Virus record (IMG/VR): IMGVR_UViG_3300022804_000001
Direction: 5' to 3' (one strand)
Source: a virus
Length of the DNA: 64,000 nucleotides
The notes under the pieces are model-generated. The model did no database searches and was not told the DNA's origin. It saw only the letters and a program-made list of their open reading frames with translations. A program made the position numbers and the translations under genes. How positions within the stretch are numbered: position 1 is the first letter of the stretch; the number at the start of each line of letters is the position of its first letter. Below are positions 1 through 64,000 of the stretch, one piece after another.

Positions 1-167
1 ACACAGCACACCACAAAAGGTATAATAATAGATTAGTCTATTACACAAGAAATACGCAATACACAAAATAAGAAATATGGACACAACAAGACCAGTTCAG
101 ACCCGTCAAGTCCATAATTCTGAATAAACATCTATTAAACAGCCGTAAAATAAAATATAATGGTAGT

Positions 168-425
168 ATGTCAAGATCAGTAAAAATATCTTTCCCAGAT
201 ACAACTTATGATAAAACTATAAAATTCGCTGAACACATCGACTGTGTTTCAAGAACAGAGAACCCACAACCATCCGATGCAGTCAGGAAAGCTTTTCGCA
301 TAATACTCAGATATTATGGAGATGATAAATTTCAAGAGTGTTTGGAGAAGGAAGGAATAGATACACTCGCTTTCATTCAGAAGTGCGTCAATAGAGGGAT
401 AAAAGAAAGTTTAGGTGAAACCTAA
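168..425 (+). CDS. small hypothetical protein, possible ribbon-helix-helix DNA-binding fold
   Basis: 85-aa ATG ORF. N-terminus SVKISFPDTTYDKTIKFAE has the strand-helix pattern of RHH proteins. TATAAT at 156-161 lies 6 nt before the ATG (possibly leaderless). No clear SD. Confidence 0.4.
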   Translation: MSRSVKISFPDTTYDKTIKFAEHIDCVSRTENPQPSDAVRKAFRIILRYYGDDKFQECLEKEGIDTLAFIQKCVNRGIKESLGET

Positions 426-430
426 AAGGA

Positions 431-469
431 TGGGAAAAGAAAAAGGCAGATAACCGAAGTTACCTGCCT
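431..469 (-). terminator. intrinsic terminator for the leftward gene 493-2067
   Basis: Hairpin 444-469 (AGGCAGATAAC / GTTACCTGCCT, loop CGAA, one mismatch), followed on the minus strand by the T-rich run TTTTTCTTTTCCC (443-431). It lies between convergent genes. Confidence 0.6.
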
Positions 470-492
470 AAACAGTGAAACGCAATCTGGAC

Positions 493-2067
493 CTACTCAG
501 GATCCGGAAAACCGTCATGAGAACCGCCGCGCGTTTCACAGGAATTGTTGTTGTTCGGATTATAGTGGTTCCCACACCAAGGACAGTAGTAACGCGACGA
601 CGTGCTTGACGTTGTACTACTACTCCCCACTGTCACCGTATAACTCGGCTCAACAATAGAACCATCCGACAATTGCGTATAAGCCGTGATAACATGATCA
701 CCCGACGCATAAGAAGGAATACTCCAACTGAACGACGCACTCGTGCTACTCCCATTCCCAGTGTCTGTCTGTTTCAGCAAACCTAAACCATCAATACCAG
801 GACCCGCAATATACCAATAAACATACTGATAACCAGACGGAACACTCACACCCGCAGTATGCGTACCCCCCGATGAAGCTGTATAACTACTACCAGAAGA
901 TGGGGATAAAGAAGCAGAGCCCGGCGTCGAAACCTTGGGCGTTGATGGGGTCGGCGTGGAGGGTGTTGATGGGGTTTGTGCCGTGCTGTCATACCCTCCA
1001 CGTGTCGTGCATTTTTTATTTGGGCATACATTACTTGAGCTGCATTGATAATACCACTCTTTACAAGGCATCATTGACTTTGTAAACCCGTAATACCATT
1101 GACCCGGACATTTCTTTATGTGAGATGCGATCGTCACTAAAGGTCGAGCATAAAACGGACTACCAGGTTCACTTTTTACTCGCGGACCATTGATCCCTGA
1201 CCCCCAAAGATATTCACGCGGACCTTTTTTACCGCAGCCTCCACGACATAAAACAAGTTTATGTGTTTCATATTCAGGGCAGTCTGGGTTTGAATCATTT
1301 GGACAATTCCAATACGTCCTATTATTGCAAGGAGACTCACTACAAGTCTCCAAATGCCCTTTATATCCGCCTGCTGATCCACCTTCAGATAAAGTCACGA
1401 TGTTATCAAGGCCATACTTAGAAGCACTGTAGACCGTGCTACACTTGGAATTACTACACTTCACCGATAGATTAGTATCAACGCCAATTTCATCCGATAG
1501 TATTTTACCTTTCTTTGTCGGTGTCATGTCATCTGATTTCGTTGTCGGTGAGTTCCATTTAGATTTATTATACGCATCCACATGAGCAATATAATGATCA
1601 TAGGCACTATCAACCAACTTAAACTGTGCAGCAACATCAACTTTTTTCTTCTGAATTTCAATCGTCTTTCCTATCAATGCTTTCTTCAAATCGAGATCGT
1701 CGGAAGCAGTAATTACTATTATCGACGCGTTCGTAGCTGTATCTTTAATGCTTCCCCATATAGCAAAATCCGTGGGAATCGCGTCACTTGCTAACTTGGC
1801 CGCCTCTTTTCTCATTGTAGACTTATTAGAATTGTACGAAACAGTTAATGCAGCACGTTCTGCTTCTAACACAATTAGATCGGCATAATAGATTATATAG
1901 TCATCTTTTTCAGTATCAAATTTACCATAAGCATCGTTCGCCCAATACACCGTATCGTTTACGCCTTTCTCAATATCATGAGAAAAGGATATTATCGGAC
2001 ATACGAAAAAAATAAATCCGAAAATAAAAAGAGTTTCGAAAAACCTGACAAACAATTTATTTTTCAT
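493..2067 (-). CDS. exported cysteine-rich protein with Pro/Thr/Ser linkers
   Basis: 524-aa ORF. Hydrophobic N-terminal signal/anchor (LFIFGFIFFVCPIISFS). More than 20 Cys clustered in the middle third. TPSTPSTPTPSTPKVSTP linker and Ser/Thr tracts. C-terminal CPWC motif. Confidence 0.7.
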   Translation of the reverse strand: MKNKLFVRFFETLFIFGFIFFVCPIISFSHDIEKGVNDTVYWANDAYGKFDTEKDDYIIYYADLIVLEAERAALTVSYNSNKSTMRKEAAKLASDAIPTDFAIWGSIKDTATNASIIVITASDDLDLKKALIGKTIEIQKKKVDVAAQFKLVDSAYDHYIAHVDAYNKSKWNSPTTKSDDMTPTKKGKILSDEIGVDTNLSVKCSNSKCSTVYSASKYGLDNIVTLSEGGSAGGYKGHLETCSESPCNNRTYWNCPNDSNPDCPEYETHKLVLCRGGCGKKGPREYLWGSGINGPRVKSEPGSPFYARPLVTIASHIKKCPGQWYYGFTKSMMPCKEWYYQCSSSNVCPNKKCTTRGGYDSTAQTPSTPSTPTPSTPKVSTPGSASLSPSSGSSYTASSGGTHTAGVSVPSGYQYVYWYIAGPGIDGLGLLKQTDTGNGSSTSASFSWSIPSYASGDHVITAYTQLSDGSIVEPSYTVTVGSSSTTSSTSSRYYCPWCGNHYNPNNNNSCETRGGSHDGFPDPE

Positions 2068-2081
2068 TATTCAAACCCCTT

Positions 2082-2747
2082 TTAGCGAGACATCTCATGA
2101 AATTCTGCTATTAATGCCCTTGCTTCCGCAAGTGTCAACGAACCATCTACAATCCCTGGAACAATATCGGCTAACGCCCCTGCTGCTTTTCTTTTCTGAC
2201 GCACCAAGATGATAGCCGACATTTTGATCCCCGCAGGAGGTGAGCTTTTATACATAGTATCAGCTTTCAATGTATAATACATCTCGCGTTCTTCAAAGGT
2301 GAGCGGGCGATTGTAGTGAAACTTCTTTCCATTGCTGCCCGAAGTATAAAATGGAGGAATATCGTCAGGATCAATATCCGCTGGCAGTTGTGGTAGTTGT
2401 GTAATATCCACCTCCCCTGCGACAGACAAATCCGGTGTGACAGGTTTAGACTGCGTGGTATCATCAGACACCTCAACAGGCTCAGGCGTTCCCTCCTGCC
2501 ACACATCAGGTGCGTCAATAGGCACTTCATGCCAATGGTCACCATGCAGCACCATCTTGAAGCCGTTTCTCGCGAGTGGCGGTTGTTTAGTTTTCTGCTT
2601 ATTCTGCTCTTCCAACAGTCTATTCGATTCAGCTAACTCTTCTTTGAGTTTCTGAAATTCAGCGCGTTCTTTCATAAACAAGAACACACCGGTAATACCA
2701 AGTAATAGAATGAGGGTAGCGATCCCCCAATACTTCTTATTTCTCAT
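2082..2747 (-). CDS. membrane-anchored protein with histidine-triad (HxxHxH) motif
   Basis: 221-aa ORF with AAGGAG RBS. N-terminal TM (WGIATLILLLGITGVFLF), then a coiled-coil segment. FKMVLHGDHWHEVPI matches the HGDH[YW]H..P histidine-triad signature of Pht-type zinc-binding surface proteins. Confidence 0.7.
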   Translation of the reverse strand: MRNKKYWGIATLILLLGITGVFLFMKERAEFQKLKEELAESNRLLEEQNKQKTKQPPLARNGFKMVLHGDHWHEVPIDAPDVWQEGTPEPVEVSDDTTQSKPVTPDLSVAGEVDITQLPQLPADIDPDDIPPFYTSGSNGKKFHYNRPLTFEEREMYYTLKADTMYKSSPPAGIKMSAIILVRQKRKAAGALADIVPGIVDGSLTLAEARALIAEFHEMSR

Positions 2748-3009
2748 GAGTTTTACTCCTTAAAATAAAAGAGTTATCCCTATACTTGCGTTAAGCAAGC
2801 AGGGTCTGTTTGTATACAATTATTGTAGTAATAGAGAGGACTTTGTAGTCTTGTCTCATATTGTGCTTCCTTAATATAACGAAGCAGGTTAATTATTTAG
2901 ACAGACTACAGAGATTCGAAAGGAAAGAGTATATATTATGCAATCTCTGTAGAGGTCGCTGGTCTCTATTACAAGTGACACAAGTGTCAGTAAGTGTTAT
3001 TATAGACAC

Positions 3010-3133
3010 CAGCGCTGTCAGGTCTGGTCTGGCAGTGCTGCGCATCGACGGTGTTAATTAGTAGTCACACTGTCGGTGCTACGCATCGACGGTGATCCCA
3101 TCACTGTCGGTGCGTTCTTAAAGCACCTCCGAC
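3010..3133 (+). promoter_or_regulatory. multi-hairpin structured RNA element (attenuator-like or ncRNA)
   Basis: Hairpin 3010-3021/3029-3040. Four 12-nt segments follow: S1 3042-3053, S2 3068-3079, S3 3083-3094, S4 3102-3113. S1:S2, S2:S3 and S3:S4 can all pair. Every non-Watson-Crick pair is G-T in the plus sense only. Confidence 0.5.
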
Positions 3134-3336
3134 GTAATCCACGCAACTCGTGAATTTCTAACATCTAATATGTATTGTAGAAAAAGTATTAAAAATAGTC
3201 AATACATTCCACAATTTACAAGGATTATACACTATTTCCATTTTTTACACAAGTTTTTTTGTAAATTTATATGAATTTGTGTTATATTATATAATATTTT
3301 AAGGCAAATATATGACAACAATTAAGGAGACTTATT

Positions 3337-3540
3337 TTGCCCCGTCTAAATACGAAAAAAATTGTTAAAGCATGTCAACGATCTTTTGCAGGTAACTCAG
3401 ACGAGGAAATATCAAAAGAACTGGATGTGCATCCCGCAACCATTAGCCGTTGGCGACAACTCCCTTTATGGAAACAAGTAGAAGAAAGTTTAATTGAGAA
3501 AGCAATTGATCAATATTCCGCAACGGAGGATGTGGAATAG
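3337..3540 (+). CDS. small helix-turn-helix DNA-binding protein
   Basis: 67-aa ORF with TTG start preceded by AAGGAG (3323-3328). SDEEISKELDVHPATISRWRQ is a typical HTH segment. Confidence 0.6.
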   Translation: MPRLNTKKIVKACQRSFAGNSDEEISKELDVHPATISRWRQLPLWKQVEESLIEKAIDQYSATEDVE

Positions 3541-3567
3541 TAAACACAATCAATCATCAAAAGTATT

Positions 3568-4074
3568 ATGTCAAGACGCAAAACACCCAGACTTTATGGT
3601 ATCGGCTGTAAGTTCATATTCCCCGGTGCGGTTATTTTAGATGGTCGTCTTAAACCTGACAGACCCAGAGTTGTCGGGGTTGTCCGGTGGTGTCCTCTCA
3701 ATGCCGGTTATGTTTTATGTCCATTTGTAAAACGTGCTTTTGTTTTTCGGACATCTTTTCCGCAATATTTCAAATCTCCACAGCGTGCGTGGGAGTGGTT
3801 AACACATCACACAACAGACTGGACTTATGGGAAATATCAAACATCGTGGCGACCGCTCACCGAACCTGTTTTACGAAATCGGAAAAGAATTCGATTTTTG
3901 ACAGACATTAGGTTGCGTCGAACTTTAGGTCAATTGCTTTTAGCGGGGATCTGTGCGTTTTGGAAACCAGAAAGTATGCTATTGGGTGTGCTTGTAAAGG
4001 TAGGGACAGTTGGGCTGGTATTGAGTGCTGCTTTAGATACATTTTGTTTATGGACAGATTATTTCAAGAAGTAG
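3568..4074 (+). CDS. hypothetical basic protein with C-terminal hydrophobic segments
   Basis: 168-aa ATG ORF. No obvious SD. Arg/Trp-rich with a C-terminal TM-like stretch (LLLAGICAFW...VGLVLSAAL). Confidence 0.4.
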   Translation: MSRRKTPRLYGIGCKFIFPGAVILDGRLKPDRPRVVGVVRWCPLNAGYVLCPFVKRAFVFRTSFPQYFKSPQRAWEWLTHHTTDWTYGKYQTSWRPLTEPVLRNRKRIRFLTDIRLRRTLGQLLLAGICAFWKPESMLLGVLVKVGTVGLVLSAALDTFCLWTDYFKK

Positions 4075-4242
4075 TATAACAATATGATATTCCATTTTTT
4101 ACAAAAAAATCGTTGGCATAAGAGTGTTAAATTGTTAGGATATTCCACGGATTTAATAGATTATATACAAGTTGGCACTTAAGAAATGAAATATCTCGTA
4201 AAAAATGAGAGTATATTGGAGGAAAGAGAGGAAGATTGCGCC

Positions 4243-4410
4243 CTGGAATGACCCCGAATAAAAAGCCGTTTGTGGACGCTCGCCAAGTGACCCATATGGT
4301 ATATTCAGAGATCAATCAGTCTCAGAAAGTGTAATACACTTTTTACTTACTTACAAGAGAGTAAGACTCAAAATCCCCTTTACTATATAACTGGAGAATG
4401 ACCCCAAGTA
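4243..4410. repeat. direct repeat pair CTGGA(GA)ATGACCCC(G/A)A(A/G)TAAA
   Basis: Copies at 4243-4260 and 4391-4410 share the 10-mer GAATGACCCC plus flanks. They lie in the non-coding region upstream of the Rep-like gene. Confidence 0.5.
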
Positions 4411-4463
4411 AAGATGTTTTTGAATCCAAAAAGGACTTAATGACTTAAGGACTTTTTGTAAAA

Positions 4464-4574
4464 GTTTGTCAAATGTTTAAGGATTTTTAATGAATAAAAA
4501 CCTAAATGTCCCAGTGTAGTAAGTTTGAAACTGATAGTATTTTATCAAATTTTGTTAATGTTTGTCAAATGTTT
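4464..4574. repeat. direct repeat pair GTTTGTCAAATGTTT
   Basis: Exact 15-mer at 4464-4478 and 4560-4574. Both copies are followed by TAATGAATAAAA (about 4489-4500 and 4605-4616). Candidate operator or iteron sites. Confidence 0.55.
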
Positions 4575-4606
4575 TTTGTAAAAAACTTAATTTTAGGAGA
4601 ATTCTA

Positions 4607-5593
4607 ATGAATAAAACTGTAAATAACGGTATAATCGATTCAAATTCATCTTCTCAACTCCCTTTATTCTCCCCAAATTCTGATCATTTAGACGACTCTA
4701 AAATCCAAGAATCGACGATGCAGGTGCCGTGTGGTGCTTTTAGCATATTCGATTTATCGTGTCATCGTTTGAATGAGTTTGATCGTGCTGTTTACTGGAT
4801 GATCAATGAGCATAGCAATTGGGATACCGGTATATCTCACGGTTTACCGTATCGTGTTTTGACAGATTTATTGAATGTGAATCATTCATCGCAAGTGAAG
4901 CGTGCTGTTCGTCATTTGATTGATGCGGGTTTTTTAGAGATTGTGGGTAATCGTCTGAGTGATGGAGCGAATATTTATCGTGTTATTCACCACAAGTGTT
5001 TACCGGATGAAGTTCCATTAGATAAAGATAATCGTCCTTTGAAGTGTGCTGTTCCTCGTGGTAAGGGTTCTGGATCATCGTTATTATCTAAGGGTGAGAT
5101 TAGTTGGCGTGAGTTTGTGCAGTGGATGGTCAATAAAGTTTCATCGGACTGGAGTACGGGTGAAGTTCTGATGACGGTTAATATGGCGAATGATCGTCTT
5201 AGGCTGAGTGGTCAAACGATATGTAATTCATTTAGGAGTTTGGAAGCGTCTGGTTTATTGGAGCGTATTTCAGCCAAGTTTCGTGCGAGTATTTTCCGTA
5301 TTTTCCCTAAGCCGTATCCAAAGCGTAAGGATCGTGCGGAGGATAAGGGAAAAAAGCCTTTGCCGAGGATAGGTGATTGGTATTATAGTTATAATAGGCG
5401 TTGGTGTTTTCATAAGGACAATTTTCATGTATTGAGGAAGGATGAGTTTGGGAAGTGGCGGGATAGTAGTATGCAGGAGTTGTATAAGGTTAATGTTACG
5501 ATCCACTGTGATTTTAATGATTATATGTCAGCCTATGCTTCGGAAGAGTTTTCTGATGCTCTTAGCGACTTGAGATTAGCCTTATTGAATTAA
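4607..5593 (+). CDS. putative replication-initiator-like protein with two winged-helix segments
   Basis: ATG at 4607 follows AGGAGA (4595-4600); the track start at 4562 is TTG. VKRAVRHLIDAGFLEIVGNR and FRSLEASGLLERISAK resemble wHTH recognition regions of Rep/DnaD-type initiators. Repeats lie upstream and an AT-rich region downstream. Confidence 0.55.
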   Translation: MNKTVNNGIIDSNSSSQLPLFSPNSDHLDDSKIQESTMQVPCGAFSIFDLSCHRLNEFDRAVYWMINEHSNWDTGISHGLPYRVLTDLLNVNHSSQVKRAVRHLIDAGFLEIVGNRLSDGANIYRVIHHKCLPDEVPLDKDNRPLKCAVPRGKGSGSSLLSKGEISWREFVQWMVNKVSSDWSTGEVLMTVNMANDRLRLSGQTICNSFRSLEASGLLERISAKFRASIFRIFPKPYPKRKDRAEDKGKKPLPRIGDWYYSYNRRWCFHKDNFHVLRKDEFGKWRDSSMQELYKVNVTIHCDFNDYMSAYASEEFSDALSDLRLALLN

Positions 5594-5942
5594 AATTTGT
5601 TCCGCGCGTGCTAATTGAAATTGGTTAACCAAGAATTGGTACGTGAAAAAAGTAAAAAATTATGGCTTATGAATCCAGTGTTCATCAATGTTCATGGAAA
5701 ATCAAGAAAAAGGTTGGTAGCATAACCACAATGCCACATGTGATTTATAAAGATTGCAGGGTAACATATATTGTTTACTTAAATTGTGTTTTATTGGTTG
5801 GCATTAAAGGTGTTTGGAATTAGAGCGTACCTTCCTTAATTTCACTGGATTTAATAAGTTTTCAGATTTTAATCTTCATTATTTTTTCCTAAAAAATGAA
5901 GTATTACGTTTTTGTTTTAAAAATTAATTTGGAGTAAACATT

Positions 5943-6248
5943 TTGATATATTCCCAAGAAGCTTTGAATCTGATGGCGGATGACTTGTATGATCTTTTGT
6001 CTGGTGATGATGGTATAGCCCCTGAATATAATGTTGGAAATGAGGATCTTATTGCGGTTGACACGGTATACAAGCGTGTCAGAGAGATTCCATCGGAATC
6101 TGGGAAGCGTCTCAAGTATATTGATGAGTTTACTTTTCATATTCTGTTGGGTATTCTTTCGGAACGCAATAAAGTTGAGCTGCGTTCTGCGCATGGTCGG
6201 GGTGTTGGTTATTTTTTTCTGCTTAGGGTGATTGAGGAATCTGAATAA
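5943..6248 (+). CDS. hypothetical protein
   Basis: 101-aa ORF with TTG start 8 nt after GGAG (5931-5934). An alternative ATG lies at 5973. Confidence 0.4.
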   Translation: MIYSQEALNLMADDLYDLLSGDDGIAPEYNVGNEDLIAVDTVYKRVREIPSESGKRLKYIDEFTFHILLGILSERNKVELRSAHGRGVGYFFLLRVIEESE

Positions 6249-6255
6249 TATAGGA

Positions 6256-6278
6256 CAGGGGCGTGGCAACACTCCCTG
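6256..6278 (+). promoter_or_regulatory. GNRA-loop hairpin + TCCCTGATA element (class II, copy 1)
   Basis: CAGGGG(C)GTG-GCAA-CAC-TCCCTG, then ATATATCTTT and the ATG at 6289. No SD for the downstream gene. Confidence 0.6.
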
Positions 6279-6288
6279 ATATATCTTT

Positions 6289-6603
6289 ATGCCTGCAAAA
6301 TGTCAACGTTTACTAACTTATGATGGTAAAAAGAAACTGGGATACATATTTACTGATGGGTGTGTTCCCTTGATACAACAAACCCCGGTTAATGCGAGCT
6401 TACGCGGTTCACTTGAAAGTGTGTTCCTTGTTGACTGGAATGCATTAACAGAAGAACAGCAAGACGCAGTAATTCACTATATGATGGATAAATTTGATGA
6501 AGGAATTCCTGACCAAATTAGAATGGAGATTTCAGATAAAGGTCACTTTCCAATTCGTGATAAGTATATCATTGAAAGTTACGACATGCGTTATTTAATG
6601 TAG
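6289..6603 (+). CDS. hypothetical protein
   Basis: 104-aa ATG ORF directly after the class II hairpin. Confidence 0.6.
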   Translation: MPAKCQRLLTYDGKKKLGYIFTDGCVPLIQQTPVNASLRGSLESVFLVDWNALTEEQQDAVIHYMMDKFDEGIPDQIRMEISDKGHFPIRDKYIIESYDMRYLM

Positions 6604-6659
6604 CTGAAATTAGCACTCCGCTACACAGTCGTCAATCTGAATGAGTATTGGAGATATTC

Positions 6660-7010
6660 ATGCAATCACATGACACACAAACGATTCTTTCACATGTGCC
6701 AAAAGACGCAAAGGCAGTTGCGTTTTGTGTAACAGCGTCTGACAACATTCCAAAGTTTATAGATTTGGTTGTTGATAAGATGAGCAACGAGGATCTTGGA
6801 TATCAACGTGCTATTCTTGTTTATGAAAATACCATTCCTCGTTCTCAAGGGGAAAACATTCTAATATCCATCGTGAAGAAGCTCAAAAAGCGTCCGCAGG
6901 GAAATCGAGACATCCACATTCATGCCCAGACAGCAAGTCGAGATGAAATCAGTGAGATAGTCCAAAGATGCAAACAGACCGATCAAATAATGATTTGGAG
7001 AAACGATTAA
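6660..7010 (+). CDS. hypothetical protein
   Basis: ATG at 6660 lies 6 nt after GGAG (6650-6653); the track start at 6648 is TTG. Confidence 0.6.
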   Translation: MQSHDTQTILSHVPKDAKAVAFCVTASDNIPKFIDLVVDKMSNEDLGYQRAILVYENTIPRSQGENILISIVKKLKKRPQGNRDIHIHAQTASRDEISEIVQRCKQTDQIMIWRND

Positions 7011-7055
7011 AGTATCTTGCTAAGCGGTCTTATCGGAAAATATGTAAGGAGACAC

Positions 7056-7649
7056 ATGAACAAACGCAAACGTAGAAATAAAAGAATTGAACCACCCAAC
7101 GCTAAAATCACGCGCACTTCAGAACCCAAATCTGCGACATTCGCTACTTATGTAATGGACGCTATAAGTATCGTTGAATATCATCCTGATGACAAAGCAC
7201 AAGACCCGGCAACCCAAGTCCACGTTCTCATGCGGATAAAAGACTATGATGAGGCTGTTTTTGCATTGCGATTCAAAAAACCTGAGATACTCGGTTTCTT
7301 TATAGAAGAGCTTATTGCATTTAGGAAGCATGTCTGGGCAGATGCGGAATCTGTCAACCCGGATGTTGTTATTACAGATGACCAGTTCTCGAGTAATGAT
7401 TTGCTTGATAATCTTGAGGAAGAGGTTACGATATTATCTGAAGGGTATTATCGTTGTTCTGATTGTAATCGGATAGCATTCCTGATGTCTGACGGTAGCA
7501 CGATGACGACCTTTGATGAGCACTTACGTTTTATGGATAAACACAGCATTCCGGATGGGTTTGAAACTGAAAATCTACCACTCAACATCTGTCCGGCTTG
7601 TGATGAGTCCATCCCAAAGAGGTTAAACAATCATAATGGACAATCTTGA
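7056..7649 (+). CDS. hypothetical protein with basic N-terminus and C-terminal zinc-ribbon-like CxxC pairs
   Basis: ATG at 7056 follows AAGGAG (7046-7051). N-terminus MNKRKRRNKR. CSDCNR ... CPACDE motifs near the C-terminus. Confidence 0.6.
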   Translation: MNKRKRRNKRIEPPNAKITRTSEPKSATFATYVMDAISIVEYHPDDKAQDPATQVHVLMRIKDYDEAVFALRFKKPEILGFFIEELIAFRKHVWADAESVNPDVVITDDQFSSNDLLDNLEEEVTILSEGYYRCSDCNRIAFLMSDGSTMTTFDEHLRFMDKHSIPDGFETENLPLNICPACDESIPKRLNNHNGQS

Positions 7650-7857
7650 TCTTGAAAAGTTGTTTGATCCAGTTCTGGTGCAGATCTATAACATGGAAGT
7701 ATCGGAATACGGGAAACCGTTTGTTGTGTGTCGCGACCATTTGGAAAAGTTGGAAAATCGGTTGCGAAAAAATACGGAAGGCATTTGTCAGGTTTCTATC
7801 ATCGCATTATTCCCGCTCAATCAAGTTTGCCAAGAGTGCGATGAGGACAATGTATAA
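7636..7857 (+). CDS. hypothetical small protein (CxxC near C-terminus)
   Basis: 73-aa ATG ORF overlapping the previous stop by 14 nt. Preferred over the overlapping 7646-7897 frame. Confidence 0.5.
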   Translation: MDNLDLEKLFDPVLVQIYNMEVSEYGKPFVVCRDHLEKLENRLRKNTEGICQVSIIALFPLNQVCQECDEDNV

Positions 7858-7872
7858 GGAGAGAATAAGCCA

Positions 7873-8079
7873 ATGCGATGGGTCACAGAAGAAATGAAGA
7901 AAAAGTTTGTAAGCCTACATAATGAGGGAAAAACCAACACAGAAATCGCCGAAATAACAGGTTACCACCGCGTTACCGTTGGAAAACATCTTATCGAACT
8001 TGTCGGATACCAAATAGAGCCAAAAAACTGGAAGGAATTCCGACTTCAACTCGAAAGAGACAGGAAAGCAAAAGAATAG
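7873..8079 (+). CDS. small helix-turn-helix protein
   Basis: 68-aa ORF with AAGGAG RBS. KTNTEIAEITGYHRVTVGKHL is a typical HTH. It is the last gene of this rightward cluster. Confidence 0.65.
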   Translation: MRWVTEEMKKKFVSLHNEGKTNTEIAEITGYHRVTVGKHLIELVGYQIEPKNWKEFRLQLERDRKAKE

Positions 8080-8169
8080 TATTCATGTTAGTATTTCTCC
8101 TGTTCATAGTTGTAATAATCGGTCTATGTGTTATTTTTATTCGGAGCATTTAGGGTTTAATATCGGTAA

Positions 8170-8418
8170 TCAACTTGGTTTTGATTCTTTTTTTATTTTT
8201 TCTATTTCAGATAGGATTGTAAGTAATATCTCCTCAGCATCTTCTCTGCTTGTTTTTTTGGGGTCTATGACGATTTCATCTAAGAGTTCTTCTCCTGTTA
8301 TTAGGTTCTTGCACTTTACTTGAACGCCAAACTGCGATTTTTCATAGTATGTAAATTGGTCTCCTAAACAGATTATATTTGCTGTCGTCTGAATGTTTTT
8401 ATCTGCTAAATAGTCCAT
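8170..8418 (-). CDS. hypothetical soluble small protein
   Basis: 82-aa ORF from the internal ATG (8416-8418) of the 148-aa track ORF, whose own start is TTG. It begins 10 nt after the stop of 8429-8635. No SD. Confidence 0.4.
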   Translation of the reverse strand: MDYLADKNIQTTANIICLGDQFTYYEKSQFGVQVKCKNLITGEELLDEIVIDPKKTSREDAEEILLTILSEIEKIKKESKPS

Positions 8419-8428
8419 TGAGTTTATA

Positions 8429-8635
8429 TTATTCAAATATATAGAAAATCCAAAGTAAAACTGAAGCGGGGACAGCATACTTTCCGATAATACCGTGAAT
8501 AGAAAAAAAGAGAATACCACCAAAATAAACCATCCCAATAGTAAGAGCAAGTTTGTATGCCACAGGTTTATCAGGCATAATTGCAAATATAAATATACCG
8601 GTAATTGCTGAAGCAAGTATTGTGTTTTCTATCAT
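8429..8635 (-). CDS. small two-TM membrane protein
   Basis: 68-aa ATG ORF with two hydrophobic helices. It is the first gene of a short leftward unit divergent from the early genes. Confidence 0.5.
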   Translation of the reverse strand: MIENTILASAITGIFIFAIMPDKPVAYKLALTIGMVYFGGILFFSIHGIIGKYAVPASVLLWIFYIFE

Positions 8636-9111
8636 AATCGGTTAATTCCAGTGAGTTTATTTAGTATAAAAGATTGTATCATAGAAACAGGAAACAGGCG
8701 TTATGTTTTTAACATTTCGGTGTATTTTCTGTGTACAAATTCGGCATAATCCTATTCTATTTTCAATTTACCTATTGTTAACCGATTGAGACAGCAAAGT
8801 TTTTTTTCGTCTCACAATCGGGAATTGCCTCAAAATTCCGAATTATACGCTATGTATACGATATGCTATCCTATGCGTATGTAGTCTCCGTCTGAATTAT
8901 CAACCTTTCTCTCCCCAAAATTATTTTTTTATATTATTTTTCGTGTGTGTGATTAGTCGTGGCACTACGCCCTGTATAGGTTTGTGTGTCCTAAAAGCCC
9001 CTATACCCCCTCTTGCCTTGTAAAAATCTGATGTAGTTGATTTCTGACTGGCGCGGTCGTCTGATCTTGTCGTCGTGCATCCAGATTGGTATATTTTCGT
9101 TGATCTCGTGA

Positions 9112-9173
9112 TTGAATGACACAAAAGGACACTTTTAGGTCATTCAAAACACCAGAAACACATCAAAACACCA
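9112..9173. promoter_or_regulatory. long hairpin plus TCAAAACACCA direct repeats
   Basis: TTGAATGAC-AC-AAAAG-GACA-CTTTT-AG-GTCATTCAA (9112-9147). TCAAAACACCA occurs at 9144-9154 and 9163-9173 (19-nt period). The element sits inside an ~830-nt non-coding region. Confidence 0.4.
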
Positions 9174-9448
9174 TCCAAACAACGAAAACACTTGACAAAA
9201 TATCCGTTATGTGATACGCTATGATATACTATAATCCAAGTGTTTTACATAGATATACCTAAAGATATAAAAGATATATCAATCGTTGATAAACCTTGAT
9301 TATACTTGACTTTCTGAAGATTAAAAAATGTCTTGGAGAGGCAAGGAACACACAATTAACCAGTAATTGTATAGTTCATTGACAAGTAAATAAAAGCGGT
9401 CGGTTGACTATTCCCAAAGCATCGGGTGACGGTCAAAAGGCTGTATTA

Positions 9449-9458
9449 CCTAACGGAG
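9449..9458 (+). promoter_or_regulatory. CCTAACGGAG translation-initiation motif (class I, copy 1, no GC hairpin)
   Basis: ATTACCTAACGGAGAGGTAACATG precedes the ATG at 9466. Confidence 0.7.
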
Positions 9459-9465
9459 AGGTAAC

Positions 9466-9762
9466 ATGGTATCAATACACGGTCACGAGATCACTGTACT
9501 GAATCACGGAATATCCGATCATGCAATAGGTGTAGACATCAAACGTCACGCAAAAATAGAAATTAACGGAAAATTGGAAATTGGTGACGTGGTATTCACG
9601 GAAACAATAAGGGAATATTACGAAATGAAGTTTCACTTAAATAGTCGGTTAAATAGGTGCATATTGCACGTTGCGGCACGTGATGAATTCACGAATCTAC
9701 GTGTTAGACTTCAGAACATGAAACCCATCACAACCGTCATTGGTTCGGTCATTGATTGGTAA
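9466..9762 (+). CDS. hypothetical protein
   Basis: 98-aa ATG ORF behind the class I motif. Confidence 0.7.
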   Translation: MVSIHGHEITVLNHGISDHAIGVDIKRHAKIEINGKLEIGDVVFTETIREYYEMKFHLNSRLNRCILHVAARDEFTNLRVRLQNMKPITTVIGSVIDW

Positions 9763-9768
9763 CAACAC

Positions 9769-9806
9769 GGGCGCGGTCTAATGATCGCGTCCATTACCTA
9801 ACGGAG
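9769..9806 (+). promoter_or_regulatory. class I element: GC hairpin + CCTAACGGAG (copy 2)
   Basis: GGGCGCGGTC-TAAT-GATCGCGTCC (9769-9792; 10 bp, 2 G-T in the plus sense), then ATTACCTAACGGAG (motif 9797-9806). ATG at 9814. Confidence 0.7.
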
Positions 9807-9813
9807 ATACTCA

Positions 9814-10173
9814 ATGAATGAAGTGACTGCACAGATACAAGCGAAAAATGACGCGCTAAGGCAAGGGCTATTTACACCAGAAGGTGGCATGTGTTCGGTC
9901 ACGCGTGGCGTGCATGATCTACCAGTAGAAGCAAAGGCTCAAGTTTTATTGGCAGTCAAGAATTATGATAACTTCAACGAGGACAATGATCCACACGGAG
10001 AACACGAATTCGGAATCGTTGAACTTGAAGGAATTCCCAAAGTATTCTGGAAGATAGATTATTTTGAAGATGCGAAAATGGATTGCAACCCAGATTCAAA
10101 CTTTGGGGAAAATGAAGAAGATTTTATAAATGCTTATCGCTTGCTTACAATCATGTTAGCAGATGAGTATTAA
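9814..10173 (+). CDS. DUF3768-like protein
   Basis: 119 aa. NDPHGEHEFG...VFWKIDYFED...YRLLTIMLADEY matches my recollection of the DUF3768 signature (NDPxGEHDFG / WKIDYYD / TIMLAxEY), a family common on plasmids and phages. Confidence 0.75.
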   Translation: MNEVTAQIQAKNDALRQGLFTPEGGMCSVTRGVHDLPVEAKAQVLLAVKNYDNFNEDNDPHGEHEFGIVELEGIPKVFWKIDYFEDAKMDCNPDSNFGENEEDFINAYRLLTIMLADEY

Positions 10174-10182
10174 ACAACCAAT

Positions 10183-10222
10183 GGGCGCGTCGTTGGGCGC
10201 GTCCAACTTATACCTAACGGAG
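10183..10222 (+). promoter_or_regulatory. class I element (copy 3)
   Basis: GGGCGCG (10183-10189) pairs with CGCGTCC (10198-10204); the region also reads as the direct repeat GGGCGCGTC x2. CCTAACGGAG at 10213-10222. ATG at 10231. Confidence 0.65.
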
Positions 10223-10230
10223 AAATAACC

Positions 10231-10932
10231 ATGACTTATGACATTCAAGACGAGCGGAACGAACGCGAAAAGAGGGCGACGTGGGGTTTTGTCGTTTGCA
10301 CGGCAGACTTCGGAGACTACCGAACATACGTTGCACGTCCAGTCAAAGAAAAGGGCGAGGCGGACGTAATTATGAACGTAATGCAGAATCGTGATGACCT
10401 CAAACGCGTACGTTATGTGTGTGGCACGGAAACAAAAGAGGGATTAACATACCGTCCACGATTGCGAGAAAATGAACGCGTCTATATTCACAACTTCAAT
10501 TCCTTTTTACCTCAAAAAGAATGTGTGCATGTAGGTGCGCGTGTCTCTTATTATCCAATACGCGGCAATATAGAAGTTTCTAAAGAGTTGAAGCATGGGG
10601 TCACGGAGGTTGTTATCGGTGGAGATAGAGGCGGACGTGCATTGGCACTTGATGAGTGGATAATCTCTGAATTGCTACCGAACAAAGATTTGCATCAACG
10701 TGACGACCAGTGGCGCGCATGGGTAATCGGTGATGATTATATTCATCGTGTTTTGGACTTGCTACTTATTGAGAATCAAGCAAACCAGCGTCACGATGCT
10801 CTGGTAATGATGCGAAACTATCAACGAGAAACGTTTGATTATTTCATCGGTGACGAGATCCTTGATGCAGAGGCTATCGTAGATCTATCCACAAAAGAGG
10901 TGAAAGGCGTTTTATTGACACTTACCTCGTGA
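10231..10932 (+). CDS. hypothetical protein
   Basis: 233-aa ATG ORF behind a class I element. Confidence 0.7.
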   Translation: MTYDIQDERNEREKRATWGFVVCTADFGDYRTYVARPVKEKGEADVIMNVMQNRDDLKRVRYVCGTETKEGLTYRPRLRENERVYIHNFNSFLPQKECVHVGARVSYYPIRGNIEVSKELKHGVTEVVIGGDRGGRALALDEWIISELLPNKDLHQRDDQWRAWVIGDDYIHRVLDLLLIENQANQRHDALVMMRNYQRETFDYFIGDEILDAEAIVDLSTKEVKGVLLTLTS

Positions 10933-10967
10933 ATTCCTTTTATCGTGTTGGATACACGAAAGGAATT
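10932..10967 (+). other. interrupted 14-bp hairpin at gene end
   Basis: AATTCCTTT-TAT-CGTGT-TGGAT-ACACG-AAAGGAATT overlaps the stop codon of 10231-10932. No U-tract, so it is not a canonical terminator. Confidence 0.35.
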
Positions 10968-11075
10968 ACTGATTGGCAACTATGGCGATGATTCGGCATA
11001 CTTGAAAATGGACAGTAGTATGTGCAAGCAGATAACGGCACACTATGCACAATTTATGAAATCCTAATCTAACAC

Positions 11076-11113
11076 GGACGCGATCTGTTGGTCGCGTCCA
11101 CTACCTAATGGAG
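11076..11113 (+). promoter_or_regulatory. class I element (copy 4)
   Basis: GGACGCGATC-TGTT-GGTCGCGTCC (11076-11099; 10 bp, 1 G-T), then CTACCTAATGGAG (variant motif 11104-11113). ATG at 11121. Confidence 0.7.
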
Positions 11114-11120
11114 AAATGAC

Positions 11121-12266
11121 ATGAAAATAACTTTTGAAAAATCGGATCTACTGCATGCACTGAATCTTGTTAACGGTGCTTGCGGTGGGTCGGATACGTT
11201 ATCCATTCTCTCTTGTGTTATGATTTGTGGAGAGGCTGGAGTGGTTGAAATCACGGGTAACGACTTGGAAATAGCGGTAAAAGTAGAGACACCAGCGATC
11301 ATTGAAAAGGACGGAATGATCGCGGTACCTGCCAAGCGTTTATTGGAATTAGTGAAGGAACTGCCAACGGACAAACCGATTGATTTTGAAGCTTACGGGA
11401 ATAAGAACAAGGACGGGACGATAATTATTAATAAGCTAAAAATTACTTGTGGTGTTGATACCTATCACATGGTCGGTTTGAATGCGGATGATTATCCAGA
11501 GCGAGTAGAAGTAGAAGGGAAAACCTTTACGATAGCATGTAGCGAGTTACAAAATGTGCTGCGTCAAACGGAATTTGCAGCGTCTAAAGAAGGCTTTAGA
11601 TACCAACTCAATGCGATTTTCTTTAATCAGCACGAAGCGGTTGCAACGAATATGAACATCTTGGCAAGGGTTGCATGTCCTGTCCAAACACCAAAATTTA
11701 TTATTCCACTTCAAGCTGCAAAGGAACTACAAAAAACTTTGAAGCATTTAGACTCTGATATAGCTGTCACTGTTGGCAATAATCTGATAAGTTTTGTGTC
11801 TAACCATGTTACGCTGACAAGTCGCTTGATAACGGGAGAGTATTTGCTCTATTGGGAGATTATTCCGAAAAAATATTGGCTCACTACACCAATATTGGAG
11901 GAAGAGATAGAACTATTGACACATGAATATAGCGTTACCGTCTCTAAATCCGATTTTACGGAAGCACTCAAACGTGTATCTGTGTTTGCATGTGATAAGA
12001 CGTTCCTTGTCATTTTAGAGATTGAATCGGGTAAAATACATCTCTCGTGTGAGGATGATGAGGGTAGTTCAACCGAGTGGGTTGCGTGTTCGGGTTCGGG
12101 TTCGGTGCGTATTGGTCTTAACGCGCGTGCATTACTTGAAATTTTATTCCGTGTTGATGGAGAGTCGTTGGTGATTGAGTTTGGAGATGCTGAAACAGCA
12201 ATCCTTTTCAAATCATCGGATACGGATGATTTTATTAGTGTAATGGGTCCGATGTCTTTAGAATAA
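11121..12266 (+). CDS. dnaN: DNA polymerase III beta subunit (sliding clamp)
   Basis: 381 aa. MKITFEKSDLLHALNLVNGA...TLSILSCVMI...ITGNDLEIAV...VPAKRLLELVKELP aligns by eye with the DnaN N-terminus. The length is typical. Confidence 0.85.
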   Translation: MKITFEKSDLLHALNLVNGACGGSDTLSILSCVMICGEAGVVEITGNDLEIAVKVETPAIIEKDGMIAVPAKRLLELVKELPTDKPIDFEAYGNKNKDGTIIINKLKITCGVDTYHMVGLNADDYPERVEVEGKTFTIACSELQNVLRQTEFAASKEGFRYQLNAIFFNQHEAVATNMNILARVACPVQTPKFIIPLQAAKELQKTLKHLDSDIAVTVGNNLISFVSNHVTLTSRLITGEYLLYWEIIPKKYWLTTPILEEEIELLTHEYSVTVSKSDFTEALKRVSVFACDKTFLVILEIESGKIHLSCEDDEGSSTEWVACSGSGSVRIGLNARALLEILFRVDGESLVIEFGDAETAILFKSSDTDDFISVMGPMSLE

Positions 12267-12272
12267 CAATAT

Positions 12273-12362
12273 GGCGCGGTTTGAAACCGCGTCTGGGCAG
12301 AAGTAAAGGCTTAACGAAATAATAGGTATCTGTCCTACGGAGCCGCCTAAAACCTAACGGAG
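12273..12362 (+). promoter_or_regulatory. class I element (copy 5, extended spacer)
   Basis: Hairpin GGCGCGG(TT)-loop-(AA)CCGCGTC at 12273-12293. Degenerate CCTACGGAG at 12334-12342. CCTAACGGAG at 12353-12362. ATG at 12369. Confidence 0.6.
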
Positions 12363-12368
12363 AAATTT

Positions 12369-13109
12369 ATGAATACTCAAAACACGTTTCACAAAGGTAT
12401 GTCTACACCGTGGGGAAGTATCAACGAGTATACCAAGATCGCGGAAGGCATCATAAGTGTTTCAACCCCTGGTCATGGAGGTCTCTGGTTATCTGATGAA
12501 CGGATTGCACAACTACCAGAAAGTTATGAACCGTTTACAGGGACAAAGCGATGGGCAGAGGAAGATGAGGACGCAGCATTAGTGTTGCAATATCTTGGTT
12601 TGCTTTCATTGATACCAGAGCCATTAACGTTGGAAGTCACACAAGTGGACATTGACAAAGGGCGAGAAAGCCGTAAAACTGCTTGGTATGATACAAAACA
12701 GGGCGGTCCCATTGTGGAAGCCTACAAACGCGTCACGGGGGACGATTGTGGTGAAATGCTTTGCCATAAGTATTTGTCTCCAAAGCCAGGTGGTTTTAGA
12801 TTAGCTATACTCTGCGATGCTGCGATAGCATTCATGCATGCGTTTGATGCAGGTGAGAACGTTGATACATCAACTTTCACATTAGAGCCATATATTGTTT
12901 ATGAACGTGTGAAATTTACTCTCACCGATAAAGACGGCAAGGAATGGATTGATAAGGTTAGCGGTTTCATGGCAAAGCGTATACTTGAAGGGGACAAAGA
13001 GACGTGGGATTTCTATGAACGCATCTATGTCACCGATAAAATTGCTAAAGTGACTCACGAGGACAAAGTTATCTGGGAACGTGAATCAGAGAGCAAGAAT
13101 TACAGCTAA
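12369..13109 (+). CDS. DUF7007-like protein (TPWG...HGG...W.EED signature)
   Basis: 246 aa. MSTPWGSINEYTKIAEGIISVSTPGHGGLWLS...RWAEEDEDAALV resembles a plasmid/ICE-borne family as I recall it. Needs HMM confirmation. Confidence 0.55.
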   Translation: MNTQNTFHKGMSTPWGSINEYTKIAEGIISVSTPGHGGLWLSDERIAQLPESYEPFTGTKRWAEEDEDAALVLQYLGLLSLIPEPLTLEVTQVDIDKGRESRKTAWYDTKQGGPIVEAYKRVTGDDCGEMLCHKYLSPKPGGFRLAILCDAAIAFMHAFDAGENVDTSTFTLEPYIVYERVKFTLTDKDGKEWIDKVSGFMAKRILEGDKETWDFYERIYVTDKIAKVTHEDKVIWERESESKNYS

Positions 13110-13116
13110 AATAATA

Positions 13117-13150
13117 GGGCGCGGCTATGCCGCGTCCACACCTAACGGAG
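13117..13150 (+). promoter_or_regulatory. class I element (copy 6)
   Basis: GGGCGCGGC-TAT-GCCGCGTCC (13117-13137; 9 bp, 3-nt loop, 1 G-T), then CCTAACGGAG at 13141-13150. ATG at 13159. Confidence 0.7.
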
Positions 13151-13158
13151 ATGTAATA

Positions 13159-13653
13159 ATGAAATTACGCACTTTTGAATGGAACGGAGACTGGGAAAAT
13201 TGTCGTGCTGCTGCGGATTCTGGAAAGTTTGACGCGGGCTTGGCAAAGATGGTGGGTAAAAAAATGTATAAAGCATACCGACTTGAACAAGGCTCGGATG
13301 AACCTATGAAAGTTGGTTGGTCAATGCTAACGTCACATACTTTTGATGTGTTGTGGACAACTCACGAGAGAGTAAAACACTTATCCGAAAAAGAGGCAAA
13401 GGTTTTATTTCTTGCTGCAAGCGATATATTTCAGAAGTTAGAGTTTGGCGGTAGAACTACAGCGGAAAAACACGATGATTTACGTGACAGGATGTCAAGG
13501 CTCTGCGAAATGGCTTATGAAATGAATCTTGTTATAGATAAGCACGTGGATTATGACTGGGACAAATATGAAAGCCGATGGGAACAGGTTGAAGAAATGG
13601 AGGAAGAATATCAAACTCTCTTTTCTGAAACAGTACGGATATACAGCAATTAA
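13159..13653 (+). CDS. hypothetical protein
   Basis: The in-frame ATG at 13159 follows the class I motif. The track start at 13081 lies inside the previous gene. Confidence 0.65.
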   Translation: MKLRTFEWNGDWENCRAAADSGKFDAGLAKMVGKKMYKAYRLEQGSDEPMKVGWSMLTSHTFDVLWTTHERVKHLSEKEAKVLFLAASDIFQKLEFGGRTTAEKHDDLRDRMSRLCEMAYEMNLVIDKHVDYDWDKYESRWEQVEEMEEEYQTLFSETVRIYSN

Positions 13654-13659
13654 CAACAT

Positions 13660-13698
13660 GACGCGTCCATTTGGGCGCGTCTATTACCACCAACGGAG
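13660..13698 (+). promoter_or_regulatory. class I element (copy 7)
   Basis: GACGCGTCC-ATTT-GGGCGCGTC (13660-13681; 9 bp, 1 G-T), then the variant motif CCAACGGAG at 13690-13698. ATG at 13706. Confidence 0.65.
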
Positions 13699-13705
13699 GT
13701 AAATT

Positions 13706-14140
13706 ATGGCTATACCTGATCTTAATAAAGGCAATTTTGTTGTATGTAATGATGGTAGGCGGGGATATGTAACAGAGATTGAAGTTGATCGCTATAACAA
13801 CTCAATATGGGTTTGGGTATCAAATGACGATGGAAACGAATTTGAAATTTCTTTTTGTGCTATAACTCACATCATGCGGAAACGCGTCTTTGTAGCAACT
13901 CTCAACGTATCACTTCGGGCAGGATTGAGTAAGGAAGTTAGAGAGAACTATCGTAAATTTGAGTATCGCTTGTGGTTTGTCGCAGATGATATGGAACATG
14001 CAAAGAAAAAATGGTGGGATATTGCTAAATCACATCGGTTAAAAATATCGTTTGGCTTTATGAATACAGCATGTACAGTATATGACATTGTGACAGGTAG
14101 AAAATGGGATGTTAAACTGAAGGAACATAGAAAATCATAA
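13706..14140 (+). CDS. hypothetical protein
   Basis: 144-aa ATG ORF behind a class I element. Confidence 0.7.
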   Translation: MAIPDLNKGNFVVCNDGRRGYVTEIEVDRYNNSIWVWVSNDDGNEFEISFCAITHIMRKRVFVATLNVSLRAGLSKEVRENYRKFEYRLWFVADDMEHAKKKWWDIAKSHRLKISFGFMNTACTVYDIVTGRKWDVKLKEHRKS

Positions 14141-14185
14141 CGCAACGCTGGTGCGCGAGGCAGGGTTCAATTCCTTGCTTGCGTA
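14140..14185 (+). other. tRNA 3'-half mimic (T-arm + acceptor 3' strand); candidate attP core
   Basis: CAGGG-TTCAATT-CCTTG (14161-14177) carries all the invariant T-loop positions (G53 T54 T55 C56 R57 A58 ... C61), followed by 7 nt (CTTGCGT) and A. ACGCAA at 14140-14145 pairs with TTGCGT at 14079+100 offset, i.e. 14179-14184. There is no D-arm or anticodon arm, so this is not a full tRNA. Confidence 0.5.
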
Positions 14186-14239
14186 TTTTGTATCTGATGG
14201 ACAGATACAAACAGGGCAAGACAATAGTCCTACCCTGTA

Positions 14240-14298
14240 CCTAACGGAGAAATTCCACCTAACGGAGAGTTTCTCCAGTCTCAATTTACCTAACGGAG
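14240..14298 (+). promoter_or_regulatory. three tandem CCTAACGGAG motifs (class I copies 8-10; two are orphans)
   Basis: Motifs at 14240-14249, 14258-14267 and 14289-14298. Only the last is followed by a start codon (14305). The second overlaps the small hairpin GGAGA-GTT-TCTCC. Confidence 0.7.
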
Positions 14299-14304
14299 GA
14301 ATTT

Positions 14305-14562
14305 ATGTCAAGACAAAAGAGAAAAGGCACACCACTTACTTACGATCCTGTTCCATGCGAGGTTGATGTCTATGTAACTTTTGAAGGAAAGGATGCTGAA
14401 GAATGGAGCGAAACGTGGAACGCAGTTATTACAAAATCTGGTAAAATAGATGTTATTCACGGTAATGGCAAAGAGTATCGTTCAATGGAGGAACTAAAGG
14501 ACGATTATGTTGTCGGTTACTGTGTAGAAACACGCCACACCGTTGGCGTAGAAGTCAAATAG
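14305..14562 (+). CDS. hypothetical protein
   Basis: 85-aa ATG ORF behind a class I motif. Confidence 0.65.
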   Translation: MSRQKRKGTPLTYDPVPCEVDVYVTFEGKDAEEWSETWNAVITKSGKIDVIHGNGKEYRSMEELKDDYVVGYCVETRHTVGVEVK

Positions 14563-14587
14563 AGAGGCTAACGATAAATCAATGAGG

Positions 14588-14609
14588 CAGGGGCGTGCAA
14601 GCGTCCCTG
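14588..14609 (+). promoter_or_regulatory. class II hairpin (copy 2)
   Basis: CAGGGGCGT-GCAA-GCGTCCCTG (9 bp, 2 G-T, GNRA loop), then ATATTCT and the ATG at 14617. No SD. Confidence 0.6.
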
Positions 14610-14616
14610 ATATTCT

Positions 14617-15132
14617 ATGTATGAATACGAAGAACAAGTAATAGAAATCACGAAAGGCAAGGTTGAAGGCAAAAACTGCGTCTACGAGTTTATACTCGGT
14701 TTTTGTGAAGGACCCGTTTATCCGTATATCACCATAGACTATTGGGTACTTCCCGATGGTGTGTCAACAGACAAATTCGCTGGACGTTCTCCACAAGGGT
14801 TGGTAAGCGTTCTGACCGAAAAGAATTATCCTGTTCCTGCTATATTAGAACTTTGGCAGGAACAAACAAAACGGGTTACAAATTCAATGTTATCTGGTGC
14901 TGAAGATATGACTTTGGACGGCTTGAGACAGCATTATGTCAAACAACTTACGGAGGACGATATTAAAGAGTTTATCCGCCAAGAAGTCAGTGAGATGTTC
15001 CAGGAAACAACCATTACCCTTGCATTACATACATACTGGGGAATCAGAGCAGCCAATGATTGGAACGAAGGTCTTGAACAGATATTATTGCAACGATATG
15101 GAGGAGAGGCAGAGACATGCGAATGTCCCTGA
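14617..15132 (+). CDS. hypothetical protein
   Basis: 171-aa ATG ORF directly behind a class II hairpin. Confidence 0.65.
   Translation: MYEYEEQVIEITKGKVEGKNCVYEFILGFCEGPVYPYITIDYWVLPDGVSTDKFAGRSPQGLVSVLTEKNYPVPAILELWQEQTKRVTNSMLSGAEDMTLDGLRQHYVKQLTEDDIKEFIRQEVSEMFQETTITLALHTYWGIRAANDWNEGLEQILLQRYGGEAETCECP
15110..15131 (+). promoter_or_regulatory. class II hairpin (copy 3)
   Basis: CAGAGACAT-GCGA-ATGTCCCTG (8/9 bp, GNRA loop), then ATACAACA and the ATG at 15140. It is embedded in the 3' end of the previous gene. Confidence 0.55.
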
Positions 15133-15139
15133 TACAACA

Positions 15140-15424
15140 ATGAGAGGAATAGCAAGAACGTTGAAACATCAAAAACTTCGGAAGCGGTTTCCTGAAGGTG
15201 TCTCTATGTTCATTCATCAAGTATCACCGTTAACTTGGAAGTTGCGGATTATCTGTCTAAAGCAAGAACGTCTAAAGCAAAATTGTGTTTTCGGTACGTT
15301 AACACATGACGGTGGCGAGTCTGGGAGAGAAATTCTCACAAGTAAAATGTCGCATATTGAGAAAGTTCTTCGCCAAGCAGGTGTTACTCCGATCATCACA
15401 CCAAAGGAGGATATAAATGAGTAA
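15140..15424 (+). CDS. hypothetical protein upstream of integrase
   Basis: 94-aa ORF from the in-frame ATG at 15140 of track ORF 14936-15424. The start is chosen because class II hairpin copy 3 sits 8 nt upstream. It overlaps the integrase start by 8 nt. Confidence 0.45.
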   Translation: MRGIARTLKHQKLRKRFPEGVSMFIHQVSPLTWKLRIICLKQERLKQNCVFGTLTHDGGESGREILTSKMSHIEKVLRQAGVTPIITPKEDINE

Positions 15425-16157
15425 AGGTATGCGTCCACTTTCAAATGTGGAAATTGAAAAAGTCACCGAAGCATTACGTGCGTCCGATGGTATGTATAGC
15501 GTTCGCAATACTGGACTTTTTTTGCTTGGTGTATCTGTAGGCGGACGTATCTCCGAGATGTTGTCTCTGACAATCCGAGATGTTTGGGATTTCAAAGGGG
15601 ATAAACCGATTGATGATTTCTATTTTCGGAAAGAGATTGTCAAAGGCAAAGAGGAAGCGCGTCGTGTTCCATTGAACCTTGATGGTCGGAATGCTATCGG
15701 TATGTTAGTCGCTTGGCAAGAGACGCACACAGGTAGCATAAAGCCTTCTGATCCGCTCTTTCTTTCACGCAAAAGCGATTCTGATGGAAATAAGCGACCT
15801 TTCCAACGTAAGCAGGCTGAACGCATACTCAAGAATGCGTTTGCAGCTGCAGGGCTTACAGGAAGGCTAAATACCCACACATTACGAAAAAGTTTCGCGA
15901 CGCGTCTTTACAATGTGCGTCGCGATATTGTAGCAGTGCAAGAGGCGTTAGGTCATGCTTCAATCGTGACCACACGCGAATATCTTGGTGTGGACTATAG
16001 TATGCTGCGGTCGGATGTGGAACGGATAGCAATTGCAGCGGGACCAGAGAACACCACGCCAGTTTGTCGGGCAACAGATGAAGAACTGATGGTAGAACTT
16101 CTCAAGCGCGGATACCATAACCTAAAAGACGAAACGAGTAATGACGAGATTCAATAA
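15417..16157 (+). CDS. int: tyrosine recombinase / phage integrase (short form)
   Basis: 246 aa with AAGGAGG RBS. GGRISEMLSL (catalytic Arg box) and HTLRKSFATRLY...EALGHASIVTTREYLG (H-x-x-R ... Y) are classic tyrosine-recombinase motifs. No N-terminal arm-binding domain. Confidence 0.85.
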   Translation: MSKGMRPLSNVEIEKVTEALRASDGMYSVRNTGLFLLGVSVGGRISEMLSLTIRDVWDFKGDKPIDDFYFRKEIVKGKEEARRVPLNLDGRNAIGMLVAWQETHTGSIKPSDPLFLSRKSDSDGNKRPFQRKQAERILKNAFAAAGLTGRLNTHTLRKSFATRLYNVRRDIVAVQEALGHASIVTTREYLGVDYSMLRSDVERIAIAAGPENTTPVCRATDEELMVELLKRGYHNLKDETSNDEIQ

Positions 16158-16213
16158 CGGTTTTTAGGTGTCGTTATTTTCAGAATCATCTATAATCTTG
16201 TGAGGAAAAATAA

Positions 16214-16570
16214 GTGAAAGCAAAAGATAAACTCAAAAAATGGGTTGACGAAAACCCTGAAGGTTATCTTGAAATGAGTTTCAGAGAGATAGCTAATGAG
16301 ATTGGTATTAGCCACGCAACTGTTGACAGAAACTTAATCAGAATTATCGCTGAACGTGACGGTCTGCTTCCATCTCAAGTAAAATTCAAACGGAGCGAAG
16401 CAGGCTTCACTTTTACTACCGCGGGCGATACGAAGCTCTCTGACGAGCAAATTAACAAAATCCAGGAGTTGTGGAATCAAGGGTTCTATGATCTTGACGA
16501 TATAGCATACATTGTTAAAGTTGATAAACGGACAGTTGAGAAGTATCTGTCAAAAATTGAAAGGAGTTGA
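16214..16570 (+). CDS. DNA-binding protein with two HTH-like segments
   Basis: 118 aa, GTG start 8 nt after GAGGA. MSFREIANEIGISHATVDRNL and DLDDIAYIVKVDKRTVEKYL are the HTH-like segments. Confidence 0.6.
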   Translation: MKAKDKLKKWVDENPEGYLEMSFREIANEIGISHATVDRNLIRIIAERDGLLPSQVKFKRSEAGFTFTTAGDTKLSDEQINKIQELWNQGFYDLDDIAYIVKVDKRTVEKYLSKIERS

Positions 16571-16571
16571 A

Positions 16572-17237
16572 GTGAACGCGTTAGTCCCAATCCAAAAGAA
16601 ATATGAAATACAAGATCATGGTCTCAACCTTTTCTTTTACAAAGACAACAGGGAATATCTGTTTGTTTTTGAGGATAAAGAATCCGATATAGACATTGAG
16701 CATCATGAGGGTAGACTTATCTATATTCCGTATTCACTGATGCTTGTAGATGCGTTTTACAATGGCGTGCTAACACCCATGGATATGATGTTACCTTGCA
16801 CTGATACCGATGCGAATTCTATGTTAGCGTGGGTTATTATTCATACTATTAGTGATCGGCAAAACAGACCACCTGGCATGACTGCAGCCATGTCCATCAC
16901 GCTCAATTGTATGCTATGTGCAGTTGCTCGCGAAAAAATAACGTCACTTGATCCACAGGTAGTCGCTCTGATCGATATAGAAAAAGTTAATTTTTTTGAG
17001 AAGTTATTCGCTGGTGAGAAGATCGCCGATGACGATGTATCTACTCGTGACAGTGTCATGATGCTTGTTGCTGAGTACGTTGACCAGTTTTTTGAAGATT
17101 GTGTAATACCGCTATACGAAGGAGATGTTTCAGGGCTTATCAAGACAATTTCTGGCTATTACAAAAGGTTTGCGGAATCCATAGCGGATAGAGTAGATGT
17201 TATTCAATTTCACCCTGAAGTATTGGAAAAATTATAG
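16572..17237 (+). CDS. hypothetical protein
   Basis: GTG at 16572 lies 5 nt after AAGGAG (16561-16566). The track start at 16512 lies inside the previous gene. Confidence 0.55.
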   Translation: MNALVPIQKKYEIQDHGLNLFFYKDNREYLFVFEDKESDIDIEHHEGRLIYIPYSLMLVDAFYNGVLTPMDMMLPCTDTDANSMLAWVIIHTISDRQNRPPGMTAAMSITLNCMLCAVAREKITSLDPQVVALIDIEKVNFFEKLFAGEKIADDDVSTRDSVMMLVAEYVDQFFEDCVIPLYEGDVSGLIKTISGYYKRFAESIADRVDVIQFHPEVLEKL

Positions 17238-17239
17238 AT

Positions 17240-17767
17240 ATGAAAAATGAATTCTACCATTATTCACAAAAACCGATCATTAACCTAAACCAACAAGAAA
17301 TTGTGTTTGGTGATACCTACGATGAAAAACGTAAGCATGGTAAATACCACTTATGTCCTTTCATGAAACCTGATGGTTTTTGGTTTTCCCCGGAAAATGA
17401 CAAGCAAGAGTATGATGGCAGTTGGCGCGACTACTTGCAACAAGAATGTCACGGAGGTGAGCTTTTAAATTACAAGTATCATGTGGAGTTAGCATCGTGT
17501 GCGAACTTATTGATATTAGATACAGTTGCAAAGATGTATGAGTTTAACAAAAGGTATTTGTTGTATTACGAAGAGCCGGTGCTTCGTTCACTTGCGATTT
17601 TATGGCAGAAAGTTGCTTTAGACTATCAAGGTATCATCATAGCACCCTACCACGATTCTCTACGGTTACATCCAAATTTTCGTTGGTATTACCTCTGGGA
17701 TTGTGCATCGGGCTGTGTATGGGATATATCGGCAGTTCAATCTATTAAACTACAACAAGGTGGTTAA
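17240..17767 (+). CDS. hypothetical protein
   Basis: 175-aa ATG ORF, the last gene of the rightward block. Confidence 0.6.
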   Translation: MKNEFYHYSQKPIINLNQQEIVFGDTYDEKRKHGKYHLCPFMKPDGFWFSPENDKQEYDGSWRDYLQQECHGGELLNYKYHVELASCANLLILDTVAKMYEFNKRYLLYYEEPVLRSLAILWQKVALDYQGIIIAPYHDSLRLHPNFRWYYLWDCASGCVWDISAVQSIKLQQGG

Positions 17768-17784
17768 TTTTGACCACCCTTTTC
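17759..17784 (+). terminator. hairpin at the early/late convergence point
   Basis: GGTGGT-TAATTTTG-ACCACC followed by CTTTTC. It overlaps the stops of both convergent genes. Confidence 0.4.
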
Positions 17785-17998
17785 ATTTCCAGATAGCCAC
17801 CACGACGGCAGCGATAGCAACAGAGATGGCAATCCAAGATTTTATATCTGTCCAGAATTCGCCGCGTCCTTCAAGTTTGCCACGCACCCATGCCATGCCT
17901 TGCTCCAGCGATGATAATCTACCTTCGATAGACGACATTCTCTCATTCATTTGGGAGAGTTGATCTAATATGAGTTCTTCAAACTTTTCTTGATTCAT
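17783..17998 (-). CDS. small tail-anchored membrane protein (coiled coil + C-terminal TM)
   Basis: 71 aa. RBS AACGGAGAAACGGAGG. C-terminal WIAISVAIAAVVVAIW. It has its own upstream sigma70-like promoter. Confidence 0.65.
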   Translation of the reverse strand: MNQEKFEELILDQLSQMNERMSSIEGRLSSLEQGMAWVRGKLEGRGEFWTDIKSWIAISVAIAAVVVAIWK

Positions 17999-18092
17999 TG
18001 GGGTCCTCCGTTTCTCCGTTTGTTTCGCCTACCAGCAGGACAGCTTGAGGGCTGCCCTTTGCAATGCTGGCTTCGGCACGAAGATCGTAACG

Positions 18093-18121
18093 TATTATAA
18101 TATGTTTTTAAGATGGTATCA
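18093..18121 (-). promoter_or_regulatory. near-consensus sigma70 promoter (TTGATA-17-TATAAT), leftward
   Basis: Minus strand: TTGATA (18121-18116), 17-nt spacer, TATAAT (18098-18093). An ~85-nt leader precedes the gene at 17998. Confidence 0.6.
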
Positions 18122-18284
18122 ACAAAAATCAGAAATAACAGCAATCAGGCAAGGGACACACCGATGCCACTTGGTGTGCTTTCCTTTGGCGAGGTTACCT
18201 TGCTTCTTGCTGTTTCAACTGCAAGGAGATGCTACCTTCGGTGGTGGTGGTTGAAGGTATGCGTCTCTATTTGTCTTGCATGTT

Positions 18285-18479
18285 CTAAAACTCTATCCGA
18301 AAAAGTCTCACGACAAGTTTCTGAATCCAATTCAGATGTCGGAAATGCATATCTATTGCTTTGAGCCGTGCTTCTGCATCTTCCGCTTTTTTCTGCCACT
18401 CTTGTATCTTCGCTTTCTGGGCTTTGATGAGTGTTTCTCGGAGTTCGTATTTTCGTTTAAGTTCAGTTTCGGTGTCCAT
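18285..18479 (-). CDS. hypothetical coiled-coil protein (frame B)
   Basis: 64-aa ORF with a helical, heptad-like sequence but no SD. It overlaps 18353-18559 in another frame. The two may be one gene split by a frameshift. Confidence 0.35.
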   Translation of the reverse strand: MDTETELKRKYELRETLIKAQKAKIQEWQKKAEDAEARLKAIDMHFRHLNWIQKLVVRLFRIEF

Positions 18480-18559
18480 AGTTTTGGAATATAAAGTACT
18501 GGTTTTCTCGGCTGTGGGACTTCAACCTTCTTTTCTTCCCCAAGTAAACTGTTTTTCAT
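18353..18559 (-). CDS. hypothetical small protein (frame A) immediately after the giant gene
   Basis: The ATG at 18559 abuts the giant-gene stop (TAAATG) with GAGGTG upstream. The C-terminal half is an extremely basic, low-complexity read of the coiled-coil frame. Confidence 0.35.
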   Translation of the reverse strand: MKNSLLGEEKKVEVPQPRKPVLYIPKLWTPKLNLNENTNSEKHSSKPRKRRYKSGRKKRKMQKHGSKQ

Positions 18560-21500
18560 TTATTCACCTCGTATTTGCTGTATGCGTGGAATCTCGCGCA
18601 CAAACGGGAATCGTAAACCGAATTCAGTAGCAGCAGCCCTTGGTTTACCAGCAAATAACTCACCAGCAATACGTGAAGTAATACCGATCACCGGTGCGCT
18701 AAAGAAGCTGCTAATCATCTGTGATGCACGATACGGGTTTTGGTCAGATATTTGTGATATTTCAATAATAGTTGATATTGCGCCAGCAGCTTGTGATTGT
18801 GCCAGTGCTTCAAGAATGCGATTACGATCTTCATCGCGTTCGCGTCCCCGCAGTGCATTGAACACAGAAGTCATCACAGCAGCAGAACCCATCATGAAGC
18901 CTGCACCGATAGCGAGACGCATAGCAGGCTTAAGATTTCCCGCTTTCGCTTGTTTTGCAGCGTATCGCATCTGCTCCCAAATAAATTGATGCATTTGTGC
19001 GCTCCATGCTTTGTATTTGAAAAAAGTTCGTAGCATCGGATTTTTCTTTGTGAGAAAATTTGGCATAGACAGTGCGTTATATCCTTTAAAAATGCGTGTT
19101 GACACATATCTTGCCGATTTTGCCATCTCATCACCAATCAGATCAACCATCGGATGTGTCGGTGCTGGCGTGTCAGGTGGACGTAACCCACCAAGCATCA
19201 TTGCGCCATCAAGGACACGTCTTTCAGCCTCTTTTACAAGGTCATCCAAAGATGGAGCTTCATTGTTAGTCAAAGCTTCGTTATACTGTTGTACTGCAGC
19301 AGGTGATATGTTTAGTTCCTGTAATCGTGAAATTGTATTTTTGTTTGGGTTCTGAATGTGTGCTTGTATAGCGTCGCGAGCAGTTTCCCAACCGACAGCT
19401 GTTCCCATGAGTCGCGACCATTTCTCCGTTGTTGTGAATCCTATCATAGACATATACCGGTTTTGCAACTCACCTTGTGCGAGGTAATCACGAGCTTTAT
19501 TAAGTGTTGCCCCAAAGCGCGGTAGCATTTGACGAAACTCAGTGTCAGTGCTAAATCGTTGTAAACCTATCATTAAAGGTTTTGAACCGGACATTGCTGC
19601 CAACCACGGTACCTCTGCGATATTCTGTGCTGCGTTGCCGAATCCAAGTGTAAACATTGTTGTCATTGAGTTTAGAAGTTGCCAAAACTTGTTGGATTGA
19701 CTATCAACAGGCTCAAGTTGATCCCAGTGTCCAAGTCCTTGCACAATTTTTCGCAATGTTTGTTCACGGAGTTGTCTCGTTTCAAAAAACGGCACCATGA
19801 TCTTAACAAATGTGGTATCTTTTGCAGCTTTCGTTTCTCCTTTGATAGTCCATTGGGCATCACCTTTTTGTTCAATCAGTCCGATGCGCTGTAGAGATTC
19901 AAGCACCTCCGGTGTCCATCCTTCTGGGTTTTCGCGTTGCATTCTCTCAATGTCAACAGGATGGTCAGGTGGTGGTGGCGGTTTATCTTCCCAATACTGT
20001 GGATCGCGGACGGGGTGTTTCCAGTTTCGCAAAATATGGTAGGCTTGTGTTTCACCTTCAACGAAGCTCGGCAGCTTTTCAAACATTTCGTGCGACAATA
20101 AGGTGTCCGTCAACACTTTCAGGGCATGTTCATCAGCATCAAGCGTTGTCTGTTCAAGCCTTGAGAGATATTTTTGTAGACGTGGATGTTTTCCAGTTGC
20201 CGGGTCATGCTGTCCCCACACACTGATTTCAGCGAACCTACGCCAGAATAAAGCCGTGTGGTCAAGTAGTGTCATCACATCACGATTATAGAGTCGATCA
20301 TGTGTTTCTCGTGCAATTTCAAGACTACCAAATCGACCTAATAAGTCAGATTCTTTCGTTGCGAGTTGTTGCTGTGCCATTGCGTAGCTTGCATTCCAAA
20401 ACGCGCGTGCCCCAGCGATAGCAGCTTGTTTGCTATCATAGGTTTCACCTGTGCGAGTGAACTCATAGATCCGTCCATCATCCGTATCACGAATAATGAA
20501 GCCGGGGACTTCTTCTATGTCTGGGTCACGTTCTGCTTCCAACAATCTGTCTAACACACCTGTTTCCACTTGGTTCATAAGTTCTGTCCAGTGTGATCTT
20601 GGATATACATGCGGCATATAGAGATAAGATGTTTCATCAATTGCTTGTTCAAGGGTAAGCGTTGCGCCATCTGAATCCCGAATAAACATTTTGTAATCAT
20701 CTAACCATCTATGTCCGGGCAAGATCGGTGTCCACGGTTTTGGTTCTTTACCACTTGTACTATAAACAAGCAGCTGTTCACCGAGTGCTTCAACTTTTTC
20801 TCGGAGTTGCATCATATAAATATCATGTGCTTTAAGTATTTTCCGCCAAGTTTCCTTCCAACCTGTAGCGATTTGTGCAATTTCAGCGTCCTCTATAGGT
20901 GTATTTTCCTCCATGAAACGGTACACCTGTTCGCTAATCATCGAGTATACAGCCTCCCGTGCAGCACCTTTTTGCCCTTTCGTTCGTTGCTTGGCGAGAT
21001 CAATTAATTCCTTGCGATGCGATTCAAGAGTATTTAGGTCTCGAGCAGTGCCTTGTTCCTGTAGACGGAGCAGGTGTTCTGCGATTTCTCTGATTTCCGC
21101 GCCAACTGGTCCCATCGTTTCAAGATTGCGGTATCCTGACATATACTCGCGACGTGTGCGTTCAAGGTTCAATTTCATTTTCGGTGTGTATCCATCCAGT
21201 TTTGCTTTCAAAGACGCAGCAGGGTCAAACAAACTTCTTAGTCGACTAAAAAACCCAATTTTATCAGGGTTCACTGTTCCTGGTTCTGTGCCGTGTGGCA
21301 CAAAATAACTACCGGGTGCAACTCTGTTGGCTGCTGTTGTATAGTCGCGTAAAACAGGGTCTTGGACACCTTGTGGCAAATCTGAACCTAACACCTGTTT
21401 CTGTTCTAAAGGTATACCGTCTATCCAAGCAGATGCGAATTCAGGCTTACCGCGAATGGTACTGTGCAGGTTTGCCATGCCATCGGTATTATTACCGCGA

Positions 21501-24500
21501 CCGACAAATATATGCATCTTTGTTGCTTGTGCAGCGTTAAGGTATCCGTCCAATGTGCCCAATATATCGCGACGATTCATATCCATAAAGCCCTGTTTTT
21601 CTACAACAGAACGTATGTTTCCAGCGTCATCTGTCATGATGAAGGTTGTCCAGCCATCAGGGGTTTTTAGAAACGAGCCAATAAAAGGAGCTTCAGGCAA
21701 TCCGTTCTGTAGGTCAAGTTTTTGTTCTTCTAACCACATCTCGTCACCAGTCTTATCAAATTGACTTGTTGCATAAGTGCCTTCATTGATGATAACTTCT
21801 GCAGCGAGTCTGTTACCAAAACGATCTCTCCATTTCTGTGTTGTTACTTTGTCATCTGCGGAGAACTTTGCGATCTTACTGGTATGGTTATGCACCCGGA
21901 TAAAATCATCAGCTCCTGTTTCATCCAAAAGTCGTTCAACTTCGTCCATTGAACCGGGAGTTGTTGTATCTGACTGTCCGAGCGAAAACCATTCAGCCCC
22001 AACAACTATATTAGATTTCCGCAGAAGAATAAGCGTGCTTTCAACAAGTGGGTTACGAATGAATTGTGCTAAGATCGCGCCTTCCGCAGCGGAACGCAAA
22101 TTCCGTCCTCGGAGTTGGAAGTATTTGTTCATCTTTATCTGTCTGTCGGTAACTTGAAGCGGTTTACGTTGTAAGGTAGGTGTCTCTTGAATAATCGTGT
22201 TGATTTTCTGACGATATTCTTTGCGGACATCAGCACGTTCTGTTTTTGTTTTGGGATAAGCGTGCTCCCAATTAGCGTTTGGTGATTTACGTTTGTAGTC
22301 CGAGAATTCATCGTTTCGGTCGCGAGCCAGTTCTTCATAGTATTCCAAATCTTCAATATCTTGTTCTGGATCAAAATCATCAGGCATATCATCAGGATCA
22401 AGCCCCATATCTAACATCGCCTGCTGTTTTATAGCTTCTTCATCTTGGACATCTTCGGATTTTTCTTCTGTTGTTTGTTGTTCATCTCCGAATAAACTTG
22501 GTTGTGTAGTTTCTTGGGTTTGTTTTTTCGGTTTTGTCGTTTCTTCAATAACCTCGTTGAGCATATCCAGTTTGCTGGGACCCATATACTCCTTTGTGCC
22601 TTTAAACAAAGATTTTTGTATAGCGACACTTACACCGCTCGCCTTGATGTTTTCAATGGCTTTAGCAACATAGTTGATAACGACATTTGCGATGGGACCG
22701 GTGTCTTTGATACCATTGAACGTACGCATCAGCACGATAGATTCTGGTGTGAGTGTTGGGTCAGCATCCGGCGACATAGAATCTATATGTGCGGCGGCTT
22801 GTCCGATTTTAAAGTTGTTCGGTTCACCACGTAGGTGTGAAAGATATTGTAGTGCGGCGCCGACATCATCAGAGATAGAGAGTGCTTGTACATTCGGGTG
22901 ATAGAGTTGTAGCAACGCATCAAACTTTGCAAGATGTGGCAGCATCATCATCAAAGCGCGTGTATTTTGTGTTGGGACTAATGTGCCATTCTCCTTTGCT
23001 TCAAACATGAGTTTCCCTCGTTCTGAAGTAAAGGTTTTTGCAAGCACAGCATTTTCAAACAGGTGTCTTGCGTTAGGGGCAAGTTTACGCGTGTTACCGC
23101 GTCGGTATCGTGACCGTTCTGCTTGATCCAGCTCGTCTATAAATTCAAGAAATGCTGTTAGATTTTGATCTGTTGGATCTGCTAACATTTCAGCGATTGT
23201 TTTCCGATTACTACCACCTGTTTCTCCGAAACTAAACGCATCAAAAATATCTGATGTCAATGATTCGGCATCTTGGACAGCTTGATGTTCGGCGGTGCGC
23301 GGTGCAGCGTCAGGCGTGTTAGAAGCTTCACCAAACGCTTTCGGATCGCTGATTTCCCCAATAACTTGCCGGACTAATACAGGTTCAGTAAACTGTTCTA
23401 AAACGGCAGGATCTATGCCAAATTCAGGTAATCTTTCTGTGAGAGCTTGTAGGTAGGCTTCGGCTGTTCCACCAGCACGCAAGTAAATAAGTTTCAATAA
23501 GATCAAGCGATGATTCCCACCGACAGCATCATAGGAATTAAGCAGTGTAGGTGTACCGCGTCCCATCCCTTGTGTTTTTTCTAAAGGCAGGTTAGGATTG
23601 AACTGATTAGCCCGTGCGCGTTCCTGTATTTCCTCGTAACGCCCTTCGGCGCGTCCTTGTATTCCTAAATCCCAGTTATATGCGGGGTTACGTTCTAACG
23701 AAACACGATTATCAGAAAGTTTGTGTGATGCAACGGCTGATCTGTGTTCTATCAGTTTATAGACAACAGGTGTTTCTTCCCACGAACCGTCGGATTGTTG
23801 CCAACGAATAACGTCTTGATCCCCTTCATACTCAGGCAACGTTTCGCGTTCCGTATCTACTTCTGCACGCGCAGCTTCTTCGGGAGTAGGTTCGGCTTCA
23901 GGTGTTGCTGGCGTTTGTGTTTCTACTTCCGTTTCTTCGGACGGTGTGTCTTGTGTTTGATCTGTCCGATTCGTGTATGCCAACAATTCCTCAAGTGTGT
24001 TGAATGTTGGATAAAATGCATTCCATTCTCCGTCACCCCAATCATGTTCGTCAAAAGAATGAACATTTTCAGCTGTTGATAATGCTTGCGCTTCATCTAT
24101 TGTCCGTTTTGGATCATAGGCATAAAATATAACCTTTTCTGGCACTTCTTTTGTTTTACTTTCGTCGACAAGCCCAATCCCTGTAAACGTTGTTCCGTCT
24201 TGCGCGAATTTGACTGTGTGTTTACTTATATGTTCTATTCCACCTATACGTTGGTCGCCTTCAAGTAAGGAATATCCGGTATAATGATTTCCCATACCTT
24301 CTAACTCTACACGGGTACTGTCAATTTGTTCGTCTGTAAGATTACCGAGGTATTCTGGTTTAAAGGGTGTTGATACATAGTCACCTTCTATTTCTTCTCG
24401 CAACGGGGTAATATCTTCATTTTCTGTTGTTCCCGCAGTTTCCGTTTCGCTATCTTCTTCAGGTTCTTCTGTTTGTGTTTGCGTTGTTGCTGTGCTGTCA

Positions 24501-26632
24501 GTATTTGTATCATCAGTATCCTCCGGTTGTGCTGGTGCTTGCTCCGTTTTTTTATACATATTCCCGGCTGCCCGCGTTACCTGTCCTGCTAATTCTAATT
24601 GAAAAAGTATCGTAAGCACGTCTTTGGTAGGCAACCCTGAATCCTGTACGATGTTATTAACATTTGTCTCCGCATCAATTGCATTCAAGACGCGTTCTCG
24701 CTGTTCTTCTTCACTTATTTGCTCAGTAGGTTCTTCCGGAGTTTCCTGTGTCTGTTGTGGTTCTGAAACTTCTTCTTCCGTCTCAGATATTTCGTCGGGT
24801 TGTTCCTGTACTGGAGTTTCAGTATCGGTTTCATTTGTTGTTTCTTGCTCAATTTGTTCATCTTCGACTTGTGGGGGTAGTATTTCATTTGCGCGTGTAA
24901 CAACGCGTTGGAAAAGTTGAGCACCTTCTTGTGGTGTCATATTCAGTTCACGTTGCATCTTATTAACAGCATCATTCAATTGTTGTGAGATGTACCGTAA
25001 AGGAGTGCCTTTCTCTATTGCTTCAACATAAGATTGTGCTTGTGTTTCGACAAACTGTTCAGTAGGATCAGACTCTTCGGTTGGTACTGTCTCTGTAGTC
25101 TGTTCGGTAGGCTGCGTTTGTGTTTCTTCGATTTGTTCCGTTGAATCGGGTTGTTCCGTTGGTTGGATTTGTTCTGGTGGTGTTTCTTGTGTTGTATCCT
25201 CTTGAGGTTGCTGTTGCCTTTCTTCTCGACGCAACTCCCGACGTGCTTCCCTTTCTCTACGATTGTTCTGATGGTTTTGCCACATTGAGTTGATGTCTAC
25301 CTTGAATGTTGGAATTTGTGTTGGTCCTGATGCGATAATACGACCATTATCTCTCACACCGGGTTGATGTGAACCGGATAACACAGCGTCGCGTGCGCCG
25401 GCATAACTATCAATGCCGTGCGACTTATCTATGAGGATAGCGTTTTCCACGTCTACTTCGCCAAATGCGCCACCGCTAAACCATACCTGCCAATGTCGAT
25501 TGTCAAATTCACCGGTTTCCGGGTTTGGCACGCGTTTGACAGTCATTGCACCGACACTCGATTCATCGTTGGGGTCACCATAAGCATATTTACGTGTGTT
25601 ATCAAAAGTTTGTTTTGAGCCGGGTGTCTGCGGCATCACAACAGAACCATCAGACATTTGCCATAATTCATGCACAAACGGTACAACGCCACCGGGCAGT
25701 GCTTGTGGTGTTTTCGGGGCTTGTTGTCCGAATTGTATACCTAATCCTGCACCTTGTGTTTGTGGTTCTTGTTCAAGTGGCACAAGATGCATAGGGCGTC
25801 CACTTGGTGGCAGCGTCGTTTTCAAGCCGGGTGGTGTTAGTATTGTACCTGATGGATCACCTGGCAATGTTGTCTGCGATCCAGGAGGTGTTTGTGGTCT
25901 TGCTTGTGTTGTTTGCGGTGTTCTTGGTGGTGTAGGTGGTGGTGTCGTTTGTGAGGGTATTTCAGGTGGCACATCCGGTGGCGGTCCATCAGCTGATAGA
26001 TCGGGTCTACCTTGCAAAGAGCGTGCAAGCCCGCTTGTACCAAGATCAATAGCAACATCTGCACCTAATTCAAGCGGCCATTCTTCTATACCTGTGAACA
26101 CATCAAGAGCTTCAGCTCCACGTGCAGCATGCGTGAAACCACGACTACCTGCTGCGCGCCCAAGCGTAGATGCAAGCGTTGTTCTTCCCGCAGCACGCGC
26201 ACCAGCACCGGCAAGAGCCGTCCCTAATCTACCAACAGGCACAAATGCTGCCAGCCCCGTAAGCGTTTGAAGTGGACGATCGCCAAGCCCACCACCTTCA
26301 GCAACGACTGTGCCTGCTGCACGGAAAGGTGAAGTAACAACACTTTTGGCAACTTCACCGACACCGCCTATAATGCCATGCCTTTGGAAGTGTTCTCCTG
26401 CGGCTTTAACGCCTATGCCGGGGTCACTAAAAGCCCGTGCAATACCGCGTAGTTCCCGACCAACCCCGTAACTTGCATCGTTTAGCGCACGTTCTACTAC
26501 ACCGTAGCGACGCCAGTCATTCCGCAGACGCTCTTGGAACGCCTCCCAAGAACCCGGTGTATTAAACAAACCATAGTTGATGGCATTCGCTATCATTTGT
26601 TGTTCTTCTGGTGTAAACGTTACTGTTGCCAT
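18560..26632 (-). CDS. giant (2,690 aa) polyvalent-type virion/ejection protein
   Basis: One uninterrupted ORF. Pro/Thr linker at aa 215-290. Several Glu/Gln/Thr-rich acidic linkers. wHTH-like segment at aa 646-695. ParB/Srx-like motif DAVGGNHRLILLK at aa ~1035-1047. Exact JAMM motif HNHTSKIAKFSADD at aa 1581-1594. Hydrophobic C-terminal segments. It ends the internal-protein module. Confidence 0.85.
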   Translation of the reverse strand: MATVTFTPEEQQMIANAINYGLFNTPGSWEAFQERLRNDWRRYGVVERALNDASYGVGRELRGIARAFSDPGIGVKAAGEHFQRHGIIGGVGEVAKSVVTSPFRAAGTVVAEGGGLGDRPLQTLTGLAAFVPVGRLGTALAGAGARAAGRTTLASTLGRAAGSRGFTHAARGAEALDVFTGIEEWPLELGADVAIDLGTSGLARSLQGRPDLSADGPPPDVPPEIPSQTTPPPTPPRTPQTTQARPQTPPGSQTTLPGDPSGTILTPPGLKTTLPPSGRPMHLVPLEQEPQTQGAGLGIQFGQQAPKTPQALPGGVVPFVHELWQMSDGSVVMPQTPGSKQTFDNTRKYAYGDPNDESSVGAMTVKRVPNPETGEFDNRHWQVWFSGGAFGEVDVENAILIDKSHGIDSYAGARDAVLSGSHQPGVRDNGRIIASGPTQIPTFKVDINSMWQNHQNNRREREARRELRREERQQQPQEDTTQETPPEQIQPTEQPDSTEQIEETQTQPTEQTTETVPTEESDPTEQFVETQAQSYVEAIEKGTPLRYISQQLNDAVNKMQRELNMTPQEGAQLFQRVVTRANEILPPQVEDEQIEQETTNETDTETPVQEQPDEISETEEEVSEPQQTQETPEEPTEQISEEEQRERVLNAIDAETNVNNIVQDSGLPTKDVLTILFQLELAGQVTRAAGNMYKKTEQAPAQPEDTDDTNTDSTATTQTQTEEPEEDSETETAGTTENEDITPLREEIEGDYVSTPFKPEYLGNLTDEQIDSTRVELEGMGNHYTGYSLLEGDQRIGGIEHISKHTVKFAQDGTTFTGIGLVDESKTKEVPEKVIFYAYDPKRTIDEAQALSTAENVHSFDEHDWGDGEWNAFYPTFNTLEELLAYTNRTDQTQDTPSEETEVETQTPATPEAEPTPEEAARAEVDTERETLPEYEGDQDVIRWQQSDGSWEETPVVYKLIEHRSAVASHKLSDNRVSLERNPAYNWDLGIQGRAEGRYEEIQERARANQFNPNLPLEKTQGMGRGTPTLLNSYDAVGGNHRLILLKLIYLRAGGTAEAYLQALTERLPEFGIDPAVLEQFTEPVLVRQVIGEISDPKAFGEASNTPDAAPRTAEHQAVQDAESLTSDIFDAFSFGETGGSNRKTIAEMLADPTDQNLTAFLEFIDELDQAERSRYRRGNTRKLAPNARHLFENAVLAKTFTSERGKLMFEAKENGTLVPTQNTRALMMMLPHLAKFDALLQLYHPNVQALSISDDVGAALQYLSHLRGEPNNFKIGQAAAHIDSMSPDADPTLTPESIVLMRTFNGIKDTGPIANVVINYVAKAIENIKASGVSVAIQKSLFKGTKEYMGPSKLDMLNEVIEETTKPKKQTQETTQPSLFGDEQQTTEEKSEDVQDEEAIKQQAMLDMGLDPDDMPDDFDPEQDIEDLEYYEELARDRNDEFSDYKRKSPNANWEHAYPKTKTERADVRKEYRQKINTIIQETPTLQRKPLQVTDRQIKMNKYFQLRGRNLRSAAEGAILAQFIRNPLVESTLILLRKSNIVVGAEWFSLGQSDTTTPGSMDEVERLLDETGADDFIRVHNHTSKIAKFSADDKVTTQKWRDRFGNRLAAEVIINEGTYATSQFDKTGDEMWLEEQKLDLQNGLPEAPFIGSFLKTPDGWTTFIMTDDAGNIRSVVEKQGFMDMNRRDILGTLDGYLNAAQATKMHIFVGRGNNTDGMANLHSTIRGKPEFASAWIDGIPLEQKQVLGSDLPQGVQDPVLRDYTTAANRVAPGSYFVPHGTEPGTVNPDKIGFFSRLRSLFDPAASLKAKLDGYTPKMKLNLERTRREYMSGYRNLETMGPVGAEIREIAEHLLRLQEQGTARDLNTLESHRKELIDLAKQRTKGQKGAAREAVYSMISEQVYRFMEENTPIEDAEIAQIATGWKETWRKILKAHDIYMMQLREKVEALGEQLLVYSTSGKEPKPWTPILPGHRWLDDYKMFIRDSDGATLTLEQAIDETSYLYMPHVYPRSHWTELMNQVETGVLDRLLEAERDPDIEEVPGFIIRDTDDGRIYEFTRTGETYDSKQAAIAGARAFWNASYAMAQQQLATKESDLLGRFGSLEIARETHDRLYNRDVMTLLDHTALFWRRFAEISVWGQHDPATGKHPRLQKYLSRLEQTTLDADEHALKVLTDTLLSHEMFEKLPSFVEGETQAYHILRNWKHPVRDPQYWEDKPPPPPDHPVDIERMQRENPEGWTPEVLESLQRIGLIEQKGDAQWTIKGETKAAKDTTFVKIMVPFFETRQLREQTLRKIVQGLGHWDQLEPVDSQSNKFWQLLNSMTTMFTLGFGNAAQNIAEVPWLAAMSGSKPLMIGLQRFSTDTEFRQMLPRFGATLNKARDYLAQGELQNRYMSMIGFTTTEKWSRLMGTAVGWETARDAIQAHIQNPNKNTISRLQELNISPAAVQQYNEALTNNEAPSLDDLVKEAERRVLDGAMMLGGLRPPDTPAPTHPMVDLIGDEMAKSARYVSTRIFKGYNALSMPNFLTKKNPMLRTFFKYKAWSAQMHQFIWEQMRYAAKQAKAGNLKPAMRLAIGAGFMMGSAAVMTSVFNALRGRERDEDRNRILEALAQSQAAGAISTIIEISQISDQNPYRASQMISSFFSAPVIGITSRIAGELFAGKPRAAATEFGLRFPFVREIPRIQQIRGE

Positions 26633-26635
26633 TAT

Positions 26636-28135
26636 TTATAGTCCTAACCTTTTTGCTTCAGCAATCGCTGCTTCAAGTGCCTGTTGTGTCGTAGGATTTG
26701 CTGCACCTTGTGTGATAATTTCTTGGTTGATTTGCGCGCTTAGGTCAGATATTTTCTGCGTAACATCAGTTTGTAAATTCCTTCTATGTTTCAGTGTAGT
26801 AGGTATATTCCCAATTTTTCTGCCTGCCTTTGTGCCAGCGCGCCATGCGCCTTTACCGACACGTGGTATCACCCGTGCTGGATTTGTATATCTGAAAAAC
26901 CTGCCATAGTTACCCGGTAAAAAACCGCCTAATGTTGCAGCACCGGTGTACCCTAAACCTGCCCAGCCGAGATTGCCCCAATTGAACCAACCGTCATCGG
27001 TAACACCTTCATCGATTTGTTTCTGTTGTTCAGGTGTGAGTTTTGGATCAGGCGTACCACTAATACCAAACCAAAAAGCGTTGTATATTTTTTGTTCAAG
27101 TGTGTCAATACCGGCTGGCGTTTTACCAACACGTTGTAGCATTTCATTATAGGTCTCTGCCACCTCTGGATCAGATAAACCCGTGACAAAGCCACCGGCA
27201 TATCTGTTAATATCATCGGGTGTGTACTGAAAAGAATATCCAAGATTACTGCGAACAGAACGTCCTTCCTGTTTTGCCATTTCAAGTATTTGATATTCAG
27301 ATAACTCTGGTGCGAGCCAACCTTTTCTTTGTTTTATGTCTTTGACTTTTTGCGCGAAGCTTCGCCCGCGTGCTTGTGCGAGATCAAAGTATTCCGATCT
27401 AAATGTCGGTGATTTCGCAGTAGGTTGCCCTTCGGCTAATGTGCGCGCATTGAGCAAATTGATATTCGCCTGCAGCTGCTGCACCTCCCACGGCAACATT
27501 TTGTTGATACGATCAAGTTGCGCTTTGCTTAAATCGTATCGAGACGCAGATAACGCCAAATTCCAAGGATGTAGTTCTGCGGATTGATCTGTTGCTTGTC
27601 GCATGGCTCGCACCTGTTCTTGTAGCTGTTCGGGAAGGTATTGTAGGCTTATTTTACTTGCTTCATTTCCAATCCGTTGCGCTTCAAGTAATCCCGGACG
27701 ATATGTACGCATAAATGCGTTATCGTCTCGCATTCTGTCAGTTGCCAATCCTTGCTGTGTGATCTGACCACGTGTGATCTGAACATTGAGCGGGTGTAGT
27801 TCACCGCGTTGTTGATATGTTTGTCCGCTCAATGCATTGGCAAGTTGCATGCCGGTAACCCGATATGGATGAATCTCTGCACTCTGTTCAATTGTCTGTG
27901 CTGTTCCTTGATTTGCGAGTTCTGCTGCAGTTACGCGATGGGGTTGTAATGCTTGTGCAAAATTCCGTCCCTGTTCTGCGGTCGCAAGGTTAGATAATGT
28001 TGTAGCACGATTCAACGCGTGTGTTCGTTCCCATCGGTCATCCGTGATAGTATCGCGTTCGTCGCGATACATATTCGCCAGCCGTCTCCCTAACATCATT
28101 TGTGAGCCTTGTAAAGCACCACTCAAAAATCCCAT
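26636..28135 (-). CDS. internal virion protein candidate
   Basis: 499 aa. Gln-rich helical repeats with a recurring (I/L)HP(Y/L/W)(R/N)(V/L) motif. C-terminal Gly/Trp-rich hydrophobic region. TAATG coupling to the upstream gene. Confidence 0.6.
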   Translation of the reverse strand: MGFLSGALQGSQMMLGRRLANMYRDERDTITDDRWERTHALNRATTLSNLATAEQGRNFAQALQPHRVTAAELANQGTAQTIEQSAEIHPYRVTGMQLANALSGQTYQQRGELHPLNVQITRGQITQQGLATDRMRDDNAFMRTYRPGLLEAQRIGNEASKISLQYLPEQLQEQVRAMRQATDQSAELHPWNLALSASRYDLSKAQLDRINKMLPWEVQQLQANINLLNARTLAEGQPTAKSPTFRSEYFDLAQARGRSFAQKVKDIKQRKGWLAPELSEYQILEMAKQEGRSVRSNLGYSFQYTPDDINRYAGGFVTGLSDPEVAETYNEMLQRVGKTPAGIDTLEQKIYNAFWFGISGTPDPKLTPEQQKQIDEGVTDDGWFNWGNLGWAGLGYTGAATLGGFLPGNYGRFFRYTNPARVIPRVGKGAWRAGTKAGRKIGNIPTTLKHRRNLQTDVTQKISDLSAQINQEIITQGAANPTTQQALEAAIAEAKRLGL

Positions 28136-28977
28136 TACATTCTCCTTGCTAATGGTGATCTAACAGGTAAAGAGCGTTTAGACATAACAAGGCTTGTATC
28201 ACCGAGTTCCACAGGTGAAGCATGTATGCCTGTTGGCAATCTACTTTGTGCATGATTGGCTGCATCTGTTAATACTTGATGCACAGGTCTAATCCGAAAT
28301 GTACGTCCGCGTGATTCGTCGTATAATGGGTGATTCGTCGGTAAATTCGGATTCCTATGTTTCGGATTACGAAATATACCCGAATACACTGTCATCGTCT
28401 CCGGTGGTGCAACAGGCATCGCTTGCACATCCGCACGGACAGGTTCAAGTCCCGGTTGGTAATTTTCACCAAACACTTCTCTATAAGTATCCTGCCATGT
28501 GTGTGTAGGTGTTATCGGTGGCGCAACTTGATGAGGTCGTGTTATAACAGGTCGCGGTTGATAACCGGGTTGTGCCACAGAGCCACCGGGAGTCATAGGT
28601 GTTGGTAGTGGTGTGCGTCTTGACGCTTCAGCAGCACCCGGCACTTCATATCCCGACCTACCCACCGTATTAAACCTGTGCGAACCGTGGCTCGCTTCAA
28701 TCCAAGCTGGATCGGATAATAAACCTTCATATTGAAGTGTATTTATTTGATGTTCACTCAAACCTAACGCATACAATCTGCGAGCTGTCGCTTTTTCATC
28801 TTCTGTCAAATAATTATTAAAAAAAAGACTGTTCGGATCGTGAGGATCATATTGCCATTGGAATGCTTCTGCGATCAGTGCAGGCATGCCTAATGCTTTC
28901 AATATACCGCGTCCAAGTGCACGTGGGGTTTGTTTAAGTGCTGTTCCTAAAGAGGCAGCGGGTCTGGCAATTTGCAT
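28135..28977 (-). CDS. hypothetical virion-module protein (Pro-rich centre)
   Basis: 280-aa ORF, tightly coupled to its neighbours. Confidence 0.6.
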   Translation of the reverse strand: MQIARPAASLGTALKQTPRALGRGILKALGMPALIAEAFQWQYDPHDPNSLFFNNYLTEDEKATARRLYALGLSEHQINTLQYEGLLSDPAWIEASHGSHRFNTVGRSGYEVPGAAEASRRTPLPTPMTPGGSVAQPGYQPRPVITRPHQVAPPITPTHTWQDTYREVFGENYQPGLEPVRADVQAMPVAPPETMTVYSGIFRNPKHRNPNLPTNHPLYDESRGRTFRIRPVHQVLTDAANHAQSRLPTGIHASPVELGDTSLVMSKRSLPVRSPLARRM

Positions 28978-28979
28978 TC

Positions 28980-29252
28980 TTAATGCTCCAGTAGATACTC
29001 TCTACCTTTATCAGTGAGCTGATATTTTTTCTGTTTGAACAATTCTTTTTCTTTGACTTCCTCAAGCAATCCGTATCGTTTAAGGTCTATGACAGCAGCT
29101 GTGACAGCAGCAACAGGTTCAATTTTATTAGGGTCATCAATATACTGACAAATACGAGCAATATCACCCATTGTTTGTACATCTTTAGTCATGAAAGTTT
29201 CAATGACTTTGAGTTCACGTAGTTTCGCTCTATGTCCAAAAGGGATTGACAT
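28980..29252 (-). CDS. small winged-helix DNA-binding-like protein
   Basis: 90 aa. MGDIARICQYI...VIDLKRYGLLEEV...KKYQLTDKGREYL resembles a PadR/MarR-type wHTH. Confidence 0.5.
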   Translation of the reverse strand: MSIPFGHRAKLRELKVIETFMTKDVQTMGDIARICQYIDDPNKIEPVAAVTAAVIDLKRYGLLEEVKEKELFKQKKYQLTDKGREYLLEH

Positions 29253-29261
29253 ATCTTTTCC

Positions 29262-29498
29262 TTATTTCTTTATATCGTAGTTGCCATCGATAATCCGTTC
29301 AGCAAGTGATAGTGCTTCTTCTTTTGAAGCAAAAGCGGCTATTCCTTGATGATCGGCTTCTAATACCCACGGTTTACTCTTGGTAGCTCCAACATTAGAC
29401 CATGACATCATATCCTTAGCAATCTTGTTCGCATTGAAAGATTTTATTTGGCTTCTATTCATGATAACATTGTTGTATTTGAACCAACGTTCTTCCAT
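29262..29498 (-). CDS. hypothetical protein
   Basis: The ATG at 29498 lies 9 nt after GGGAGGA and 1 nt after the upstream stop. The longer track start (29546) would overlap the upstream gene by 47 nt. Confidence 0.5.
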   Translation of the reverse strand: MEERWFKYNNVIMNRSQIKSFNANKIAKDMMSWSNVGATKSKPWVLEADHQGIAAFASKEEALSLAERIIDGNYDIKK

Positions 29499-29499
29499 T

Positions 29500-30423
29500 T
29501 TAGTAAAGTCCTCCCGGTCCTGTATAGAGTCTTGGGGCAGCGCCATGTAAATATTTTCTTGGTGTTGGAAGTGGTTCTATCCCCTCAAGAAACCCATAGT
29601 CAATCTCAGGTTCAGCTACGTTCATTAGACCAGGTGTCGGATTCAAATCGTCAAACGCAACTTCAAAGCCCGGCATCGTTATATCAGGAACTCCCATACT
29701 CATATCTGGCATAGTCGGTATGTGCGGTGCTGAAGGCATCGCATCAGGCAATTCCATGTTCGGTGGAATTGCCATCGGTGTTTGGGGCGGGGGCATTGTC
29801 ATGGGAACTGGTGAACGTGGTATCATCGGTGGCGGTAATACATCCGGCACAGCTGGCGTCCAACCGGGCGTCATCGACGGCGTCAATGGATCACGCGGTG
29901 TCAATGTCGGATCAGGAACATCGTCCCAATCGTTGGGTCCAACCGTCGGTGGCGTTAGCGGAGGATTCGTAAACATCGGTACAAGACCTATAGGTGGAAT
30001 AAATCGACCGCTTCTGCGAGCAGGTAACCCACCGGGATTGTAGGGTGTCATTGCACCACCACCACTGCGTACCATCGCACCACCAGGATTGTAAGGTGTC
30101 ATTGCACCACCGCTACGTACCATCGCACTACCTCCAGTTGGGACAGCTTTACCACCAGCGTTGTAAGGCATCATGCCACCGCCACCACTTTGAACCATAG
30201 AGTTGCTGCTCGGCATCATACCACCGCCACCGCTACGCATCATGTTAGGTCTCATGGTAGCGTTTCCTACCATATCATCAGCAATACTACCCGCGGTTCT
30301 ACCAGCTCGCGCACCTCTACCTGCAGTCCATAACGCACGACCTTCCTTCACTATATCCGCAGCAGAACGAAGCGGTTTACCAGCTCGCATTGCTAACTGA
30401 AGTGCTGTTTTTAGCATTCCCAT
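29500..30423 (-). CDS. Gly/Met/Pro-rich repeat protein (internal virion protein candidate)
   Basis: 307 aa. MVRSGGGAMTPYNPGG-type repeats. The C-terminal half is Pro-rich. AAAGGAG RBS. Confidence 0.65.
   Translation of the reverse strand: MGMLKTALQLAMRAGKPLRSAADIVKEGRALWTAGRGARAGRTAGSIADDMVGNATMRPNMMRSGGGGMMPSSNSMVQSGGGGMMPYNAGGKAVPTGGSAMVRSGGAMTPYNPGGAMVRSGGGAMTPYNPGGLPARRSGRFIPPIGLVPMFTNPPLTPPTVGPNDWDDVPDPTLTPRDPLTPSMTPGWTPAVPDVLPPPMIPRSPVPMTMPPPQTPMAIPPNMELPDAMPSAPHIPTMPDMSMGVPDITMPGFEVAFDDLNPTPGLMNVAEPEIDYGFLEGIEPLPTPRKYLHGAAPRLYTGPGGLY
30030..30245. repeat. 48-nt coding tandem repeat
   Basis: Units at 30030-30077 and 30078-30125 are about 90% identical. Further degenerate units run to about 30245. 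Each encodes a 16-aa MVRSGGGAMTPYNPGG unit. Confidence 0.7.
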
Positions 30424-30451
30424 AATCGTCTCCTTTTAACTATAAAGTAAT

Positions 30452-30477
30452 TTTCATATCTTTTAAAAGATATGAAA
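30452..30477. promoter_or_regulatory. perfect 26-bp AT-rich palindrome
   Basis: TTTCATATCTTTT|AAAAGATATGAAA lies in the 81-nt gap between two late genes, just upstream of the AAAGGAG RBS of 29500-30423. Confidence 0.5.
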
Positions 30478-30504
30478 TGATATGTAAATAATATAAAAGA
30501 TACG

Positions 30505-31257
30505 TTATCTACCTGTAAAACTGGGGTATGTTAGACGGCTTGCACCTGTTTTACTCCTGACTTGAGAGAAGGTATTTCCCAATTTACTTCCTCCACTTAA
30601 TGCTGGACGTTTTGAACCAATACCAGAGTTAACTTTCGGTATATGTGTGAACCCACCCCCTCGTTGTGTTCCGTATCCTCGTGGTGTTAATATCGGACTT
30701 CTGACACTGAACGGACTTTCTCCTAAAGAGACCGTCGGTTTCTGTGGTTGGCTATTCCGAAGTTCGTGTAGCAACCCTACAGTGTTCACAATTCCCATAC
30801 CTATTTGTCCTAATTCCGATCTACGTTGTGCGAGTAGATCATGTCCAAATCCCATACCCTGAAGCGATTGTGCTGCTAATGCATTCGTAAGTGCTTTGCT
30901 CTGTTCGGTATAGGTATCTGCCATGATTCGTCCAGCAATTGTACTATTTGTTAATCCTGATCTGCCTAAATAACCGCCTAACTCATGACGCATCTGATCG
31001 TAGTGTCCGCTCAACTGGTTCGCAAGATGGTTTTTGTAGCTAACTGGTAGAATTCCACTCGCTAACGCATCTGCTTGCTCAAGACGTTCTGCATTTTCTT
31101 CTGCGCCGAAATAACCTGATAGTCCGCCAATAAGCCCACCACCGATCGCGCCGATTACTGTACCGGGACCAGGGAAAAGTGAACCTATTGATGCACCTGT
31201 TGCGGCGCCGCTTAAGAGACCTGTGCCGGTGTCTGTTAGGTATGTTCGCCAAGCCAT
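30505..31257 (-). CDS. glycine-zipper membrane protein (internal virion protein candidate)
   Basis: 250 aa. N-terminal GATGASIGSLFPGPGTVIGAIGGGLIGGLSGYFG glycine-zipper TM segment. Confidence 0.6.
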   Translation of the reverse strand: MAWRTYLTDTGTGLLSGAATGASIGSLFPGPGTVIGAIGGGLIGGLSGYFGAEENAERLEQADALASGILPVSYKNHLANQLSGHYDQMRHELGGYLGRSGLTNSTIAGRIMADTYTEQSKALTNALAAQSLQGMGFGHDLLAQRRSELGQIGMGIVNTVGLLHELRNSQPQKPTVSLGESPFSVRSPILTPRGYGTQRGGGFTHIPKVNSGIGSKRPALSGGSKLGNTFSQVRSKTGASRLTYPSFTGR

Positions 31258-31466
31258 ACGGGTACTCCTCTCTGTTGTAAGGGCTTTATCATAACATGTT
31301 GATCATAAAATGCATTCTCTATCACACCTGAACCCCAATCTCGATGAAAAGCATCTAAATCAGCTAACACCGGCGGACGATTTGGCGGACACACTACGCT
31401 AAAAGGTGGTAGCAGCGCAAGACACATACAACCTATACTGGACTTTAGAAATTGGCGTCTATCCAC
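31236..31466 (-). CDS. small protein with twin-arginine (Tat) signal
   Basis: GTG at 31466-31464 lies 6 nt after GGGAGGA and overlaps the upstream stop (TAGTG). VDRRQFLKSSIGCMCLALLPPF matches the (S/T)RRxFLK consensus plus an h-region. 76 aa. Confidence 0.55.
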   Translation of the reverse strand: MDRRQFLKSSIGCMCLALLPPFSVVCPPNRPPVLADLDAFHRDWGSGVIENAFYDQHVMIKPLQQRGVPVWLGEHT

Positions 31467-31921
31467 TACTGTTCCTCCCAGTTCGGTCTGCTTGTTTTGC
31501 GTTGTGAGATAGGTGTGCAAGCCGTTATATCTTTGGTGTCTGTCGAAATCTCTATCATACGCGTTGCACCTCTTGAACAAATAATAAATTTTCCAACGAA
31601 TTCGGTATCGTGTGGCACATTAGGCAATCGTAGATGTAATTTACCTGTGTGTTCTCCATCATTTGGGTTTGGGTGTGTTGGTTCAAACCGTACCAGTGGT
31701 ATGTCTGTTGTAAGTTCATTTTCCTCTAAAGATGCGTCTTGTTCAGTGCGGTACCACTCTAACAAAAAAGCAAAAGCAGGCGGATCTCCGGGTGTATAAG
31801 TAAAGTTGCAAATGACTCTTGCGTTTGGTGCGCCGACGATTTCATCTTTTATATCCAATGTGGGTAGTTCATTCACATGGTCTTTGACTTGTGCGTATGC
31901 AACAAAACGTATCTTTGACAT
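31466..31921 (-). CDS. hypothetical protein
   Basis: 151-aa ATG ORF. Confidence 0.6.
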   Translation of the reverse strand: MSKIRFVAYAQVKDHVNELPTLDIKDEIVGAPNARVICNFTYTPGDPPAFAFLLEWYRTEQDASLEENELTTDIPLVRFEPTHPNPNDGEHTGKLHLRLPNVPHDTEFVGKFIICSRGATRMIEISTDTKDITACTPISQRKTSRPNWEEQ

Positions 31922-31932
31922 ATTTCACACTT

Positions 31933-32874
31933 TCAGAAACATGATTCATAAAATGGCAAATTCTCTTCACAATAGTTTAGTGAGACTTTAGGAAACCACT
32001 CCGAAAGTAGTTCATAAAGTAACGGATCCTTCTCGGCAAATTCTTCATACGACTTATACTGTTGGGTTGTGAAGTCATCTCCAATATCGAAAAACCATGT
32101 CGCAAGTCCTTCTGCAAAATACTCCCAGTAAGCACCATGAAGTCTATTTGCTGCTTCAAAGGCAACCTCTACCTTCTCCAAGAATCCTGGTTGTAAACGC
32201 TCTATCTCCACATCTAATACGTGCGCTAATTCGTGAACAAATATCCATAACCTGTCTGATCTATAATTTCTGCCTTTCAAACGAGCCCTGCAATAACCAT
32301 TTATTCCAGGTGCGTTAAGATTGTGTGATACGTCACAACCGCTGGAGAACCATAGGTTGACGACCTCTGGGACATCCCATCCAGTTATAAAGTTTTTGAC
32401 AAGAATCATGTAAAATCCCTGTTCCATTCGTAGACGATTTCGAAGTTCAGGATGTTTTGATGTTATTGTCAAAATAGCCTCTCTGGCTTTAATAACAAGC
32501 AAATCTTCTACTTCTTCATGGGATACAATAGCTATACCATCAGCATCAATATATTTCGTATAGAACGCTTTCTGCAGCGTAAGCAGATCAGACTCCTCTA
32601 ATTCCTCTATCGGAACACCTGGAAATTTACGTTCTAAATTTTGTTTGAAAGTTTCATCAGCCCCTTCTGTAAAATACACACCTCGCCATGCTCTTATTCT
32701 GTCTTCTCTACCTGGTCCCATCGCTATTTCAAACACTTCATTTGGAGGCACAGTAACAGTAGGTGCACCAATAGATTCTAAACTCACAACCTGCACTGGG
32801 TCTAATGGAAGCTCATCACATCCCCAAATGCATAAAACTAAGCAAATAATCAGTAAATAACTTCTGACCTTCAT
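31933..32874 (-). CDS. exported HExxH zinc metallopeptidase (gluzincin / lethal-factor-like motif spacing), possible lipoprotein
   Basis: 313 aa, GGAG RBS. Signal peptide with Cys (LVLCIWGC). FVHELAHVLD followed ~30 aa later by YFAEGLATWF, which resembles the HExxH...E-FFAE arrangement of the ATLF/M34-like family. Confidence 0.6.
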   Translation of the reverse strand: MKVRSYLLIICLVLCIWGCDELPLDPVQVVSLESIGAPTVTVPPNEVFEIAMGPGREDRIRAWRGVYFTEGADETFKQNLERKFPGVPIEELEESDLLTLQKAFYTKYIDADGIAIVSHEEVEDLLVIKAREAILTITSKHPELRNRLRMEQGFYMILVKNFITGWDVPEVVNLWFSSGCDVSHNLNAPGINGYCRARLKGRNYRSDRLWIFVHELAHVLDVEIERLQPGFLEKVEVAFEAANRLHGAYWEYFAEGLATWFFDIGDDFTTQQYKSYEEFAEKDPLLYELLSEWFPKVSLNYCEENLPFYESCF

Positions 32875-32899
32875 TGAACGAATTCTCCTTTATAGTGTT

Positions 32900-32928
32900 T
32901 TGACATCTTTTACTTTTTTACATATAAT
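32900..32928 (+). promoter_or_regulatory. consensus sigma70 promoter TTGACA-17-TATAAT
   Basis: TTGACA at 32900-32905, exactly 17-nt spacer, TATAAT at 32923-32928. It lies 28 nt upstream of the ATG at 32957 (GAGG RBS). Confidence 0.8.
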
Positions 32929-32956
32929 ATTCTAAACCCTGAGTTGAGGTTATCAG

Positions 32957-33955
32957 ATGCGTAAGAATTCGCAACCTTTTCCTGATGGGCGTGTATCGTC
33001 TAAAAGTTTGATTGATCCGATCTATAAAGTGTTCTGGAACTTACCGACACTTGAAGAACCCCCTCCTACACCTGACAATCCGAGTTCAAATGTTATTGCG
33101 TTGAGTATTTTGTTCACGGATGCGTATAAACGCGTTGCGAACCTTGAGGCTTGGGTTCGTGGTGTTATTTATTCTCGTTGGTCAGCGTTGAAGTATACGG
33201 ATGCTGTATCCGAAAATGTTGCGGTCAAGCTCTATATTGAGGACATACTCAGACCCTCCCTTGAATCAACACTCATATCTAACTTTGTTGATCCTGACAA
33301 AGACGTATTGTGGTTTAGTGCGCCTCCTCTTGAAAGAAGTGATGATGGTTTCTGGGGTCATTTAGGCAAACAGATGTGTCCATATTGGGATACCCAGTTA
33401 GCCGATTATGATCGTATTCTTGTATGGGACGCGGATACGTTTTTCTTGCCCCGTCCACACACCATGTTTACAAAACTAAAAAGTCTTGAATCTGCTATGA
33501 TCGGTTATATTTTTGCGATAACAATGCCTTGGAAAGACTTCTACTATACATTCAAACACAAACTACGCAAGGATACCCGAAAAAGTGGTATTGAAATTGA
33601 AGAGTTGCTTGCTATGTCAGATATTGTATTTGACGAGTTCCCGGAGACCATCCAAAAACCGTTTGGCTCTATGTGGTCTTATCCGCCTAAACATTACCAT
33701 ACACACCATCAAGATTTTGTCCAGTGGATGCAGACGTACGCCCCTTACTATGGCAACGACGAGCTGGCTGCGGTTTGTTGGTCACACAAGTTTGGGATAA
33801 ACATCAAATCCCTTGATATTCTGTTAGATCTAAGAATGTATGATACACCTTCGTTTTTGACAAGTCCTGACACACACACCCAAAAAAATGTTTTACATGG
33901 ATTACCTTCAGTATCTCGGGAAGAAGTTTTCCGTGAAACACTGAAGATAATGTAG
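32957..33955 (+). CDS. GT-A-like glycosyltransferase paralogue (DxD), opposite strand
   Basis: 332 aa. ILVWDADTFFL (DxD). Shares the KLY(I/V)E and LGK boxes with 36476-37495 and 38072-39043. Confidence 0.55.
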   Translation: MRKNSQPFPDGRVSSKSLIDPIYKVFWNLPTLEEPPPTPDNPSSNVIALSILFTDAYKRVANLEAWVRGVIYSRWSALKYTDAVSENVAVKLYIEDILRPSLESTLISNFVDPDKDVLWFSAPPLERSDDGFWGHLGKQMCPYWDTQLADYDRILVWDADTFFLPRPHTMFTKLKSLESAMIGYIFAITMPWKDFYYTFKHKLRKDTRKSGIEIEELLAMSDIVFDEFPETIQKPFGSMWSYPPKHYHTHHQDFVQWMQTYAPYYGNDELAAVCWSHKFGINIKSLDILLDLRMYDTPSFLTSPDTHTQKNVLHGLPSVSREEVFRETLKIM

Positions 33956-33961
33956 GGATTT

Positions 33962-34411
33962 CTATGGATCTGTCAATGTGCCTTGTTGTATTGCGACCAA
34001 ACCGTAGATATTTGTTCCGTGTGCAACATTCGGTGTTCTACCATCAATTTCACCTTCTAACCAACCTGTTGGCGTTTCAGAGTCTTCAGATCGAGTTGCA
34101 TCTTGCGATCCCCTTGTAAATCCGTTATGGGAAAGACCTACACCTGACGGTGTATTTGATTCAGAAGCCTGATTTGGTATAGCCGGAATGTTGCCGTCTG
34201 CTGCCTCTGCTTCAATGAGTGCAGCTGCAGCATCTCTTGCTTCCGGTGTGCTAAAAAAGAAGACCTCTATGGAATCCGCTGCGGGACCGACCCCAGGATC
34301 ATACCGAATCCTTTTTGTGAATGCCGTTTCAGCACCGTGTGATTGATAACTGTCATTAGAATAGACCTCTATATCAGCGGGGATACTATCTGCTATTCGG
34401 AGTGTAAACAT
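33962..34411 (-). CDS. hypothetical protein
   Basis: The ATG at 34411 lies 1 nt after the upstream stop. An alternative GTG at 34429 lies 9 nt after AAGGAG. The C-terminal half is Ser/Thr/Gly-rich. Confidence 0.5.
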   Translation of the reverse strand: MFTLRIADSIPADIEVYSNDSYQSHGAETAFTKRIRYDPGVGPAADSIEVFFFSTPEARDAAAALIEAEAADGNIPAIPNQASESNTPSGVGLSHNGFTRGSQDATRSEDSETPTGWLEGEIDGRTPNVAHGTNIYGLVAIQQGTLTDP

Positions 34412-34412
34412 G

Positions 34413-34883
34413 TCAGTTGCATTTGGCACTATTTTCTTCTCCTTCCTTGTTTGTGTAATAAGCACAAGCAATTGCGCGCCTATTTTCGTTTTTGTGGTTT
34501 ACGTCAAGCATGGTATAAGCTTGTTCCATTTTTAAAATTGTTTTTTCATCTGCTAATGCTTTATTGAGTAAATAACACAGCGTTGGTTCAGTGATAAGTT
34601 TATCCAAAATATCTATGCGTGTGTAAGTATCGAGTAGTTTTTCTATCTCAAGCGGTCTTGGTTTTCTACTTTTGTATAATCCGCAGACAACCGCCAATAC
34701 TTCCTTGTTATCGTAAGTTACCTCGACGACATGACCTTCGCGACGCGTTTGTTGAAGTTGTTCTTCTGACAAATCAGGATTCAGCACAAAGCAGAGCAGT
34801 GGTTCATCTTCTGCAAGCATATCCTGAATTTTCTCTTGATCATCTGTTACTTCAAATATAAAACCATCCATAACTGTTGTCAT
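34413..34883 (-). CDS. hypothetical protein
   Basis: 156-aa ATG ORF with GAGGA RBS. Confidence 0.6.
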   Translation of the reverse strand: MTTVMDGFIFEVTDDQEKIQDMLAEDEPLLCFVLNPDLSEEQLQQTRREGHVVEVTYDNKEVLAVVCGLYKSRKPRPLEIEKLLDTYTRIDILDKLITEPTLCYLLNKALADEKTILKMEQAYTMLDVNHKNENRRAIACAYYTNKEGEENSAKCN

Positions 34884-35001
34884 CAGTAAATCCTCATTGT
34901 AAAGATCGCTGTCCGGTTTGGCATAGCGATCATAGCTTCCGCTACAGAATAAAACGGTATGATCACGGCATATATATTTCTGAATTTTCGTTTTTTGATT
35001 C

Positions 35002-35436
35002 TCACTTATGCATTCCTAAGACGACGAGTCCGTGTTGAGCCCTTACATCTGTTAATGCGTCAAAGATAGAAGCGTTGACTTTATTGTTTTCCAGGACATT
35101 AGTGAGTAGTTCTTTACTTACGAGAAATGGTGTATCTTTAACGAATTCATCAAGGTATGGATATGTGCTTTCAGGCAGATGGTACAATGCTCCTCCATCG
35201 AGGTCTATGTTATAGACGGGTGTTCCAGCTTCATCTATGTTGTTAATATCAAACAACACGACGGGTACGTTTGGTTTTATTGCGAGATGAAAATCTATAA
35301 AAGCGTTGATTTTCAGTGTAATATCAGTTGGATCTTCATCTTTCATCTCCGCAGGTGCGATGACAGCGAATTCAGTTTTATGTCTTTCAGAAGCACAAAC
35401 AGCCATATCGAATCTTGAAATTCTATCATTTTTCAT
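35002..35436 (-). CDS. hypothetical protein
   Basis: 144-aa ORF with an ATGA overlap to the upstream glycosyltransferase. Confidence 0.6.
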   Translation of the reverse strand: MKNDRISRFDMAVCASERHKTEFAVIAPAEMKDEDPTDITLKINAFIDFHLAIKPNVPVVLFDINNIDEAGTPVYNIDLDGGALYHLPESTYPYLDEFVKDTPFLVSKELLTNVLENNKVNASIFDALTDVRAQHGLVVLGMHK

Positions 35437-36476
35437 AGGATACTCCTGATGAAGTTGTTGAGTTGTTCTTGTGTAGCTTTGTAAGAGAAGTGTTCTTCAG
35501 CATATTTTCGTGCTTTGACCCCGAGTTCTTTGTCAGGGAGTTGTGTAAAATCCGCAGTCAGTTCTGCGAGAGCATCAATACACTCCTTTATATCAACAAA
35601 GCGAGCCGTCGTAGGTTGCTCATCATAGCATCGATGTTTGCCACAGACGCGTGGTTTACCACTTGAGAGAAGTTCCATCCCGAACCGATTGCAAGTTTCA
35701 TACTTCGGGTTCAACACACCGACCGCTGCCTTTCCGATTGTAGATGCGACCTTTGCTTGTGGCACTTGCCCATAAAACAGTTCAGTGTGTTTCTTGAGTT
35801 CGTGTTGAAGCCGTAAATCAGGTGGATTGAAATCTCCCCATCCGCCGGCACTTCCGACATAAGCGGTTTTATATTGTTTTTTATATTGCTTAAGTTCTTC
35901 AAATAACCGAATAAAGAACTCGGTTTGTTTCGCGTAGCTAATCGTCCCACCCGCAACGATAATTTTCTCCGTGTTCTCACTGGGTCTAAAGAGGTCGGTA
36001 TTTATCGGCTCATATAACACACCCAACACGGGCAGGTCAAAGTCTCTGAAATAATCTGCCTGCCATTCGCAGTTAGCGATCCATGCAGTAACTATTGTCT
36101 TGAGGCGATTGAGTTCATTTCCTGTCCAGCGAAAGATTTCCGAGTCACTGCCGTAGACAATCTTCGGTGCTGGATATGCCTCTAATTCCGAAACACGTTC
36201 CTCAAATCGTTCACGCGGGTTCAACAATCCCATTAGCTCAATCATAATCAAGTCATATTGCTTGATGGTATTAGCATCCTGCTGAGAACGCTCCTGCGGT
36301 GGTAGCCAAGTCTTTTCAATAGGGACTTCTGCAGCAGCAGTTGGCAGGCGATCTGCTACAGTAACGTCGTGCATATCCCATGCCTCTTGCATGCTGATAG
36401 TTTTCGTTCCCATTCCCCCAGCATTGCGATTTCTATTAAGAAAGTCAGTTCGAGTATAATAAAGTATATTTGCCAT
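35433..36476 (-). CDS. GT-B fold glycosyltransferase (GT4-like)
   Basis: 347 aa. The C-terminal half has ...IVAGGTISYAKQTEFFIRLFEEL...AYVGSAGGWG... and ETCNRFGMELLSSGKPRV, resembling the E-x7-E / G-x-P-V region of GT1/GT4 enzymes. Confidence 0.6.
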   Translation of the reverse strand: MANILYYTRTDFLNRNRNAGGMGTKTISMQEAWDMHDVTVADRLPTAAAEVPIEKTWLPPQERSQQDANTIKQYDLIMIELMGLLNPRERFEERVSELEAYPAPKIVYGSDSEIFRWTGNELNRLKTIVTAWIANCEWQADYFRDFDLPVLGVLYEPINTDLFRPSENTEKIIVAGGTISYAKQTEFFIRLFEELKQYKKQYKTAYVGSAGGWGDFNPPDLRLQHELKKHTELFYGQVPQAKVASTIGKAAVGVLNPKYETCNRFGMELLSSGKPRVCGKHRCYDEQPTTARFVDIKECIDALAELTADFTQLPDKELGVKARKYAEEHFSYKATQEQLNNFIRSIL

Positions 36477-37495
36477 TAGAAATTCCTTGTTAAATCTACA
36501 TAAAGTTTCGACATATACTCATCTGTTCTATCTTGTTCTCCAGCAAATACATGGACATGTGAGAAAAACGGATTAGTGCTGCCATGCAAATAATGACCTA
36601 TGACTGCATTCTGGTCAAAATACTGCCGAACACTCATTTTATTTTCAATCGAAAATGGTCTTTGATGAACATCAGGATACATATAATAGTAAGAAATAAA
36701 CAAGTTTTCATCTTGTCCACTCCTCTTGTAAAATGCCATTAAAAACTCATGTAAGTCGGGGTCGGATAAATTATACAATGTTAGACTGCTGTTGATATGA
36801 TATAATTCTTGAGGTCGGTTTACGGATGGATGTCCTGCTTTCTTCATAATTTCGGTCATTTGCGTCTTGAACGGCTCTGTTCTATCAAAATCATCAATAC
36901 CTAATCCTGTTGAGAGAATATGTATAATAGCATAAAAATCTACCGGTGCAGGGTCATTTGCTGTCCAAAAAGCGACAGTCTCAAAATCTAACAACTTGAT
37001 CTGTTCATAAAGATTTACAGGTTGATTAGGAACTGAGAGATACATATCACTATCAAGAAGCATTATAGTCTGATGATCCATCAAACGCTCGTCAAAAAGT
37101 GGTGATAACTTCCAACCAAGCGGTGCAGTATTGAGATCAAATTGATTTTCCCACCCATTTGTATCGAATAACATTCTGTGACGACCGCAAACATCAAAAT
37201 AATCAAACACAGCACTACTGAGTACTTCAACAGATTTTTGCACGTAAAAATAAATAGGTATACGCCTCGCTAAAAAATCTGAATTCCTTAATAAACACGC
37301 TGCTGCCCAAACTGCTGAATGACAATGTAATTGAAATTCCGTTGAGGAAAAAGGTGCAGATAAAGTGTTTCGCTCATCCTTAAATAACGGTATGACAACT
37401 ACTAAATCACTGTCGTAATCAGGTTCGTATTTGGGGAAATTGAATATAGGTAATTTCTCAATATAAGGTTTGTCAAATTTAGGAGTATCCGCCAT
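36476..37495 (-). CDS. GT-A-like glycosyltransferase paralogue (DxD)
   Basis: 339 aa. VVVIPLFKDE, IYFYVQ, LGWK and LLDSDMYL boxes are collinear with 38072-39043 and 32957-33955. Confidence 0.55.
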   Translation of the reverse strand: MADTPKFDKPYIEKLPIFNFPKYEPDYDSDLVVVIPLFKDERNTLSAPFSSTEFQLHCHSAVWAAACLLRNSDFLARRIPIYFYVQKSVEVLSSAVFDYFDVCGRHRMLFDTNGWENQFDLNTAPLGWKLSPLFDERLMDHQTIMLLDSDMYLSVPNQPVNLYEQIKLLDFETVAFWTANDPAPVDFYAIIHILSTGLGIDDFDRTEPFKTQMTEIMKKAGHPSVNRPQELYHINSSLTLYNLSDPDLHEFLMAFYKRSGQDENLFISYYYMYPDVHQRPFSIENKMSVRQYFDQNAVIGHYLHGSTNPFFSHVHVFAGEQDRTDEYMSKLYVDLTRNF

Positions 37496-38075
37496 TTTCT
37501 CTCACCTTGAAAATAATATTACTGTGGTCGCGTCTTCGAATCGCTTCCATTGAAGGATTACCTCTGTAGATTTGGATTTTTGTGTCATTAAATAATTCTA
37601 CACGTTGATCTATTTCTACATCAGGGACATCTTCAACAACTATCGCTGCATGTCTCTCATGCATAAACTGTTGATAATGCTTCCAAAAGAAATGTTGATC
37701 TTCTACATTATGTGAACCATCATCGATCAACAAATCAAAAGGTGCGAACGGATTGATATGATCTAAAACTTCTGGAACATAAGCATCTGAATGTATAAAA
37801 GCCATGCCTGTTGGAAGATCCGTATCTAACGGCTCGCGATCTACACCGACATATCTATTAATGTAAGTCATTTTCGCAAAAGCATGATAACTCGCTTCAA
37901 CACCCATATTGCTGACACCGACTTCAAGCACTTTTAACGGGCGCTGAATCCGACAAAGCAGTAAAGCAAAGATCATATCGTAAAACTCGTCATACCGATG
38001 ACTATGCATTTTATCAGTGTTGCTATCTGTCCGTAAATACGCTGTTGCAGGTTTAATAATGAATTCTTGTATCAA
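37479..38075 (-). CDS. class I SAM-dependent methyltransferase
   Basis: 198 aa. LKVLEVGVSNMG (motif I), YVGVD (post-I) and FDLLIDDGSH (CmcI / O-methyltransferase-like motif). Confidence 0.65.
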   Translation of the reverse strand: MIQEFIIKPATAYLRTDSNTDKMHSHRYDEFYDMIFALLLCRIQRPLKVLEVGVSNMGVEASYHAFAKMTYINRYVGVDREPLDTDLPTGMAFIHSDAYVPEVLDHINPFAPFDLLIDDGSHNVEDQHFFWKHYQQFMHERHAAIVVEDVPDVEIDQRVELFNDTKIQIYRGNPSMEAIRRRDHSNIIFKVRENGGYS

Positions 38076-39043
38076 AGATGAACCCCCATATCATGTTCTA
38101 AAATTTCTTTGTGATCTTGAACTGAAATATTCGCCATATGAAGTAAATATGGATCTGTCCCCTCATGCAGACTTGATAACGTATCAGAATGTGCCAAATT
38201 AAAATCAAAATTTTTCGAAATATCAAAAACTTCTTTTTTCTTCTGATGCCACATCGAAATAACACATTCATCGTCTTGCATAAGCCTGCCTGCACGGATA
38301 AGCCAATCTAAATCTTCTGATCGATGATGATGCAAATTTCTGATCGGATACGCTGTGAAAAATCCGCCACAAGTAATAAAGTCTCCAATGCCAGAATTTA
38401 TGTAAGGGGCAAGTTCCGCCTCACTTAAAAGTTCATTCGCTCGTTTTTCCCATTCCAAAATACATTCCCCCGGCGTAGAATTTAAAAGCAAACCGCCATA
38501 CCAATGTCCTTTAGAAATTACATCCTGCAAATCAGATGTCGATAATCCATAACAACCAATTGAGTTTTGCGAAAACATGTCAATTTTCTCAAAAAACCTT
38601 AGCTGCGTCCGCCGCGGCGAAGCAATACATAAGTCTGCATCACATGAAAATACCCAACTATAATCGTAAAAATATGAATCGCTTAACATCGAGAAACTCT
38701 TACCAAGATGAGTGACAGGATCACCTCGCAACTTCTCAGAATTCATGACAATTACATCCGATGAGATATCAACACTGTTCTTCTCAAGTAAAGACGAAAT
38801 ACGGTCTAATATCTCATTCTCTACATAGAGTTTTATGCTAATATCATGCACACGCGCATCACTAAATAAAATCCATGACCGCAGTGAATAACACGCTAAT
38901 TGTAGCATATTTTCCGACGGCACATAATGCGCGTTACCTTCCCTACCAAAAAGCGGTATAACCACGATGGCATCTTTGCTTTTACCGGGATAAGATTCTA
39001 TATCACGGCTAAGATGAGGAAATTGTGCTGCAAGATTATCCAT
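38072..39043 (-). CDS. GT-A-like glycosyltransferase paralogue (DxD)
   Basis: 323 aa. IVVIPLFGREGN, IKLYVEN, HLGKSF and SCDADLCI. Confidence 0.55.
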   Translation of the reverse strand: MDNLAAQFPHLSRDIESYPGKSKDAIVVIPLFGREGNAHYVPSENMLQLACYSLRSWILFSDARVHDISIKLYVENEILDRISSLLEKNSVDISSDVIVMNSEKLRGDPVTHLGKSFSMLSDSYFYDYSWVFSCDADLCIASPRRTQLRFFEKIDMFSQNSIGCYGLSTSDLQDVISKGHWYGGLLLNSTPGECILEWEKRANELLSEAELAPYINSGIGDFITCGGFFTAYPIRNLHHHRSEDLDWLIRAGRLMQDDECVISMWHQKKKEVFDISKNFDFNLAHSDTLSSLHEGTDPYLLHMANISVQDHKEILEHDMGVHL

Positions 39044-39752
39044 CTTGATCCACCAATATTCTGTCTTGATCTTTTACCCATTGGTCATGTCCAAACCATC
39101 TTGTATCAATACTTTTGATAGCGTAAGAAGTATCCCAAATAGAGTAAGTGCCAGGAACATCGACCATTTCACCGATCATCACCTCAAATGAACCGTTTGG
39201 ATTATTCTTGAAAGTTTCACGCAAGAACTTCGCACCTTCCCGGCTCATCAACAACCCTGAGTCTCCTGTGCCGAGTACCCCTTTACAGATTTTGGAAGTC
39301 GGTATCACAGGCACTTTCGGACGCGCCATTTCACCAAATGCCGGTGTATACCAAGACAACTGCAAGAACAGGAATGGATCGCTAAACGCGTTCGTTAGAA
39401 AATGACAGCACTCCTCAAGTTCTGGATATGTCAACAATAAAAGTTTGTCGTCCTGATTGTAGTATCCGTAAGCGTATTTCTCATCTGCTGCGATTGCTTC
39501 CATGATGCGATTTGTTCCCCACAGATAGCCGAGCGTGCCACGACCTACTTCCCGCAGTTTATCAAACTCTTCAAATCCGTCAGCAACCGCAGCATCGCAC
39601 ATCGCATCAGAAGACTCATACGATTTGCCATACTCAGCCTTATGAAATGTACAATGCTTATACGCATTATTGAGATGCGTTTCAAGATTACCAATGATGA
39701 TGTGTTTCCGATCTGTGCGGAAATCAAGATTGAGAAAGTGAAAGCCTATCAT
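39036..39752 (-). CDS. GT25-like glycosyltransferase (tentative)
   Basis: The ATG at 39752 overlaps the upstream stop (ATGA). MIGFHFLNLDFRTDRK..., GTLGYLWGTNRIMEAI and YNQDDKLL resemble the GT25 (Lic2B/LgtB-type) N-terminal pattern. Confidence 0.45.
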   Translation of the reverse strand: MIGFHFLNLDFRTDRKHIIIGNLETHLNNAYKHCTFHKAEYGKSYESSDAMCDAAVADGFEEFDKLREVGRGTLGYLWGTNRIMEAIAADEKYAYGYYNQDDKLLLLTYPELEECCHFLTNAFSDPFLFLQLSWYTPAFGEMARPKVPVIPTSKICKGVLGTGDSGLLMSREGAKFLRETFKNNPNGSFEVMIGEMVDVPGTYSIWDTSYAIKSIDTRWFGHDQWVKDQDRILVDQDG

Positions 39753-40057
39753 CAATCTGCTCCCGGATGGCACGTATGAAACGGTGTATCTGTCGAATGT
39801 TCCGCTAATACAACAGAAGGTGTCAAGTCTTCATCATTGTGTCCAGCAAAAGCATCAGGATAAAGTGATTCGACTTCACTCGGACAGTGTGCGAGATGTG
39901 GAATTACCAAACGGCAATCACCATCTATCTCCCAATACTCGTCCGCGGGTACATAACGCTGCTCTTTGAAAGACCACATCATTTTGCTATGATGCTTGAG
40001 AGGTGGCGTCTGAGGATCTTCTACTATATACTGAAATTTTAATTCCGGTTCACCCAT
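39752..40057 (-). CDS. hypothetical protein
   Basis: 101-aa ATG ORF, the first gene of the glycosylation operon. Confidence 0.55.
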   Translation of the reverse strand: MGEPELKFQYIVEDPQTPPLKHHSKMMWSFKEQRYVPADEYWEIDGDCRLVIPHLAHCPSEVESLYPDAFAGHNDEDLTPSVVLAEHSTDTPFHTCHPGAD

Positions 40058-40081
40058 CTTATTATCTCCTTATTTTAGATT

Positions 40082-40399
40082 TTAAATATCGTTATACCTA
40101 TCTCTCTTTCTTTTTTCACCAAGTTGATCTAATGCTTTTTCTGTCAGTTGATGATGATACCAGCCGAGTGGCAGATGAATCTCGTATCTGCCGTCGGTTT
40201 TAACCACTTCTAACTTATGGTGCTTGAGTCTCCTTTTGTTGCCATGCCAGATATGCCAGAAGTTACGCCAGTTCGTTGCACGAAAAATCGCGTATTTATA
40301 TATCCTGCGGACATATACCAGTTCGGGATACTCTCCACCAAGCGTTTTTACTTTTATCGTCACATTGGTCTGGTCTGGTTCAACTTCAAAAATGTTCAT
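40082..40399 (-). CDS. hypothetical basic protein
   Basis: Internal ATG at 40399 (MNIFEVEP...). The track start at 40483 is TTG and would cover a GC hairpin (40465-40482). No SD for either start. Confidence 0.4.
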   Translation of the reverse strand: MNIFEVEPDQTNVTIKVKTLGGEYPELVYVRRIYKYAIFRATNWRNFWHIWHGNKRRLKHHKLEVVKTDGRYEIHLPLGWYHHQLTEKALDQLGEKRKRDRYNDI

Positions 40400-40552
40400 T
40401 ATTTTATTGTAAAATACCAAACGATGATATATACTTAACAATGCATTGTTGGTGGGGAATTTCGGTTGCCTCGCACGAGGCAATCCCTACCATAACCGAC
40501 CGAAATCGGATAACAATGTATAATAACAGTGCGAACCTATAAGGAACACAAA

Positions 40553-40930
40553 ATGAAGTACTTTATCATTACACTCATGTTACTCAGTACCGTTCTATCA
40601 GCTCAGGCTGAACTGACACAAGACGATCTTGACAAAATTCAAAAGATTGTTGATGCCACTGAAACTCGGCTGAAAGAATACGTCAACATCAAAATTGACC
40701 CACTTGAAAAAAATATGAACAACCAATTTGAGCATGTTGACAAACGCATCACCGACACGAGAAATACGATATACGCGCTCATCGCTCTTATTATCGTTGC
40801 CATCGGTCTACCAGCTTGGCGTGACAGAAAAGACCGCAAATTTGAATCACAAATCGAAAAACAGATAGAAACCCTGACGGCTGAAATGGAGAACCTCAAA
40901 AACGAACGCATCCAATCTTCACAAGATTAG
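40553..40930 (+). CDS. exported/membrane coiled-coil protein, opposite strand
   Basis: ATG at 40553 after AAGGA. Signal peptide MKYFIITLMLLSTVLSAQA, an internal TM (IYALIALIIVAIGLPAW) and coiled-coil segments. Confidence 0.6.
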   Translation: MKYFIITLMLLSTVLSAQAELTQDDLDKIQKIVDATETRLKEYVNIKIDPLEKNMNNQFEHVDKRITDTRNTIYALIALIIVAIGLPAWRDRKDRKFESQIEKQIETLTAEMENLKNERIQSSQD

Positions 40931-40958
40931 GGATAGGTGGGGAAAACCCCATCCTAAC

Positions 40959-41189
40959 CTATTCAACTGTCATCTCGTTTAGCATATCTTCACAAGCGAT
41001 TCTGAAATCGTGTAGTTTTGCGAGTGCGTTGTGTTTCTTCTCTGTTTCCGGCACTTCTTCGGTGATAAGTTTCTGTGCGTTATGAATTCTTCTCTCAAGC
41101 GATACCCTGAGTTTCTGTGTGGGTAATGCGTCCTCTACAGCGTTTTTTTCATCGTTATGATGATGTGTAATTTTGTCTAAAATACCCAT
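40959..41189 (-). CDS. hypothetical small protein
   Basis: 76-aa ATG ORF immediately downstream of the endolysin. Confidence 0.55.
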   Translation of the reverse strand: MGILDKITHHHNDEKNAVEDALPTQKLRVSLERRIHNAQKLITEEVPETEKKHNALAKLHDFRIACEDMLNEMTVE

Positions 41190-41192
41190 CTT

Positions 41193-42026
41193 TTATTCTC
41201 CTTTCAGATTGAAATACTTTTCATCACCGGTGTCTATCACCAGTGATACATGGTTATAGCGCGAATAGTTTTTTCGTGCTGCTTCTGATAACAATAACTC
41301 ACTGGCAGCCTTTTTCCAGTCCTGTGTTTTGACAGCGTCAATGAATTTCACAAACCCTTTGAAGTGCGGCAAGCCTAAGTTGTAAATAATGTCCAAGATT
41401 GCTTCTTGTCGGACTGTATCTATTTTATGCCAATCGCTACCGAACACACGCACTGCGTCTGTTAGAACAGACTTCAGATCATCTGCTAACAGGAGGTGCA
41501 TATCGTGTTTGGTTAGGGGTTTGGTAAATATCTGTTTTGCGGATTCAATAGAACTGATCTTGATACGTCCTTGTTGGATAGTCGCTGATTCAATAAGCAG
41601 ATCATAATCAAGGTTTGGGACAATTGCGCGGAGTTCTGCTGTTGTGACACCGTTTGTTTGGAGTGACCGACCGATTCCGATGGTCACAATTCCTTCTGAA
41701 TCGAGATACGGTTCTGGTTGGACACCTTCTTCAGCAATTATTAACTTTGCTATTCGAGATAGAGGCATACCCGACCTATTTTCCAACATATTGATATGTT
41801 TAATATGCGGATTCGGTTCAGTTGGTATCGGTGCATCTATTGCAGGTGCTGGTTGCGTCTCAATACTTTTGATTTTATTTTCAATACGAACATCCCATGT
41901 GACGACATATACCAACACAGCGATAATGGTGATTACCCATAAGATCTGCAGTGAATATGGTAATATTTTCTTAATCATTGTTTTATACCTTGATGGTTCT
42001 TGCCAGTGAATCTTATTCATTTTCAT
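41193..42026 (-). CDS. GH24 (T4-type) lysozyme endolysin with N-terminal membrane anchor
   Basis: 277 aa. EEGVQPEPYLDSEGIVTIGIGR reproduces the T4 lysozyme catalytic spacing E-x8-D-x5-T. N-terminal TM ILWVITIIAVLVYVVTW plus a Pro-rich linker. Confidence 0.85.
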   Translation of the reverse strand: MKMNKIHWQEPSRYKTMIKKILPYSLQILWVITIIAVLVYVVTWDVRIENKIKSIETQPAPAIDAPIPTEPNPHIKHINMLENRSGMPLSRIAKLIIAEEGVQPEPYLDSEGIVTIGIGRSLQTNGVTTAELRAIVPNLDYDLLIESATIQQGRIKISSIESAKQIFTKPLTKHDMHLLLADDLKSVLTDAVRVFGSDWHKIDTVRQEAILDIIYNLGLPHFKGFVKFIDAVKTQDWKKAASELLLSEAARKNYSRYNHVSLVIDTGDEKYFNLKGE

Positions 42027-42331
42027 TCACGCTGGACATGTTTTTGATGTTCTTTTTCAGCAATATCATGCACCTTATGCATAGCATCTTGTATTGTTAA
42101 CAAGACCTCTTTGTCGACACCGGCTTTATGTAATTCAGATACAAAATGGAGCACTTGACCGGATGTGGTGACAATCCCTAATACCGAATGTGTCTTGTCA
42201 TCTATCGCAGTGATCTGATCCGAGATTTTTTGTTCCGCCTCTATTGCAGATGCACAACCGGACAGGAATGAACAAAACACGATTATTAAAGCGAATGCTA
42301 TAAATAAGATAAGCAGTTGTGTTGTTTTCAC
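42023..42331 (-). CDS. lipoprotein (spanin-like position)
   Basis: 102 aa, GTG start 7 nt after AAGGAG. Lipobox FLSGC. The C-terminal segment is paralogous to 42398-42577. Confidence 0.6.
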   Translation of the reverse strand: MKTTQLLILFIAFALIIVFCSFLSGCASAIEAEQKISDQITAIDDKTHSVLGIVTTSGQVLHFVSELHKAGVDKEVLLTIQDAMHKVHDIAEKEHQKHVQRE

Positions 42332-42397
42332 GATATTTCTCCTTTTATAAATTTATAAGTTGGCGGGCAGTGGAGTAGACGACACTGCCCATAAGTT

Positions 42398-42577
42398 CTA
42401 ATCTTGATGAGATCGGACATGTTTGGCATGATGGTCATCAACAAGATCATGCAACTCTTGTATAAAGTTGTTCACCTCATCTATGATCGCTGTATCCACA
42501 CCTTTATTGTGAAGATCAAGGATCATCTGAGCAGCCTTGTGAAGTAGTTTCAAACCGAGTAAAAGTGTTCCAAACAT
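42398..42577 (-). CDS. small protein paralogous to the C-terminus of the lipoprotein (not in the ORF track)
   Basis: 59 aa: MFGTLLLGLKLLHKAAQMILDLHNKGVDTAIIDEVNNFIQELHDLVDDHHAKHVRSHQD. AAGGAG RBS and TAAATG coupling. It aligns with ELHKAGVDKEVLLTIQDAMHKVHDIAEKEHQKHVQRE in the lipoprotein. Confidence 0.55.
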   Translation of the reverse strand: MFGTLLLGLKLLHKAAQMILDLHNKGVDTAIIDEVNNFIQELHDLVDDHHAKHVRSHQD

Positions 42578-42835
42578 TTATGATCTCCTTTTTCGTTGTA
42601 AAATCTTTTCAAATGCGTCAAATATGTTTCCCAATGTTTGTAAAATGTTTGGGATCAGCTGTGCCATGTGCCACAATGCTAATAGTATGATACTGTGATG
42701 GAATTTTAGAAATAGACCATCAAAGAGTGTTGTCAATAATAAGATCAAGCCTACAGAAAATTGTAAATACGGGTTTTGAACAATACGATGAACGCAACCC
42801 ATTTTATGGGGCGCGTGCTCCGTAGGCGTTTTCAT
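42578..42835 (-). CDS. holin-like two-TM protein
   Basis: ATG at 42835 lies 7 nt after AAGGTG. Two hydrophobic helices and a strongly basic C-terminus (KILQRKRRS). It sits upstream of the endolysin. Confidence 0.5.
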   Translation of the reverse strand: MKTPTEHAPHKMGCVHRIVQNPYLQFSVGLILLLTTLFDGLFLKFHHSIILLALWHMAQLIPNILQTLGNIFDAFEKILQRKRRS

Positions 42836-43184
42836 GCTTATCACCTTCGAAAAAGCCTAAAACGATTATTGAGATTAAAAAACCGATCACAGGTATATAA
42901 TTCAAAATCGTGTAATAGCCTTCCCTGTTGAGGTCATGCCATCTCTTTGTGTTCAAGGCAATATGCATCCAAAAACAGGTGATACCAATTACAGATCCTA
43001 TTGTTAGATTGTGTAGACTAAACATTTTCCATGTGAGTTGGTGTGGTATACTAAAGTGAAAAATAAAAGACAGTAGGGCAGCTATCAGAACCGCAAGCAG
43101 ATTGCCAAGCCACCAACGGCTTCTACCGATCCGTCCGTTTGTATTGAATAATAAATGTACTATGTTTCTCTGTTCGTTATTCAT
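42804..43184 (-). CDS. DUF805 family inner-membrane protein
   Basis: 126 aa, AGGAGG RBS. GRIGRSRWW ... KRWHDLNREGYY ... IPVIGFLISIIVLGFFEG ... NAYG matches the DUF805 (YhaH-like) pattern. Confidence 0.75.
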   Translation of the reverse strand: MNNEQRNIVHLLFNTNGRIGRSRWWLGNLLAVLIAALLSFIFHFSIPHQLTWKMFSLHNLTIGSVIGITCFWMHIALNTKRWHDLNREGYYTILNYIPVIGFLISIIVLGFFEGDKHENAYGARAP

Positions 43185-43491
43185 CTGGTTCCTCCTTTAT
43201 AGGTTGACAAACTTAAGATTTGTAAAGAAATCGATCATATCTGTGTCTGTGATAAGGCTATCCAGCACAGAGATAAATGCTTTTGTTGAAAGGGTTGTGT
43301 GAGGATGCACCGTCTCAAAGACGGATGCAAACGTACCAGGATACTTTGTTTCAATGTAGCTAATGATTGTATGTGAGTCTGGTCACCAGATTTCTATAGA
43401 ACATTATTGTTTTCCTTTCTATCAAACGTGTATCCAATTCCGATTATTTCCGTTTATTCGGACAAATACAAACAACATAGGACAACTCTGT

Positions 43492-43917
43492 ATGTCAAAA
43501 TTATCTGTTACGGAAGCTTTGAAACTCGTTGATGTTTCTAAAACGACACTCTATGCAGACATCTCAAAAGGTATTCTTTCTTGCGATGTTGACGCAAAAG
43601 GACGAAAACAAATTGACCCTTCTGAACTACAACGTGTCTATGGCGCGTTGAAGGCGGAACAAAACGGGACACCCAATTTGAACAATTCTAAACAGAATCA
43701 AACACATTCAATACCTTCTGAAAATGACCCTGAGATCGTCTCATTGCTGAAATCCCAGATTGAACGTCTTGAAACAGAAGTGTCTGTCGCACGCGAACGT
43801 GAACAAAACTTGATGGAAATGCTCGCTGTTGAACAACAAAAGACACTCCGGATACTACCCGCACCCAAAGAGAATAAAAAACGATGGACACTTCGAAATA
43901 TATTCCGACTCACTTGA
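43492..43917 (+). CDS. MerR/excisionase-type HTH protein with coiled-coil tail, opposite strand
   Basis: ATG at 43492 (the track start at 43363 lies upstream in frame). LSVTEALKLVDVSKTTLYADISKGIL is HTH_17/Xis-like. Confidence 0.6.
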   Translation: MSKLSVTEALKLVDVSKTTLYADISKGILSCDVDAKGRKQIDPSELQRVYGALKAEQNGTPNLNNSKQNQTHSIPSENDPEIVSLLKSQIERLETEVSVAREREQNLMEMLAVEQQKTLRILPAPKENKKRWTLRNIFRLT

Positions 43918-43923
43918 GTTCAT

Positions 43924-44679
43924 CTAATGAACGCCAGCAGCGTCTAATATCTGTTTCAGCACTGCATCCACTTGATCGTTTGTGTAAATAACACTGGGAC
44001 CAAACTCAAGGGCACTCGAACTGATGACGAGCAGCTCTATTTCTATCGTTTCTTGCACTGTGATAGAATTCGGAGCGAGTGCCTCAATAAATTCCATGAT
44101 TTGATCGCGACCGTGCGGTGGATCGTTTGCGTATTCCTCAAGCACGCCGATTTTATCGGGAATGTCCCCCCATGCAAAGGTAATACCACCCGGTAGTTCT
44201 AAATCTATTTCGTTAGGATAGACAGGATATTTCTTTGCTGCTTTTAGACTGGTACGGATTGCTTTCTGAATAGAAACTGCTTCAAACGCATGCTCTAACT
44301 TGCCAAATCCTTTGTGAACATCGTCAATCACCTCTTTGGCATATTTCACGATGTCCTGCTTCGCTTCGTCAAGTAGTTCATTTATCTCTTTCTTTGCATC
44401 TGATGCGACTTTCAAAACTTCAGACTTTACGTCATCTGCGAGATGTTCTACCTTCTTCTCAACTTCATGAAATGCCTTTTCTACAACATTATCCACGATG
44501 TTTAACTCCTTTAGCGCGGCATTAGCCGCTGATTCTACACCTTGTGCAACACTTTCAGCCGTTTGCTTTGCTGTGTGTTCAACTTCATGCTCAACTTGTG
44601 AACCCGTTCGTTCAACAGTATGCACAGCTTGGTTTGCTGCGTGTTGCACCTTATGTTTTAGTTTCTTTAAAAAACTCAT
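43924..44679 (-). CDS. hypothetical protein with N-terminal amphipathic helical repeats
   Basis: 251 aa, GAGGAG RBS. Repeated HxVE / AKQ-type helical segments. Confidence 0.6.
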   Translation of the reverse strand: MSFLKKLKHKVQHAANQAVHTVERTGSQVEHEVEHTAKQTAESVAQGVESAANAALKELNIVDNVVEKAFHEVEKKVEHLADDVKSEVLKVASDAKKEINELLDEAKQDIVKYAKEVIDDVHKGFGKLEHAFEAVSIQKAIRTSLKAAKKYPVYPNEIDLELPGGITFAWGDIPDKIGVLEEYANDPPHGRDQIMEFIEALAPNSITVQETIEIELLVISSSALEFGPSVIYTNDQVDAVLKQILDAAGVH

Positions 44680-44722
44680 AATCGTCTCCTCATGTCAATG
44701 GTTTCTTGACAACCCGTATCAT

Positions 44723-45493
44723 TTATCTCGGAGGACCGTAGGCGACATACATGGATGCCGAGTTGTTACCTGCAGCACAAGCATCCTCACGTAACGTCAC
44801 CTGAATCTTACCAGAACCTTGTTCGGGGGCGGTCACTTTCGCTTCCATAAAACTACCATTGCCATGCAGATGAGAGACCTGTCCAACATCCGAACTAAGA
44901 TCATCTAAATTGACCCCACTCACATTGCGATCCCAAATGATTGCTATTCGCATCGATTCAGCATGTGCGAGATAACGACGTTCCGGATATACCCAACCTG
45001 TCGCTTTTTTGCCCCAACTGAAATTCAGTGTATCGTGTTCAAACGGCTCACCTATTACTTCGTTGTTGCGATATGCAAATGATAAGAGAAGTTCTCCAGA
45101 TTGAAGAAAACCGTAATGTTGTTGCGGGGCTTTCAACGATACCTTATACAGCTTTGGCGATAACTTCTCAAAATTGCTCAGCTCTGGTAAACGTATTGCA
45201 TTATCATGTCGAAGACGATTTGTGATACTATTTCCATCATGATCTATCACACTATAATCAAGATCATCCAACTCAAAGCCAGACACATCCTTATTCCAAC
45301 GAATCTTGACTGGTACAGATTCGCCATTCCCTAAAGCAAACGGATTGTTATAAGACGATTCTGATGTAAAAGTCGCGCGTGCTAACTGTGCGCGAACAAT
45401 CTTAACTGACATAATAATCCCTACAGAAAATATAGCCATCAAGCACAGGATTGTAAGAAACGATCGTTTGTTAATACCTCGAAAATACTTCAT
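44723..45493 (-). CDS. membrane-anchored/exported protein with two Ig-like repeats
   Basis: 256 aa with an N-terminal TM. Repeats VPVKIRWNKDVSGFELDDLDYSV and MRIAIIWDRNVSGVNLDDLSSDV...AAGNNSAS, resembling bacterial SbsA/Big_5-type Ig domains. Confidence 0.6.
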   Translation of the reverse strand: MKYFRGINKRSFLTILCLMAIFSVGIIMSVKIVRAQLARATFTSESSYNNPFALGNGESVPVKIRWNKDVSGFELDDLDYSVIDHDGNSITNRLRHDNAIRLPELSNFEKLSPKLYKVSLKAPQQHYGFLQSGELLLSFAYRNNEVIGEPFEHDTLNFSWGKKATGWVYPERRYLAHAESMRIAIIWDRNVSGVNLDDLSSDVGQVSHLHGNGSFMEAKVTAPEQGSGKIQVTLREDACAAGNNSASMYVAYGPPR

Positions 45494-45633
45494 TTGTATA
45501 TACCTCCATATTCACCTTGTTTTATGACAAGGTATGCATTGTGTTTTCCGTCAACGTTACATCTGTTTCGGTTGTTTATAGAATACTGCTTGTAATCTAT
45601 TTTGAGTTGTTTCCTTCTGAAATAGCTAATCAT
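45490..45633 (-). CDS. small basic protein (not in the ORF track)
   Basis: 47 aa: MISYFRRKQLKIDYKQYSINNRNRCNVDGKHNAYLVIKQGEYGGIYK. AAGGAG lies 6 nt before the ATG. The stop overlaps the next start (ATGA). Confidence 0.5.
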   Translation of the reverse strand: MISYFRRKQLKIDYKQYSINNRNRCNVDGKHNAYLVIKQGEYGGIYK

Positions 45634-45666
45634 TTCGTGCTCCTTTCAATTGGTATAAAATCATAA

Positions 45667-46731
45667 CTATATCTGACGCGCCTGTAATATCCCATATCGA
45701 GCACCCTCACTATCTACCCTATCATAAATCCACCAGAGATTATCTGTCGTCGGATTGTAGGTCACACCCGCTACAGCATGCTCCGTTCTAACATCCCTAC
45801 TGCGAACCCTTGTGCCAGAGGTATCACAGCAAAATATATGCTCATTACCACCCGTAAAATGATTTTGCGGTATCCAAAAATGATCATCAGCATACACAAG
45901 ACCCCACTGAGCCTCGCCCAAAACATATCTATCAAAATCATCATAATTTGTCGCCCTCGCTAAGGTAATCGCACCCGACTGCTCAACACCCGATAAATTG
46001 AACTTGCGTATCTGATAATTACGAGCATCTAAACCCCATAGATATGTCCCATCAAACGTCAGACTCTCAATATAAATAGGGTTGCCAGTAATCGTATAAC
46101 CATTAACTAATTCACCCGAACTATTGACCTTATTCAAATAGGCTTCTGTCCTACTATTGTTGCCGCCACACCACCACCAATGCTCCCCATCAAAACATCC
46201 ACCCGACGGTCTAATCGGTGATCCTTCCGATGATTCAAAACTTTCTGTTAACTGCTCTACACCCGCTATATTGAATGCGTTTACATAATCCAGTCTCGGA
46301 TTTATATCAACATCCGTTGTATTAAAAATATAAACACGCTGCGATGATTGATTGAAACCCAGCCCCAAAACAATACGATTCGGGATAAGATTTTCCACAA
46401 AAGCATGCGTACGCGTAATCGTAAACTCATTACTATCCACATTCGGAACACCATCTCTACGCGCCGTAAACTTCAAAGCTATCGTCTGACCCAAAATCGC
46501 CCTATAGTTTAATCGTCCACCACCCCGATACGTCCAGCCGTCAGGTAACGTGTAACCATCCGCAAGCTCAAATCGTGTTTCGCTTGCCGGTTCATTCACA
46601 TAGTTTCGCGACTGGATCTGACGCTGATTAGAATCCTCCCATGTCAAATCAGGCAACGGCTGCCATACAATCGGAACAGGTGGAGCATCCGATTCCACAC
46701 GAAGCTCACACACATCAAAATAATCAGGCAT
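45667..46731 (-). CDS. receptor-binding protein candidate, beta-propeller-like
   Basis: 354 aa. N-terminus MPDYFDVCELRV is shared with two upstream genes. Recurrent Trp-containing blades (GEHWWWCGG, DGTYLWGLD, DDHFWIPQ, TDNLWWIYD). Confidence 0.55.
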   Translation of the reverse strand: MPDYFDVCELRVESDAPPVPIVWQPLPDLTWEDSNQRQIQSRNYVNEPASETRFELADGYTLPDGWTYRGGGRLNYRAILGQTIALKFTARRDGVPNVDSNEFTITRTHAFVENLIPNRIVLGLGFNQSSQRVYIFNTTDVDINPRLDYVNAFNIAGVEQLTESFESSEGSPIRPSGGCFDGEHWWWCGGNNSRTEAYLNKVNSSGELVNGYTITGNPIYIESLTFDGTYLWGLDARNYQIRKFNLSGVEQSGAITLARATNYDDFDRYVLGEAQWGLVYADDHFWIPQNHFTGGNEHIFCCDTSGTRVRSRDVRTEHAVAGVTYNPTTDNLWWIYDRVDSEGARYGILQARQI

Positions 46732-46732
46732 A

Positions 46733-48208
46733 CTACGGATCCGATGTTATCGTGTCTTGATCCATATAAAAACGAGGATACCACCGATGCACCAACGGGC
46801 TATCGGGCGTATTCGGTGCTACAATCGTTGCTGTCCCGGTTTTTTGTGCCGTATAGCCTCCCGTATTATCATAGGCTGAAAGCGTGATACGCGGATCATC
46901 AGACTCCATAACAGGATTACGGTTGTTATCTGCATCTGACTCGCTTTCATGTATCGATACACCATAACCCCTCGCTGCTGGCACACCTCGCGTATAGGTG
47001 AACATAATCATCATCGTAGATCCTTCGTCCATCGTGATGATTTCTTGAACATCTATTTGAGCAGGAACACGATTCAGAATGTCAATAGAATAGGTTGTTT
47101 GCCAATGTTGAACACTGCCATCTCCGTTGTCACGACTAATCCGTGCCAAACCCCAAACCCGTTTATCCGAAGACACATAAGGTAAGTCCATTTGCAGAAC
47201 ACCTGTTTGTGAACCTGTCCGCTGAGTTGGGGATGTCGGTGAAAAAACAAGATTACTCGGTATACCATCTGAAGAAGTCAACCTATTCCTATTATTCTGG
47301 GCATCTGATTGTGAGTTGTAGAAACCCACATGATTAAACTGATTCGCATAAGGTGCTCCAGCATTATAGGTTACAGGTGTGAAAACCCTATACCCTTCTA
47401 TACCCTCACCACTGGTGATCCTGATAGTCGGGGCAATCGTATTCAGAATGGTCAACGTGTACGTTGCATAATCTACAACCGAACCCCCTTGAACAATCTC
47501 TACACGACCATACCAGTTCGTATTTGATGTAACAGCAGGAAGAGACGTGCTATAAGAAATACTGCCATCCCGTTCACGAATCGGTTGTCCTGATAACCCC
47601 GAAAGTTGTGAACTTGTAGGAGCTATATTCACACTCGGTCTACCACTTGTGATCGGATTCCGATCATTATTCGCATCCGATAGCGAGTTGTGAAACGAAT
47701 GACGGATCTCAGTCGCAAGCGGAGAACCCGCATTATACATAATCGTGGCAGAGAAGTCCGTCATCTCATAAGCACTATGGCTCTGTGCCATGCTAATCGA
47801 TGCCGTTACAGACTGGTAGACACGTATCCGTGTCGTCGATGACGCAGTGCCATAAGAACTTGTTACCGTAAAGACAACATACCAATCTACATAGACCGGA
47901 CTCGTGCCAGGTAATGTTGGAGCAACAACCGTCACCGGTTGCAAACCGCCCGAATTCGCGGGCCATGTACTCCAAGTCCGCTCCGTATAACTTATATCAG
48001 GATTACTGCCTCCTTCGCTTACCGCATTGCGAGCACTGTTCTGCAACACATGCGAAAAATCATTCATCACCGGATAGCCAACGACAACGCTGACATCAAA
48101 CGAAATAGATTGACCCTCATGCACAGTCACCATCGAAGGGGCATAGACCTCTGGAGCTCTATTTGCTCTAACATCAAGCCTGACGACATCAACATAATCT
48201 GGCATCAA
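46733..48208 (-). CDS. tail fibre/spike-associated protein with four tandem ~110-aa domains
   Basis: 491 aa. N-terminus MMPDYVDVVRLDV. The last three domains carry an S-x-SDA-x-N(N/D)RN motif (SLSDANNDRNP, SQSDAQNNRNR, SESDADNNRNP); the first domain is degenerate. Confidence 0.6.
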   Translation of the reverse strand: MMPDYVDVVRLDVRANRAPEVYAPSMVTVHEGQSISFDVSVVVGYPVMNDFSHVLQNSARNAVSEGGSNPDISYTERTWSTWPANSGGLQPVTVVAPTLPGTSPVYVDWYVVFTVTSSYGTASSTTRIRVYQSVTASISMAQSHSAYEMTDFSATIMYNAGSPLATEIRHSFHNSLSDANNDRNPITSGRPSVNIAPTSSQLSGLSGQPIRERDGSISYSTSLPAVTSNTNWYGRVEIVQGGSVVDYATYTLTILNTIAPTIRITSGEGIEGYRVFTPVTYNAGAPYANQFNHVGFYNSQSDAQNNRNRLTSSDGIPSNLVFSPTSPTQRTGSQTGVLQMDLPYVSSDKRVWGLARISRDNGDGSVQHWQTTYSIDILNRVPAQIDVQEIITMDEGSTMMIMFTYTRGVPAARGYGVSIHESESDADNNRNPVMESDDPRITLSAYDNTGGYTAQKTGTATIVAPNTPDSPLVHRWYPRFYMDQDTITSDP

Positions 48209-48508
48209 CTACGCCTCATACACAAACCTATTACTTTCAGTGTTCGGGATACCATGAGCACTCTGACAGACATGTGCAGCCACATAAATCTCCGCTGTCG
48301 CATCTGTTTGGACATCTACCAAAAACTGAGTGCCGTTACCTCTAAAGTCGCTTAGTGTTCCACCAGTAATCTCAATATCCGTTTCTGCGAAATCTATAAC
48401 TCGCTCTGAAAATGTAATAAGAATCACATTGTCCCGAAAGATAGAAATCTCACAAGACGGCGTCGTATACAACAGACGCAGAATAAACGGTATCCTTACT
48501 TCACGCAT
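48209..48508 (-). CDS. small Ig-like domain protein
   Basis: 99 aa. ITFSERVIDFAETDIEITGGTLSDFRGNGTQFLVDV follows the same Ig-like pattern as 55161-56717 and 44723-45493. Confidence 0.5.
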   Translation of the reverse strand: MREVRIPFILRLLYTTPSCEISIFRDNVILITFSERVIDFAETDIEITGGTLSDFRGNGTQFLVDVQTDATAEIYVAAHVCQSAHGIPNTESNRFVYEA

Positions 48509-48867
48509 TATGTGCCCTGATCTACAACCAGATAAGCATAAAGAGTCGCTGCAGAAACACCGCTATTGACAGTTAACAATAGCTTCGCTGTCCCCGCTGT
48601 CATATCAATGTCTCTAAACTCATGGGAGTAAGCATTCTCGTCATCAGCTCCTAATCTGTTGTTTCGATCCGAATCCGTGAATAACTGCAAACGAGAATTA
48701 CGAAGTTGTGCCTCAGTAATCGGAGGTCCCCCACGATCAAACGTCACATCAAACTCTATACCTTGACCAATATAGACTTCCAAAGTGTTATCACTATCAA
48801 TCGTTACCGTCGGTTCAGATGTCGCAACAACACTCAATTGGATCGGAATCAACCTTTCATCCGGCAT
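48508..48867 (-). CDS. single-domain paralogue of the 46733-48208 repeat
   Basis: 119 aa. N-terminus MPDERLIPIQLSV. FTDSDRNNRLG motif. Confidence 0.55.
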   Translation of the reverse strand: MPDERLIPIQLSVVATSEPTVTIDSDNTLEVYIGQGIEFDVTFDRGGPPITEAQLRNSRLQLFTDSDRNNRLGADDENAYSHEFRDIDMTAGTAKLLLTVNSGVSAATLYAYLVVDQGT

Positions 48868-49769
48868 TAACTACTCCAGTAGTCTGCGGTACTATTGTAA
48901 TCCGCAGGAATATTATGATAAGTTCTATCTGTTGTTTGCCCATGAGAATTAATAACATCTAAGGTGAAATCAGAAACACGATCAACATCGCCAACACCCG
49001 TCAAATCCCACGTGCGAACCCATAACGCACCAAAATCAGGTCCCGACGGATAACCCGTTGACGCAGCTTTCAATCGCTGAAAAAACTCCACATTGTAAGC
49101 ACCATCACCATCAGGATCAAGTGTCCTGGGACCCTTAATCGATTCCTTCACTATCGATTCAACAATAAGCCAGTCAAAAGTGCCAGAAACCCCCATGTCA
49201 TACATCAACTTGATAACATAGTCCGCACTCCGAAGCCAATAGCCTAAGTGCGTCGTGATGTTCGGAACAAGATCAGCATACTCAGGAGCTTCCAAAAGCC
49301 ACGCCTTTTTCTGAGCACGCCACGCTCGGATTTTAGCAATCGCACGCGCTTTTTTCTCGGTATCTGTCAACGCACCCGGTATCCACGCCGGTTGTGTACC
49401 ACTCGGTGTTTCTGCCGAATCCGTTTCACCAGATACTTTGAACACAGTCGCTGCAGCACTGTGCTCTATCACTTGGTAATCAGGTCTCGGTAGTGATACA
49501 CCCGGTGGAACTACCCCTGCTATCCAAACATGCACATCGGAACTATCAATCAGGTAGCGATAAATCGTATCCGCATAGCCGTTCGGTGTGTTCAGACTTT
49601 CAGTCGTCCGAGATGATGTCCTAAAATCAAAATCAGTGACAATATCAACGCCAGCAACAACACGCTTGATTTGAAGATGTCTATCCGAAAGAACTAATAT
49701 CTTTTTCACTTCAGGCGCAAGCGGCACAGCCGATTGTCTCACATAGTTGATATACAGTTTCGTTGCCAT
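48867..49769 (-). CDS. hypothetical tail-module protein
   Basis: 300-aa ORF coupled to both neighbours by 1-nt overlaps. Confidence 0.6.
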   Translation of the reverse strand: MATKLYINYVRQSAVPLAPEVKKILVLSDRHLQIKRVVAGVDIVTDFDFRTSSRTTESLNTPNGYADTIYRYLIDSSDVHVWIAGVVPPGVSLPRPDYQVIEHSAAATVFKVSGETDSAETPSGTQPAWIPGALTDTEKKARAIAKIRAWRAQKKAWLLEAPEYADLVPNITTHLGYWLRSADYVIKLMYDMGVSGTFDWLIVESIVKESIKGPRTLDPDGDGAYNVEFFQRLKAASTGYPSGPDFGALWVRTWDLTGVGDVDRVSDFTLDVINSHGQTTDRTYHNIPADYNSTADYWSS

Positions 49770-51748
49770 TATGCACCTTTCATCCCCATAATCCGTTGAA
49801 GCTGGAAATCACTCCCATAAGAGTGGGTAAATCTAAACGATGTATCACTCACCCAACCCAGTGTCGCAGCAATACCACGAGTGTCTATTTCTACCAAATC
49901 CGAAGATGCTGCAAACGCTGTTGCTGGACACGCATTCCACGTCGGTCTGTTCCTACCCCGTGAACGAAAGAATAAAACTTTGTAGTCTGAAAACTTGCGA
50001 CCCGCATCCAGATTATGTGTCGCAGCCAGATCGTCAGCATCATCAGGACTAATATTACCTGTCCAAAGCGTCTCAAGATTATCACGAGGATCATTCGCCT
50101 CTACCATCAAAGAACTATTCAGTTTCAGGTATCGGTCCTGTATAGCAACATTACGAACCAATACATTGGATTTCTTGATATGACGGACAGTATACGTGCC
50201 ATCAAAATCACCAACACTAAATACTTCTGACCAAGTTCCCGAAAAAGTAAAAATACCATTACCACTCCGAACACCTGCTGAAGTTATTTCAAACACATTT
50301 AGATCACCAAACTGAAGCCTATCACCAACTGCCAAAGCTTCTATGTCTGATCGCTGATCTGTGCTATCAGAATCCGTTTCAAAGATTTTCAGCTCCCCAG
50401 ACTCTACATAAAATTGACCCGTTGCCGGAGAACTCGTCGATGTCCACCCCCACGAGCCGAATGTAGAATATATACCAACTTCTATTTCTACCGGTGTATC
50501 GCTCGAAGGTGCTACAACACTCAATGGACTTTCCGGTGTGCCATCTCCGTCAATAGTCGCATCCGTTGATACTGCTGTTAGCCAGTTCGACAATACATCT
50601 GCTGCTAACTTCGCAAGTTCAATCTCACCATTGCCAATGTTGAAACCGTGAATCGCACCCGCTATTATCGCCCGGTTCTCTTTGATATAGTAAAGCGTAT
50701 GACTACCTGATGTTGGAACCGTCCCCTTCAATACAGAGGCTGAAAATGAATAAACACCTGATGCATCCGTTGGGGCAGCGATAATCTCTACTATCGCACT
50801 TGTACCAATATGAAGATAATCTCCTAACGCTAAACTCCCAAGCACTCCCGAATTGTCAGCACTACTCCCATCCGTCATGTTGACATGCAGCGCATTGCTA
50901 CTCCAACCCGCATTACCCGATGTCGGATTCCCACTCGAACCAAATGTATACGAACCTATCGATAAAATCCGTCCGATTTCACCCGTCGCTTCATTTGAGA
51001 CAACACCAAGTGGACTATCTGATGTACCACTACCTTGAAGCGTGGCATCTGTTACAAGTGATGTAATACCGTCCGCACCGCGAATGTCTATCGCTAACGC
51101 AAGGTCTAATGTAAAACCATCTTCACCAAGATACTGATCAACCGCAGGTTTCGGATTCGTTCCACCCGACCAGTCTACAACTTTCAGAACACGCCTTGCG
51201 TTATCGCTTTCAACAGCAATTTCAGGTGTCCAAGCATTCGCACCCGCACCACCAGTACCACCCGCTTGACCAACGGGACCGCGTATATCAACCGCATCCG
51301 CTACCGCTGACACAAAACCAGCTGCTCCTACATATTGACCCGTCGCCGGTTTACTACCTCCTCCTCCTGTCCAATCAGATACTTGTAGCACACGACGCGT
51401 ATCGTCTGATACTGTCGCAAATACGGGTGTCCAACCATCATCACCATCATTGCCTTGTCCCGATGTGCCGGGAGAGGTAACATTGACCCAGTCCTCACCA
51501 TTTACTGAGATAAAACGCGCTTTGGTTGTCGTATTGATCCAGTACTGCGTTAAACCCGAAACTTGATCACTATCTGCAGGATCACTCGCTTCCGCATGGA
51601 TAATAGCCTTCGAAATAGCATTACGGAGAAGTAATGATGCTATGTCACGAAAACGACCACTCATGCTGAACACGATTGACATGCCACTGTCAAACACATT
51701 CGCTTCTAATATATCAGGAACATCTGATAACTGCCGTTCCGCCATCAA
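49769..51748 (-). CDS. tail fibre protein with internal repeats
   Basis: 659 aa. Duplicated W-TP...RRVL.V.DW.GG...P..GQY.G..G......A.DIRG module. Duplicated G(S/D)GT.(D/E)SPL.VV motif. Confidence 0.7.
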   Translation of the reverse strand: MMAERQLSDVPDILEANVFDSGMSIVFSMSGRFRDIASLLLRNAISKAIIHAEASDPADSDQVSGLTQYWINTTTKARFISVNGEDWVNVTSPGTSGQGNDGDDGWTPVFATVSDDTRRVLQVSDWTGGGGSKPATGQYVGAAGFVSAVADAVDIRGPVGQAGGTGGAGANAWTPEIAVESDNARRVLKVVDWSGGTNPKPAVDQYLGEDGFTLDLALAIDIRGADGITSLVTDATLQGSGTSDSPLGVVSNEATGEIGRILSIGSYTFGSSGNPTSGNAGWSSNALHVNMTDGSSADNSGVLGSLALGDYLHIGTSAIVEIIAAPTDASGVYSFSASVLKGTVPTSGSHTLYYIKENRAIIAGAIHGFNIGNGEIELAKLAADVLSNWLTAVSTDATIDGDGTPESPLSVVAPSSDTPVEIEVGIYSTFGSWGWTSTSSPATGQFYVESGELKIFETDSDSTDQRSDIEALAVGDRLQFGDLNVFEITSAGVRSGNGIFTFSGTWSEVFSVGDFDGTYTVRHIKKSNVLVRNVAIQDRYLKLNSSLMVEANDPRDNLETLWTGNISPDDADDLAATHNLDAGRKFSDYKVLFFRSRGRNRPTWNACPATAFAASSDLVEIDTRGIAATLGWVSDTSFRFTHSYGSDFQLQRIMGMKGA

Positions 51749-52314
51749 ATTACCTCTACAACACGAGTGCCTTCACTATCAACCAACTGATAACCATCCA
51801 AATCTACCAAGAATGTCCAAGATTCCGCTCGTGATACAAGCATAAAACCATCCGAATCTACAAGCCAATCACCGTTGCTGTCTACAAGATAAGGTAACAC
51901 CGGCATGTCCGGTTCACCTTGTTGACCATCCGGGAGTGGGTCCAACTCAAAGGCTAAGTAATGATCTCCTTCAAACTGCGGTGTAAAAACTAAATGAAAA
52001 AAATGTAAGCCCTCTTCTTCAGATAACGTCGGGGGGGTGATAGACACATTCCTCGGTGTCCTGTCTCTCCCAAGTTCAGGGGTGCCCGCTTCCAAATCCG
52101 CAATACTACCAAACCATAACGCACCCCACTCTACACCCGGACGACCCAAAACACCTATGTTATACTCAAAAGTTAAGGTATGCTCCTCTAAACCATCTAT
52201 CGAAATCTTACGAACCAACGTCACATCTAACGGAACACTGCTATCGCTGACACCACCATCACTATCAACCACAGGACGAGGAACTATCTCAAACTCAGTG
52301 ATGATCTCTGGCAT
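51745..52314 (-). CDS. hypothetical tail-module protein
   Basis: 189-aa ORF with an ATGA overlap. Confidence 0.55.
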   Translation of the reverse strand: MPEIITEFEIVPRPVVDSDGGVSDSSVPLDVTLVRKISIDGLEEHTLTFEYNIGVLGRPGVEWGALWFGSIADLEAGTPELGRDRTPRNVSITPPTLSEEEGLHFFHLVFTPQFEGDHYLAFELDPLPDGQQGEPDMPVLPYLVDSNGDWLVDSDGFMLVSRAESWTFLVDLDGYQLVDSEGTRVVEVI

Positions 52315-52853
52315 TAAGTATCACCTTCCTCGCGAACCAAGACACGACCAATAATGCCTAACTCAAAAGTTTGAGGCGTAAACGTGACCTCTACATAATG
52401 CTTACCTGTTTCCAATGAAGGTGTCTGTGGACTAAAAGATACATCTGTCGGCTCTTCCTCACTCGGAACAGATTGGGGTTGCTGTTCGCCATCTAAACGA
52501 TACCACTCCACATCAAATGACATTGCAGCGGGTGCATTCGCGACACGCCTATATGCAGCGACCACTTTCTTCGGTGCTCCCGCTGATACCTCTACCTGAC
52601 GAATAAACTCTACACTTGATCCTTCTTCAAAATGTTCAGATACCTCCTCCTTAAATAACTTGCCACCAACCTTTGTATAACGATAAAGCTTGTCTCCTTC
52701 CATAAAATGAGCACGCGTGCCTTCCGCTATACCCGATAAACTTGACTCCTTAGTCAGAAGCGGGATACATAACTCCCGCAAAGCAAGATTCACTTGTTGA
52801 AATGCGCGCTGCACATCTGATGGCACATTATGCGGAATTACTACGTTTCTCAT
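52314..52853 (-). CDS. hypothetical tail-module protein
   Basis: 179-aa ORF. Confidence 0.55.
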   Translation of the reverse strand: MRNVVIPHNVPSDVQRAFQQVNLALRELCIPLLTKESSLSGIAEGTRAHFMEGDKLYRYTKVGGKLFKEEVSEHFEEGSSVEFIRQVEVSAGAPKKVVAAYRRVANAPAAMSFDVEWYRLDGEQQPQSVPSEEEPTDVSFSPQTPSLETGKHYVEVTFTPQTFELGIIGRVLVREEGDT

Positions 52854-52862
52854 CTTTAGCCT

Positions 52863-53468
52863 CTAACGGGAAATATAATGCTCGCCCCAACACAACTCAA
52901 TCGTTTCACTACTTGAGAGAGCCGTTGGAAGCCGGTAGAACAATCTGTCAACTCTACTAAACGGGATCTTCATAAATCTACCTGCCCGAACCTTGCCAAG
53001 CAGCTTCCTAGTAGACGGGGTATACGCGTCCTCTGCTGTAACACCAAACTCAACAAGACCATCAGATTCCTCATCATTGGTAACTACAAACATATTGATT
53101 ATATGGGGAAATAGAACAAACTGTAGACTCGATTCAATCCCCGAATTTTTGATACCTTCAATATCATCTATAGGCTTGGTAAACTCTACTTCTTGACCAT
53201 CATGATTGAGAATTTGTAGATACTGTTTATATCCCTCGTTAAGTATGACTAAATGCCATTCCTTAATCTCAAGCACATCGCTACGAAGTGTACCAATATT
53301 GAGTTTCCGATCGTTATCATCTACAAGCGCACCCGTGTTCGCATGTGGCATCAATCGATACCAAGCATTCGCTGAAAGTGAGTCATCTAATTCTAAACAT
53401 CCACCGAGTGCGTTTCCTTGTCGAATAGGTGTCGGAACCCGATTAAGGTCTCGTGAATAAATTGACAT
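52863..53468 (-). CDS. virion structural protein (tail candidate)
   Basis: 201-aa ORF. The call rests on position only. Confidence 0.5.
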   Translation of the reverse strand: MSIYSRDLNRVPTPIRQGNALGGCLELDDSLSANAWYRLMPHANTGALVDDNDRKLNIGTLRSDVLEIKEWHLVILNEGYKQYLQILNHDGQEVEFTKPIDDIEGIKNSGIESSLQFVLFPHIINMFVVTNDEESDGLVEFGVTAEDAYTPSTRKLLGKVRAGRFMKIPFSRVDRLFYRLPTALSSSETIELCWGEHYISR

Positions 53469-53470
53469 GC

Positions 53471-55156
53471 TCAGCTCCTAAATAATTCGTTTGTCATAAT
53501 ACGATCTATAGGGGCATCACTCTCAGTCGCTATTTCAACAGTGAAATTGCGACCACGTAGGTTGACACCAAGCCGTTGACTCCAGACATCTGATGTTTGT
53601 TCCACAACAATTTGTCCACTTTCTTCACCTTGTTCAGTTTTCGCGATAACATCAATCACAGCTGGACCCATCGCGTACACATGAACAGACCGAAACTTAT
53701 CGTGTGTCCGCCGCAGTTCAGGGTTGCTACGCCACGTTCTGCGAATTCCTGCACCATCATCGGTATCACCTACAAACAACAGAAACAGTCGTCCATCTAT
53801 GACTGTAAAAAGTCTCTCAGGATACCCTTTACTGATGGATCTCACAGCATATCTGTCTTGCCACCATCGCCTGTATTCCGTATCATACATAAGCGTTGTG
53901 TTTGGATATCCGCTAACACTTTCTTCCAAACTTGACGGAATACTGATAAAATAATCCTTTTCGTAGGTGAAAGCGACAACACGTGATATTTCAGGTTCAC
54001 CCATATTCGTTACCGGCAATACTATCGCATCAAAGATCGCTTGAACAGGATCGCTGATCGTGCGTGCTGTCCGGCTATTGAACCGATACACATACCGATT
54101 AGATGCCAGAAAAAAGTGTTCCCCTCCCATATCCACGACCGATTCCGGCGCAATACAGCCAATACGGACGCCTCTATCGTCCTGCGGCGCAATAAAATCT
54201 ACCACCTGGTGTAACTCTGCAAGCGGATCCGTCGAGATGAGCTGGATTTGATTTGTCGCATAAACAACCAGCAAGTTATCACGAATAAACCGCAACCCTG
54301 TAATAAATCCTTCGCCTAAATCTAAATCAATAAAATCCGTAAAGTTTTGGAACAACTTTTCAGCGGTCGCAGCATCATAATACGAAAGCCAGACACGATT
54401 TGACCTCTCGGATGCAGCATAAAGCCGAAATTCGTTAGTATCCGCATACAGAAAATTCGGTTGGCCGCTACCAACATGGATCAGTTCCGGGTAACTTTTT
54501 ACATTGTAATCTGTCAATTCAAAGGTGTAACGCAGCCGTGTGTCCTCTACAGGAAACCGCGCCATCCAATACCAATATTCACCCGACTCATCTGATATAT
54601 CTTGATTACGAAGCGCACGATACACATCTACATAAACACCTTCTGGCAAATTAGATGTTAGCTCTATATCAACCGTCGTTCTTACCTGCTCCGCTACGTC
54701 CGGTTCCAGATCGTTGATCGCGTTACCTTCACTGCTGATGTCCGTAACGATATTGTCTATCCGGATCGACTCACTGGGTTCAGAAACAACAACCTTCTCT
54801 GTTAAAAGTTCAAAAACATCCGCTTTACGTTGTCCCGGATATGCACCTTGATGATCCTCAAGGTCGTCCTGGTCTCCTGTAAGTTTTACATACTGCAATC
54901 GAAGTCTAATCGATTGAAATCCAAAATCATCATTGGGCAGCTCTGTTAAGGTGCTGATGGACACTATTCTCGGTTCATCCGGTTTCGGCAAATAAAATGC
55001 AGACACCTTCGGCACATTCGGCGGATCCGGCACTTCCACAACAAAAGAACCTTTGTTTGTGCCAATAAACACAAGATTATCAAGTGCCTGAAACACGACA
55101 CGTTCATCGCCTTCCTTAATCAAGTAGCCACCTTCGGCAAAATCTTGTAAAGCCAT
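53471..55156 (-). CDS. large virion structural protein (tail tube/nozzle candidate)
   Basis: 561-aa ORF, beta-rich. The call rests on position only. Confidence 0.5.
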   Translation of the reverse strand: MALQDFAEGGYLIKEGDERVVFQALDNLVFIGTNKGSFVVEVPDPPNVPKVSAFYLPKPDEPRIVSISTLTELPNDDFGFQSIRLRLQYVKLTGDQDDLEDHQGAYPGQRKADVFELLTEKVVVSEPSESIRIDNIVTDISSEGNAINDLEPDVAEQVRTTVDIELTSNLPEGVYVDVYRALRNQDISDESGEYWYWMARFPVEDTRLRYTFELTDYNVKSYPELIHVGSGQPNFLYADTNEFRLYAASERSNRVWLSYYDAATAEKLFQNFTDFIDLDLGEGFITGLRFIRDNLLVVYATNQIQLISTDPLAELHQVVDFIAPQDDRGVRIGCIAPESVVDMGGEHFFLASNRYVYRFNSRTARTISDPVQAIFDAIVLPVTNMGEPEISRVVAFTYEKDYFISIPSSLEESVSGYPNTTLMYDTEYRRWWQDRYAVRSISKGYPERLFTVIDGRLFLLFVGDTDDGAGIRRTWRSNPELRRTHDKFRSVHVYAMGPAVIDVIAKTEQGEESGQIVVEQTSDVWSQRLGVNLRGRNFTVEIATESDAPIDRIMTNELFRS

Positions 55157-55160
55157 CGTT

Positions 55161-56717
55161 CTATGAATCGCTTTGCCACGGGAACGTTTCTAATGTGCCA
55201 CCTACAATAGTGGGTGCTGTGCCCGGTTGCCATACACCACTTCGATACCATAATGCTAAATCAAATGATAATGATGAAGCATCCGCACCGTAAGCTTTGA
55301 TAAGAAAACTATAGTTATCGGTGCGTAGTCCTCGCCGCACATTTTCCGCATATTCTGCATCAGAACCGTCATCATTCACTGCAGAAGTGTCGTCAGAATC
55401 ACCGATACTCACTATAATAGAAAGATTTGCATCAGAAGCAGTGGCTATTACCGCTTTTTCTATCGCCATCAAAGCAGCCGCGGTGCCTTCTTCAAAAGTG
55501 GTAAAACGTACTTCTTCATTTGGACCAGGATACCCGATGGGGACAGGCGGTGTGAAATATGCCGCCGCCGTCGGTGTCCCCGTTGCTTCTGCTTCCCTAT
55601 CCGTTGCCGCGATACCCTGAATAGAACACATAATATCTTCAGATCCAAATTGAATGTATCTACCGTTACTCACATTCCATCGGTGCGCTGTAATACCATC
55701 TGAGGAATTTCTTTCTGAAACAACTATCCTGGGCAACCAAATACCCCTTTTTATCACGATTTCGCCCCCTATTTCTGTCCGTGGTTGTGGTTGTTCTTCT
55801 GTGATTGTTGATACAGGATGCAAATAAGGTATAACAAGTTCATTTGACGCCTCATTTGCATTCCCTGCCGCATCTTCGGCAACACCCGCTGGAATGGATA
55901 TTTTTATTTCACCATCCGATGTCAATTCTGGTGTAACCGTTGCTGTATACAAACGTCCATTCGTGCTTGAAAAATTACTCAGTGATGCCCCTTCAATCGA
56001 CGGATCACTTTCAACAAAATTACGAACACTTTCTGAATACGCGATTGCCAGTGTGAAGGCTTCTGATACAATCACACTGCCTGTCCGTGTCAATGTTACC
56101 GTCGGGGCTGTCGTATCCGATACCGCAGGCATCATCGTATCAGGTCTACGATAAAATACTGACCCTTGAAGAGACGCTTGATTGCCATTCCCTGCCGCAT
56201 CTTGTGCAACATTCGCAGCAATACTGACCGTTATTAATCCGCTGTCCGTCAGTGTAGGTGTGATTAATAGAATATAGGTTGTATTGTTACCACTAAATTC
56301 ACTAACAGTTCCACCCGCTACTGTTACATCATCGGCTGTAAAACCAAAGACAGGTTCAGAAAACTTGATACCCAAGACAAATGGGCCCGTTACGGATTCA
56401 CCAATCTCTACACCAAACGCAATAGCAACAGTCGGACGCGTCGTATCTGGAACATCCGGGACGACCGGCGTTTCGCCTAACGTAATTGTGGCACGCTCAG
56501 ACGGCTCGCTTAAGCCAACCGCATTCACCGCAAAAACTTCAAATTCATAATCATTCTCAGCAAGCCCAGCAATAATCTCAAACAGATCGTCAGCACCCGC
56601 AGAAATATAATCTGACCACGTTTCTTCCCCGATGACACGATACCGATACTGATAATCTGTAATAGGAGAACCGCCATCATTCAACGGACGATCCCATTCT
56701 ATTCGGACATTCGCCAT
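55161..56717 (-). CDS. FN3 + two Ig-like domain virion decoration/fibre protein
   Basis: 518 aa. N-terminal FN3 signature (VRIEWDRPLNDGGSPITDYQYRYR...YEFEVFAVNAVGLSEPS). Two repeats of F..I.FSE.V.GF..DD..V.GG...F......Y...TP.L...G.I.VSI.A.VA.DAAGN.N.AS. Confidence 0.7.
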   Translation of the reverse strand: MANVRIEWDRPLNDGGSPITDYQYRYRVIGEETWSDYISAGADDLFEIIAGLAENDYEFEVFAVNAVGLSEPSERATITLGETPVVPDVPDTTRPTVAIAFGVEIGESVTGPFVLGIKFSEPVFGFTADDVTVAGGTVSEFSGNNTTYILLITPTLTDSGLITVSIAANVAQDAAGNGNQASLQGSVFYRRPDTMMPAVSDTTAPTVTLTRTGSVIVSEAFTLAIAYSESVRNFVESDPSIEGASLSNFSSTNGRLYTATVTPELTSDGEIKISIPAGVAEDAAGNANEASNELVIPYLHPVSTITEEQPQPRTEIGGEIVIKRGIWLPRIVVSERNSSDGITAHRWNVSNGRYIQFGSEDIMCSIQGIAATDREAEATGTPTAAAYFTPPVPIGYPGPNEEVRFTTFEEGTAAALMAIEKAVIATASDANLSIIVSIGDSDDTSAVNDDGSDAEYAENVRRGLRTDNYSFLIKAYGADASSLSFDLALWYRSGVWQPGTAPTIVGGTLETFPWQSDS

Positions 56718-56718
56718 A

Positions 56719-57132
56719 TTATTCCTCTACGCGAGACACACGGACATTTTGTGGCGTGCCCGATACTGTTGCCCCAGATTCGTCCAATGTTACGCGTATA
56801 TTCCGAGGTGCACTTGATGCCACCGCTGCCAAAAGACTCGCACGCACGCTGCGAGGCGACCCCGGTTCTATGATCGCCTTGATAAAATCTTCATCAGATA
56901 GACGTGTCCACTTCAACCTCCCATTCACAACCACAAGCAAAACTGACCGGTAGGCAAAAACTTCCGTGATACCGGCTTCATCTAAAAGACGCGTCATACC
57001 CTCGCGACGCACAAGCCACCCTTGTTTATCAGAGCGACAGTCCCGGCAAAAAGCAGCATACGCTTCTCGCCCGCGTGAAGCATGTTCTGCAGGATTGGTT
57101 ACCAGACCACCAGCAAACGTCGTCACTTCCAT
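56719..57132 (-). CDS. hypothetical virion-module protein
   Basis: 137-aa ORF. Confidence 0.55.
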   Translation of the reverse strand: MEVTTFAGGLVTNPAEHASRGREAYAAFCRDCRSDKQGWLVRREGMTRLLDEAGITEVFAYRSVLLVVVNGRLKWTRLSDEDFIKAIIEPGSPRSVRASLLAAVASSAPRNIRVTLDESGATVSGTPQNVRVSRVEE

Positions 57133-57606
57133 TTATAACTTTTGTCCTACTAAAGCAGTGCCCTGTTCAAGACCGTTTTTGAAATCATTGATAAACTCTT
57201 CCATTTCAACCTTGCCGGTCACTTCTGCTTCATGAAAAACGTCCATCTCCTCCTCAGTGATATGCTGAATTTCATCATCTATATCAAGCGGTTCATAGGT
57301 TTTCTTAAACACATCCGCAGACACCACCCCTATGTAAACAGCACCCGTTGCTGGGTCGGTATACCTAATTTCCCAGTCCCCTACATTCCCTATGAAAATC
57401 TCTCCGCCACCATCAACACGATAAGGTGTTTGATAACGCGTTTCTATCGCAAGCTCAAAAGCATCAACCATTTTCTGGGGGTTCTGAATTTCCCTAAACT
57501 TCGCCATCTGCTTCAGTTTCCTCCGGTATCCCTCGGTAATCGCCTGTTCGCCTACGAGACGCATGCCGATCTGGAACTTCCTGGTATATGTCATGAAATT
57601 CTGCAT
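57133..57606 (-). CDS. hypothetical protein (start uncertain)
   Basis: 157-aa maximal ORF. Internal starts at 57564 and 57507 would reduce the overlap with 57494-57706 to as little as 14 nt. Confidence 0.5.
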   Translation of the reverse strand: MQNFMTYTRKFQIGMRLVGEQAITEGYRRKLKQMAKFREIQNPQKMVDAFELAIETRYQTPYRVDGGGEIFIGNVGDWEIRYTDPATGAVYIGVVSADVFKKTYEPLDIDDEIQHITEEEMDVFHEAEVTGKVEMEEFINDFKNGLEQGTALVGQKL

Positions 57607-57706
57607 CGCTGACTTTCATTTCATTCCCATTGCGATCAGTAATTATCCAGTTTCCATCCGCCTGCTGTTCAGCATCCCACATCTCTACTCTCTTTTTAAC
57701 TAACAT
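57494..57706 (-). CDS. hypothetical small protein
   Basis: 70-aa ORF. WIITDRNGNEMKVSDAEFHDIYQEV resembles WEIRYTDPATGAVYIGVVSADVFKKTYEPL in the next gene. Confidence 0.5.
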   Translation of the reverse strand: MLVKKRVEMWDAEQQADGNWIITDRNGNEMKVSDAEFHDIYQEVPDRHASRRRTGDYRGIPEETEADGEV

Positions 57707-57714
57707 GTTTCCTC

Positions 57715-58896
57715 CTAAAATGCGCGACCCGTAAAACGCCCGTTTCTATAGTTAACATACGGACCGCGTCGGTTAGAAAGTCGAACGCGCTTAGGGACAC
57801 GTTGAATATCACCACGCGTTTTGAGCGTGGCTTGCGCACGTGCATACATAATATCGCGCTTCGAACGTGCTTCATAATCGTTCGCCGCTCCCAGATTATA
57901 CTGTCCTTTCCGCATCGCCTTCTCTAATGTCATGTCAATAATCGTTGGATGATACCGAGCCGGCGGATAATAAGGTAAAGCAAGCTCTTCATCACGATTC
58001 AGCACGGGTGGACACGTGTTGCGATAATAATCTATTTCAAGATCGTTTTTCATGCAGTGTAGTTGTATCCACGCCGCGTTTGCCCCATCTGTTGTATCCA
58101 CGCCAATTTGCACACCGGGACCTTGATACAAACCACGATCCGCGTTGCGGTAATCCGCATCACTGTGTAGCTGCATGCGCCAACTCACAACATTATCCAA
58201 AAGCGTTACAGGAGCATTTGTAAAATCAAATAGCACCCATTCAGGTTCAACATTCACCGTCAATGCCGGAATAGGATGTGATTTCAACGTGTATTCACTC
58301 ACAGAATCACCTTCCGCTGCTGTCGGTGTCATCCACATCTGCATATCACCAGGATACGGGTGTCCCTCACGTTTTAGCCAGACACCGATATGACTGATCT
58401 CAGCACGCGGTTCATCCGTATTTTCAAGTTCTAAACTAAATTGGGATTCGTAAACCGCCTCATCTTCAAATATGTTTACAAACTCGGTGCCTTCCCCTGA
58501 AAAAGTGCGTTCATAGAAAGCCCTTTTGTCAGGTACAGGATATAAACCTATTTTATCTTGAAAAATATAAAATTCTGATGGCTCACCTATGTAGAAAATA
58601 GAGCCGTGTGCAGTAAGCAAAGTCTGTTTATCTACATAAATGAGCGGTTCAGGTTTCGTTGAATACTGATCCTGGTATCGCACATCGATGAGTTCTCCAA
58701 AATCATCCGGAAGCAAATATTCCTGTACACCTGGCAACGTCGTTGTTTTCACTTCTGCTGGAACAGACAATGCCTCGCGGGCATGACGTGTGAGCGCAAA
58801 CTCCGCCCACCGCACAAGTTCATCTTCTTTCCAGTGTCCGTTGCGTTCACCAAGCTCATCGTAGACACTTTGGAGAATCTCATTCAATGATGCCAT
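57715..58896 (-). CDS. virion structural protein (head-tail adaptor candidate)
   Basis: 393-aa ORF two genes downstream of the capsid gene. The N-terminal pattern ...PGVQEYLLPDDFGELIDV is reminiscent of adaptor/connector families. Weak evidence. Confidence 0.45.
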   Translation of the reverse strand: MASLNEILQSVYDELGERNGHWKEDELVRWAEFALTRHAREALSVPAEVKTTTLPGVQEYLLPDDFGELIDVRYQDQYSTKPEPLIYVDKQTLLTAHGSIFYIGEPSEFYIFQDKIGLYPVPDKRAFYERTFSGEGTEFVNIFEDEAVYESQFSLELENTDEPRAEISHIGVWLKREGHPYPGDMQMWMTPTAAEGDSVSEYTLKSHPIPALTVNVEPEWVLFDFTNAPVTLLDNVVSWRMQLHSDADYRNADRGLYQGPGVQIGVDTTDGANAAWIQLHCMKNDLEIDYYRNTCPPVLNRDEELALPYYPPARYHPTIIDMTLEKAMRKGQYNLGAANDYEARSKRDIMYARAQATLKTRGDIQRVPKRVRLSNRRGPYVNYRNGRFTGRAF

Positions 58897-58904
58897 ACTG
58901 ACCT

Positions 58905-59762
58905 CTATTCAGCGGCAGGTGCGACTGTTGAAGCTGTGTAACCCAGATCCGTACGTGTTGGTACTTCTCCAGGCATCAGTTCACACTCAATTAGAGCGGG
59001 AATGATGAGCGAAGCATTATCAGTCGCTAATGTCACTGTATCCAGAGCGGTTGCCGTCTTGTGTTCAGTTGTATCCGTGCCAGGAGCAACCGCACCACTA
59101 ATGGCACTGTTAATAGTCGCAACAGTTGTGAGATCGTCGCCTGCCGTGACTGCAACATTCGTAGTGGCAGCACCTAACTTAATAGCACCCGTCAAACAAT
59201 ACCCACCCCAAAAATACTCGTTCATTTTCAAACCATCCCACTGCTGAACCACCGCTGAAGTCGCTTTATCCAGCTGAGTGGTCTTACGAGCAAACCAGGG
59301 AGCAAATATCTTAATATCAGAATCAGTGCCAAGCGCAGTTGTCAATGTGCCCTCTTTCGTCAACCATTCAACAACTAACTTATGATCTTCAATATCAATA
59401 ATCACAGCAATCTGTCCAACACCAGCACCACCGGTGACATGCAACATCGCAAACTCTTTTTGTCGAGAGCGGTTCTTAACATGTCGTAGGTTAGATGAAC
59501 TTCCAAGCAACTCCACGCTGTCGCCGACATTTATTTCTTTCGTGCCAGCTGACGCAGCGTTAGCAAGGTTGGTAATCGTGAACATCTCATACCACGGTTC
59601 AACAGTATCACCATAGTCAAGGTCGTTACCAGCTTTGAGATACTGCCATACATACCCTGTTTCCTGGTCACGAAATATTGAACCCAGAGGATGCACAGGC
59701 TCATCATGCACATCCAGTAAACCTTGATCACCCGCACGGGCAACTTGAGGGATTAAAGCCAT
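58905..59762 (-). CDS. capsid-associated protein (decoration candidate)
   Basis: 285-aa ORF directly after the major capsid gene. Ala/Thr-rich C-terminal half. Confidence 0.45.
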   Translation of the reverse strand: MALIPQVARAGDQGLLDVHDEPVHPLGSIFRDQETGYVWQYLKAGNDLDYGDTVEPWYEMFTITNLANAASAGTKEINVGDSVELLGSSSNLRHVKNRSRQKEFAMLHVTGGAGVGQIAVIIDIEDHKLVVEWLTKEGTLTTALGTDSDIKIFAPWFARKTTQLDKATSAVVQQWDGLKMNEYFWGGYCLTGAIKLGAATTNVAVTAGDDLTTVATINSAISGAVAPGTDTTEHKTATALDTVTLATDNASLIIPALIECELMPGEVPTRTDLGYTASTVAPAAE

Positions 59763-59774
59763 CAGTGTCCTCCT

Positions 59775-60737
59775 TTATCCTGTAGCTGCCGGATTAACGT
59801 CGCCGTAGAGTCCTTGCCTACGTAGACTATTCGGCATCACATTTCCGAACCAGATCACAACCATAAACTGTCCCAAATTACGAGGCATTACCATCCAATC
59901 ACGCTTCTTCATATTGTAGCGTTCATGGCTTGTCCAAAAGATATGGTCAAAGTTCAAAGCATATACCTTATGGCGTGTGGGACCATCCGTATCACAGTTT
60001 TTGTCCTTGATAACAGGGATACCGCGGATCGTAATGTTGCGGAACTGAGCATTCGCCAGCATGGTATTTTCAAAACGCTCTTTCGGGTCAAGCGTTGCCT
60101 CTATCCTGTCATACATTTGGGTTGATGTTAGCAATATGTCCGGTTCAATCTCACCATCAGAAACATCAGAAATAAGAGTTGTGAGATCAAACATATTGAA
60201 TGCGCGTGCCGTACTACTTCTTTTGATGAAGGATCGCCACCATTCATATTTACTACGGTCAATGTTGCCAAACATACCCCGATTTTCAAAGATGTCGCCC
60301 AGTCCATTGATCTGGAGTGTGCCACCACCGCGAGAATAGAGATGTCGGCTGAAACGCTCACGCATGAATTTCATATAGAGCGAAATCCGTCGCGATGTAT
60401 AGTTCCAAAAAGCTGTTTCACTACTGCCATTGTCCGCAATATCAGAATCCCAAAGTGGTATCGTTTGCACATAGTATCTTGGGCGATACTGCGCGGCATC
60501 GTGACCTTCCACTTCATTTGTGTTAAAGCCACCACGCGCCTCAATCGCACCACCCGTTTGACCGGTTTCGTCCTTACTGATCTCCAAACCAGTTCGGACA
60601 TACGTGCCACCAGGATACGTGCGCTCGGTTGTTTTCAATGCCATCAAACCGACATGCTTGTGGAACACCTCATCCGTGATAATCCCATCCGCATAATCGT
60701 GCGTAAAAGCATTGAGTTCGCCTAAATTGGCTGACAT
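59775..60737 (-). CDS. major capsid protein (by synteny)
   Basis: 320-aa ORF immediately downstream of the scaffold-like and portal-like genes. Size is typical of HK97-fold podovirus-type coats. Confidence 0.6.
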   Translation of the reverse strand: MSANLGELNAFTHDYADGIITDEVFHKHVGLMALKTTERTYPGGTYVRTGLEISKDETGQTGGAIEARGGFNTNEVEGHDAAQYRPRYYVQTIPLWDSDIADNGSSETAFWNYTSRRISLYMKFMRERFSRHLYSRGGGTLQINGLGDIFENRGMFGNIDRSKYEWWRSFIKRSSTARAFNMFDLTTLISDVSDGEIEPDILLTSTQMYDRIEATLDPKERFENTMLANAQFRNITIRGIPVIKDKNCDTDGPTRHKVYALNFDHIFWTSHERYNMKKRDWMVMPRNLGQFMVVIWFGNVMPNSLRRQGLYGDVNPAATG

Positions 60738-60773
60738 TCTTTCCTTCCATTACCACCACCAAAAATTATGTGT

Positions 60774-61721
60774 TTATGCAAAAGCCGAATAATGTTGAGC
60801 AATCGAAGCACCATCAAACGGGTTCAGTTTCCCACCACCACGTGGTTCGTCTGTATTATTTGTTGATGTACCATTATTGCTATTAGAAGATTGTTGCTGT
60901 CCAACAACACCCGTGTTTTTGCCACGATTTTCAGTTGCCTCTTGCACTTGGGTCTGAACCTGTTCTTGTTGCTGCTGGTTCTGTTGTTGAACTATTCTGG
61001 CGTAAAGCGCAGACTCCGCCAAAATGTTCACATCTTGAACTCTACCGTTAGACCTTTGAAAAGCCGATTCAAGTTCAGCGCGTGTCACGTTGTAATGCTG
61101 CATCGCACGTTGAATTTCGAACTCAGTATTCGTTCTCTCAGAAGTATCTTCAGCAGCCTGTAACTGCTTTTTGGTCTCATGCAACTCTTTGCGAGTTGTG
61201 TTAATACCATCAACAAGTTTTTTCGTAAAACTGACCAACTTCTTCTCGCCATCAGAGACTAATTCCTCTTCATCAATCACATCATCAAACGTTATTTCCT
61301 CAAAGGTATCCTCTTCCACCGGCGTAGATTGATGTTGGGCAAGTTGTTGAGCAACCTGTGCAGCAACTTTGGCTTCGTTAGCAACTTGAATCGCATAAGC
61401 AGCCGCCGGATCAAACTGCGCGGAGGACTGCTGTGGGTTGCCTTGTTGTGGATTGCCTTGTTGTTGGTTCTGATCACCTTCCTGTGAGTTATTATTCTGT
61501 TGAGAATTATCATTCTGTTGTGAGTTACCATTTTGCCCCGATGGTTCAGATTCAGAGACGTTACCGCTCTCGTTCCCTTCAAATGGAGGTACTCCCTGAT
61601 TCTGTTGTTGGCTCTGACCACCACCCTGCTCTTCTTGATTAGATTGCGTTGTTTGGGTCGTCCCTATCAGCGCATCAGCAGTGCCAGTGGGTTGTACTGT
61701 CCGACCAAAAATACCTGACAT
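60774..61721 (-). CDS. scaffolding protein
   Basis: 315 aa. The Gln/Asn-rich low-complexity N-terminal half includes a 15-nt tandem repeat encoding QQGNP x2. The C-terminal half is helical. It lies between portal and capsid. Confidence 0.6.
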   Translation of the reverse strand: MSGIFGRTVQPTGTADALIGTTQTTQSNQEEQGGGQSQQQNQGVPPFEGNESGNVSESEPSGQNGNSQQNDNSQQNNNSQEGDQNQQQGNPQQGNPQQSSAQFDPAAAYAIQVANEAKVAAQVAQQLAQHQSTPVEEDTFEEITFDDVIDEEELVSDGEKKLVSFTKKLVDGINTTRKELHETKKQLQAAEDTSERTNTEFEIQRAMQHYNVTRAELESAFQRSNGRVQDVNILAESALYARIVQQQNQQQQEQVQTQVQEATENRGKNTGVVGQQQSSNSNNGTSTNNTDEPRGGGKLNPFDGASIAQHYSAFA

Positions 61722-61736
61722 AAGTTATTCTCCTTT

Positions 61737-63902
61737 TTATTTATCACGTTCATTCTTTTTACGCTTAGCTTCATTTTTTGCAGCTATTTCTCTTTGTACA
61801 CGTGCACGGATTTCAGCTTCAGCCAGACGATATTGCCCTTCTGTATGGATTTCTTCCAGCTTCTGCTCATGTTCATCTTCATCAATTTCACGTTCAACAG
61901 CGAGCTGTTCCTCCATCATCTCTTTTTCCGATTCCATTTGTGAGGCAACCTCTTCCATTTTTAATCTCAGATCACGCATCCAATTCGGAAACTTGGTTTT
62001 CTCCATCAAACTTTGAATAGTAATAGCACCAATATCAAAATAATCCCGAGCCATCGTCGCTACCGCTTGCTGCGTCATACCACGCGTGCCCGTTTGGAGG
62101 CTTACATCAAAACTAATGAGATCAGAAGCTGGTAATTCCCATACTTGCTGGATTTCGTCATCATATTTGTCTATCTGCTCAAAGATATACGAGGCAAGTA
62201 TCTCGTATTCCTCCGGTGTGGTTTCCATTTCAGCATCCTCAAGCTGCTGCTGTAGGATTTGTTGTTTCTCCTGAATCATCGCAACCGCATCATAGCGGCT
62301 CGGCAACAACAAATTCACCGGGTTAAAACTGCCAAATTCCTCCTGAACCTGCCGCGTGTCCATATACTTGAACTTGCGTTCATCCGGCACAAAATCAAGA
62401 AACAAGCTCCCAATACAACGCAGTGCCTCCTTAATACCCTGATCCAAGAAAGTAGAGTGCATACTCGGCACAGTCATTGTCGACTGCTGCTGTATATCCA
62501 AAGCAACACCAGACTCCAGTTGGTTCGATTGCTGTCCTCTCTGTATCTCAGCTATACCCGATATTTCATCTATGTCTAACTCTGCCGAAATTGCCGACTC
62601 CACAACCTCTTTTGATAAACTTGGTGGAATCAGCCATCTCACACCACCGTCAGGAGAATTCGAATCAAAAGATACAATCGTTTCACCCGGTTCGCCTACC
62701 ACATCCTCTTGGCTCACATTCGATAACTGCGAAATAACCAAAATCGGATTAGACGCAAGCGACGCATGGTCAGCAATCTGTGAACGACGCTTGTTCAACT
62801 CCATCTGAGGCGATAGACAATGCCAAACAACTGAAGGTGAATAGATACGCTCCAAGTTAGGCGACATAGATAACGCCACATACGGATTGAACCCTAACTT
62901 GTTCGCTTTATCACGAAGCAGCTTGCCATCACAAATCGTGATAATACGACCATTCGGATACTTAAGCGGCGGAATCTCCTCCGAATCGTCATCTATCTCC
63001 ACTCCTTCAACACGCGTATCATCGTAATACAGGCATTCGTAAACATCGTAGGTATCCTTTCGTTTACCGCGACCAGGATGCATGGTGTGCATAGATGCAC
63101 CACCAGTGCCACCACCGCCTCGCGACGATTTACCCGTATTCAAATTGTCAACATATTGCTCTAAACGCGTTAAAGGTCTCCCTTTCGTGTCATTAACAAA
63201 ACCTGATCGAATTTCACCACCCGGATCCACATCATAAATACTCAGAATATCATTCCGAGTCATCTCCATCTTATGGATGACATACTTACACTTGAGTTTG
63301 CCGTCCCGGATCATCGCGCCTTCGTCTATAAATAAATCATAGTTGCTAACAGGCTCTATCTTGACCGTGCCACGACCACCATCGCCGTGTATATCCCAAA
63401 ATATCTTCAAAAACGATGTGGAATGCGACACCATCTGTTTAAGTGCCATCCCAAAAACAGAAAGCCAACTATTACGCTCCCACTCATGCGCAACAAACAT
63501 ATCCAACGTGTCAGCTATAATCGTATTGGCAGCATCACGACCAACATATTCCCATTCCGGTAAGCCTTCCATCAACAACGACACCCATTTCTCATGCATC
63601 TTGTGCAACTTGTTGATTGTGAGTTTCGCTTGCCAAGGGGAAAGTTCTACACGACCACCAAACGTCTCAAGCCAATCCCACTGCTCACCATCCAAAAAAC
63701 GATCACACGTCTCCCACATCCGAACAGCTTTGGTACGATAATCGCTTTCTTCGGACTCTTGTAAAAACCTCCTTACTAAATCTACCGCCTCAATTAGCGG
63801 CGTTTCATCAGGGTTATCCCTACGAATCGAACCAAGCTCCGACAACCGCCGACGTGGATCTAATCGCTCCGTGAAAATTGTGTCTGAACCCGGAAATAAC
63901 AC
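61737..63902 (-). CDS. portal protein (by size and synteny)
   Basis: 721 aa. The GTG start overlaps the upstream stop (TAGTG). Highly charged helical C-terminal tail. Scaffold and capsid genes follow. Confidence 0.6.
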   Translation of the reverse strand: MLFPGSDTIFTERLDPRRRLSELGSIRRDNPDETPLIEAVDLVRRFLQESEESDYRTKAVRMWETCDRFLDGEQWDWLETFGGRVELSPWQAKLTINKLHKMHEKWVSLLMEGLPEWEYVGRDAANTIIADTLDMFVAHEWERNSWLSVFGMALKQMVSHSTSFLKIFWDIHGDGGRGTVKIEPVSNYDLFIDEGAMIRDGKLKCKYVIHKMEMTRNDILSIYDVDPGGEIRSGFVNDTKGRPLTRLEQYVDNLNTGKSSRGGGGTGGASMHTMHPGRGKRKDTYDVYECLYYDDTRVEGVEIDDDSEEIPPLKYPNGRIITICDGKLLRDKANKLGFNPYVALSMSPNLERIYSPSVVWHCLSPQMELNKRRSQIADHASLASNPILVISQLSNVSQEDVVGEPGETIVSFDSNSPDGGVRWLIPPSLSKEVVESAISAELDIDEISGIAEIQRGQQSNQLESGVALDIQQQSTMTVPSMHSTFLDQGIKEALRCIGSLFLDFVPDERKFKYMDTRQVQEEFGSFNPVNLLLPSRYDAVAMIQEKQQILQQQLEDAEMETTPEEYEILASYIFEQIDKYDDEIQQVWELPASDLISFDVSLQTGTRGMTQQAVATMARDYFDIGAITIQSLMEKTKFPNWMRDLRLKMEEVASQMESEKEMMEEQLAVEREIDEDEHEQKLEEIHTEGQYRLAEAEIRARVQREIAAKNEAKRKKNERDK

Positions 63903-64000
63903 TATAATCTACCATTTTGGATCGCACTCAAAATAAAGTCTGTTACGCCAGAACGCGTCATAAGCAAGTCAATATCAATGTTCCTCGATTCAGCCAGCTT
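63902..64000 (-). CDS. 3' end of an upstream ORF (terminase large subunit suspected from position only)
   Basis: The frame is open from the window edge to TAG at 63904-63902 (...KLAESRNIDIDLLMTRSGVTDFILSAIQNGRL*). Confidence 0.35.
   Translation of the reverse strand, partial: KLAESRNIDIDLLMTRSGVTDFILSAIQNGRL

Follow-up and report, generated by a model that had tools for sequence, protein, structure and literature searches.

Homologues of IVP-D (internal virion protein D), the class of T7 gp16, host domains destined for the host cytoplasm, for example N4 gp50 and Pseudomonas H66 gp60, a methylase plus IVP-D (PMC4819975). The N4 virion RNA polymerase (vRNAP) passes as beads on a string through a channel of ~35 Å (PMC13434306), and the N-terminal part of T7 gp16 stays in the periplasm (PMC8954989). 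The polyvalent-protein concept has been set out, and P1 packs its Dar proteins, including DdrB, into the head to shield the incoming DNA (PMC5512222). P1 is a myovirus and loads these as separate proteins through DarA/Hdf. The phage polyvalent proteins described by Iyer, Burroughs, Anand, de Souza and Aravind (2017) combine several unrelated effector domains in one polypeptide, are encoded beside packaging or late genes and exchange their cargo as mosaics between relatives. Head-targeting domains of the MuF or DarA-N type, a processing Zn-metallopeptidase (MPTase), or both are frequent in them, not universal. The summary of that study confines RadC to the polyvalent proteins of conjugative elements, while its RadC section also mentions prophages.

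The protein described here is probably a polyvalent ejection protein, in which a gp16-class scaffold carries P1 Dar-like anti-restriction cargo in a probably short-tailed temperate phage. Its gene lies in a 64,000-nucleotide stretch of viral DNA (IMG/VR record IMGVR_UViG_3300022804_000001), hereafter the window. The ORF opens with an ATG at position 26632 and is read on the minus strand to 18560. It had been described from the sequence as a single giant ORF, and this holds: the identical 2,690-aa protein is present on 3-5 independent contigs from JGI and Logan assemblies, and an assembly artefact is therefore ruled out. The late block on this strand begins with the P22-type portal gene and ends with the giant ORF, with the head protein, the adaptor and a tail fibre in the same block. 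The same portal, head and adaptor markers occur at the P0007 locus, and the structural-module context is matched in loci L001, L005 and L006. The portal is 24% identical to that of Bacillus phage PK1 (tblastn, GenBank phages). Judged by sequence, this uncultured phage is one without a close cultured relative. Because a P22-type portal is combined with an SU10-type adaptor, this temperate phage is probably short-tailed.

Table 1. Features of the giant protein and its neighbourhood in the window
Feature	Residues	Nucleotides	Strand	Remarks
Whole ORF		18560-26632	-	2,690 aa and a stop codon; closes the late (structural) block
N1, N-terminal cap	1-214	25991-26632	-	Gly/Ala-rich, partly hydrophobic; conserved
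Pro/Thr-rich linker	215-289	25766-25990	-	27% Pro, 22% Thr+Gln
N2 bead	290-454	25271-25765	-	conserved only in P0002-P0006 and P0008
DprA-type winged-helix domain	633-691	24560-24736	-	Pfam PF17782 (DprA_WH), E 4.6e-12, 46 bits
S5, orphan bead	745-895	23948-24400	-	unique to this protein
DdrB-like ParB/Srx domain	953-1090	23363-23776	-	Pfam PF18763, 42 bits (cut-off 27.6); PHROG 5143
S7	1100-1370	22523-23335	-	extension accompanying the ParB domain; partly DdrB-like
RadC-like JAB domain	1500-1640	21713-22135	-	Pfam PF04002 (aa 1533-1603), 23.5 bits (cut-off 22.1)
S10, connector	1641-1815	21188-21712	-	conserved; between JAB domain and C-terminal module
C-terminal internal-virion-protein-D (T7 gp16) class module	1816-2690	18563-21187	-	AF2, Foldseek, hhalign
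Core homologous to gp16 residues 845-1258	2290-2684	18581-19765	-	hhalign
Hydrophobic helix	2569-2594	18851-18928	-	one, strongly hydrophobic
Four syntenic upstream genes (499, 280, 307, 250 aa)		26636-31257	-	Gly-zipper, Gly/Met/Pro-rich, helical repeat
SU10-type adaptor		57715-58896	-	short-tailed morphology marker
Major head protein		59775-60737	-	late-block marker
P22-type portal		61737-63902	-	short-tailed morphology marker
Short-tailed morphology markers, whole region		57715-63902	-	portal, major head protein, adaptor

By profile homology and predicted fold, the last ~875 residues (from aa ~1816) are a module of the T7 gp16/IVP-D class. AF2 modeled aa 1816-2690 as almost entirely helical with a pLDDT of 89.4 and a pTM of 0.88; this pLDDT was obtained with an alignment of 72 sequences, against a pLDDT of 50 with 5 sequences. 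A Foldseek search of BFVD with this model, as the earlier note had proposed, returned IVP-D proteins and C-terminal pieces of entries named 'large polyvalent protein' (probability 1.0, TMq 0.41-0.50). The annotated IVP-D proteins, from Bordetella BB8, Erwinia pEp_SNUABM_12, Providencia PSTRCR_120, LKA1 and RSB3, were matched as predicted models with TMq 0.41-0.47 over ~900-1,000 columns. Foldseek found no match among solved structures, T7 included (best E 0.38), so the fold comparison is one with predicted models of annotated proteins.

Sequence comparison points the same way for part of the module. A 71-sequence family profile aligned by hhalign with an 18-sequence gp16 alignment over 351 columns (probability 92.9%, E 3.7e-7), a homology that spans only the last ~400 aa and has the hydrophobic helix in register with gp16. 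Control comparisons gave E values of 0.14-0.8. A gp16 family profile was needed to detect this homology; single-sequence comparisons with T7 gp16 were weak (E 5.9e-4 and 5.4e-3), and the 5-sequence profile A1 did not match it (E 0.055). Distant family members match PHROG 342, which bears the annotation of T7 gp16, and PHROG 684, 'virion structural protein' (15 and 18, respectively, of 46 members scanned, 43 distant and 3 stand-alone). The C-module had no match in GenBank phages by tblastn, and a search for related loci in viral contigs and GTDB genomes gave no confirmed relative. Assignment to the ejected core proteins, proposed earlier from gene position, is now backed by homology, the C-terminal 875 aa being a gp16/IVP-D-class module, and the hydrophobic C-terminal segment placed at aa ~2570-2650 resolves into one helix. 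Like gp16, the module is helical and belongs to a gene of the structural block, here in a phage with a P22-type portal. Unlike gp16, the giant protein lacks an N-terminal lytic transglycosylase; what precedes the module here is a stretch of some 1,800 aa in which DNA-acting beads alternate with linkers.

The beads are separated by linkers that total 462 aa (17% of its length); the net charge of the complete chain is -129. Windowed composition confirmed the linkers that had been described by eye: a Pro/Thr-rich region with 27% Pro (aa 201-289) and acidic Glu/Gln/Thr-rich stretches at aa 455-540, 575-632, 692-760, 871-950 and 1351-1430, each with a net charge of -15 to -20. The N1 cap forms the extreme N-terminus in 22 giant relatives; it has no Pfam match in the protein split at linkers and no similarity to T7 gp14, gp15 or gp16. 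N2 matched nothing in the split-protein Pfam scan or among PDB sequences. S5 is missing from every relative, including the closest, P0002, and has no PDB, Pfam or protein-database match. The whole protein likewise matched no PDB sequence.

Three beads could be assigned. In a Pfam scan of the unsplit protein, RadC fell below the cut-off and ParB was missed; the protein was then split at the linkers and rescanned with the gathering scores as cut-off. All three recognisable domains (3/3) then scored above threshold. The winged-helix segment that the earlier note had pointed to is a DprA_WH domain flanked by the acidic linkers at aa 575-632 and 692-760. The ParB/Srx-like motif is likewise a DdrB-like ParB match, except that its conserved GxxR arginine had been placed one residue too early: position 1041 is a histidine, and the arginine is R1042, within GGNHR (1038-1042). 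By tblastn, aa 953-1205 matches 471 records, most of them from P1-like plasmids and one bearing the annotation ddrB, with 27% identity, and the plasmid ddrB matches extend to aa 1205-1261, inside S7. S7 and ParB co-occur in P0002-6, P0014, P0023, P0027 and P0029-31; together they matched no PDB sequence. Among GenBank phages, tblastn with the whole protein found only a ParB-methyltransferase match. The ParB/Srx domain and its conserved arginine are thus shared with P1 DdrB, whereas the C-terminal MPTase of DdrB was not found here. By sequence, the giant protein therefore shares a domain with DdrB and is not a DdrB orthologue.

The RadC-like JAB domain contains both a profile match and a complete E...HxHx7Sx2D metal site. 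The JAMM motif reported earlier, including H1581, is exact (HNHTSKIAKFSADD, aa 1581-1594, nt 21851-21892), and the site consists of E1531, H1581, H1583, S1591 and D1594. A profile of the family's RadC domains matches the RadC structure PDB 2QLC with an E of 3e-9. An alignment of 14 copies shows no variation at the catalytic residues, and 20 of 20 JAB copies, from 19 proteins, retain an intact motif. The position of the domain is also fixed, always between the cargo and the C-terminal anchor. Compared with the polyvalent proteins of Iyer et al., where RadC has the distribution given above, RadC is found here in 19 phage proteins and at one place in the chain. The JAB domain could be either a nucleic-acid-processing enzyme or a cis-acting peptidase freeing the cargo from the anchor. 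The specific proposal that it releases cargo from a membrane-bound anchor after ejection, replacing the Zn-metallopeptidase of polyvalent proteins, is rather unlikely; if true, it would give the enigmatic RadC clade its first defined biochemical role.

A homologue search with a 19-sequence alignment yielded only 3 proteins. The C-module is matched by 111 representative clusters, 40 of them at E<1e-30, which makes this a rare family (about 40 clusters at that level among 1.8 billion representatives). Proteins carrying the module are 850-4,946 aa long; in those that no contig end truncates, the C-terminus lies no more than about 40 aa beyond the end of the match. The giants share one order: first the N-terminal cap, which is conserved, then cargo that varies (ParB, methylase, Sno-type helicase), then RadC-JAB and the C-module. 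Pfam scans of 11 giants found AAA_34 and Helicase_C_4 in all 11, RadC in 7, a methylase in 4 and ddrB-ParB in 2. Both ends are retained while the middle cargo is exchanged. In P0005 the N-terminus (66%) and the C-terminus (75%) are kept and a Sno helicase occupies the middle; P0002 is 87% identical from aa 887 on, versus 63%, and the C-module is the best-conserved part. Together with three effector-type domains above threshold, this cargo swapping bears out the polyvalent architecture that had been proposed. The stand-alone form is represented by P0118, a complete C-module gene. Its locus, with methylases and TIR-domain genes alongside, is a chromosomal island and not an obvious prophage.

The giant size and late-operon position recall N4 gp50. 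The C-terminal domain of gp50 is an IVP-D homologue in its own right (PMC4819975), which would make the scaffold a shared one, and the earlier note had left room for an N4- or crAss-like virion RNA polymerase. Such an enzyme, of the N4-like single-subunit or the crAss-like two-barrel kind, would be packaged in the virion and would transcribe early genes. That possibility did not survive. Pfam scans of the giant protein, both unsplit and split, and of 16 relatives gave no RNAP family, and the metal-binding motifs DxDxD and DFDGD are absent from the entire chain. Comparison with N4 gp50 gave nothing by phmmer, a best blastp E of 0.037 and, by hhalign against the gp50 C-terminus, an E of 0.29. 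The region in which a polymerase fold was to be sought, aa 1700-2560, largely falls in the part confidently modeled as a helical gp16-like module (aa 1816-2690), and the other domain-less beads, at 150-270 aa, are too small for a polymerase. A virion RNA polymerase is thereby effectively refuted and has a negligible chance of being the answer. A tape-measure or tail protein reading was also rejected.

Two other explanations accept the domains and differ on what becomes of the protein. It might be an unpackaged cytoplasmic protein, expressed late or from the prophage, with, for example, an anti-defence, replication/partition or superinfection-exclusion function and a helical, hydrophobic C-terminal region that is only a membrane anchor. 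ParB, wHTH and RadC domains are indeed known in non-virion proteins too, and the island position of P0118 would suit such a role. Both the profile homology to internal virion proteins of the gp16 class and the match in predicted fold argue otherwise, as do the PHROG 'virion structural / internal virion protein' matches across the wider family and the location of the gene inside structural modules with portal and adaptor in four loci. DdrB-like ParB domains, moreover, typically adjoin virion genes, and in P1 the DdrB protein is packed into the head (PMC5512222). We consider this explanation improbable. It is also improbable that the protein is essentially a structural ejectosome component, with N-terminal domains that are degenerate or serve purely as structural spacers and have neither an enzymatic nor an anti-defence function. 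The superior conservation of the C-module and the existence of stand-alone C-modules would fit; however, the JAMM residues are invariant in every JAB copy, the ParB GxxR arginine is conserved, and the helicase and methylase domains of the relatives are intact with very strong Pfam scores. Cargo exchange between close relatives also fits selection on cargo function.

The polyvalent ejection protein that we favor would most likely be injected together with the DNA, which it would protect. The C-terminal module would place the protein in the internal core of the capsid; after adsorption and expulsion through the portal-tail channel, the protein would take part in the ejectosome at its inner-membrane and cytoplasmic end. 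The chain upstream of this anchor is a string of small globular beads: the N1 cap, N2, the DprA-type winged helix, S5, the DdrB-like ParB with its extension and the RadC-like JAB. The proline-rich or highly acidic linkers, roughly 60-90 aa each, may let a 300-kDa protein thread the narrow channel in an unfolded state or one domain at a time, a beads-on-a-string build shared with N4 gp50 and H66 gp60 and suited to tail-channel passage (PMC13434306). Once in the cell, the DNA- and nucleotide-acting cargo would work on or beside the entering genome and would most likely blunt restriction or other defences, with the Dar proteins of phage P1 as the model. Larger relatives carry a DarB-like methylase and helicase, the domain types of DarB, in the same cargo slot. 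As the N-terminal part of T7 gp16 is periplasmic, cargo at the N-terminus may stop short of the cytoplasm, and N4 is the one precedent for its getting there.

Neither head-targeting domains of the MuF or DarA-N type nor Zn-metallopeptidase processing domains were found by Pfam (E<=1 for the whole protein, E<=5 for the split protein), in contrast to the delivery and processing modules of polyvalent proteins, and the gp16-class module and JAB may stand in for MuF/DarA-N and MPTase. With the giant ejection proteins N4 gp50 and H66 gp60, the protein shares an IVP-D-type C-terminus that carries other domains, in those two enzymes that must act in the cytoplasm (PMC4819975). It differs in its cargo, which is wHTH, DdrB-ParB and RadC-JAB rather than RNA polymerase, and, from N4 gp50, in showing no significant sequence similarity and no Zn-metallopeptidase domain. 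Compared with P1, whose Dar proteins are separate, the domains are fused to an ejectosome protein in one chain. The principle is already published (N4 gp50, H66 gp60; Iyer 2017). The earlier note had regarded the domain combination as uncharacterised; this does not stand in principle, as Hardies et al. (2016; PMC4819975) reported IVP-D homologues joined to enzymes destined for the cytoplasm, but the architecture is new, a rare variant. If the JAB domain does release the cargo, 'N1 cap - cargo - JAB - IVP-D' would also be a new delivery architecture: phages that have a gp16-class ejection protein would use it to inject an entire Dar-like anti-restriction kit in a single chain. On the favored reading, the ejection protein itself would be the delivery vehicle in this family, with ParB, methylase, helicase and RadC as exchangeable cargo. 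Our literature search did not find the podovirus ejectosome protein gp16/IVP-D discussed together with polyvalent proteins of the anti-defence kind, of which P1 Dar is the type example. For annotation, the C-terminal ~900 aa of such giants should be labeled as a gp16-class module, not a polymerase. The family also offers a natural series, from the stand-alone anchor of ~900 aa through the 2,690-aa form to forms of 4,900 aa, which suits questions on the tail threading of very large proteins, on cargo versus host defence and on the role of RadC-type JAB domains.

In T7, gp16 acts with gp14 and gp15, partners that are not recognisable here. The 499-, 280-, 307- and 250-aa proteins encoded immediately upstream show no detectable similarity to the gp14, gp15 or gp16 families, and IVP-C has been described as diverging past the point of recognition (PMC4819975). 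These four small genes are candidate partner ejection proteins, and their order is kept in L006 (64-74% identity) and in L001 (34-46%).

The C-terminal region of the giant protein (aa 1816-2690, the C-module) was modeled with AlphaFold from a 72-sequence alignment, giving a predicted, mostly helical fold with a pLDDT of 89.4 and a pTM of 0.88; a model from a 5-sequence alignment was unusable (pLDDT 50). Foldseek comparison with predicted viral structures returned 39 matches at E<=1e-3, the top ones aligning over ~900-1,000 columns with TMq 0.41-0.50 at a probability of 1.0. Among these are the KPP25 structural protein and fragments from the C-terminal ends of "large polyvalent protein associated domain-containing" proteins. 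Bordetella BB8, Erwinia pEp_SNUABM_12, Providencia PSTRCR_120, LKA1 and RSB3 are represented among them by an "internal (virion) protein D" or core protein. The search against solved structures gave no match. PHROG 342, which bears the same name as the T7 gp16 annotation, was matched by 15 of the 46 scanned superfamily members, and PHROG 684 by another 18. Eighteen gp16 proteins were collected from T7-like contigs and aligned; profile–profile comparison of the C-module family with this alignment gave a probability of 92.9% (E 3.7e-7, 351 columns), pairing giant aa 2290-2684 with gp16 845-1258 and placing the hydrophobic helix at aa 2569-2594 in register. Four neighboring proteins, compared by the same procedure with the gp14, gp15 and gp16 families, reached only E 0.14-0.8, indicating that the gp16 signal is specific. 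From these profiles and the predicted model, we conclude that the C-module is of the gp16/IVP-D class, IVP-D standing for internal virion protein D. Homology to gp16 is demonstrated at the sequence level for the last ~400 aa, and the whole module appears similar in fold to IVP-D proteins, as judged against predicted models only.

The giant is the product of a single uninterrupted minus-strand ORF (26632 to 18560, 2,690 aa). Several independent contigs, the longest of 67.9 kb, carry an identical protein, which rules out an assembly artefact as the source of this ORF. Windowed composition closely reproduced the Pro/Thr-rich and acidic linkers described in the earlier note; they sum to 462 aa, or 17% of the protein, whose net charge is −129. 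A Pfam scan of the whole protein found DprA_WH and a sub-threshold RadC match only. Once the protein was cut at the linkers and rescanned, the wHTH-like, ParB/Srx-like and JAMM pieces proposed from sequence all exceeded Pfam gathering scores. The JAMM motif, HNHTSKIAKFSADD, spans aa 1581-1594. All 14 aligned family copies of the JAB share E1531, H1581, N1582, H1583, S1591 and D1594 without variation, and the profile of these copies matches the solved RadC homologue 2QLC (E 3e-9). The conserved ParB arginine is R1042 (aa 1038-1042 region), and position 1041, earlier taken as the arginine for an R1041A mutant, is the histidine just before it. With the ParB region (aa 953-1205) as query, 471 plasmid records matched at ~27% identity. 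Most of them are P1-like plasmids of ~90 kb from E. coli and Salmonella; one feature among these matches is annotated ddrB.

Features of the giant protein (aa) and of the window (nucleotides)
Feature	Position	Strand	Basis or remark
Pro/Thr-rich linker	aa 201-289		windowed composition
Acidic Glu/Gln/Thr-rich linkers (n=5)	aa 455-540, 575-632, 692-760, 871-950, 1351-1430		windowed composition
DprA_WH	aa 633-691		Pfam, 46 bits
ddrB-ParB	aa 953-1090		Pfam, 42 bits (gathering score 27.6)
RadC-like JAB	aa 1533-1603		Pfam, 23.5 bits (gathering score 22.1)
Beta-clamp (DNA polymerase III)	11121-12266	+	phage-encoded
Tyrosine-recombinase-like protein, short	15417-16157	+	246 aa
499-aa protein	26636-28135	-	directly upstream of giant; three E(I/L)HP(Y/L/W)(R/N)(V/L) repeats; Gly-rich hydrophobic C-terminal stretch
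307-aa protein	29500-30423	-	Gly/Met/Pro-rich; SGGG(A)M(M/T)PYN-type repeats
250-aa protein	30505-31257	-	N-terminal glycine zipper; weak PHROG matches to unknown and endolysin families
313-aa protein	31933-32874	-	inside late block; lipoprotein-like signal …CLVLCIWGC; HExxH motif FVHELAHV
Lone opposite-strand gene	32957-33955	+	
347-aa ORF	35433-36476	-	structural block
SU10-type adaptor	57715-58896	-	late block
Major head protein	59775-60737	-	late block
P22-type portal	61737-63902	-	late block

The giant has few close homologues, in which the N-terminal ~500 aa and C-terminal ~1,000 aa are kept and the middle is swapped. One relative of 3,798 aa (P0005) shares 66% identity with the giant over its N-terminal end and 75% over its C-terminal end, and carries a Strawberry-notch-type helicase in its middle. 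In an exhaustive HMMER search, 111 representative clusters matched the C-terminal profile (40 at E<1e-30), always at the extreme C-terminus of proteins of ~850 to 4,946 aa. Mapping the giant's segments onto all relatives revealed a family grammar. The N1 cap (aa 1-214) is the extreme N-terminus in 22 giants, and the region between it and the C-terminal end is variable cargo. RadC-JAB with an intact motif (20 copies in 19 proteins) is always the final recognisable domain ahead of the connector and C-module. Pfam scans of 11 further giants found AAA_34 and Helicase_C_4 in all 11, RadC in seven, a methyltransferase in four and ddrB-ParB in two.

The S5 bead (aa 745-895; window 23948-24400, minus strand) is exclusive to the window's giant, and searches of Pfam, PDB and the protein database returned no match for it. 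It is missing even from P0002, the closest relative, whose sequence is 87% identical to the giant's from aa 887 onward. S5 resembles an orphan domain that was recently inserted between one acidic linker and the next. The 919-aa P0118 (locus L004, 10001-12760) is a complete stand-alone C-module gene. It lies in a chromosomal island with no evident prophage, where its neighbours are two N6/N4 methylases and three genes with CAP12/TIR domains, and may be a remnant or domesticated copy of the gp16-class module.

The earlier note had left open whether the giant contains a virion RNA polymerase, with aa 1700-2560 as the place to look. This region is instead predicted to be the helical gp16-like module, and none of the beads left unassigned is large enough to hold a polymerase. 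No RNA polymerase family appeared in any Pfam scan of the giant, whole or split, or of its relatives (0/11 further giants), and the DxDxD and DFDGD motifs are absent from the protein. Comparison with N4 gp50 gave no significant similarity (best blastp E 0.037). These results give no support for a virion polymerase. The intuition still has an evolutionary basis: Hardies et al. 2016 (PMC4819975) showed that N4 gp50 ends in a C-terminal domain homologous to IVP-D, so the N4 polymerase and the giant's cargo are two distinct loads carried by one type of scaffold.

Polyvalent proteins (Iyer 2017, PMC5512222) and IVP-D homologues that carry enzymes bound for the cytoplasm (Hardies 2016, PMC4819975) have already been published; our literature search found no paper joining the terms polyvalent protein and IVP-D. 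What appears to be new is the conserved architecture of N1 cap, Dar-like cargo, RadC-JAB, connector and gp16-class anchor, together with its rarity and a phage-borne RadC at a fixed position. RadC is summarized as specific to conjugative elements by Iyer 2017 (PMC5512222).

By homology, and as described for T7 gp16 (PMC8954989), the C-module would target the giant into the capsid core and into the inner-membrane/cytoplasmic end of the ejectosome. The beads-and-linkers build resembles that of the N4 virion polymerase, where it is explained as aiding passage of a ~35 Å channel (PMC13434306). However, the N-terminal part of T7 gp16 is periplasmic (PMC8954989), in tension with cytoplasmic arrival of the giant's N-terminal cargo, for which the argument therefore comes from the precedents of N4 and H66. 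The cargo is like the head-packaged P1 Dar proteins (PMC5512222), with a DdrB-type ParB in the giant and DarB-type methylase and helicase domains in its relatives; by this analogy, it would most likely guard entering DNA against restriction or other defences. That the JAB never changes position and keeps its active site invariant suggests that it may either process nucleic acid, as proposed for RadC (Iyer et al. 2017, PMC5512222), or cleave cargo from anchor in place of the missing MPTase.

The giant gene ends a minus-strand late block that also encodes Ig-domain and tail-fibre-like proteins, and in which the next largest ORFs are the portal, at 721 aa, and one of 659 aa. No tape-measure protein was noticed in the block, which, together with the SU10-type adaptor and the portal of P22 type, points to a short-tailed phage. 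A plus-strand block at 3.5-17.8 kb includes the beta-clamp and recombinase-like genes. Because a relative of the giant (P0006) is located within a 5.9-Mb bacterial chromosome (L001) and the window has a recombinase-like gene, the phage group is temperate; the window's phage has no close cultured relative. The gene order 250, 307, 280 and 499 aa, then giant, is kept in L001 and in another relative's syntenic locus, L006. These four upstream proteins are candidate partner ejection proteins, though none of them is similar to T7 gp14 or gp15.

The 313-aa protein had no match among PDB sequences; its motifs would fit a zinc metallopeptidase that is secreted. The 347-aa ORF, whose putative counterpart in L006 is a 332-aa product weakly matching Glycos_transf_1, is followed by ORFs of similar size in the structural block (35433-39043, minus strand).

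Follow-up and report, generated by a model that had tools for sequence, protein, structure and literature searches.

Late genes of tailed phages that encode several glycosyltransferases raise the question of which glycan their products build and which molecule carries it. The locus analysed here lies in IMG/VR record IMGVR_UViG_3300022804_000001, a virus sequence of 64,000 nt (the window). Its source is a temperate tailed phage of an uncultivated lineage: the window encodes integrases and an excisionase, which makes it temperate, as well as a P22-like portal and an SU10-type adaptor. An earlier sequence-only reading had described a glycosylation island with five glycosyltransferase-like genes, one SAM methyltransferase and four unknown ORFs, and all of these ORFs were confirmed. 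On identical metagenome contigs another gene caller gave products of 238, 323, 198, 339, 347, 144, 156, 155 and 332 aa, and u101 was called there too (Table 1).

Table 1. Features of the module and of its surroundings in the window
Feature	Position	Strand	Description
u101	39752-40057	-	101 aa; heads the coupled chain, 1-nt overlap with the following gene
GT25-like GT-A glycosyltransferase (putative)	39036-39752	-	238 aa; usual first enzyme of the module
P3	38072-39043	-	323 aa; predicted new GT-A-fold family; variable cassette
Sugar O-methyltransferase, MycE/TylE-like class I SAM (putative)	37479-38075	-	198 aa, TTG start; variable cassette
P2	36476-37495	-	339 aa; predicted new GT-A family; variable cassette
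GT-B glycosyltransferase, GT4 type	35433-36476	-	347 aa; module core gene
u144	35002-35436	-	144 aa; follows the GT-B gene directly and overlaps it by 4 nt
u156	34413-34883	-	156 aa; internal two-fold repeat seen in alignment; conserved module member
u155	33962-34429	-	155 aa; ~100-aa tail-block domain with Ser/Thr/Gly-rich insertion
P1	32957-33955	+	332 aa; predicted new GT-A family; sole opposite-strand gene of the module
Sigma-70 promoter, predicted	32900-32928	+	TTGACA-17-TATAAT, 12/12 consensus, 28 nt upstream of P1
o313	31933-32874	-	lipoprotein, HExxH...EYFAEG, zinc-metallohydrolase-like; conserved module member
o151	31466-31921	-	151 aa; carries the ~100-aa tail-block domain once; conserved in the module
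Lysozyme	41193-42026		flank of the module
Tail-block protein	46733-48208	-	491 aa; three tandem copies of the o151/u155 domain; outside the module
Tail-fibre-like protein	49769-51748		flank of the module

Nine of the ten module genes are co-oriented and, for the most part, translationally coupled, and they lie within a late block on one strand that extends from the portal, adaptor, tail and lysis genes to a 2690-aa protein. The lysis and tail-type flanks that had been proposed are present as a lysozyme and a tail-fibre-like protein; for 18560-31257, where internal-protein genes had been proposed, the only matches were to a PHROG of unknown function, DprA_WH and Gly-zipper, which do not confirm that identity. 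Regarding the coupling, stop and start codons overlap by 1, 8, 4, 17, 1 and 4 nt from 40057 to 35002, and a second overlapping stretch (34883-33962) contains a 17-nt overlap. Nevertheless, a gap of 118 nt separates 35002 from 34883 and therefore the statement that all the co-oriented genes are chained was slightly overstated. The first gene of the chain, u101, has a partial homologue in one related contig (L010, 56% over 50 aa) and gave no match in family-database searches.

Glycosyltransferases and methyltransferase

P1, P2 and P3 had been proposed as three mutually paralogous GT-A-like proteins. BLASTP gave E values of 2e-9 for P1-P3, 4e-6 for P1-P2 and 1e-5 for P2-P3, so that by sequence comparison they are true but distant paralogues. 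The boxes that had been read in them (VVIPLF, KLY(V/I)E, LGK and D(A/S)D) keep their order in the alignment, although P1 and P2 each depart from the consensus in one or two boxes. The profile built from the three proteins recovers 252 metagenomic cluster representatives at E<=1e-3 and 147 at E<=1e-10, which makes this a metagenomic family with at least 252 protein clusters. The sequence-only reading could not place these proteins in a family and neither could we: the family had no sequence match in Pfam, NCBIfam, PHROG or PDB, with 0 Pfam matches in 105 members, and judged by these searches it is new and previously unnamed.

Among the five glycosyltransferases, P3 was the one given a three-dimensional model (AlphaFold2, 105-sequence alignment, pLDDT 93.3, pTM 0.92). 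The best 50 PDB matches listed by Foldseek were all GT-A glycosyltransferases (GT15, GT31, GT8, GT24 and others), with E values down to 1.4e-6 and TM 0.35-0.48 among those listed, and the structural matches in BFVD agree with this picture. The model thus predicts a nucleotide-sugar-transferase (GT-A) fold for the family, and therefore the objection that the sequence-only reading had raised against itself, namely paralogues lacking such a fold, falls away. The family alignment conserves D62, D122, D135xD137, D258-E259 and H302 (P3 numbering); the DxD, the DE and the C-terminal His are kept in all three paralogues, and P2 retains every conserved acidic and His position. P2 has the lowest GC of the region (0.359), and its orthologue in L007 (P0175, 48% identical) adjoins the GT-B gene. 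Furthermore, the family domain is fused to a methyltransferase and Glycos_transf_1 in P0116, to Glycos_transf_1 in P0146 and to a heptose-1-P adenylyltransferase-like domain in P0102. These are independent 'Rosetta stone' fusions of the family and argue for the reading preferred below.

The GT-B enzyme of GT4 type was confirmed by a match to Pfam Glycos_transf_1 (E 1.3e-6, 28.5 bits, gathering cut-off 26.4) and by PHROG 2170, annotated as glycosyltransferase. Its EX7E motif (E260-E268) keeps its position in every orthologue from the six related loci examined. The family (F4) is present in six related loci, and orthologue identity is 41-56% in L004, L006 and L007 and 28% in L010. The GT25-like protein, which had been assigned tentatively, gave no significant match when the window protein was searched as a single sequence. 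However, 4 of its 22 homologues match Pfam PF01755 (Glyco_transf_25, best E 2.2e-5), and GT25 proteins (mimivirus R655, COLGALT1 and 8xc8) were the sole PDB matches of the profile, at E ~0.2. R12, D14, R15, N99, D101-D102 and G163/G166 are invariant, and Q100, D164 and S165 are conserved in at least 90%. By remote homology this protein is probably a distant GT25 relative; its gene is the most conserved of the module, with 1-4 copies in related contigs.

The class I methyltransferase likewise gave weak, non-significant matches in the single-sequence search and gained support once homologues were added. The profile of 7 homologues matches TylE (8ia9, E 1e-5) and MycE (3ssm, E 3.3e-4) over motif I (vLEiGV) and the (L/I)IDD(G/A)xH box, which suggests by remote homology a MycE/TylE-type sugar O-methyltransferase; homologues occur in L004, L005, L006 and L007. 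With five glycosyltransferase-like proteins and one SAM methyltransferase, the idea that the enzymology is enough for a methylated oligosaccharide is supported. None of these enzymes has a hydrophobic or membrane segment; they are soluble and would act in the cytoplasm.

A conserved module with an exchangeable cassette

The module recurs with its gene order kept in at least nine other phage-like contigs, and two of these are viral genomes in IMG/VR. It comprises the GT25-like gene, a variable cassette, the GT-B gene, u144, the lipoprotein metallohydrolase, small domain proteins and a P1-like enzyme; all but the cassette and the lipoprotein form the core. Thus, the region represents this phage's own form of a conserved module and is not a private insertion, as the word island had implied. 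Its boundaries also had to be moved, as it reaches 31466 and includes the o313 and o151 families. In the window only P3, the methyltransferase and P2 are variable, and the GC of the variable block is 0.36-0.385 against 0.43 across the window. In relatives the cassette holds sulfotransferases, a kinase, radical SAM, epimerase or heptose-nucleotide enzymes and therefore the relatives would make differently capped glycans.

As to the ORFs left as unknown, u144 indeed gave no match in family-database searches, and in L004, L006, L007, L011 and L013 the gene after the GT-B gene is likewise a u144 orthologue. The u156 family (F2) occurs in L004, L006 (twice), L010, L011 (twice) and L013. However, at least one of these ORFs, u155, is a single-domain relative of the tail-block protein, as is its neighbour o151. 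The HMM of the u155 family (F8; L004, L006, L011) matches the tail-block protein (E 5e-9) and o151 (2e-7). The HMM of the o151 family (F3; L004, L006, L010, L011, L013) matches u155 (E 0.0018) and, in hmmsearch, the tail-block protein with a full E of 8.8e-34 and domain values of 5.7e-8, 3.5e-13 and 7.1e-12. The tail-block protein has no Pfam or PHROG match, and the domain is found once more in 52314-52853. The protein u155 is a candidate acceptor or virion-associated protein. The lipoprotein o313 has a lipobox (LCIWGC) and a hydrophobic N-terminus, and its profile matches 9urd in the PDB, a 'substrate import-associated zinc metallohydrolase lipoprotein' (E 0.002). Its family (F5) occurs in L006 (three copies), L011 (two) and L013.

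A P1-type gene closes the module in related contigs, with orthologues 45% identical in L006 and 43% in L004. Relative to the module it runs the opposite way in the window, L011, L013 and L015 and the same way in L004 and L006; L014 has a 315-aa opposite-strand gene at this place, a likeness of position. The P1 orthologues of L011 and L015 have the same perfect promoter hexamers at an equal distance to the ATG, with a different spacer. P1 would have a transcript of its own, driven by this strong host-type promoter.

Possible acceptors of the glycan

The reading that we prefer, although it falls short of probable, is a cytoplasmic, template-free glycan assembly line, expressed late with the virion and lysis genes and acting on a phage-encoded virion or tail protein. 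The GT25-like enzyme, P3, P2 and the GT4-type GT-B would add sugars in succession from host nucleotide-sugar pools, P3 and P2 as Mn2+/DxD-type GT-A enzymes, and the MycE/TylE-like enzyme would O-methylate one sugar. The acceptor would most likely be a phage-encoded protein, the leading candidates being the virion- or tail-associated proteins with the ~100-aa domain (u155, o151 and the tail-block protein). The late-operon position and the domain common to u155, o151 and the tail-block protein argue for a virion target, whereas Ser/Thr-rich C-termini of the kind seen in mycobacteriophages are absent from the head-region proteins (60774-58905). The temperate nature of the phage, the conserved promoter of P1 and the exported lipoprotein o313, not obviously a virion part, also count against a phage-protein acceptor; lysogenic-conversion genes often have their own promoter. 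Such a scheme would be akin to the O-glycosylation of mycobacteriophage virions and to the glycosylation of chlorovirus capsids. Glycosyltransferase (and methyltransferase) genes of actinobacteriophages have been read as glycosylating capsid and tail-tube C-termini (Freeman 2023, as reported in PMC12619734 and PMC13313380), and the soluble PBCV-1 protein A064R, with two glycosyltransferase domains and a methyltransferase, builds capsid glycans (PMC9614988).

The main rival, which we consider rather unlikely, is remodelling of a host envelope glycan. Soluble enzymes working on the cytoplasmic side of the inner membrane would extend and methylate lipid-linked intermediates of the host (lipid A-core or LOS, or units carried on undecaprenyl-PP), the host's own flippases would export the product, and P1 would act in lysogens. 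The resulting receptor or serotype change would lead to superinfection exclusion or spare progeny adsorption to debris. GT25, GT4 and GT8-like GT-A enzymes are a typical LOS/LPS outer-core set; GT8 enzymes are among the structural matches of P3, and in relatives the new family is found fused to an HldE-domain-II-like adenylyltransferase, and the module also includes an HldD-like ADP-heptose epimerase. The enzymology is therefore just as compatible with a host-glycan target. The integrases and excisionase, the perfect P1 promoter kept in two orthologous loci and the exported lipoprotein of the module also point this way. However, the co-oriented, coupled genes sit in the late block and not beside the integrase as a moron would, and they are interleaved with genes for proteins sharing a domain with the tail-block protein. 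Moreover, known seroconverting phage systems use membrane enzymes, whereas this module has soluble enzymes and no flippase, polymerase, GtrA/GtrB-type or any other membrane protein.

Hypermodification of the phage DNA, in which an oligosaccharide, possibly methylated, would be put on hydroxylated pyrimidines and block restriction and other DNA-targeting defences, seems very improbable. It is true that phages are known to have GT-A and GT-B enzymes which assemble diverse glycans on 5hmC (bioRxiv 10.1101/2023.12.21.572611), that arabinosylated 5-hydroxycytosine is known (PMC13326640) and that related contigs have a dTMP-kinase-like P-loop kinase, radical SAM and an N6/N4 DNA methyltransferase in or beside the module. 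Nevertheless, all known pathways require a base with a hydroxyl group, which either a thymidylate-synthase homologue or a C5-methyltransferase plus 5mYOX/TET provides, with genes usually clustered with those of the glycosyltransferases (10.1101/2023.12.21.572611; PMC13326640), and a Pfam scan of ~70 window proteins found none of these enzymes. T4 beta-GT and base-J GT are absent from the P3 structural matches listed, the methyltransferase resembles sugar O-methyltransferases, and the module lies in the virion/lysis block and not with the replication genes. Finally, we regard as unlikely, to a lesser degree, that the product is a small-molecule or lipid glycoconjugate, or that a secreted phage protein is glycosylated before export, be it the lipoprotein o313 or, for example, a Ser/Thr/Pro-rich 524-aa protein (493-2067); either would imply a role outside the virion, for instance in interaction with an animal host matrix. 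There are no aglycone-biosynthesis genes, and the 524-aa protein is 30 kb distant, in another transcription unit, with no link to the module in related contigs. However, MycE/TylE relatives methylate sugars on small molecules, and the cassettes of relatives include Stf0-type sulfotransferases, a characterised homologue of which acts on a free disaccharide. On the side of a secreted protein, the 524-aa protein is Cys-rich and combines a hydrophobic segment at its N-terminus with a mucin-like TPSTPSTPTPSTP tract, and two L006 copies of the o313 family carry dockerin type I domains (E 3e-7 and 6e-6).

The module and its setting in the late block

The module encodes five soluble glycosyltransferase-type enzymes of three unrelated families together with one enzyme of the sugar O-methyltransferase type. 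It comprises ten genes, the order of which is conserved across divergent phage-like contigs (numbered with L in the table). Nine ORFs occupy the minus strand from 40057 to 33962, and the same products were predicted on identical contigs that occur in three public samples. From u101 to u144 (the number gives the length in aa of each small unknown protein) the successive stop/start overlaps are 1, 8, 4, 17, 1 and 4 nt; u144 is separated by a gap of 118 nt from u156, which shares 17 nt with u155. The sequence-only reading had located and described these ORFs correctly, and its claim that all of them are chained by overlaps holds except for that gap between u144 and u156.

Positions of the module genes, of other features of the window and of features of related contigs
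Sequence	Feature	Position	Strand
Window	u101	39752-40057	-
Window	GT25-like enzyme, 238 aa	39036-39752	-
Window	P3, new GT-A family	38072-39043	-
Window	MT, methyltransferase, 198 aa	37479-38075	-
Window	P2, new GT-A family	36476-37495	-
Window	GT-B enzyme, 347 aa	35433-36476	-
Window	u144	35002-35436	-
Window	u156	34413-34883	-
Window	u155	33962-34429	-
Window	P1, new GT-A family	32957-33955	+
Window	Promoter preceding P1	32900-32928	+
Window	o313	31933-32874	
Window	o151	31466-31921	
Window	Variable block P3-MT-P2	36476-39043	
Window	P22-like portal	61737-63902	-
Window	Head-region proteins	58905-61721	
Window	SU10-type adaptor	57715-58896	
Window	179-aa protein	52314-52853	
Window	Tail-fibre-like protein with Ser/Thr-rich tract	49769-51748	
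Window	Tail-block protein, 491 aa	46733-48208	
Window	354-aa protein	45667-46731	
Window	Lysozyme of the lysis cassette	41193-42026	
Window	Signal-peptide protein	40529-40930	+
Window	2690-aa protein	18560-26632	-
Window	524-aa Cys-rich protein	493-2067	-
L004	Cassette	10849-14644	
L006	Cassette	4075-6055	
L013	Cassette	12194-14242	
L015	Cassette	6872-8843	
L011	Cassette		
L011, L015	P1-like promoter	~30-60 nt upstream of P1-like genes	
L006	o313 relatives	7764-8723, 16393-17559, 17978-19141	
L013	P0102, fusion protein of 452 aa	10001-11359	
L014	ADP-glyceromanno-heptose-6-epimerase-like gene	7635-8465	
L005	Tandem GT25-like paralogues	10001-13118	
L006	N6/N4 DNA methyltransferase	12206-13654	
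L011	N6/N4 DNA methyltransferase	8166-9626	
L014	N6/N4 DNA methyltransferase	11104-11658	
L015	N6/N4 DNA methyltransferase	1-868	

Regarding the surroundings, the window encodes a portal, an adaptor, a major head protein, tail proteins and tail-fibre-like proteins, a lysis cassette, and also integrases, an excisionase and a beta clamp, and it is a novel temperate tailed phage. No tRNA genes were found in the window. The gene block from the portal to the 2690-aa protein is on the minus strand and therefore the module, which has the same orientation, lies within the late block, downstream of lysis, which bears out the embedding among virion genes that had been proposed from the sequence; the genes at 18560-31257 are putative internal-protein genes. 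The island had no match, at DNA or protein level, in 50,697 GenBank phage records, and the portal matched a single Bacillus phage at 24% identity, so this phage has no annotated relative among them.

Two other genes of this region deserve a comment. Between the lysis genes and the module, the minus-strand block is broken by a plus-strand gene, the product of which has a signal peptide and, at its C-terminal end, a hydrophobic segment. The 2690-aa protein, possibly a giant protein that is ejected or resides inside the virion, carries a DprA winged-helix domain at residues 633-691 and matches PHROG 5143 (unknown function); in L004 a 4104-aa protein is found at the homologous position.

Using the GT25-like enzyme and the new GT-A family as queries we retrieved long phage-like contigs of 39-399 kb, which include two IMG/VR viral genomes and one TARA-labelled metagenome scaffold. 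L004 (also L008; CATOTL010000002.1, 80,316 bp) is binned in the MAG of an 'uncultured Poribacteria bacterium'. Poribacteria are sponge symbionts, and this bin and the TARA label are weak evidence regarding host and habitat. When all the ORFs of the related contigs were clustered, a recurring order emerged: it starts with one to four copies of the GT25-like gene, continues with variable enzymes, the GT-B gene and the u144 family, and ends with the o313, o151, u156 and u155 families and a P1-like enzyme. Because o313 and o151 belong to this order, the module reaches 31466, past the left boundary set in the sequence-only reading. The GT-B orthologues are 41-56% identical in L004, L006 and L007 and 28% in L010, and the P1-like enzymes of the related contigs are 43-45% identical to P1. 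We rejected the acquisition of an island by this phage alone, since it is contradicted by the conserved synteny. The word island thus suits the middle, variable part, and the whole is a conserved module.

This middle part consists of P3, MT and P2 in the window; its counterpart in L007 combines a Stf0-like/methyltransferase fusion with a P2 orthologue, and in L004, L006, L011, L013 and L015 it contains two Stf0-type sulfotransferases and a dTMP-kinase-like P-loop kinase, with an additional radical SAM/SPASM enzyme in L004. L005 and L014 have epimerases, that of L014 being ADP-heptose-6-epimerase-like. The Stf0-type enzymes of the relatives resemble trehalose 2-sulfotransferase, which implies that those phages would make sulfated glycans. 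The block of the window has a GC content of 0.36-0.385 and a GC3 of 0.29-0.32, and the genes at its flanks have 0.437 (GT25-like) and 0.450 (GT-B); its low GC is consistent with cassette exchange. Two further features were seen in the relatives. L005 (UViG_3300007743_000001, IMG/VR) has 3-4 GT25-like paralogues in tandem with an epimerase-like gene interleaved, and an N6/N4 DNA methyltransferase gene repeatedly adjoins the P1-like end of the module, a place where the window has none.

P1 is the only module gene on the opposite strand, and it is preceded by a perfect TTGACA-17-TATAAT promoter (12/12). The same perfect boxes are found at the same distance upstream of the P1 orthologues in L011 and L015, with a different spacer sequence. 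A consensus promoter scan gave 28 sites against 27.4 in shuffled sequence, which is no excess, and we gave weight to the 12/12 site alone, as it is conserved in orthologous loci. This conservation indicates that P1 is probably transcribed apart from the late block by a host sigma-70-type RNA polymerase, and suggests a putative host with canonical sigma-70 promoters.

The enzymes

P1, P2 and P3 are 17-23% identical to each other, with pairwise BLASTP E values of 2e-9, 4e-6 and 1e-5. A CRISPR-like or repeat origin of this similarity was rejected, because at such identities they are paralogues at the protein level and not DNA repeats. None of them matched Pfam, PHROGs, NCBIfam or PDB sequences, and P3 as a lone query had no match in IMG/VR. 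Among 1.84 billion cluster representatives, however, a profile of the three paralogues detected 252 proteins at E<=1e-3, of which 147 reached E<=1e-10. The family therefore includes at least 252 clusters (at the 50% identity level), all of them metagenomic and unannotated. A homologue search with a 105-sequence family profile returned 4 proteins. The same profile had no match among PDB sequences, and among the 105 members a single one had a Pfam match, to DUF5672 at E 0.0027.

In the alignment of these 105 sequences D62, D122, the DxD motif D135xD137 and H302 (P3 numbering) are near-invariant: D135 is kept in 99% of the members, D137 in 96% and H302 in 94%, and the pair D258-E259 is conserved in 82% and 90%. 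The three paralogues keep every one of these positions, the DxD motif being D158xD160 in P1 and D148xD150 in P2. H302 is a candidate C-terminal metal ligand and D258-E259 are candidate acidic residues of the 'xED' type. The AlphaFold2 model of P3 built from the 105-sequence alignment had a pLDDT of 93.3 and a pTM of 0.92; with the three paralogues alone as alignment the pLDDT was 45 and the model unusable. Foldseek found 58 PDB matches of the good model at E<=1e-3 (best 1.4e-6), and the best 50 of the 58 were all GT-A glycosyltransferases, with TM scores of 0.35-0.48 and identities of 6-15%. They included members of GT15 (Ktr4p, Kre2p), GT31 (B3GNT2, B3GalT5), GT8 (XXYLT1, glycogenin, LARGE1), GT24 (UGGT), GT71 and GT6, as well as hyaluronan synthase. 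In the viral structure library BFVD the matches were giant-virus and phage glycosyltransferases, GT8 and DUF5672 proteins, most of them GT-A. P3 thus has, by its model, the single Rossmann-like alpha/beta/alpha fold of GT-A enzymes, and P1 and P2 have it by homology to P3. The fold and the metal/nucleotide motifs are present and the profile searches (Pfam, NCBIfam, PHROG and PDB sequences) gave no assignment, so these are enzymes of GT-A type, yet without detectable membership of a named family. Both points agree with the sequence-only reading, which had proposed three GT-A-like paralogues and could not assign them to a CAZy family by eye.

Natural fusions support a probable role of the family in glycan synthesis. 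P0116 (891 aa) joins the family domain to a methyltransferase and a Glycos_transf_1 domain, P0146 (971 aa) joins it to Glycos_transf_1, and in P0102 it follows an RfaE-domain-II/HldE-like heptose-1-phosphate adenylyltransferase. The epimerase-like gene of L014 adjoins another member of the family. Together with the P0102 fusion, this neighbour hints that ADP-heptose may be the donor for some members.

The GT-B enzyme is of GT4 type according to both its profile and its EX7E motif. It matches Pfam Glycos_transf_1 with 28.5 bits (gathering cut-off 26.4; E 1.3e-6) and the glycosyltransferases of PHROG 2170, and its motif, E260-TCNRFGM-E268, recurs at the equivalent position of the orthologues from each of the six related loci examined. 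The tight subfamily to which it belongs was absent from the IMG/VR and JGI metagenome scans. As a single sequence, the GT25-like enzyme had no Pfam match at E<=1. Among its 22 homologues, 4 match PF01755 Glyco_transf_25 (best E 2.2e-5), and a precomputed annotation assigns one of the homologues to PF01755. All seven PDB matches of its profile, at E values of only ~0.2-0.3 each, are GT25 proteins or mimivirus R655, and include R655 itself, procollagen galactosyltransferase 1 and a bacterial GT25. These alignments pair the N-terminal LNLxxRxDR box with INLKRRTDRR, take in the acidic DD box and extend to the G-rich C-terminal box. We read the enzyme as a probable remote relative of GT25, as had been tentatively guessed, and a profile-profile comparison found no relationship of its family to the new GT-A family.

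MT alone gave weak methyltransferase signals only. A profile of 7 sequences matched the macrolide deoxysugar O-methyltransferases TylE (8ia9, E 1e-5) and MycE (3ssm, E 3.3e-4) in the PDB, over SAM motif I and the (L/I)IDD(G/A)xH box, and E51, G53, D118-D119 and H122 are invariant across the 7 homologues. It is a putative MycE/TylE-type class I SAM enzyme, for which methylation of a sugar hydroxyl is predicted. MT shares a homologous catalytic core with those two enzymes, but it has 198 aa against ~400 and does not have their N-terminal auxiliary domain.

None of the island proteins contains a hydrophobic segment (19-residue Kyte-Doolittle maximum <=1.26 for every one), and therefore all are predicted to be soluble and cytoplasmic. 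Hydropathy and Pfam searches of the island found no membrane component of Gtr-type or O-antigen-modifying phage systems: no GtrA flippase, GtrB bactoprenol glycosyltransferase, GT-C type transferase, Wzy or acyltransferase.

Small proteins and possible acceptors

The HMMs of the o151 and u155 families match each other and define a domain of ~100 aa, with the consensus YxxGxPxAxxF..W..ESDAxxNxNxLT..IP..P..P...G...YG..I.Q. There is a single copy in o151 and in u155, where a Ser/Thr/Gly-rich insertion splits it. Three tandem copies are found in the tail-block protein (full E 8.8e-34) and one copy, with a weaker match, in the 179-aa protein. The domain had no Pfam match, and a profile search of the PDB gave no significant one. 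By eye, an N-terminal MP(D/N)xxDv..L.v is common to the 491-aa tail-block protein, the 354-aa protein and u155. The o313 family, which is conserved inside the module, consists of lipoproteins in which acidic residues come after the lipobox and which carry the signature HExxH...E(Y)(F/W)AEG. Its profile has a weak PDB match to 9urd, a 'substrate import-associated zinc metallohydrolase lipoprotein', and two of its three relatives in L006 end in a dockerin type I domain. Finally, u156 and its homologues, which match no family, show an internal two-fold repeat of ~70 aa with the pattern ..P..C.LLN..L......L...Y.V..V.H.G....A...G.Y...

With nucleotide sugars of the host as donors, the module enzymes would build a short hetero-oligosaccharide, which O-methylation would cap. 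Regarding the acceptor, we tentatively favour a phage (virion) protein, at somewhat less than an even chance, because of the late-operon position and the translational coupling, because no membrane or export component is present, because the interleaved small proteins share a domain with the tail-block protein, and because there are precedents in actinobacteriophages (PMC12619734 and PMC13313380, both citing Freeman et al. 2023) and chloroviruses (PMC9614988). What counts against a virion acceptor is that the head-region proteins have no Ser/Thr-rich C-terminal tail of the mycobacteriophage type; Ser/Thr-rich tracts were found elsewhere, namely in the tail-block protein, in the tail-fibre-like protein at 49769-51748, in the u155 insertion and in the 524-aa Cys-rich protein. 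In Gram-negative bacteria the outer-core sets of LOS and LPS consist of GT25 (LgtB, Lic2A, LpsA), GT8 (LgtC, WaaJ, WaaO) and GT4 (WaaG) enzymes. LPS/LOS core synthesis uses exactly the enzyme classes of the module and the heptose link of its relatives; moreover, the phage is temperate and P1 has its own host-type promoter. Remodelling of a host envelope glycan is therefore a serious rival, with a somewhat lower probability than the virion acceptor. The likeness includes the mode of action, soluble or peripheral, sequential and template-free, and a heptose-nucleotide link in the related modules, and by analogy LOS/LPS outer-core assembly is the enzymatically closest toolkit. However, the genes of the window are phage-borne, lie in a late operon and are interleaved with genes for tail-related domain proteins; Pfam detected no GT8 membership of the GT-A paralogues (105 members), and the GT25 relationship is remote.

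Glycosylation of the phage DNA is very improbable. In phages with hypermodified DNA several GT-A and GT-B enzymes also build oligosaccharides, but in every known pathway a thymidylate-synthase homologue, or a C5-methyltransferase with 5mYOX/TET, provides the hydroxyl-bearing pyrimidine from which it starts, and the hydroxylating enzyme genes are usually clustered with those of the glycosyltransferases (10.1101/2023.12.21.572611; PMC13326640). No base-hydroxylating or hydroxymethylating enzyme is detectable in the window: among its ~70 scanned proteins (ORFs of at least about 85 aa, ~4 kb of the 67.9-kb contig being outside the window) there is no Pfam family of the thymidylate-synthase-like, TET/5mYOX or C5-methyltransferase kind. 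Returning to the phage-protein acceptor, a fuller version of it, to which we give a low probability, is a widespread clade of uncultivated, apparently marine or invertebrate-associated tailed phages with a dedicated virion glycosylation of the ~100-aa domain, carried in the tail and in the small module proteins. The new GT-A family would be at its centre, and the cassette would diversify the cap, which would be O-methyl in the window and O-sulfate, phosphate or heptose elsewhere.

Relation to known systems and significance

Phage-encoded glycosylation beyond DNA and the host O-antigen is documented mainly for mycobacteriophages. Functionally, virion O-glycosylation in these phages and capsid glycan synthesis in PBCV-1 are, by analogy, the closest systems. 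In the first (Freeman et al. 2023, Cell Host Microbe 31:1216, as described in PMC12619734 and PMC13313380), soluble phage glycosyltransferases, sometimes with a methyltransferase, are encoded in or near the structural genes, and late in infection they presumably modify phage proteins in the cytoplasm, much as we propose for the module. In the window the glycosyltransferase genes are likewise within or next to virion genes. In contrast, the acceptors described for mycobacteriophages are Ser/Thr-bearing C-terminal extensions of capsid and tail-tube subunits, which the head-region proteins of the window do not have, and there are one to a few glycosyltransferases there against five here. Moreover, the window phage has a P22/SU10-type portal and adaptor and probably a Gram-negative host, its GT-A family is a different, unnamed one, and its module, a putative glycosylation system, has a swappable capping cassette (methyl or sulfate).

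In PBCV-1 the capsid glycosylation enzymes A064R, A061L and A111/114R are virus-encoded and soluble and assemble the glycan in several steps. The GT-A enzymes among them are hard to classify by sequence, and the pathway ends, like the one suggested for the window, in O-methylation of a terminal sugar (PMC9614988). The combination of two glycosyltransferases and a methyltransferase is mirrored by P0116 of the new family. However, this is a giant virus of a eukaryotic host with N-linked glycans on the major capsid protein (PMC9614988), several activities reside on one polypeptide, and there is no sequence relationship to the window proteins. The window proteins share the GT-A fold, the GT4-type GT-B and the MycE/TylE-type core with known enzymes, and the module does not fall within a named GT-A family, the mycobacteriophage acceptor architecture, the DNA-hypermodification clusters or Gtr-type seroconversion.

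In the searchable literature we found no description of this module nor of phage modules pairing these glycosyltransferases with sulfotransferases. What is new is a GT-A family of at least 252 clusters, now with a confident structural model, and an architecture of a core plus an exchangeable capping cassette (methyl, sulfate or heptose). Should a virion protein prove to be the acceptor, a new phage lineage, probably of Gram-negative hosts, would join those with virion glycosylation, and the conserved ~100-aa domain would be a testable acceptor. Under the fuller, low-probability version, the module would represent the first case of virion glycosylation beyond the actinobacteriophages, and in an animal holobiont glycans bearing sulfate or methyl groups could help in adhesion to a receptor or matrix, or in shielding. 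If the acceptor is host LPS, the module would be an unusual seroconversion system, soluble and encoded in a late operon. In either case, synthetic copies of its genes can be tested in E. coli, with no need to culture the phage.

A last observation concerns the 524-aa Cys-rich protein, the gene of which belongs to a separate transcription unit in the left arm of the window, where the integrase, excisionase and replication genes are also found. This protein matches no family; its N-terminus includes a hydrophobic segment, and it contains tracts that resemble mucin (TPSTPSTPTPSTPKVSTPGSASLSPSSGSS; GSSSTTSSTSS). It may be secreted and of moron type, and it is conceivable that it is a glycosylation substrate.
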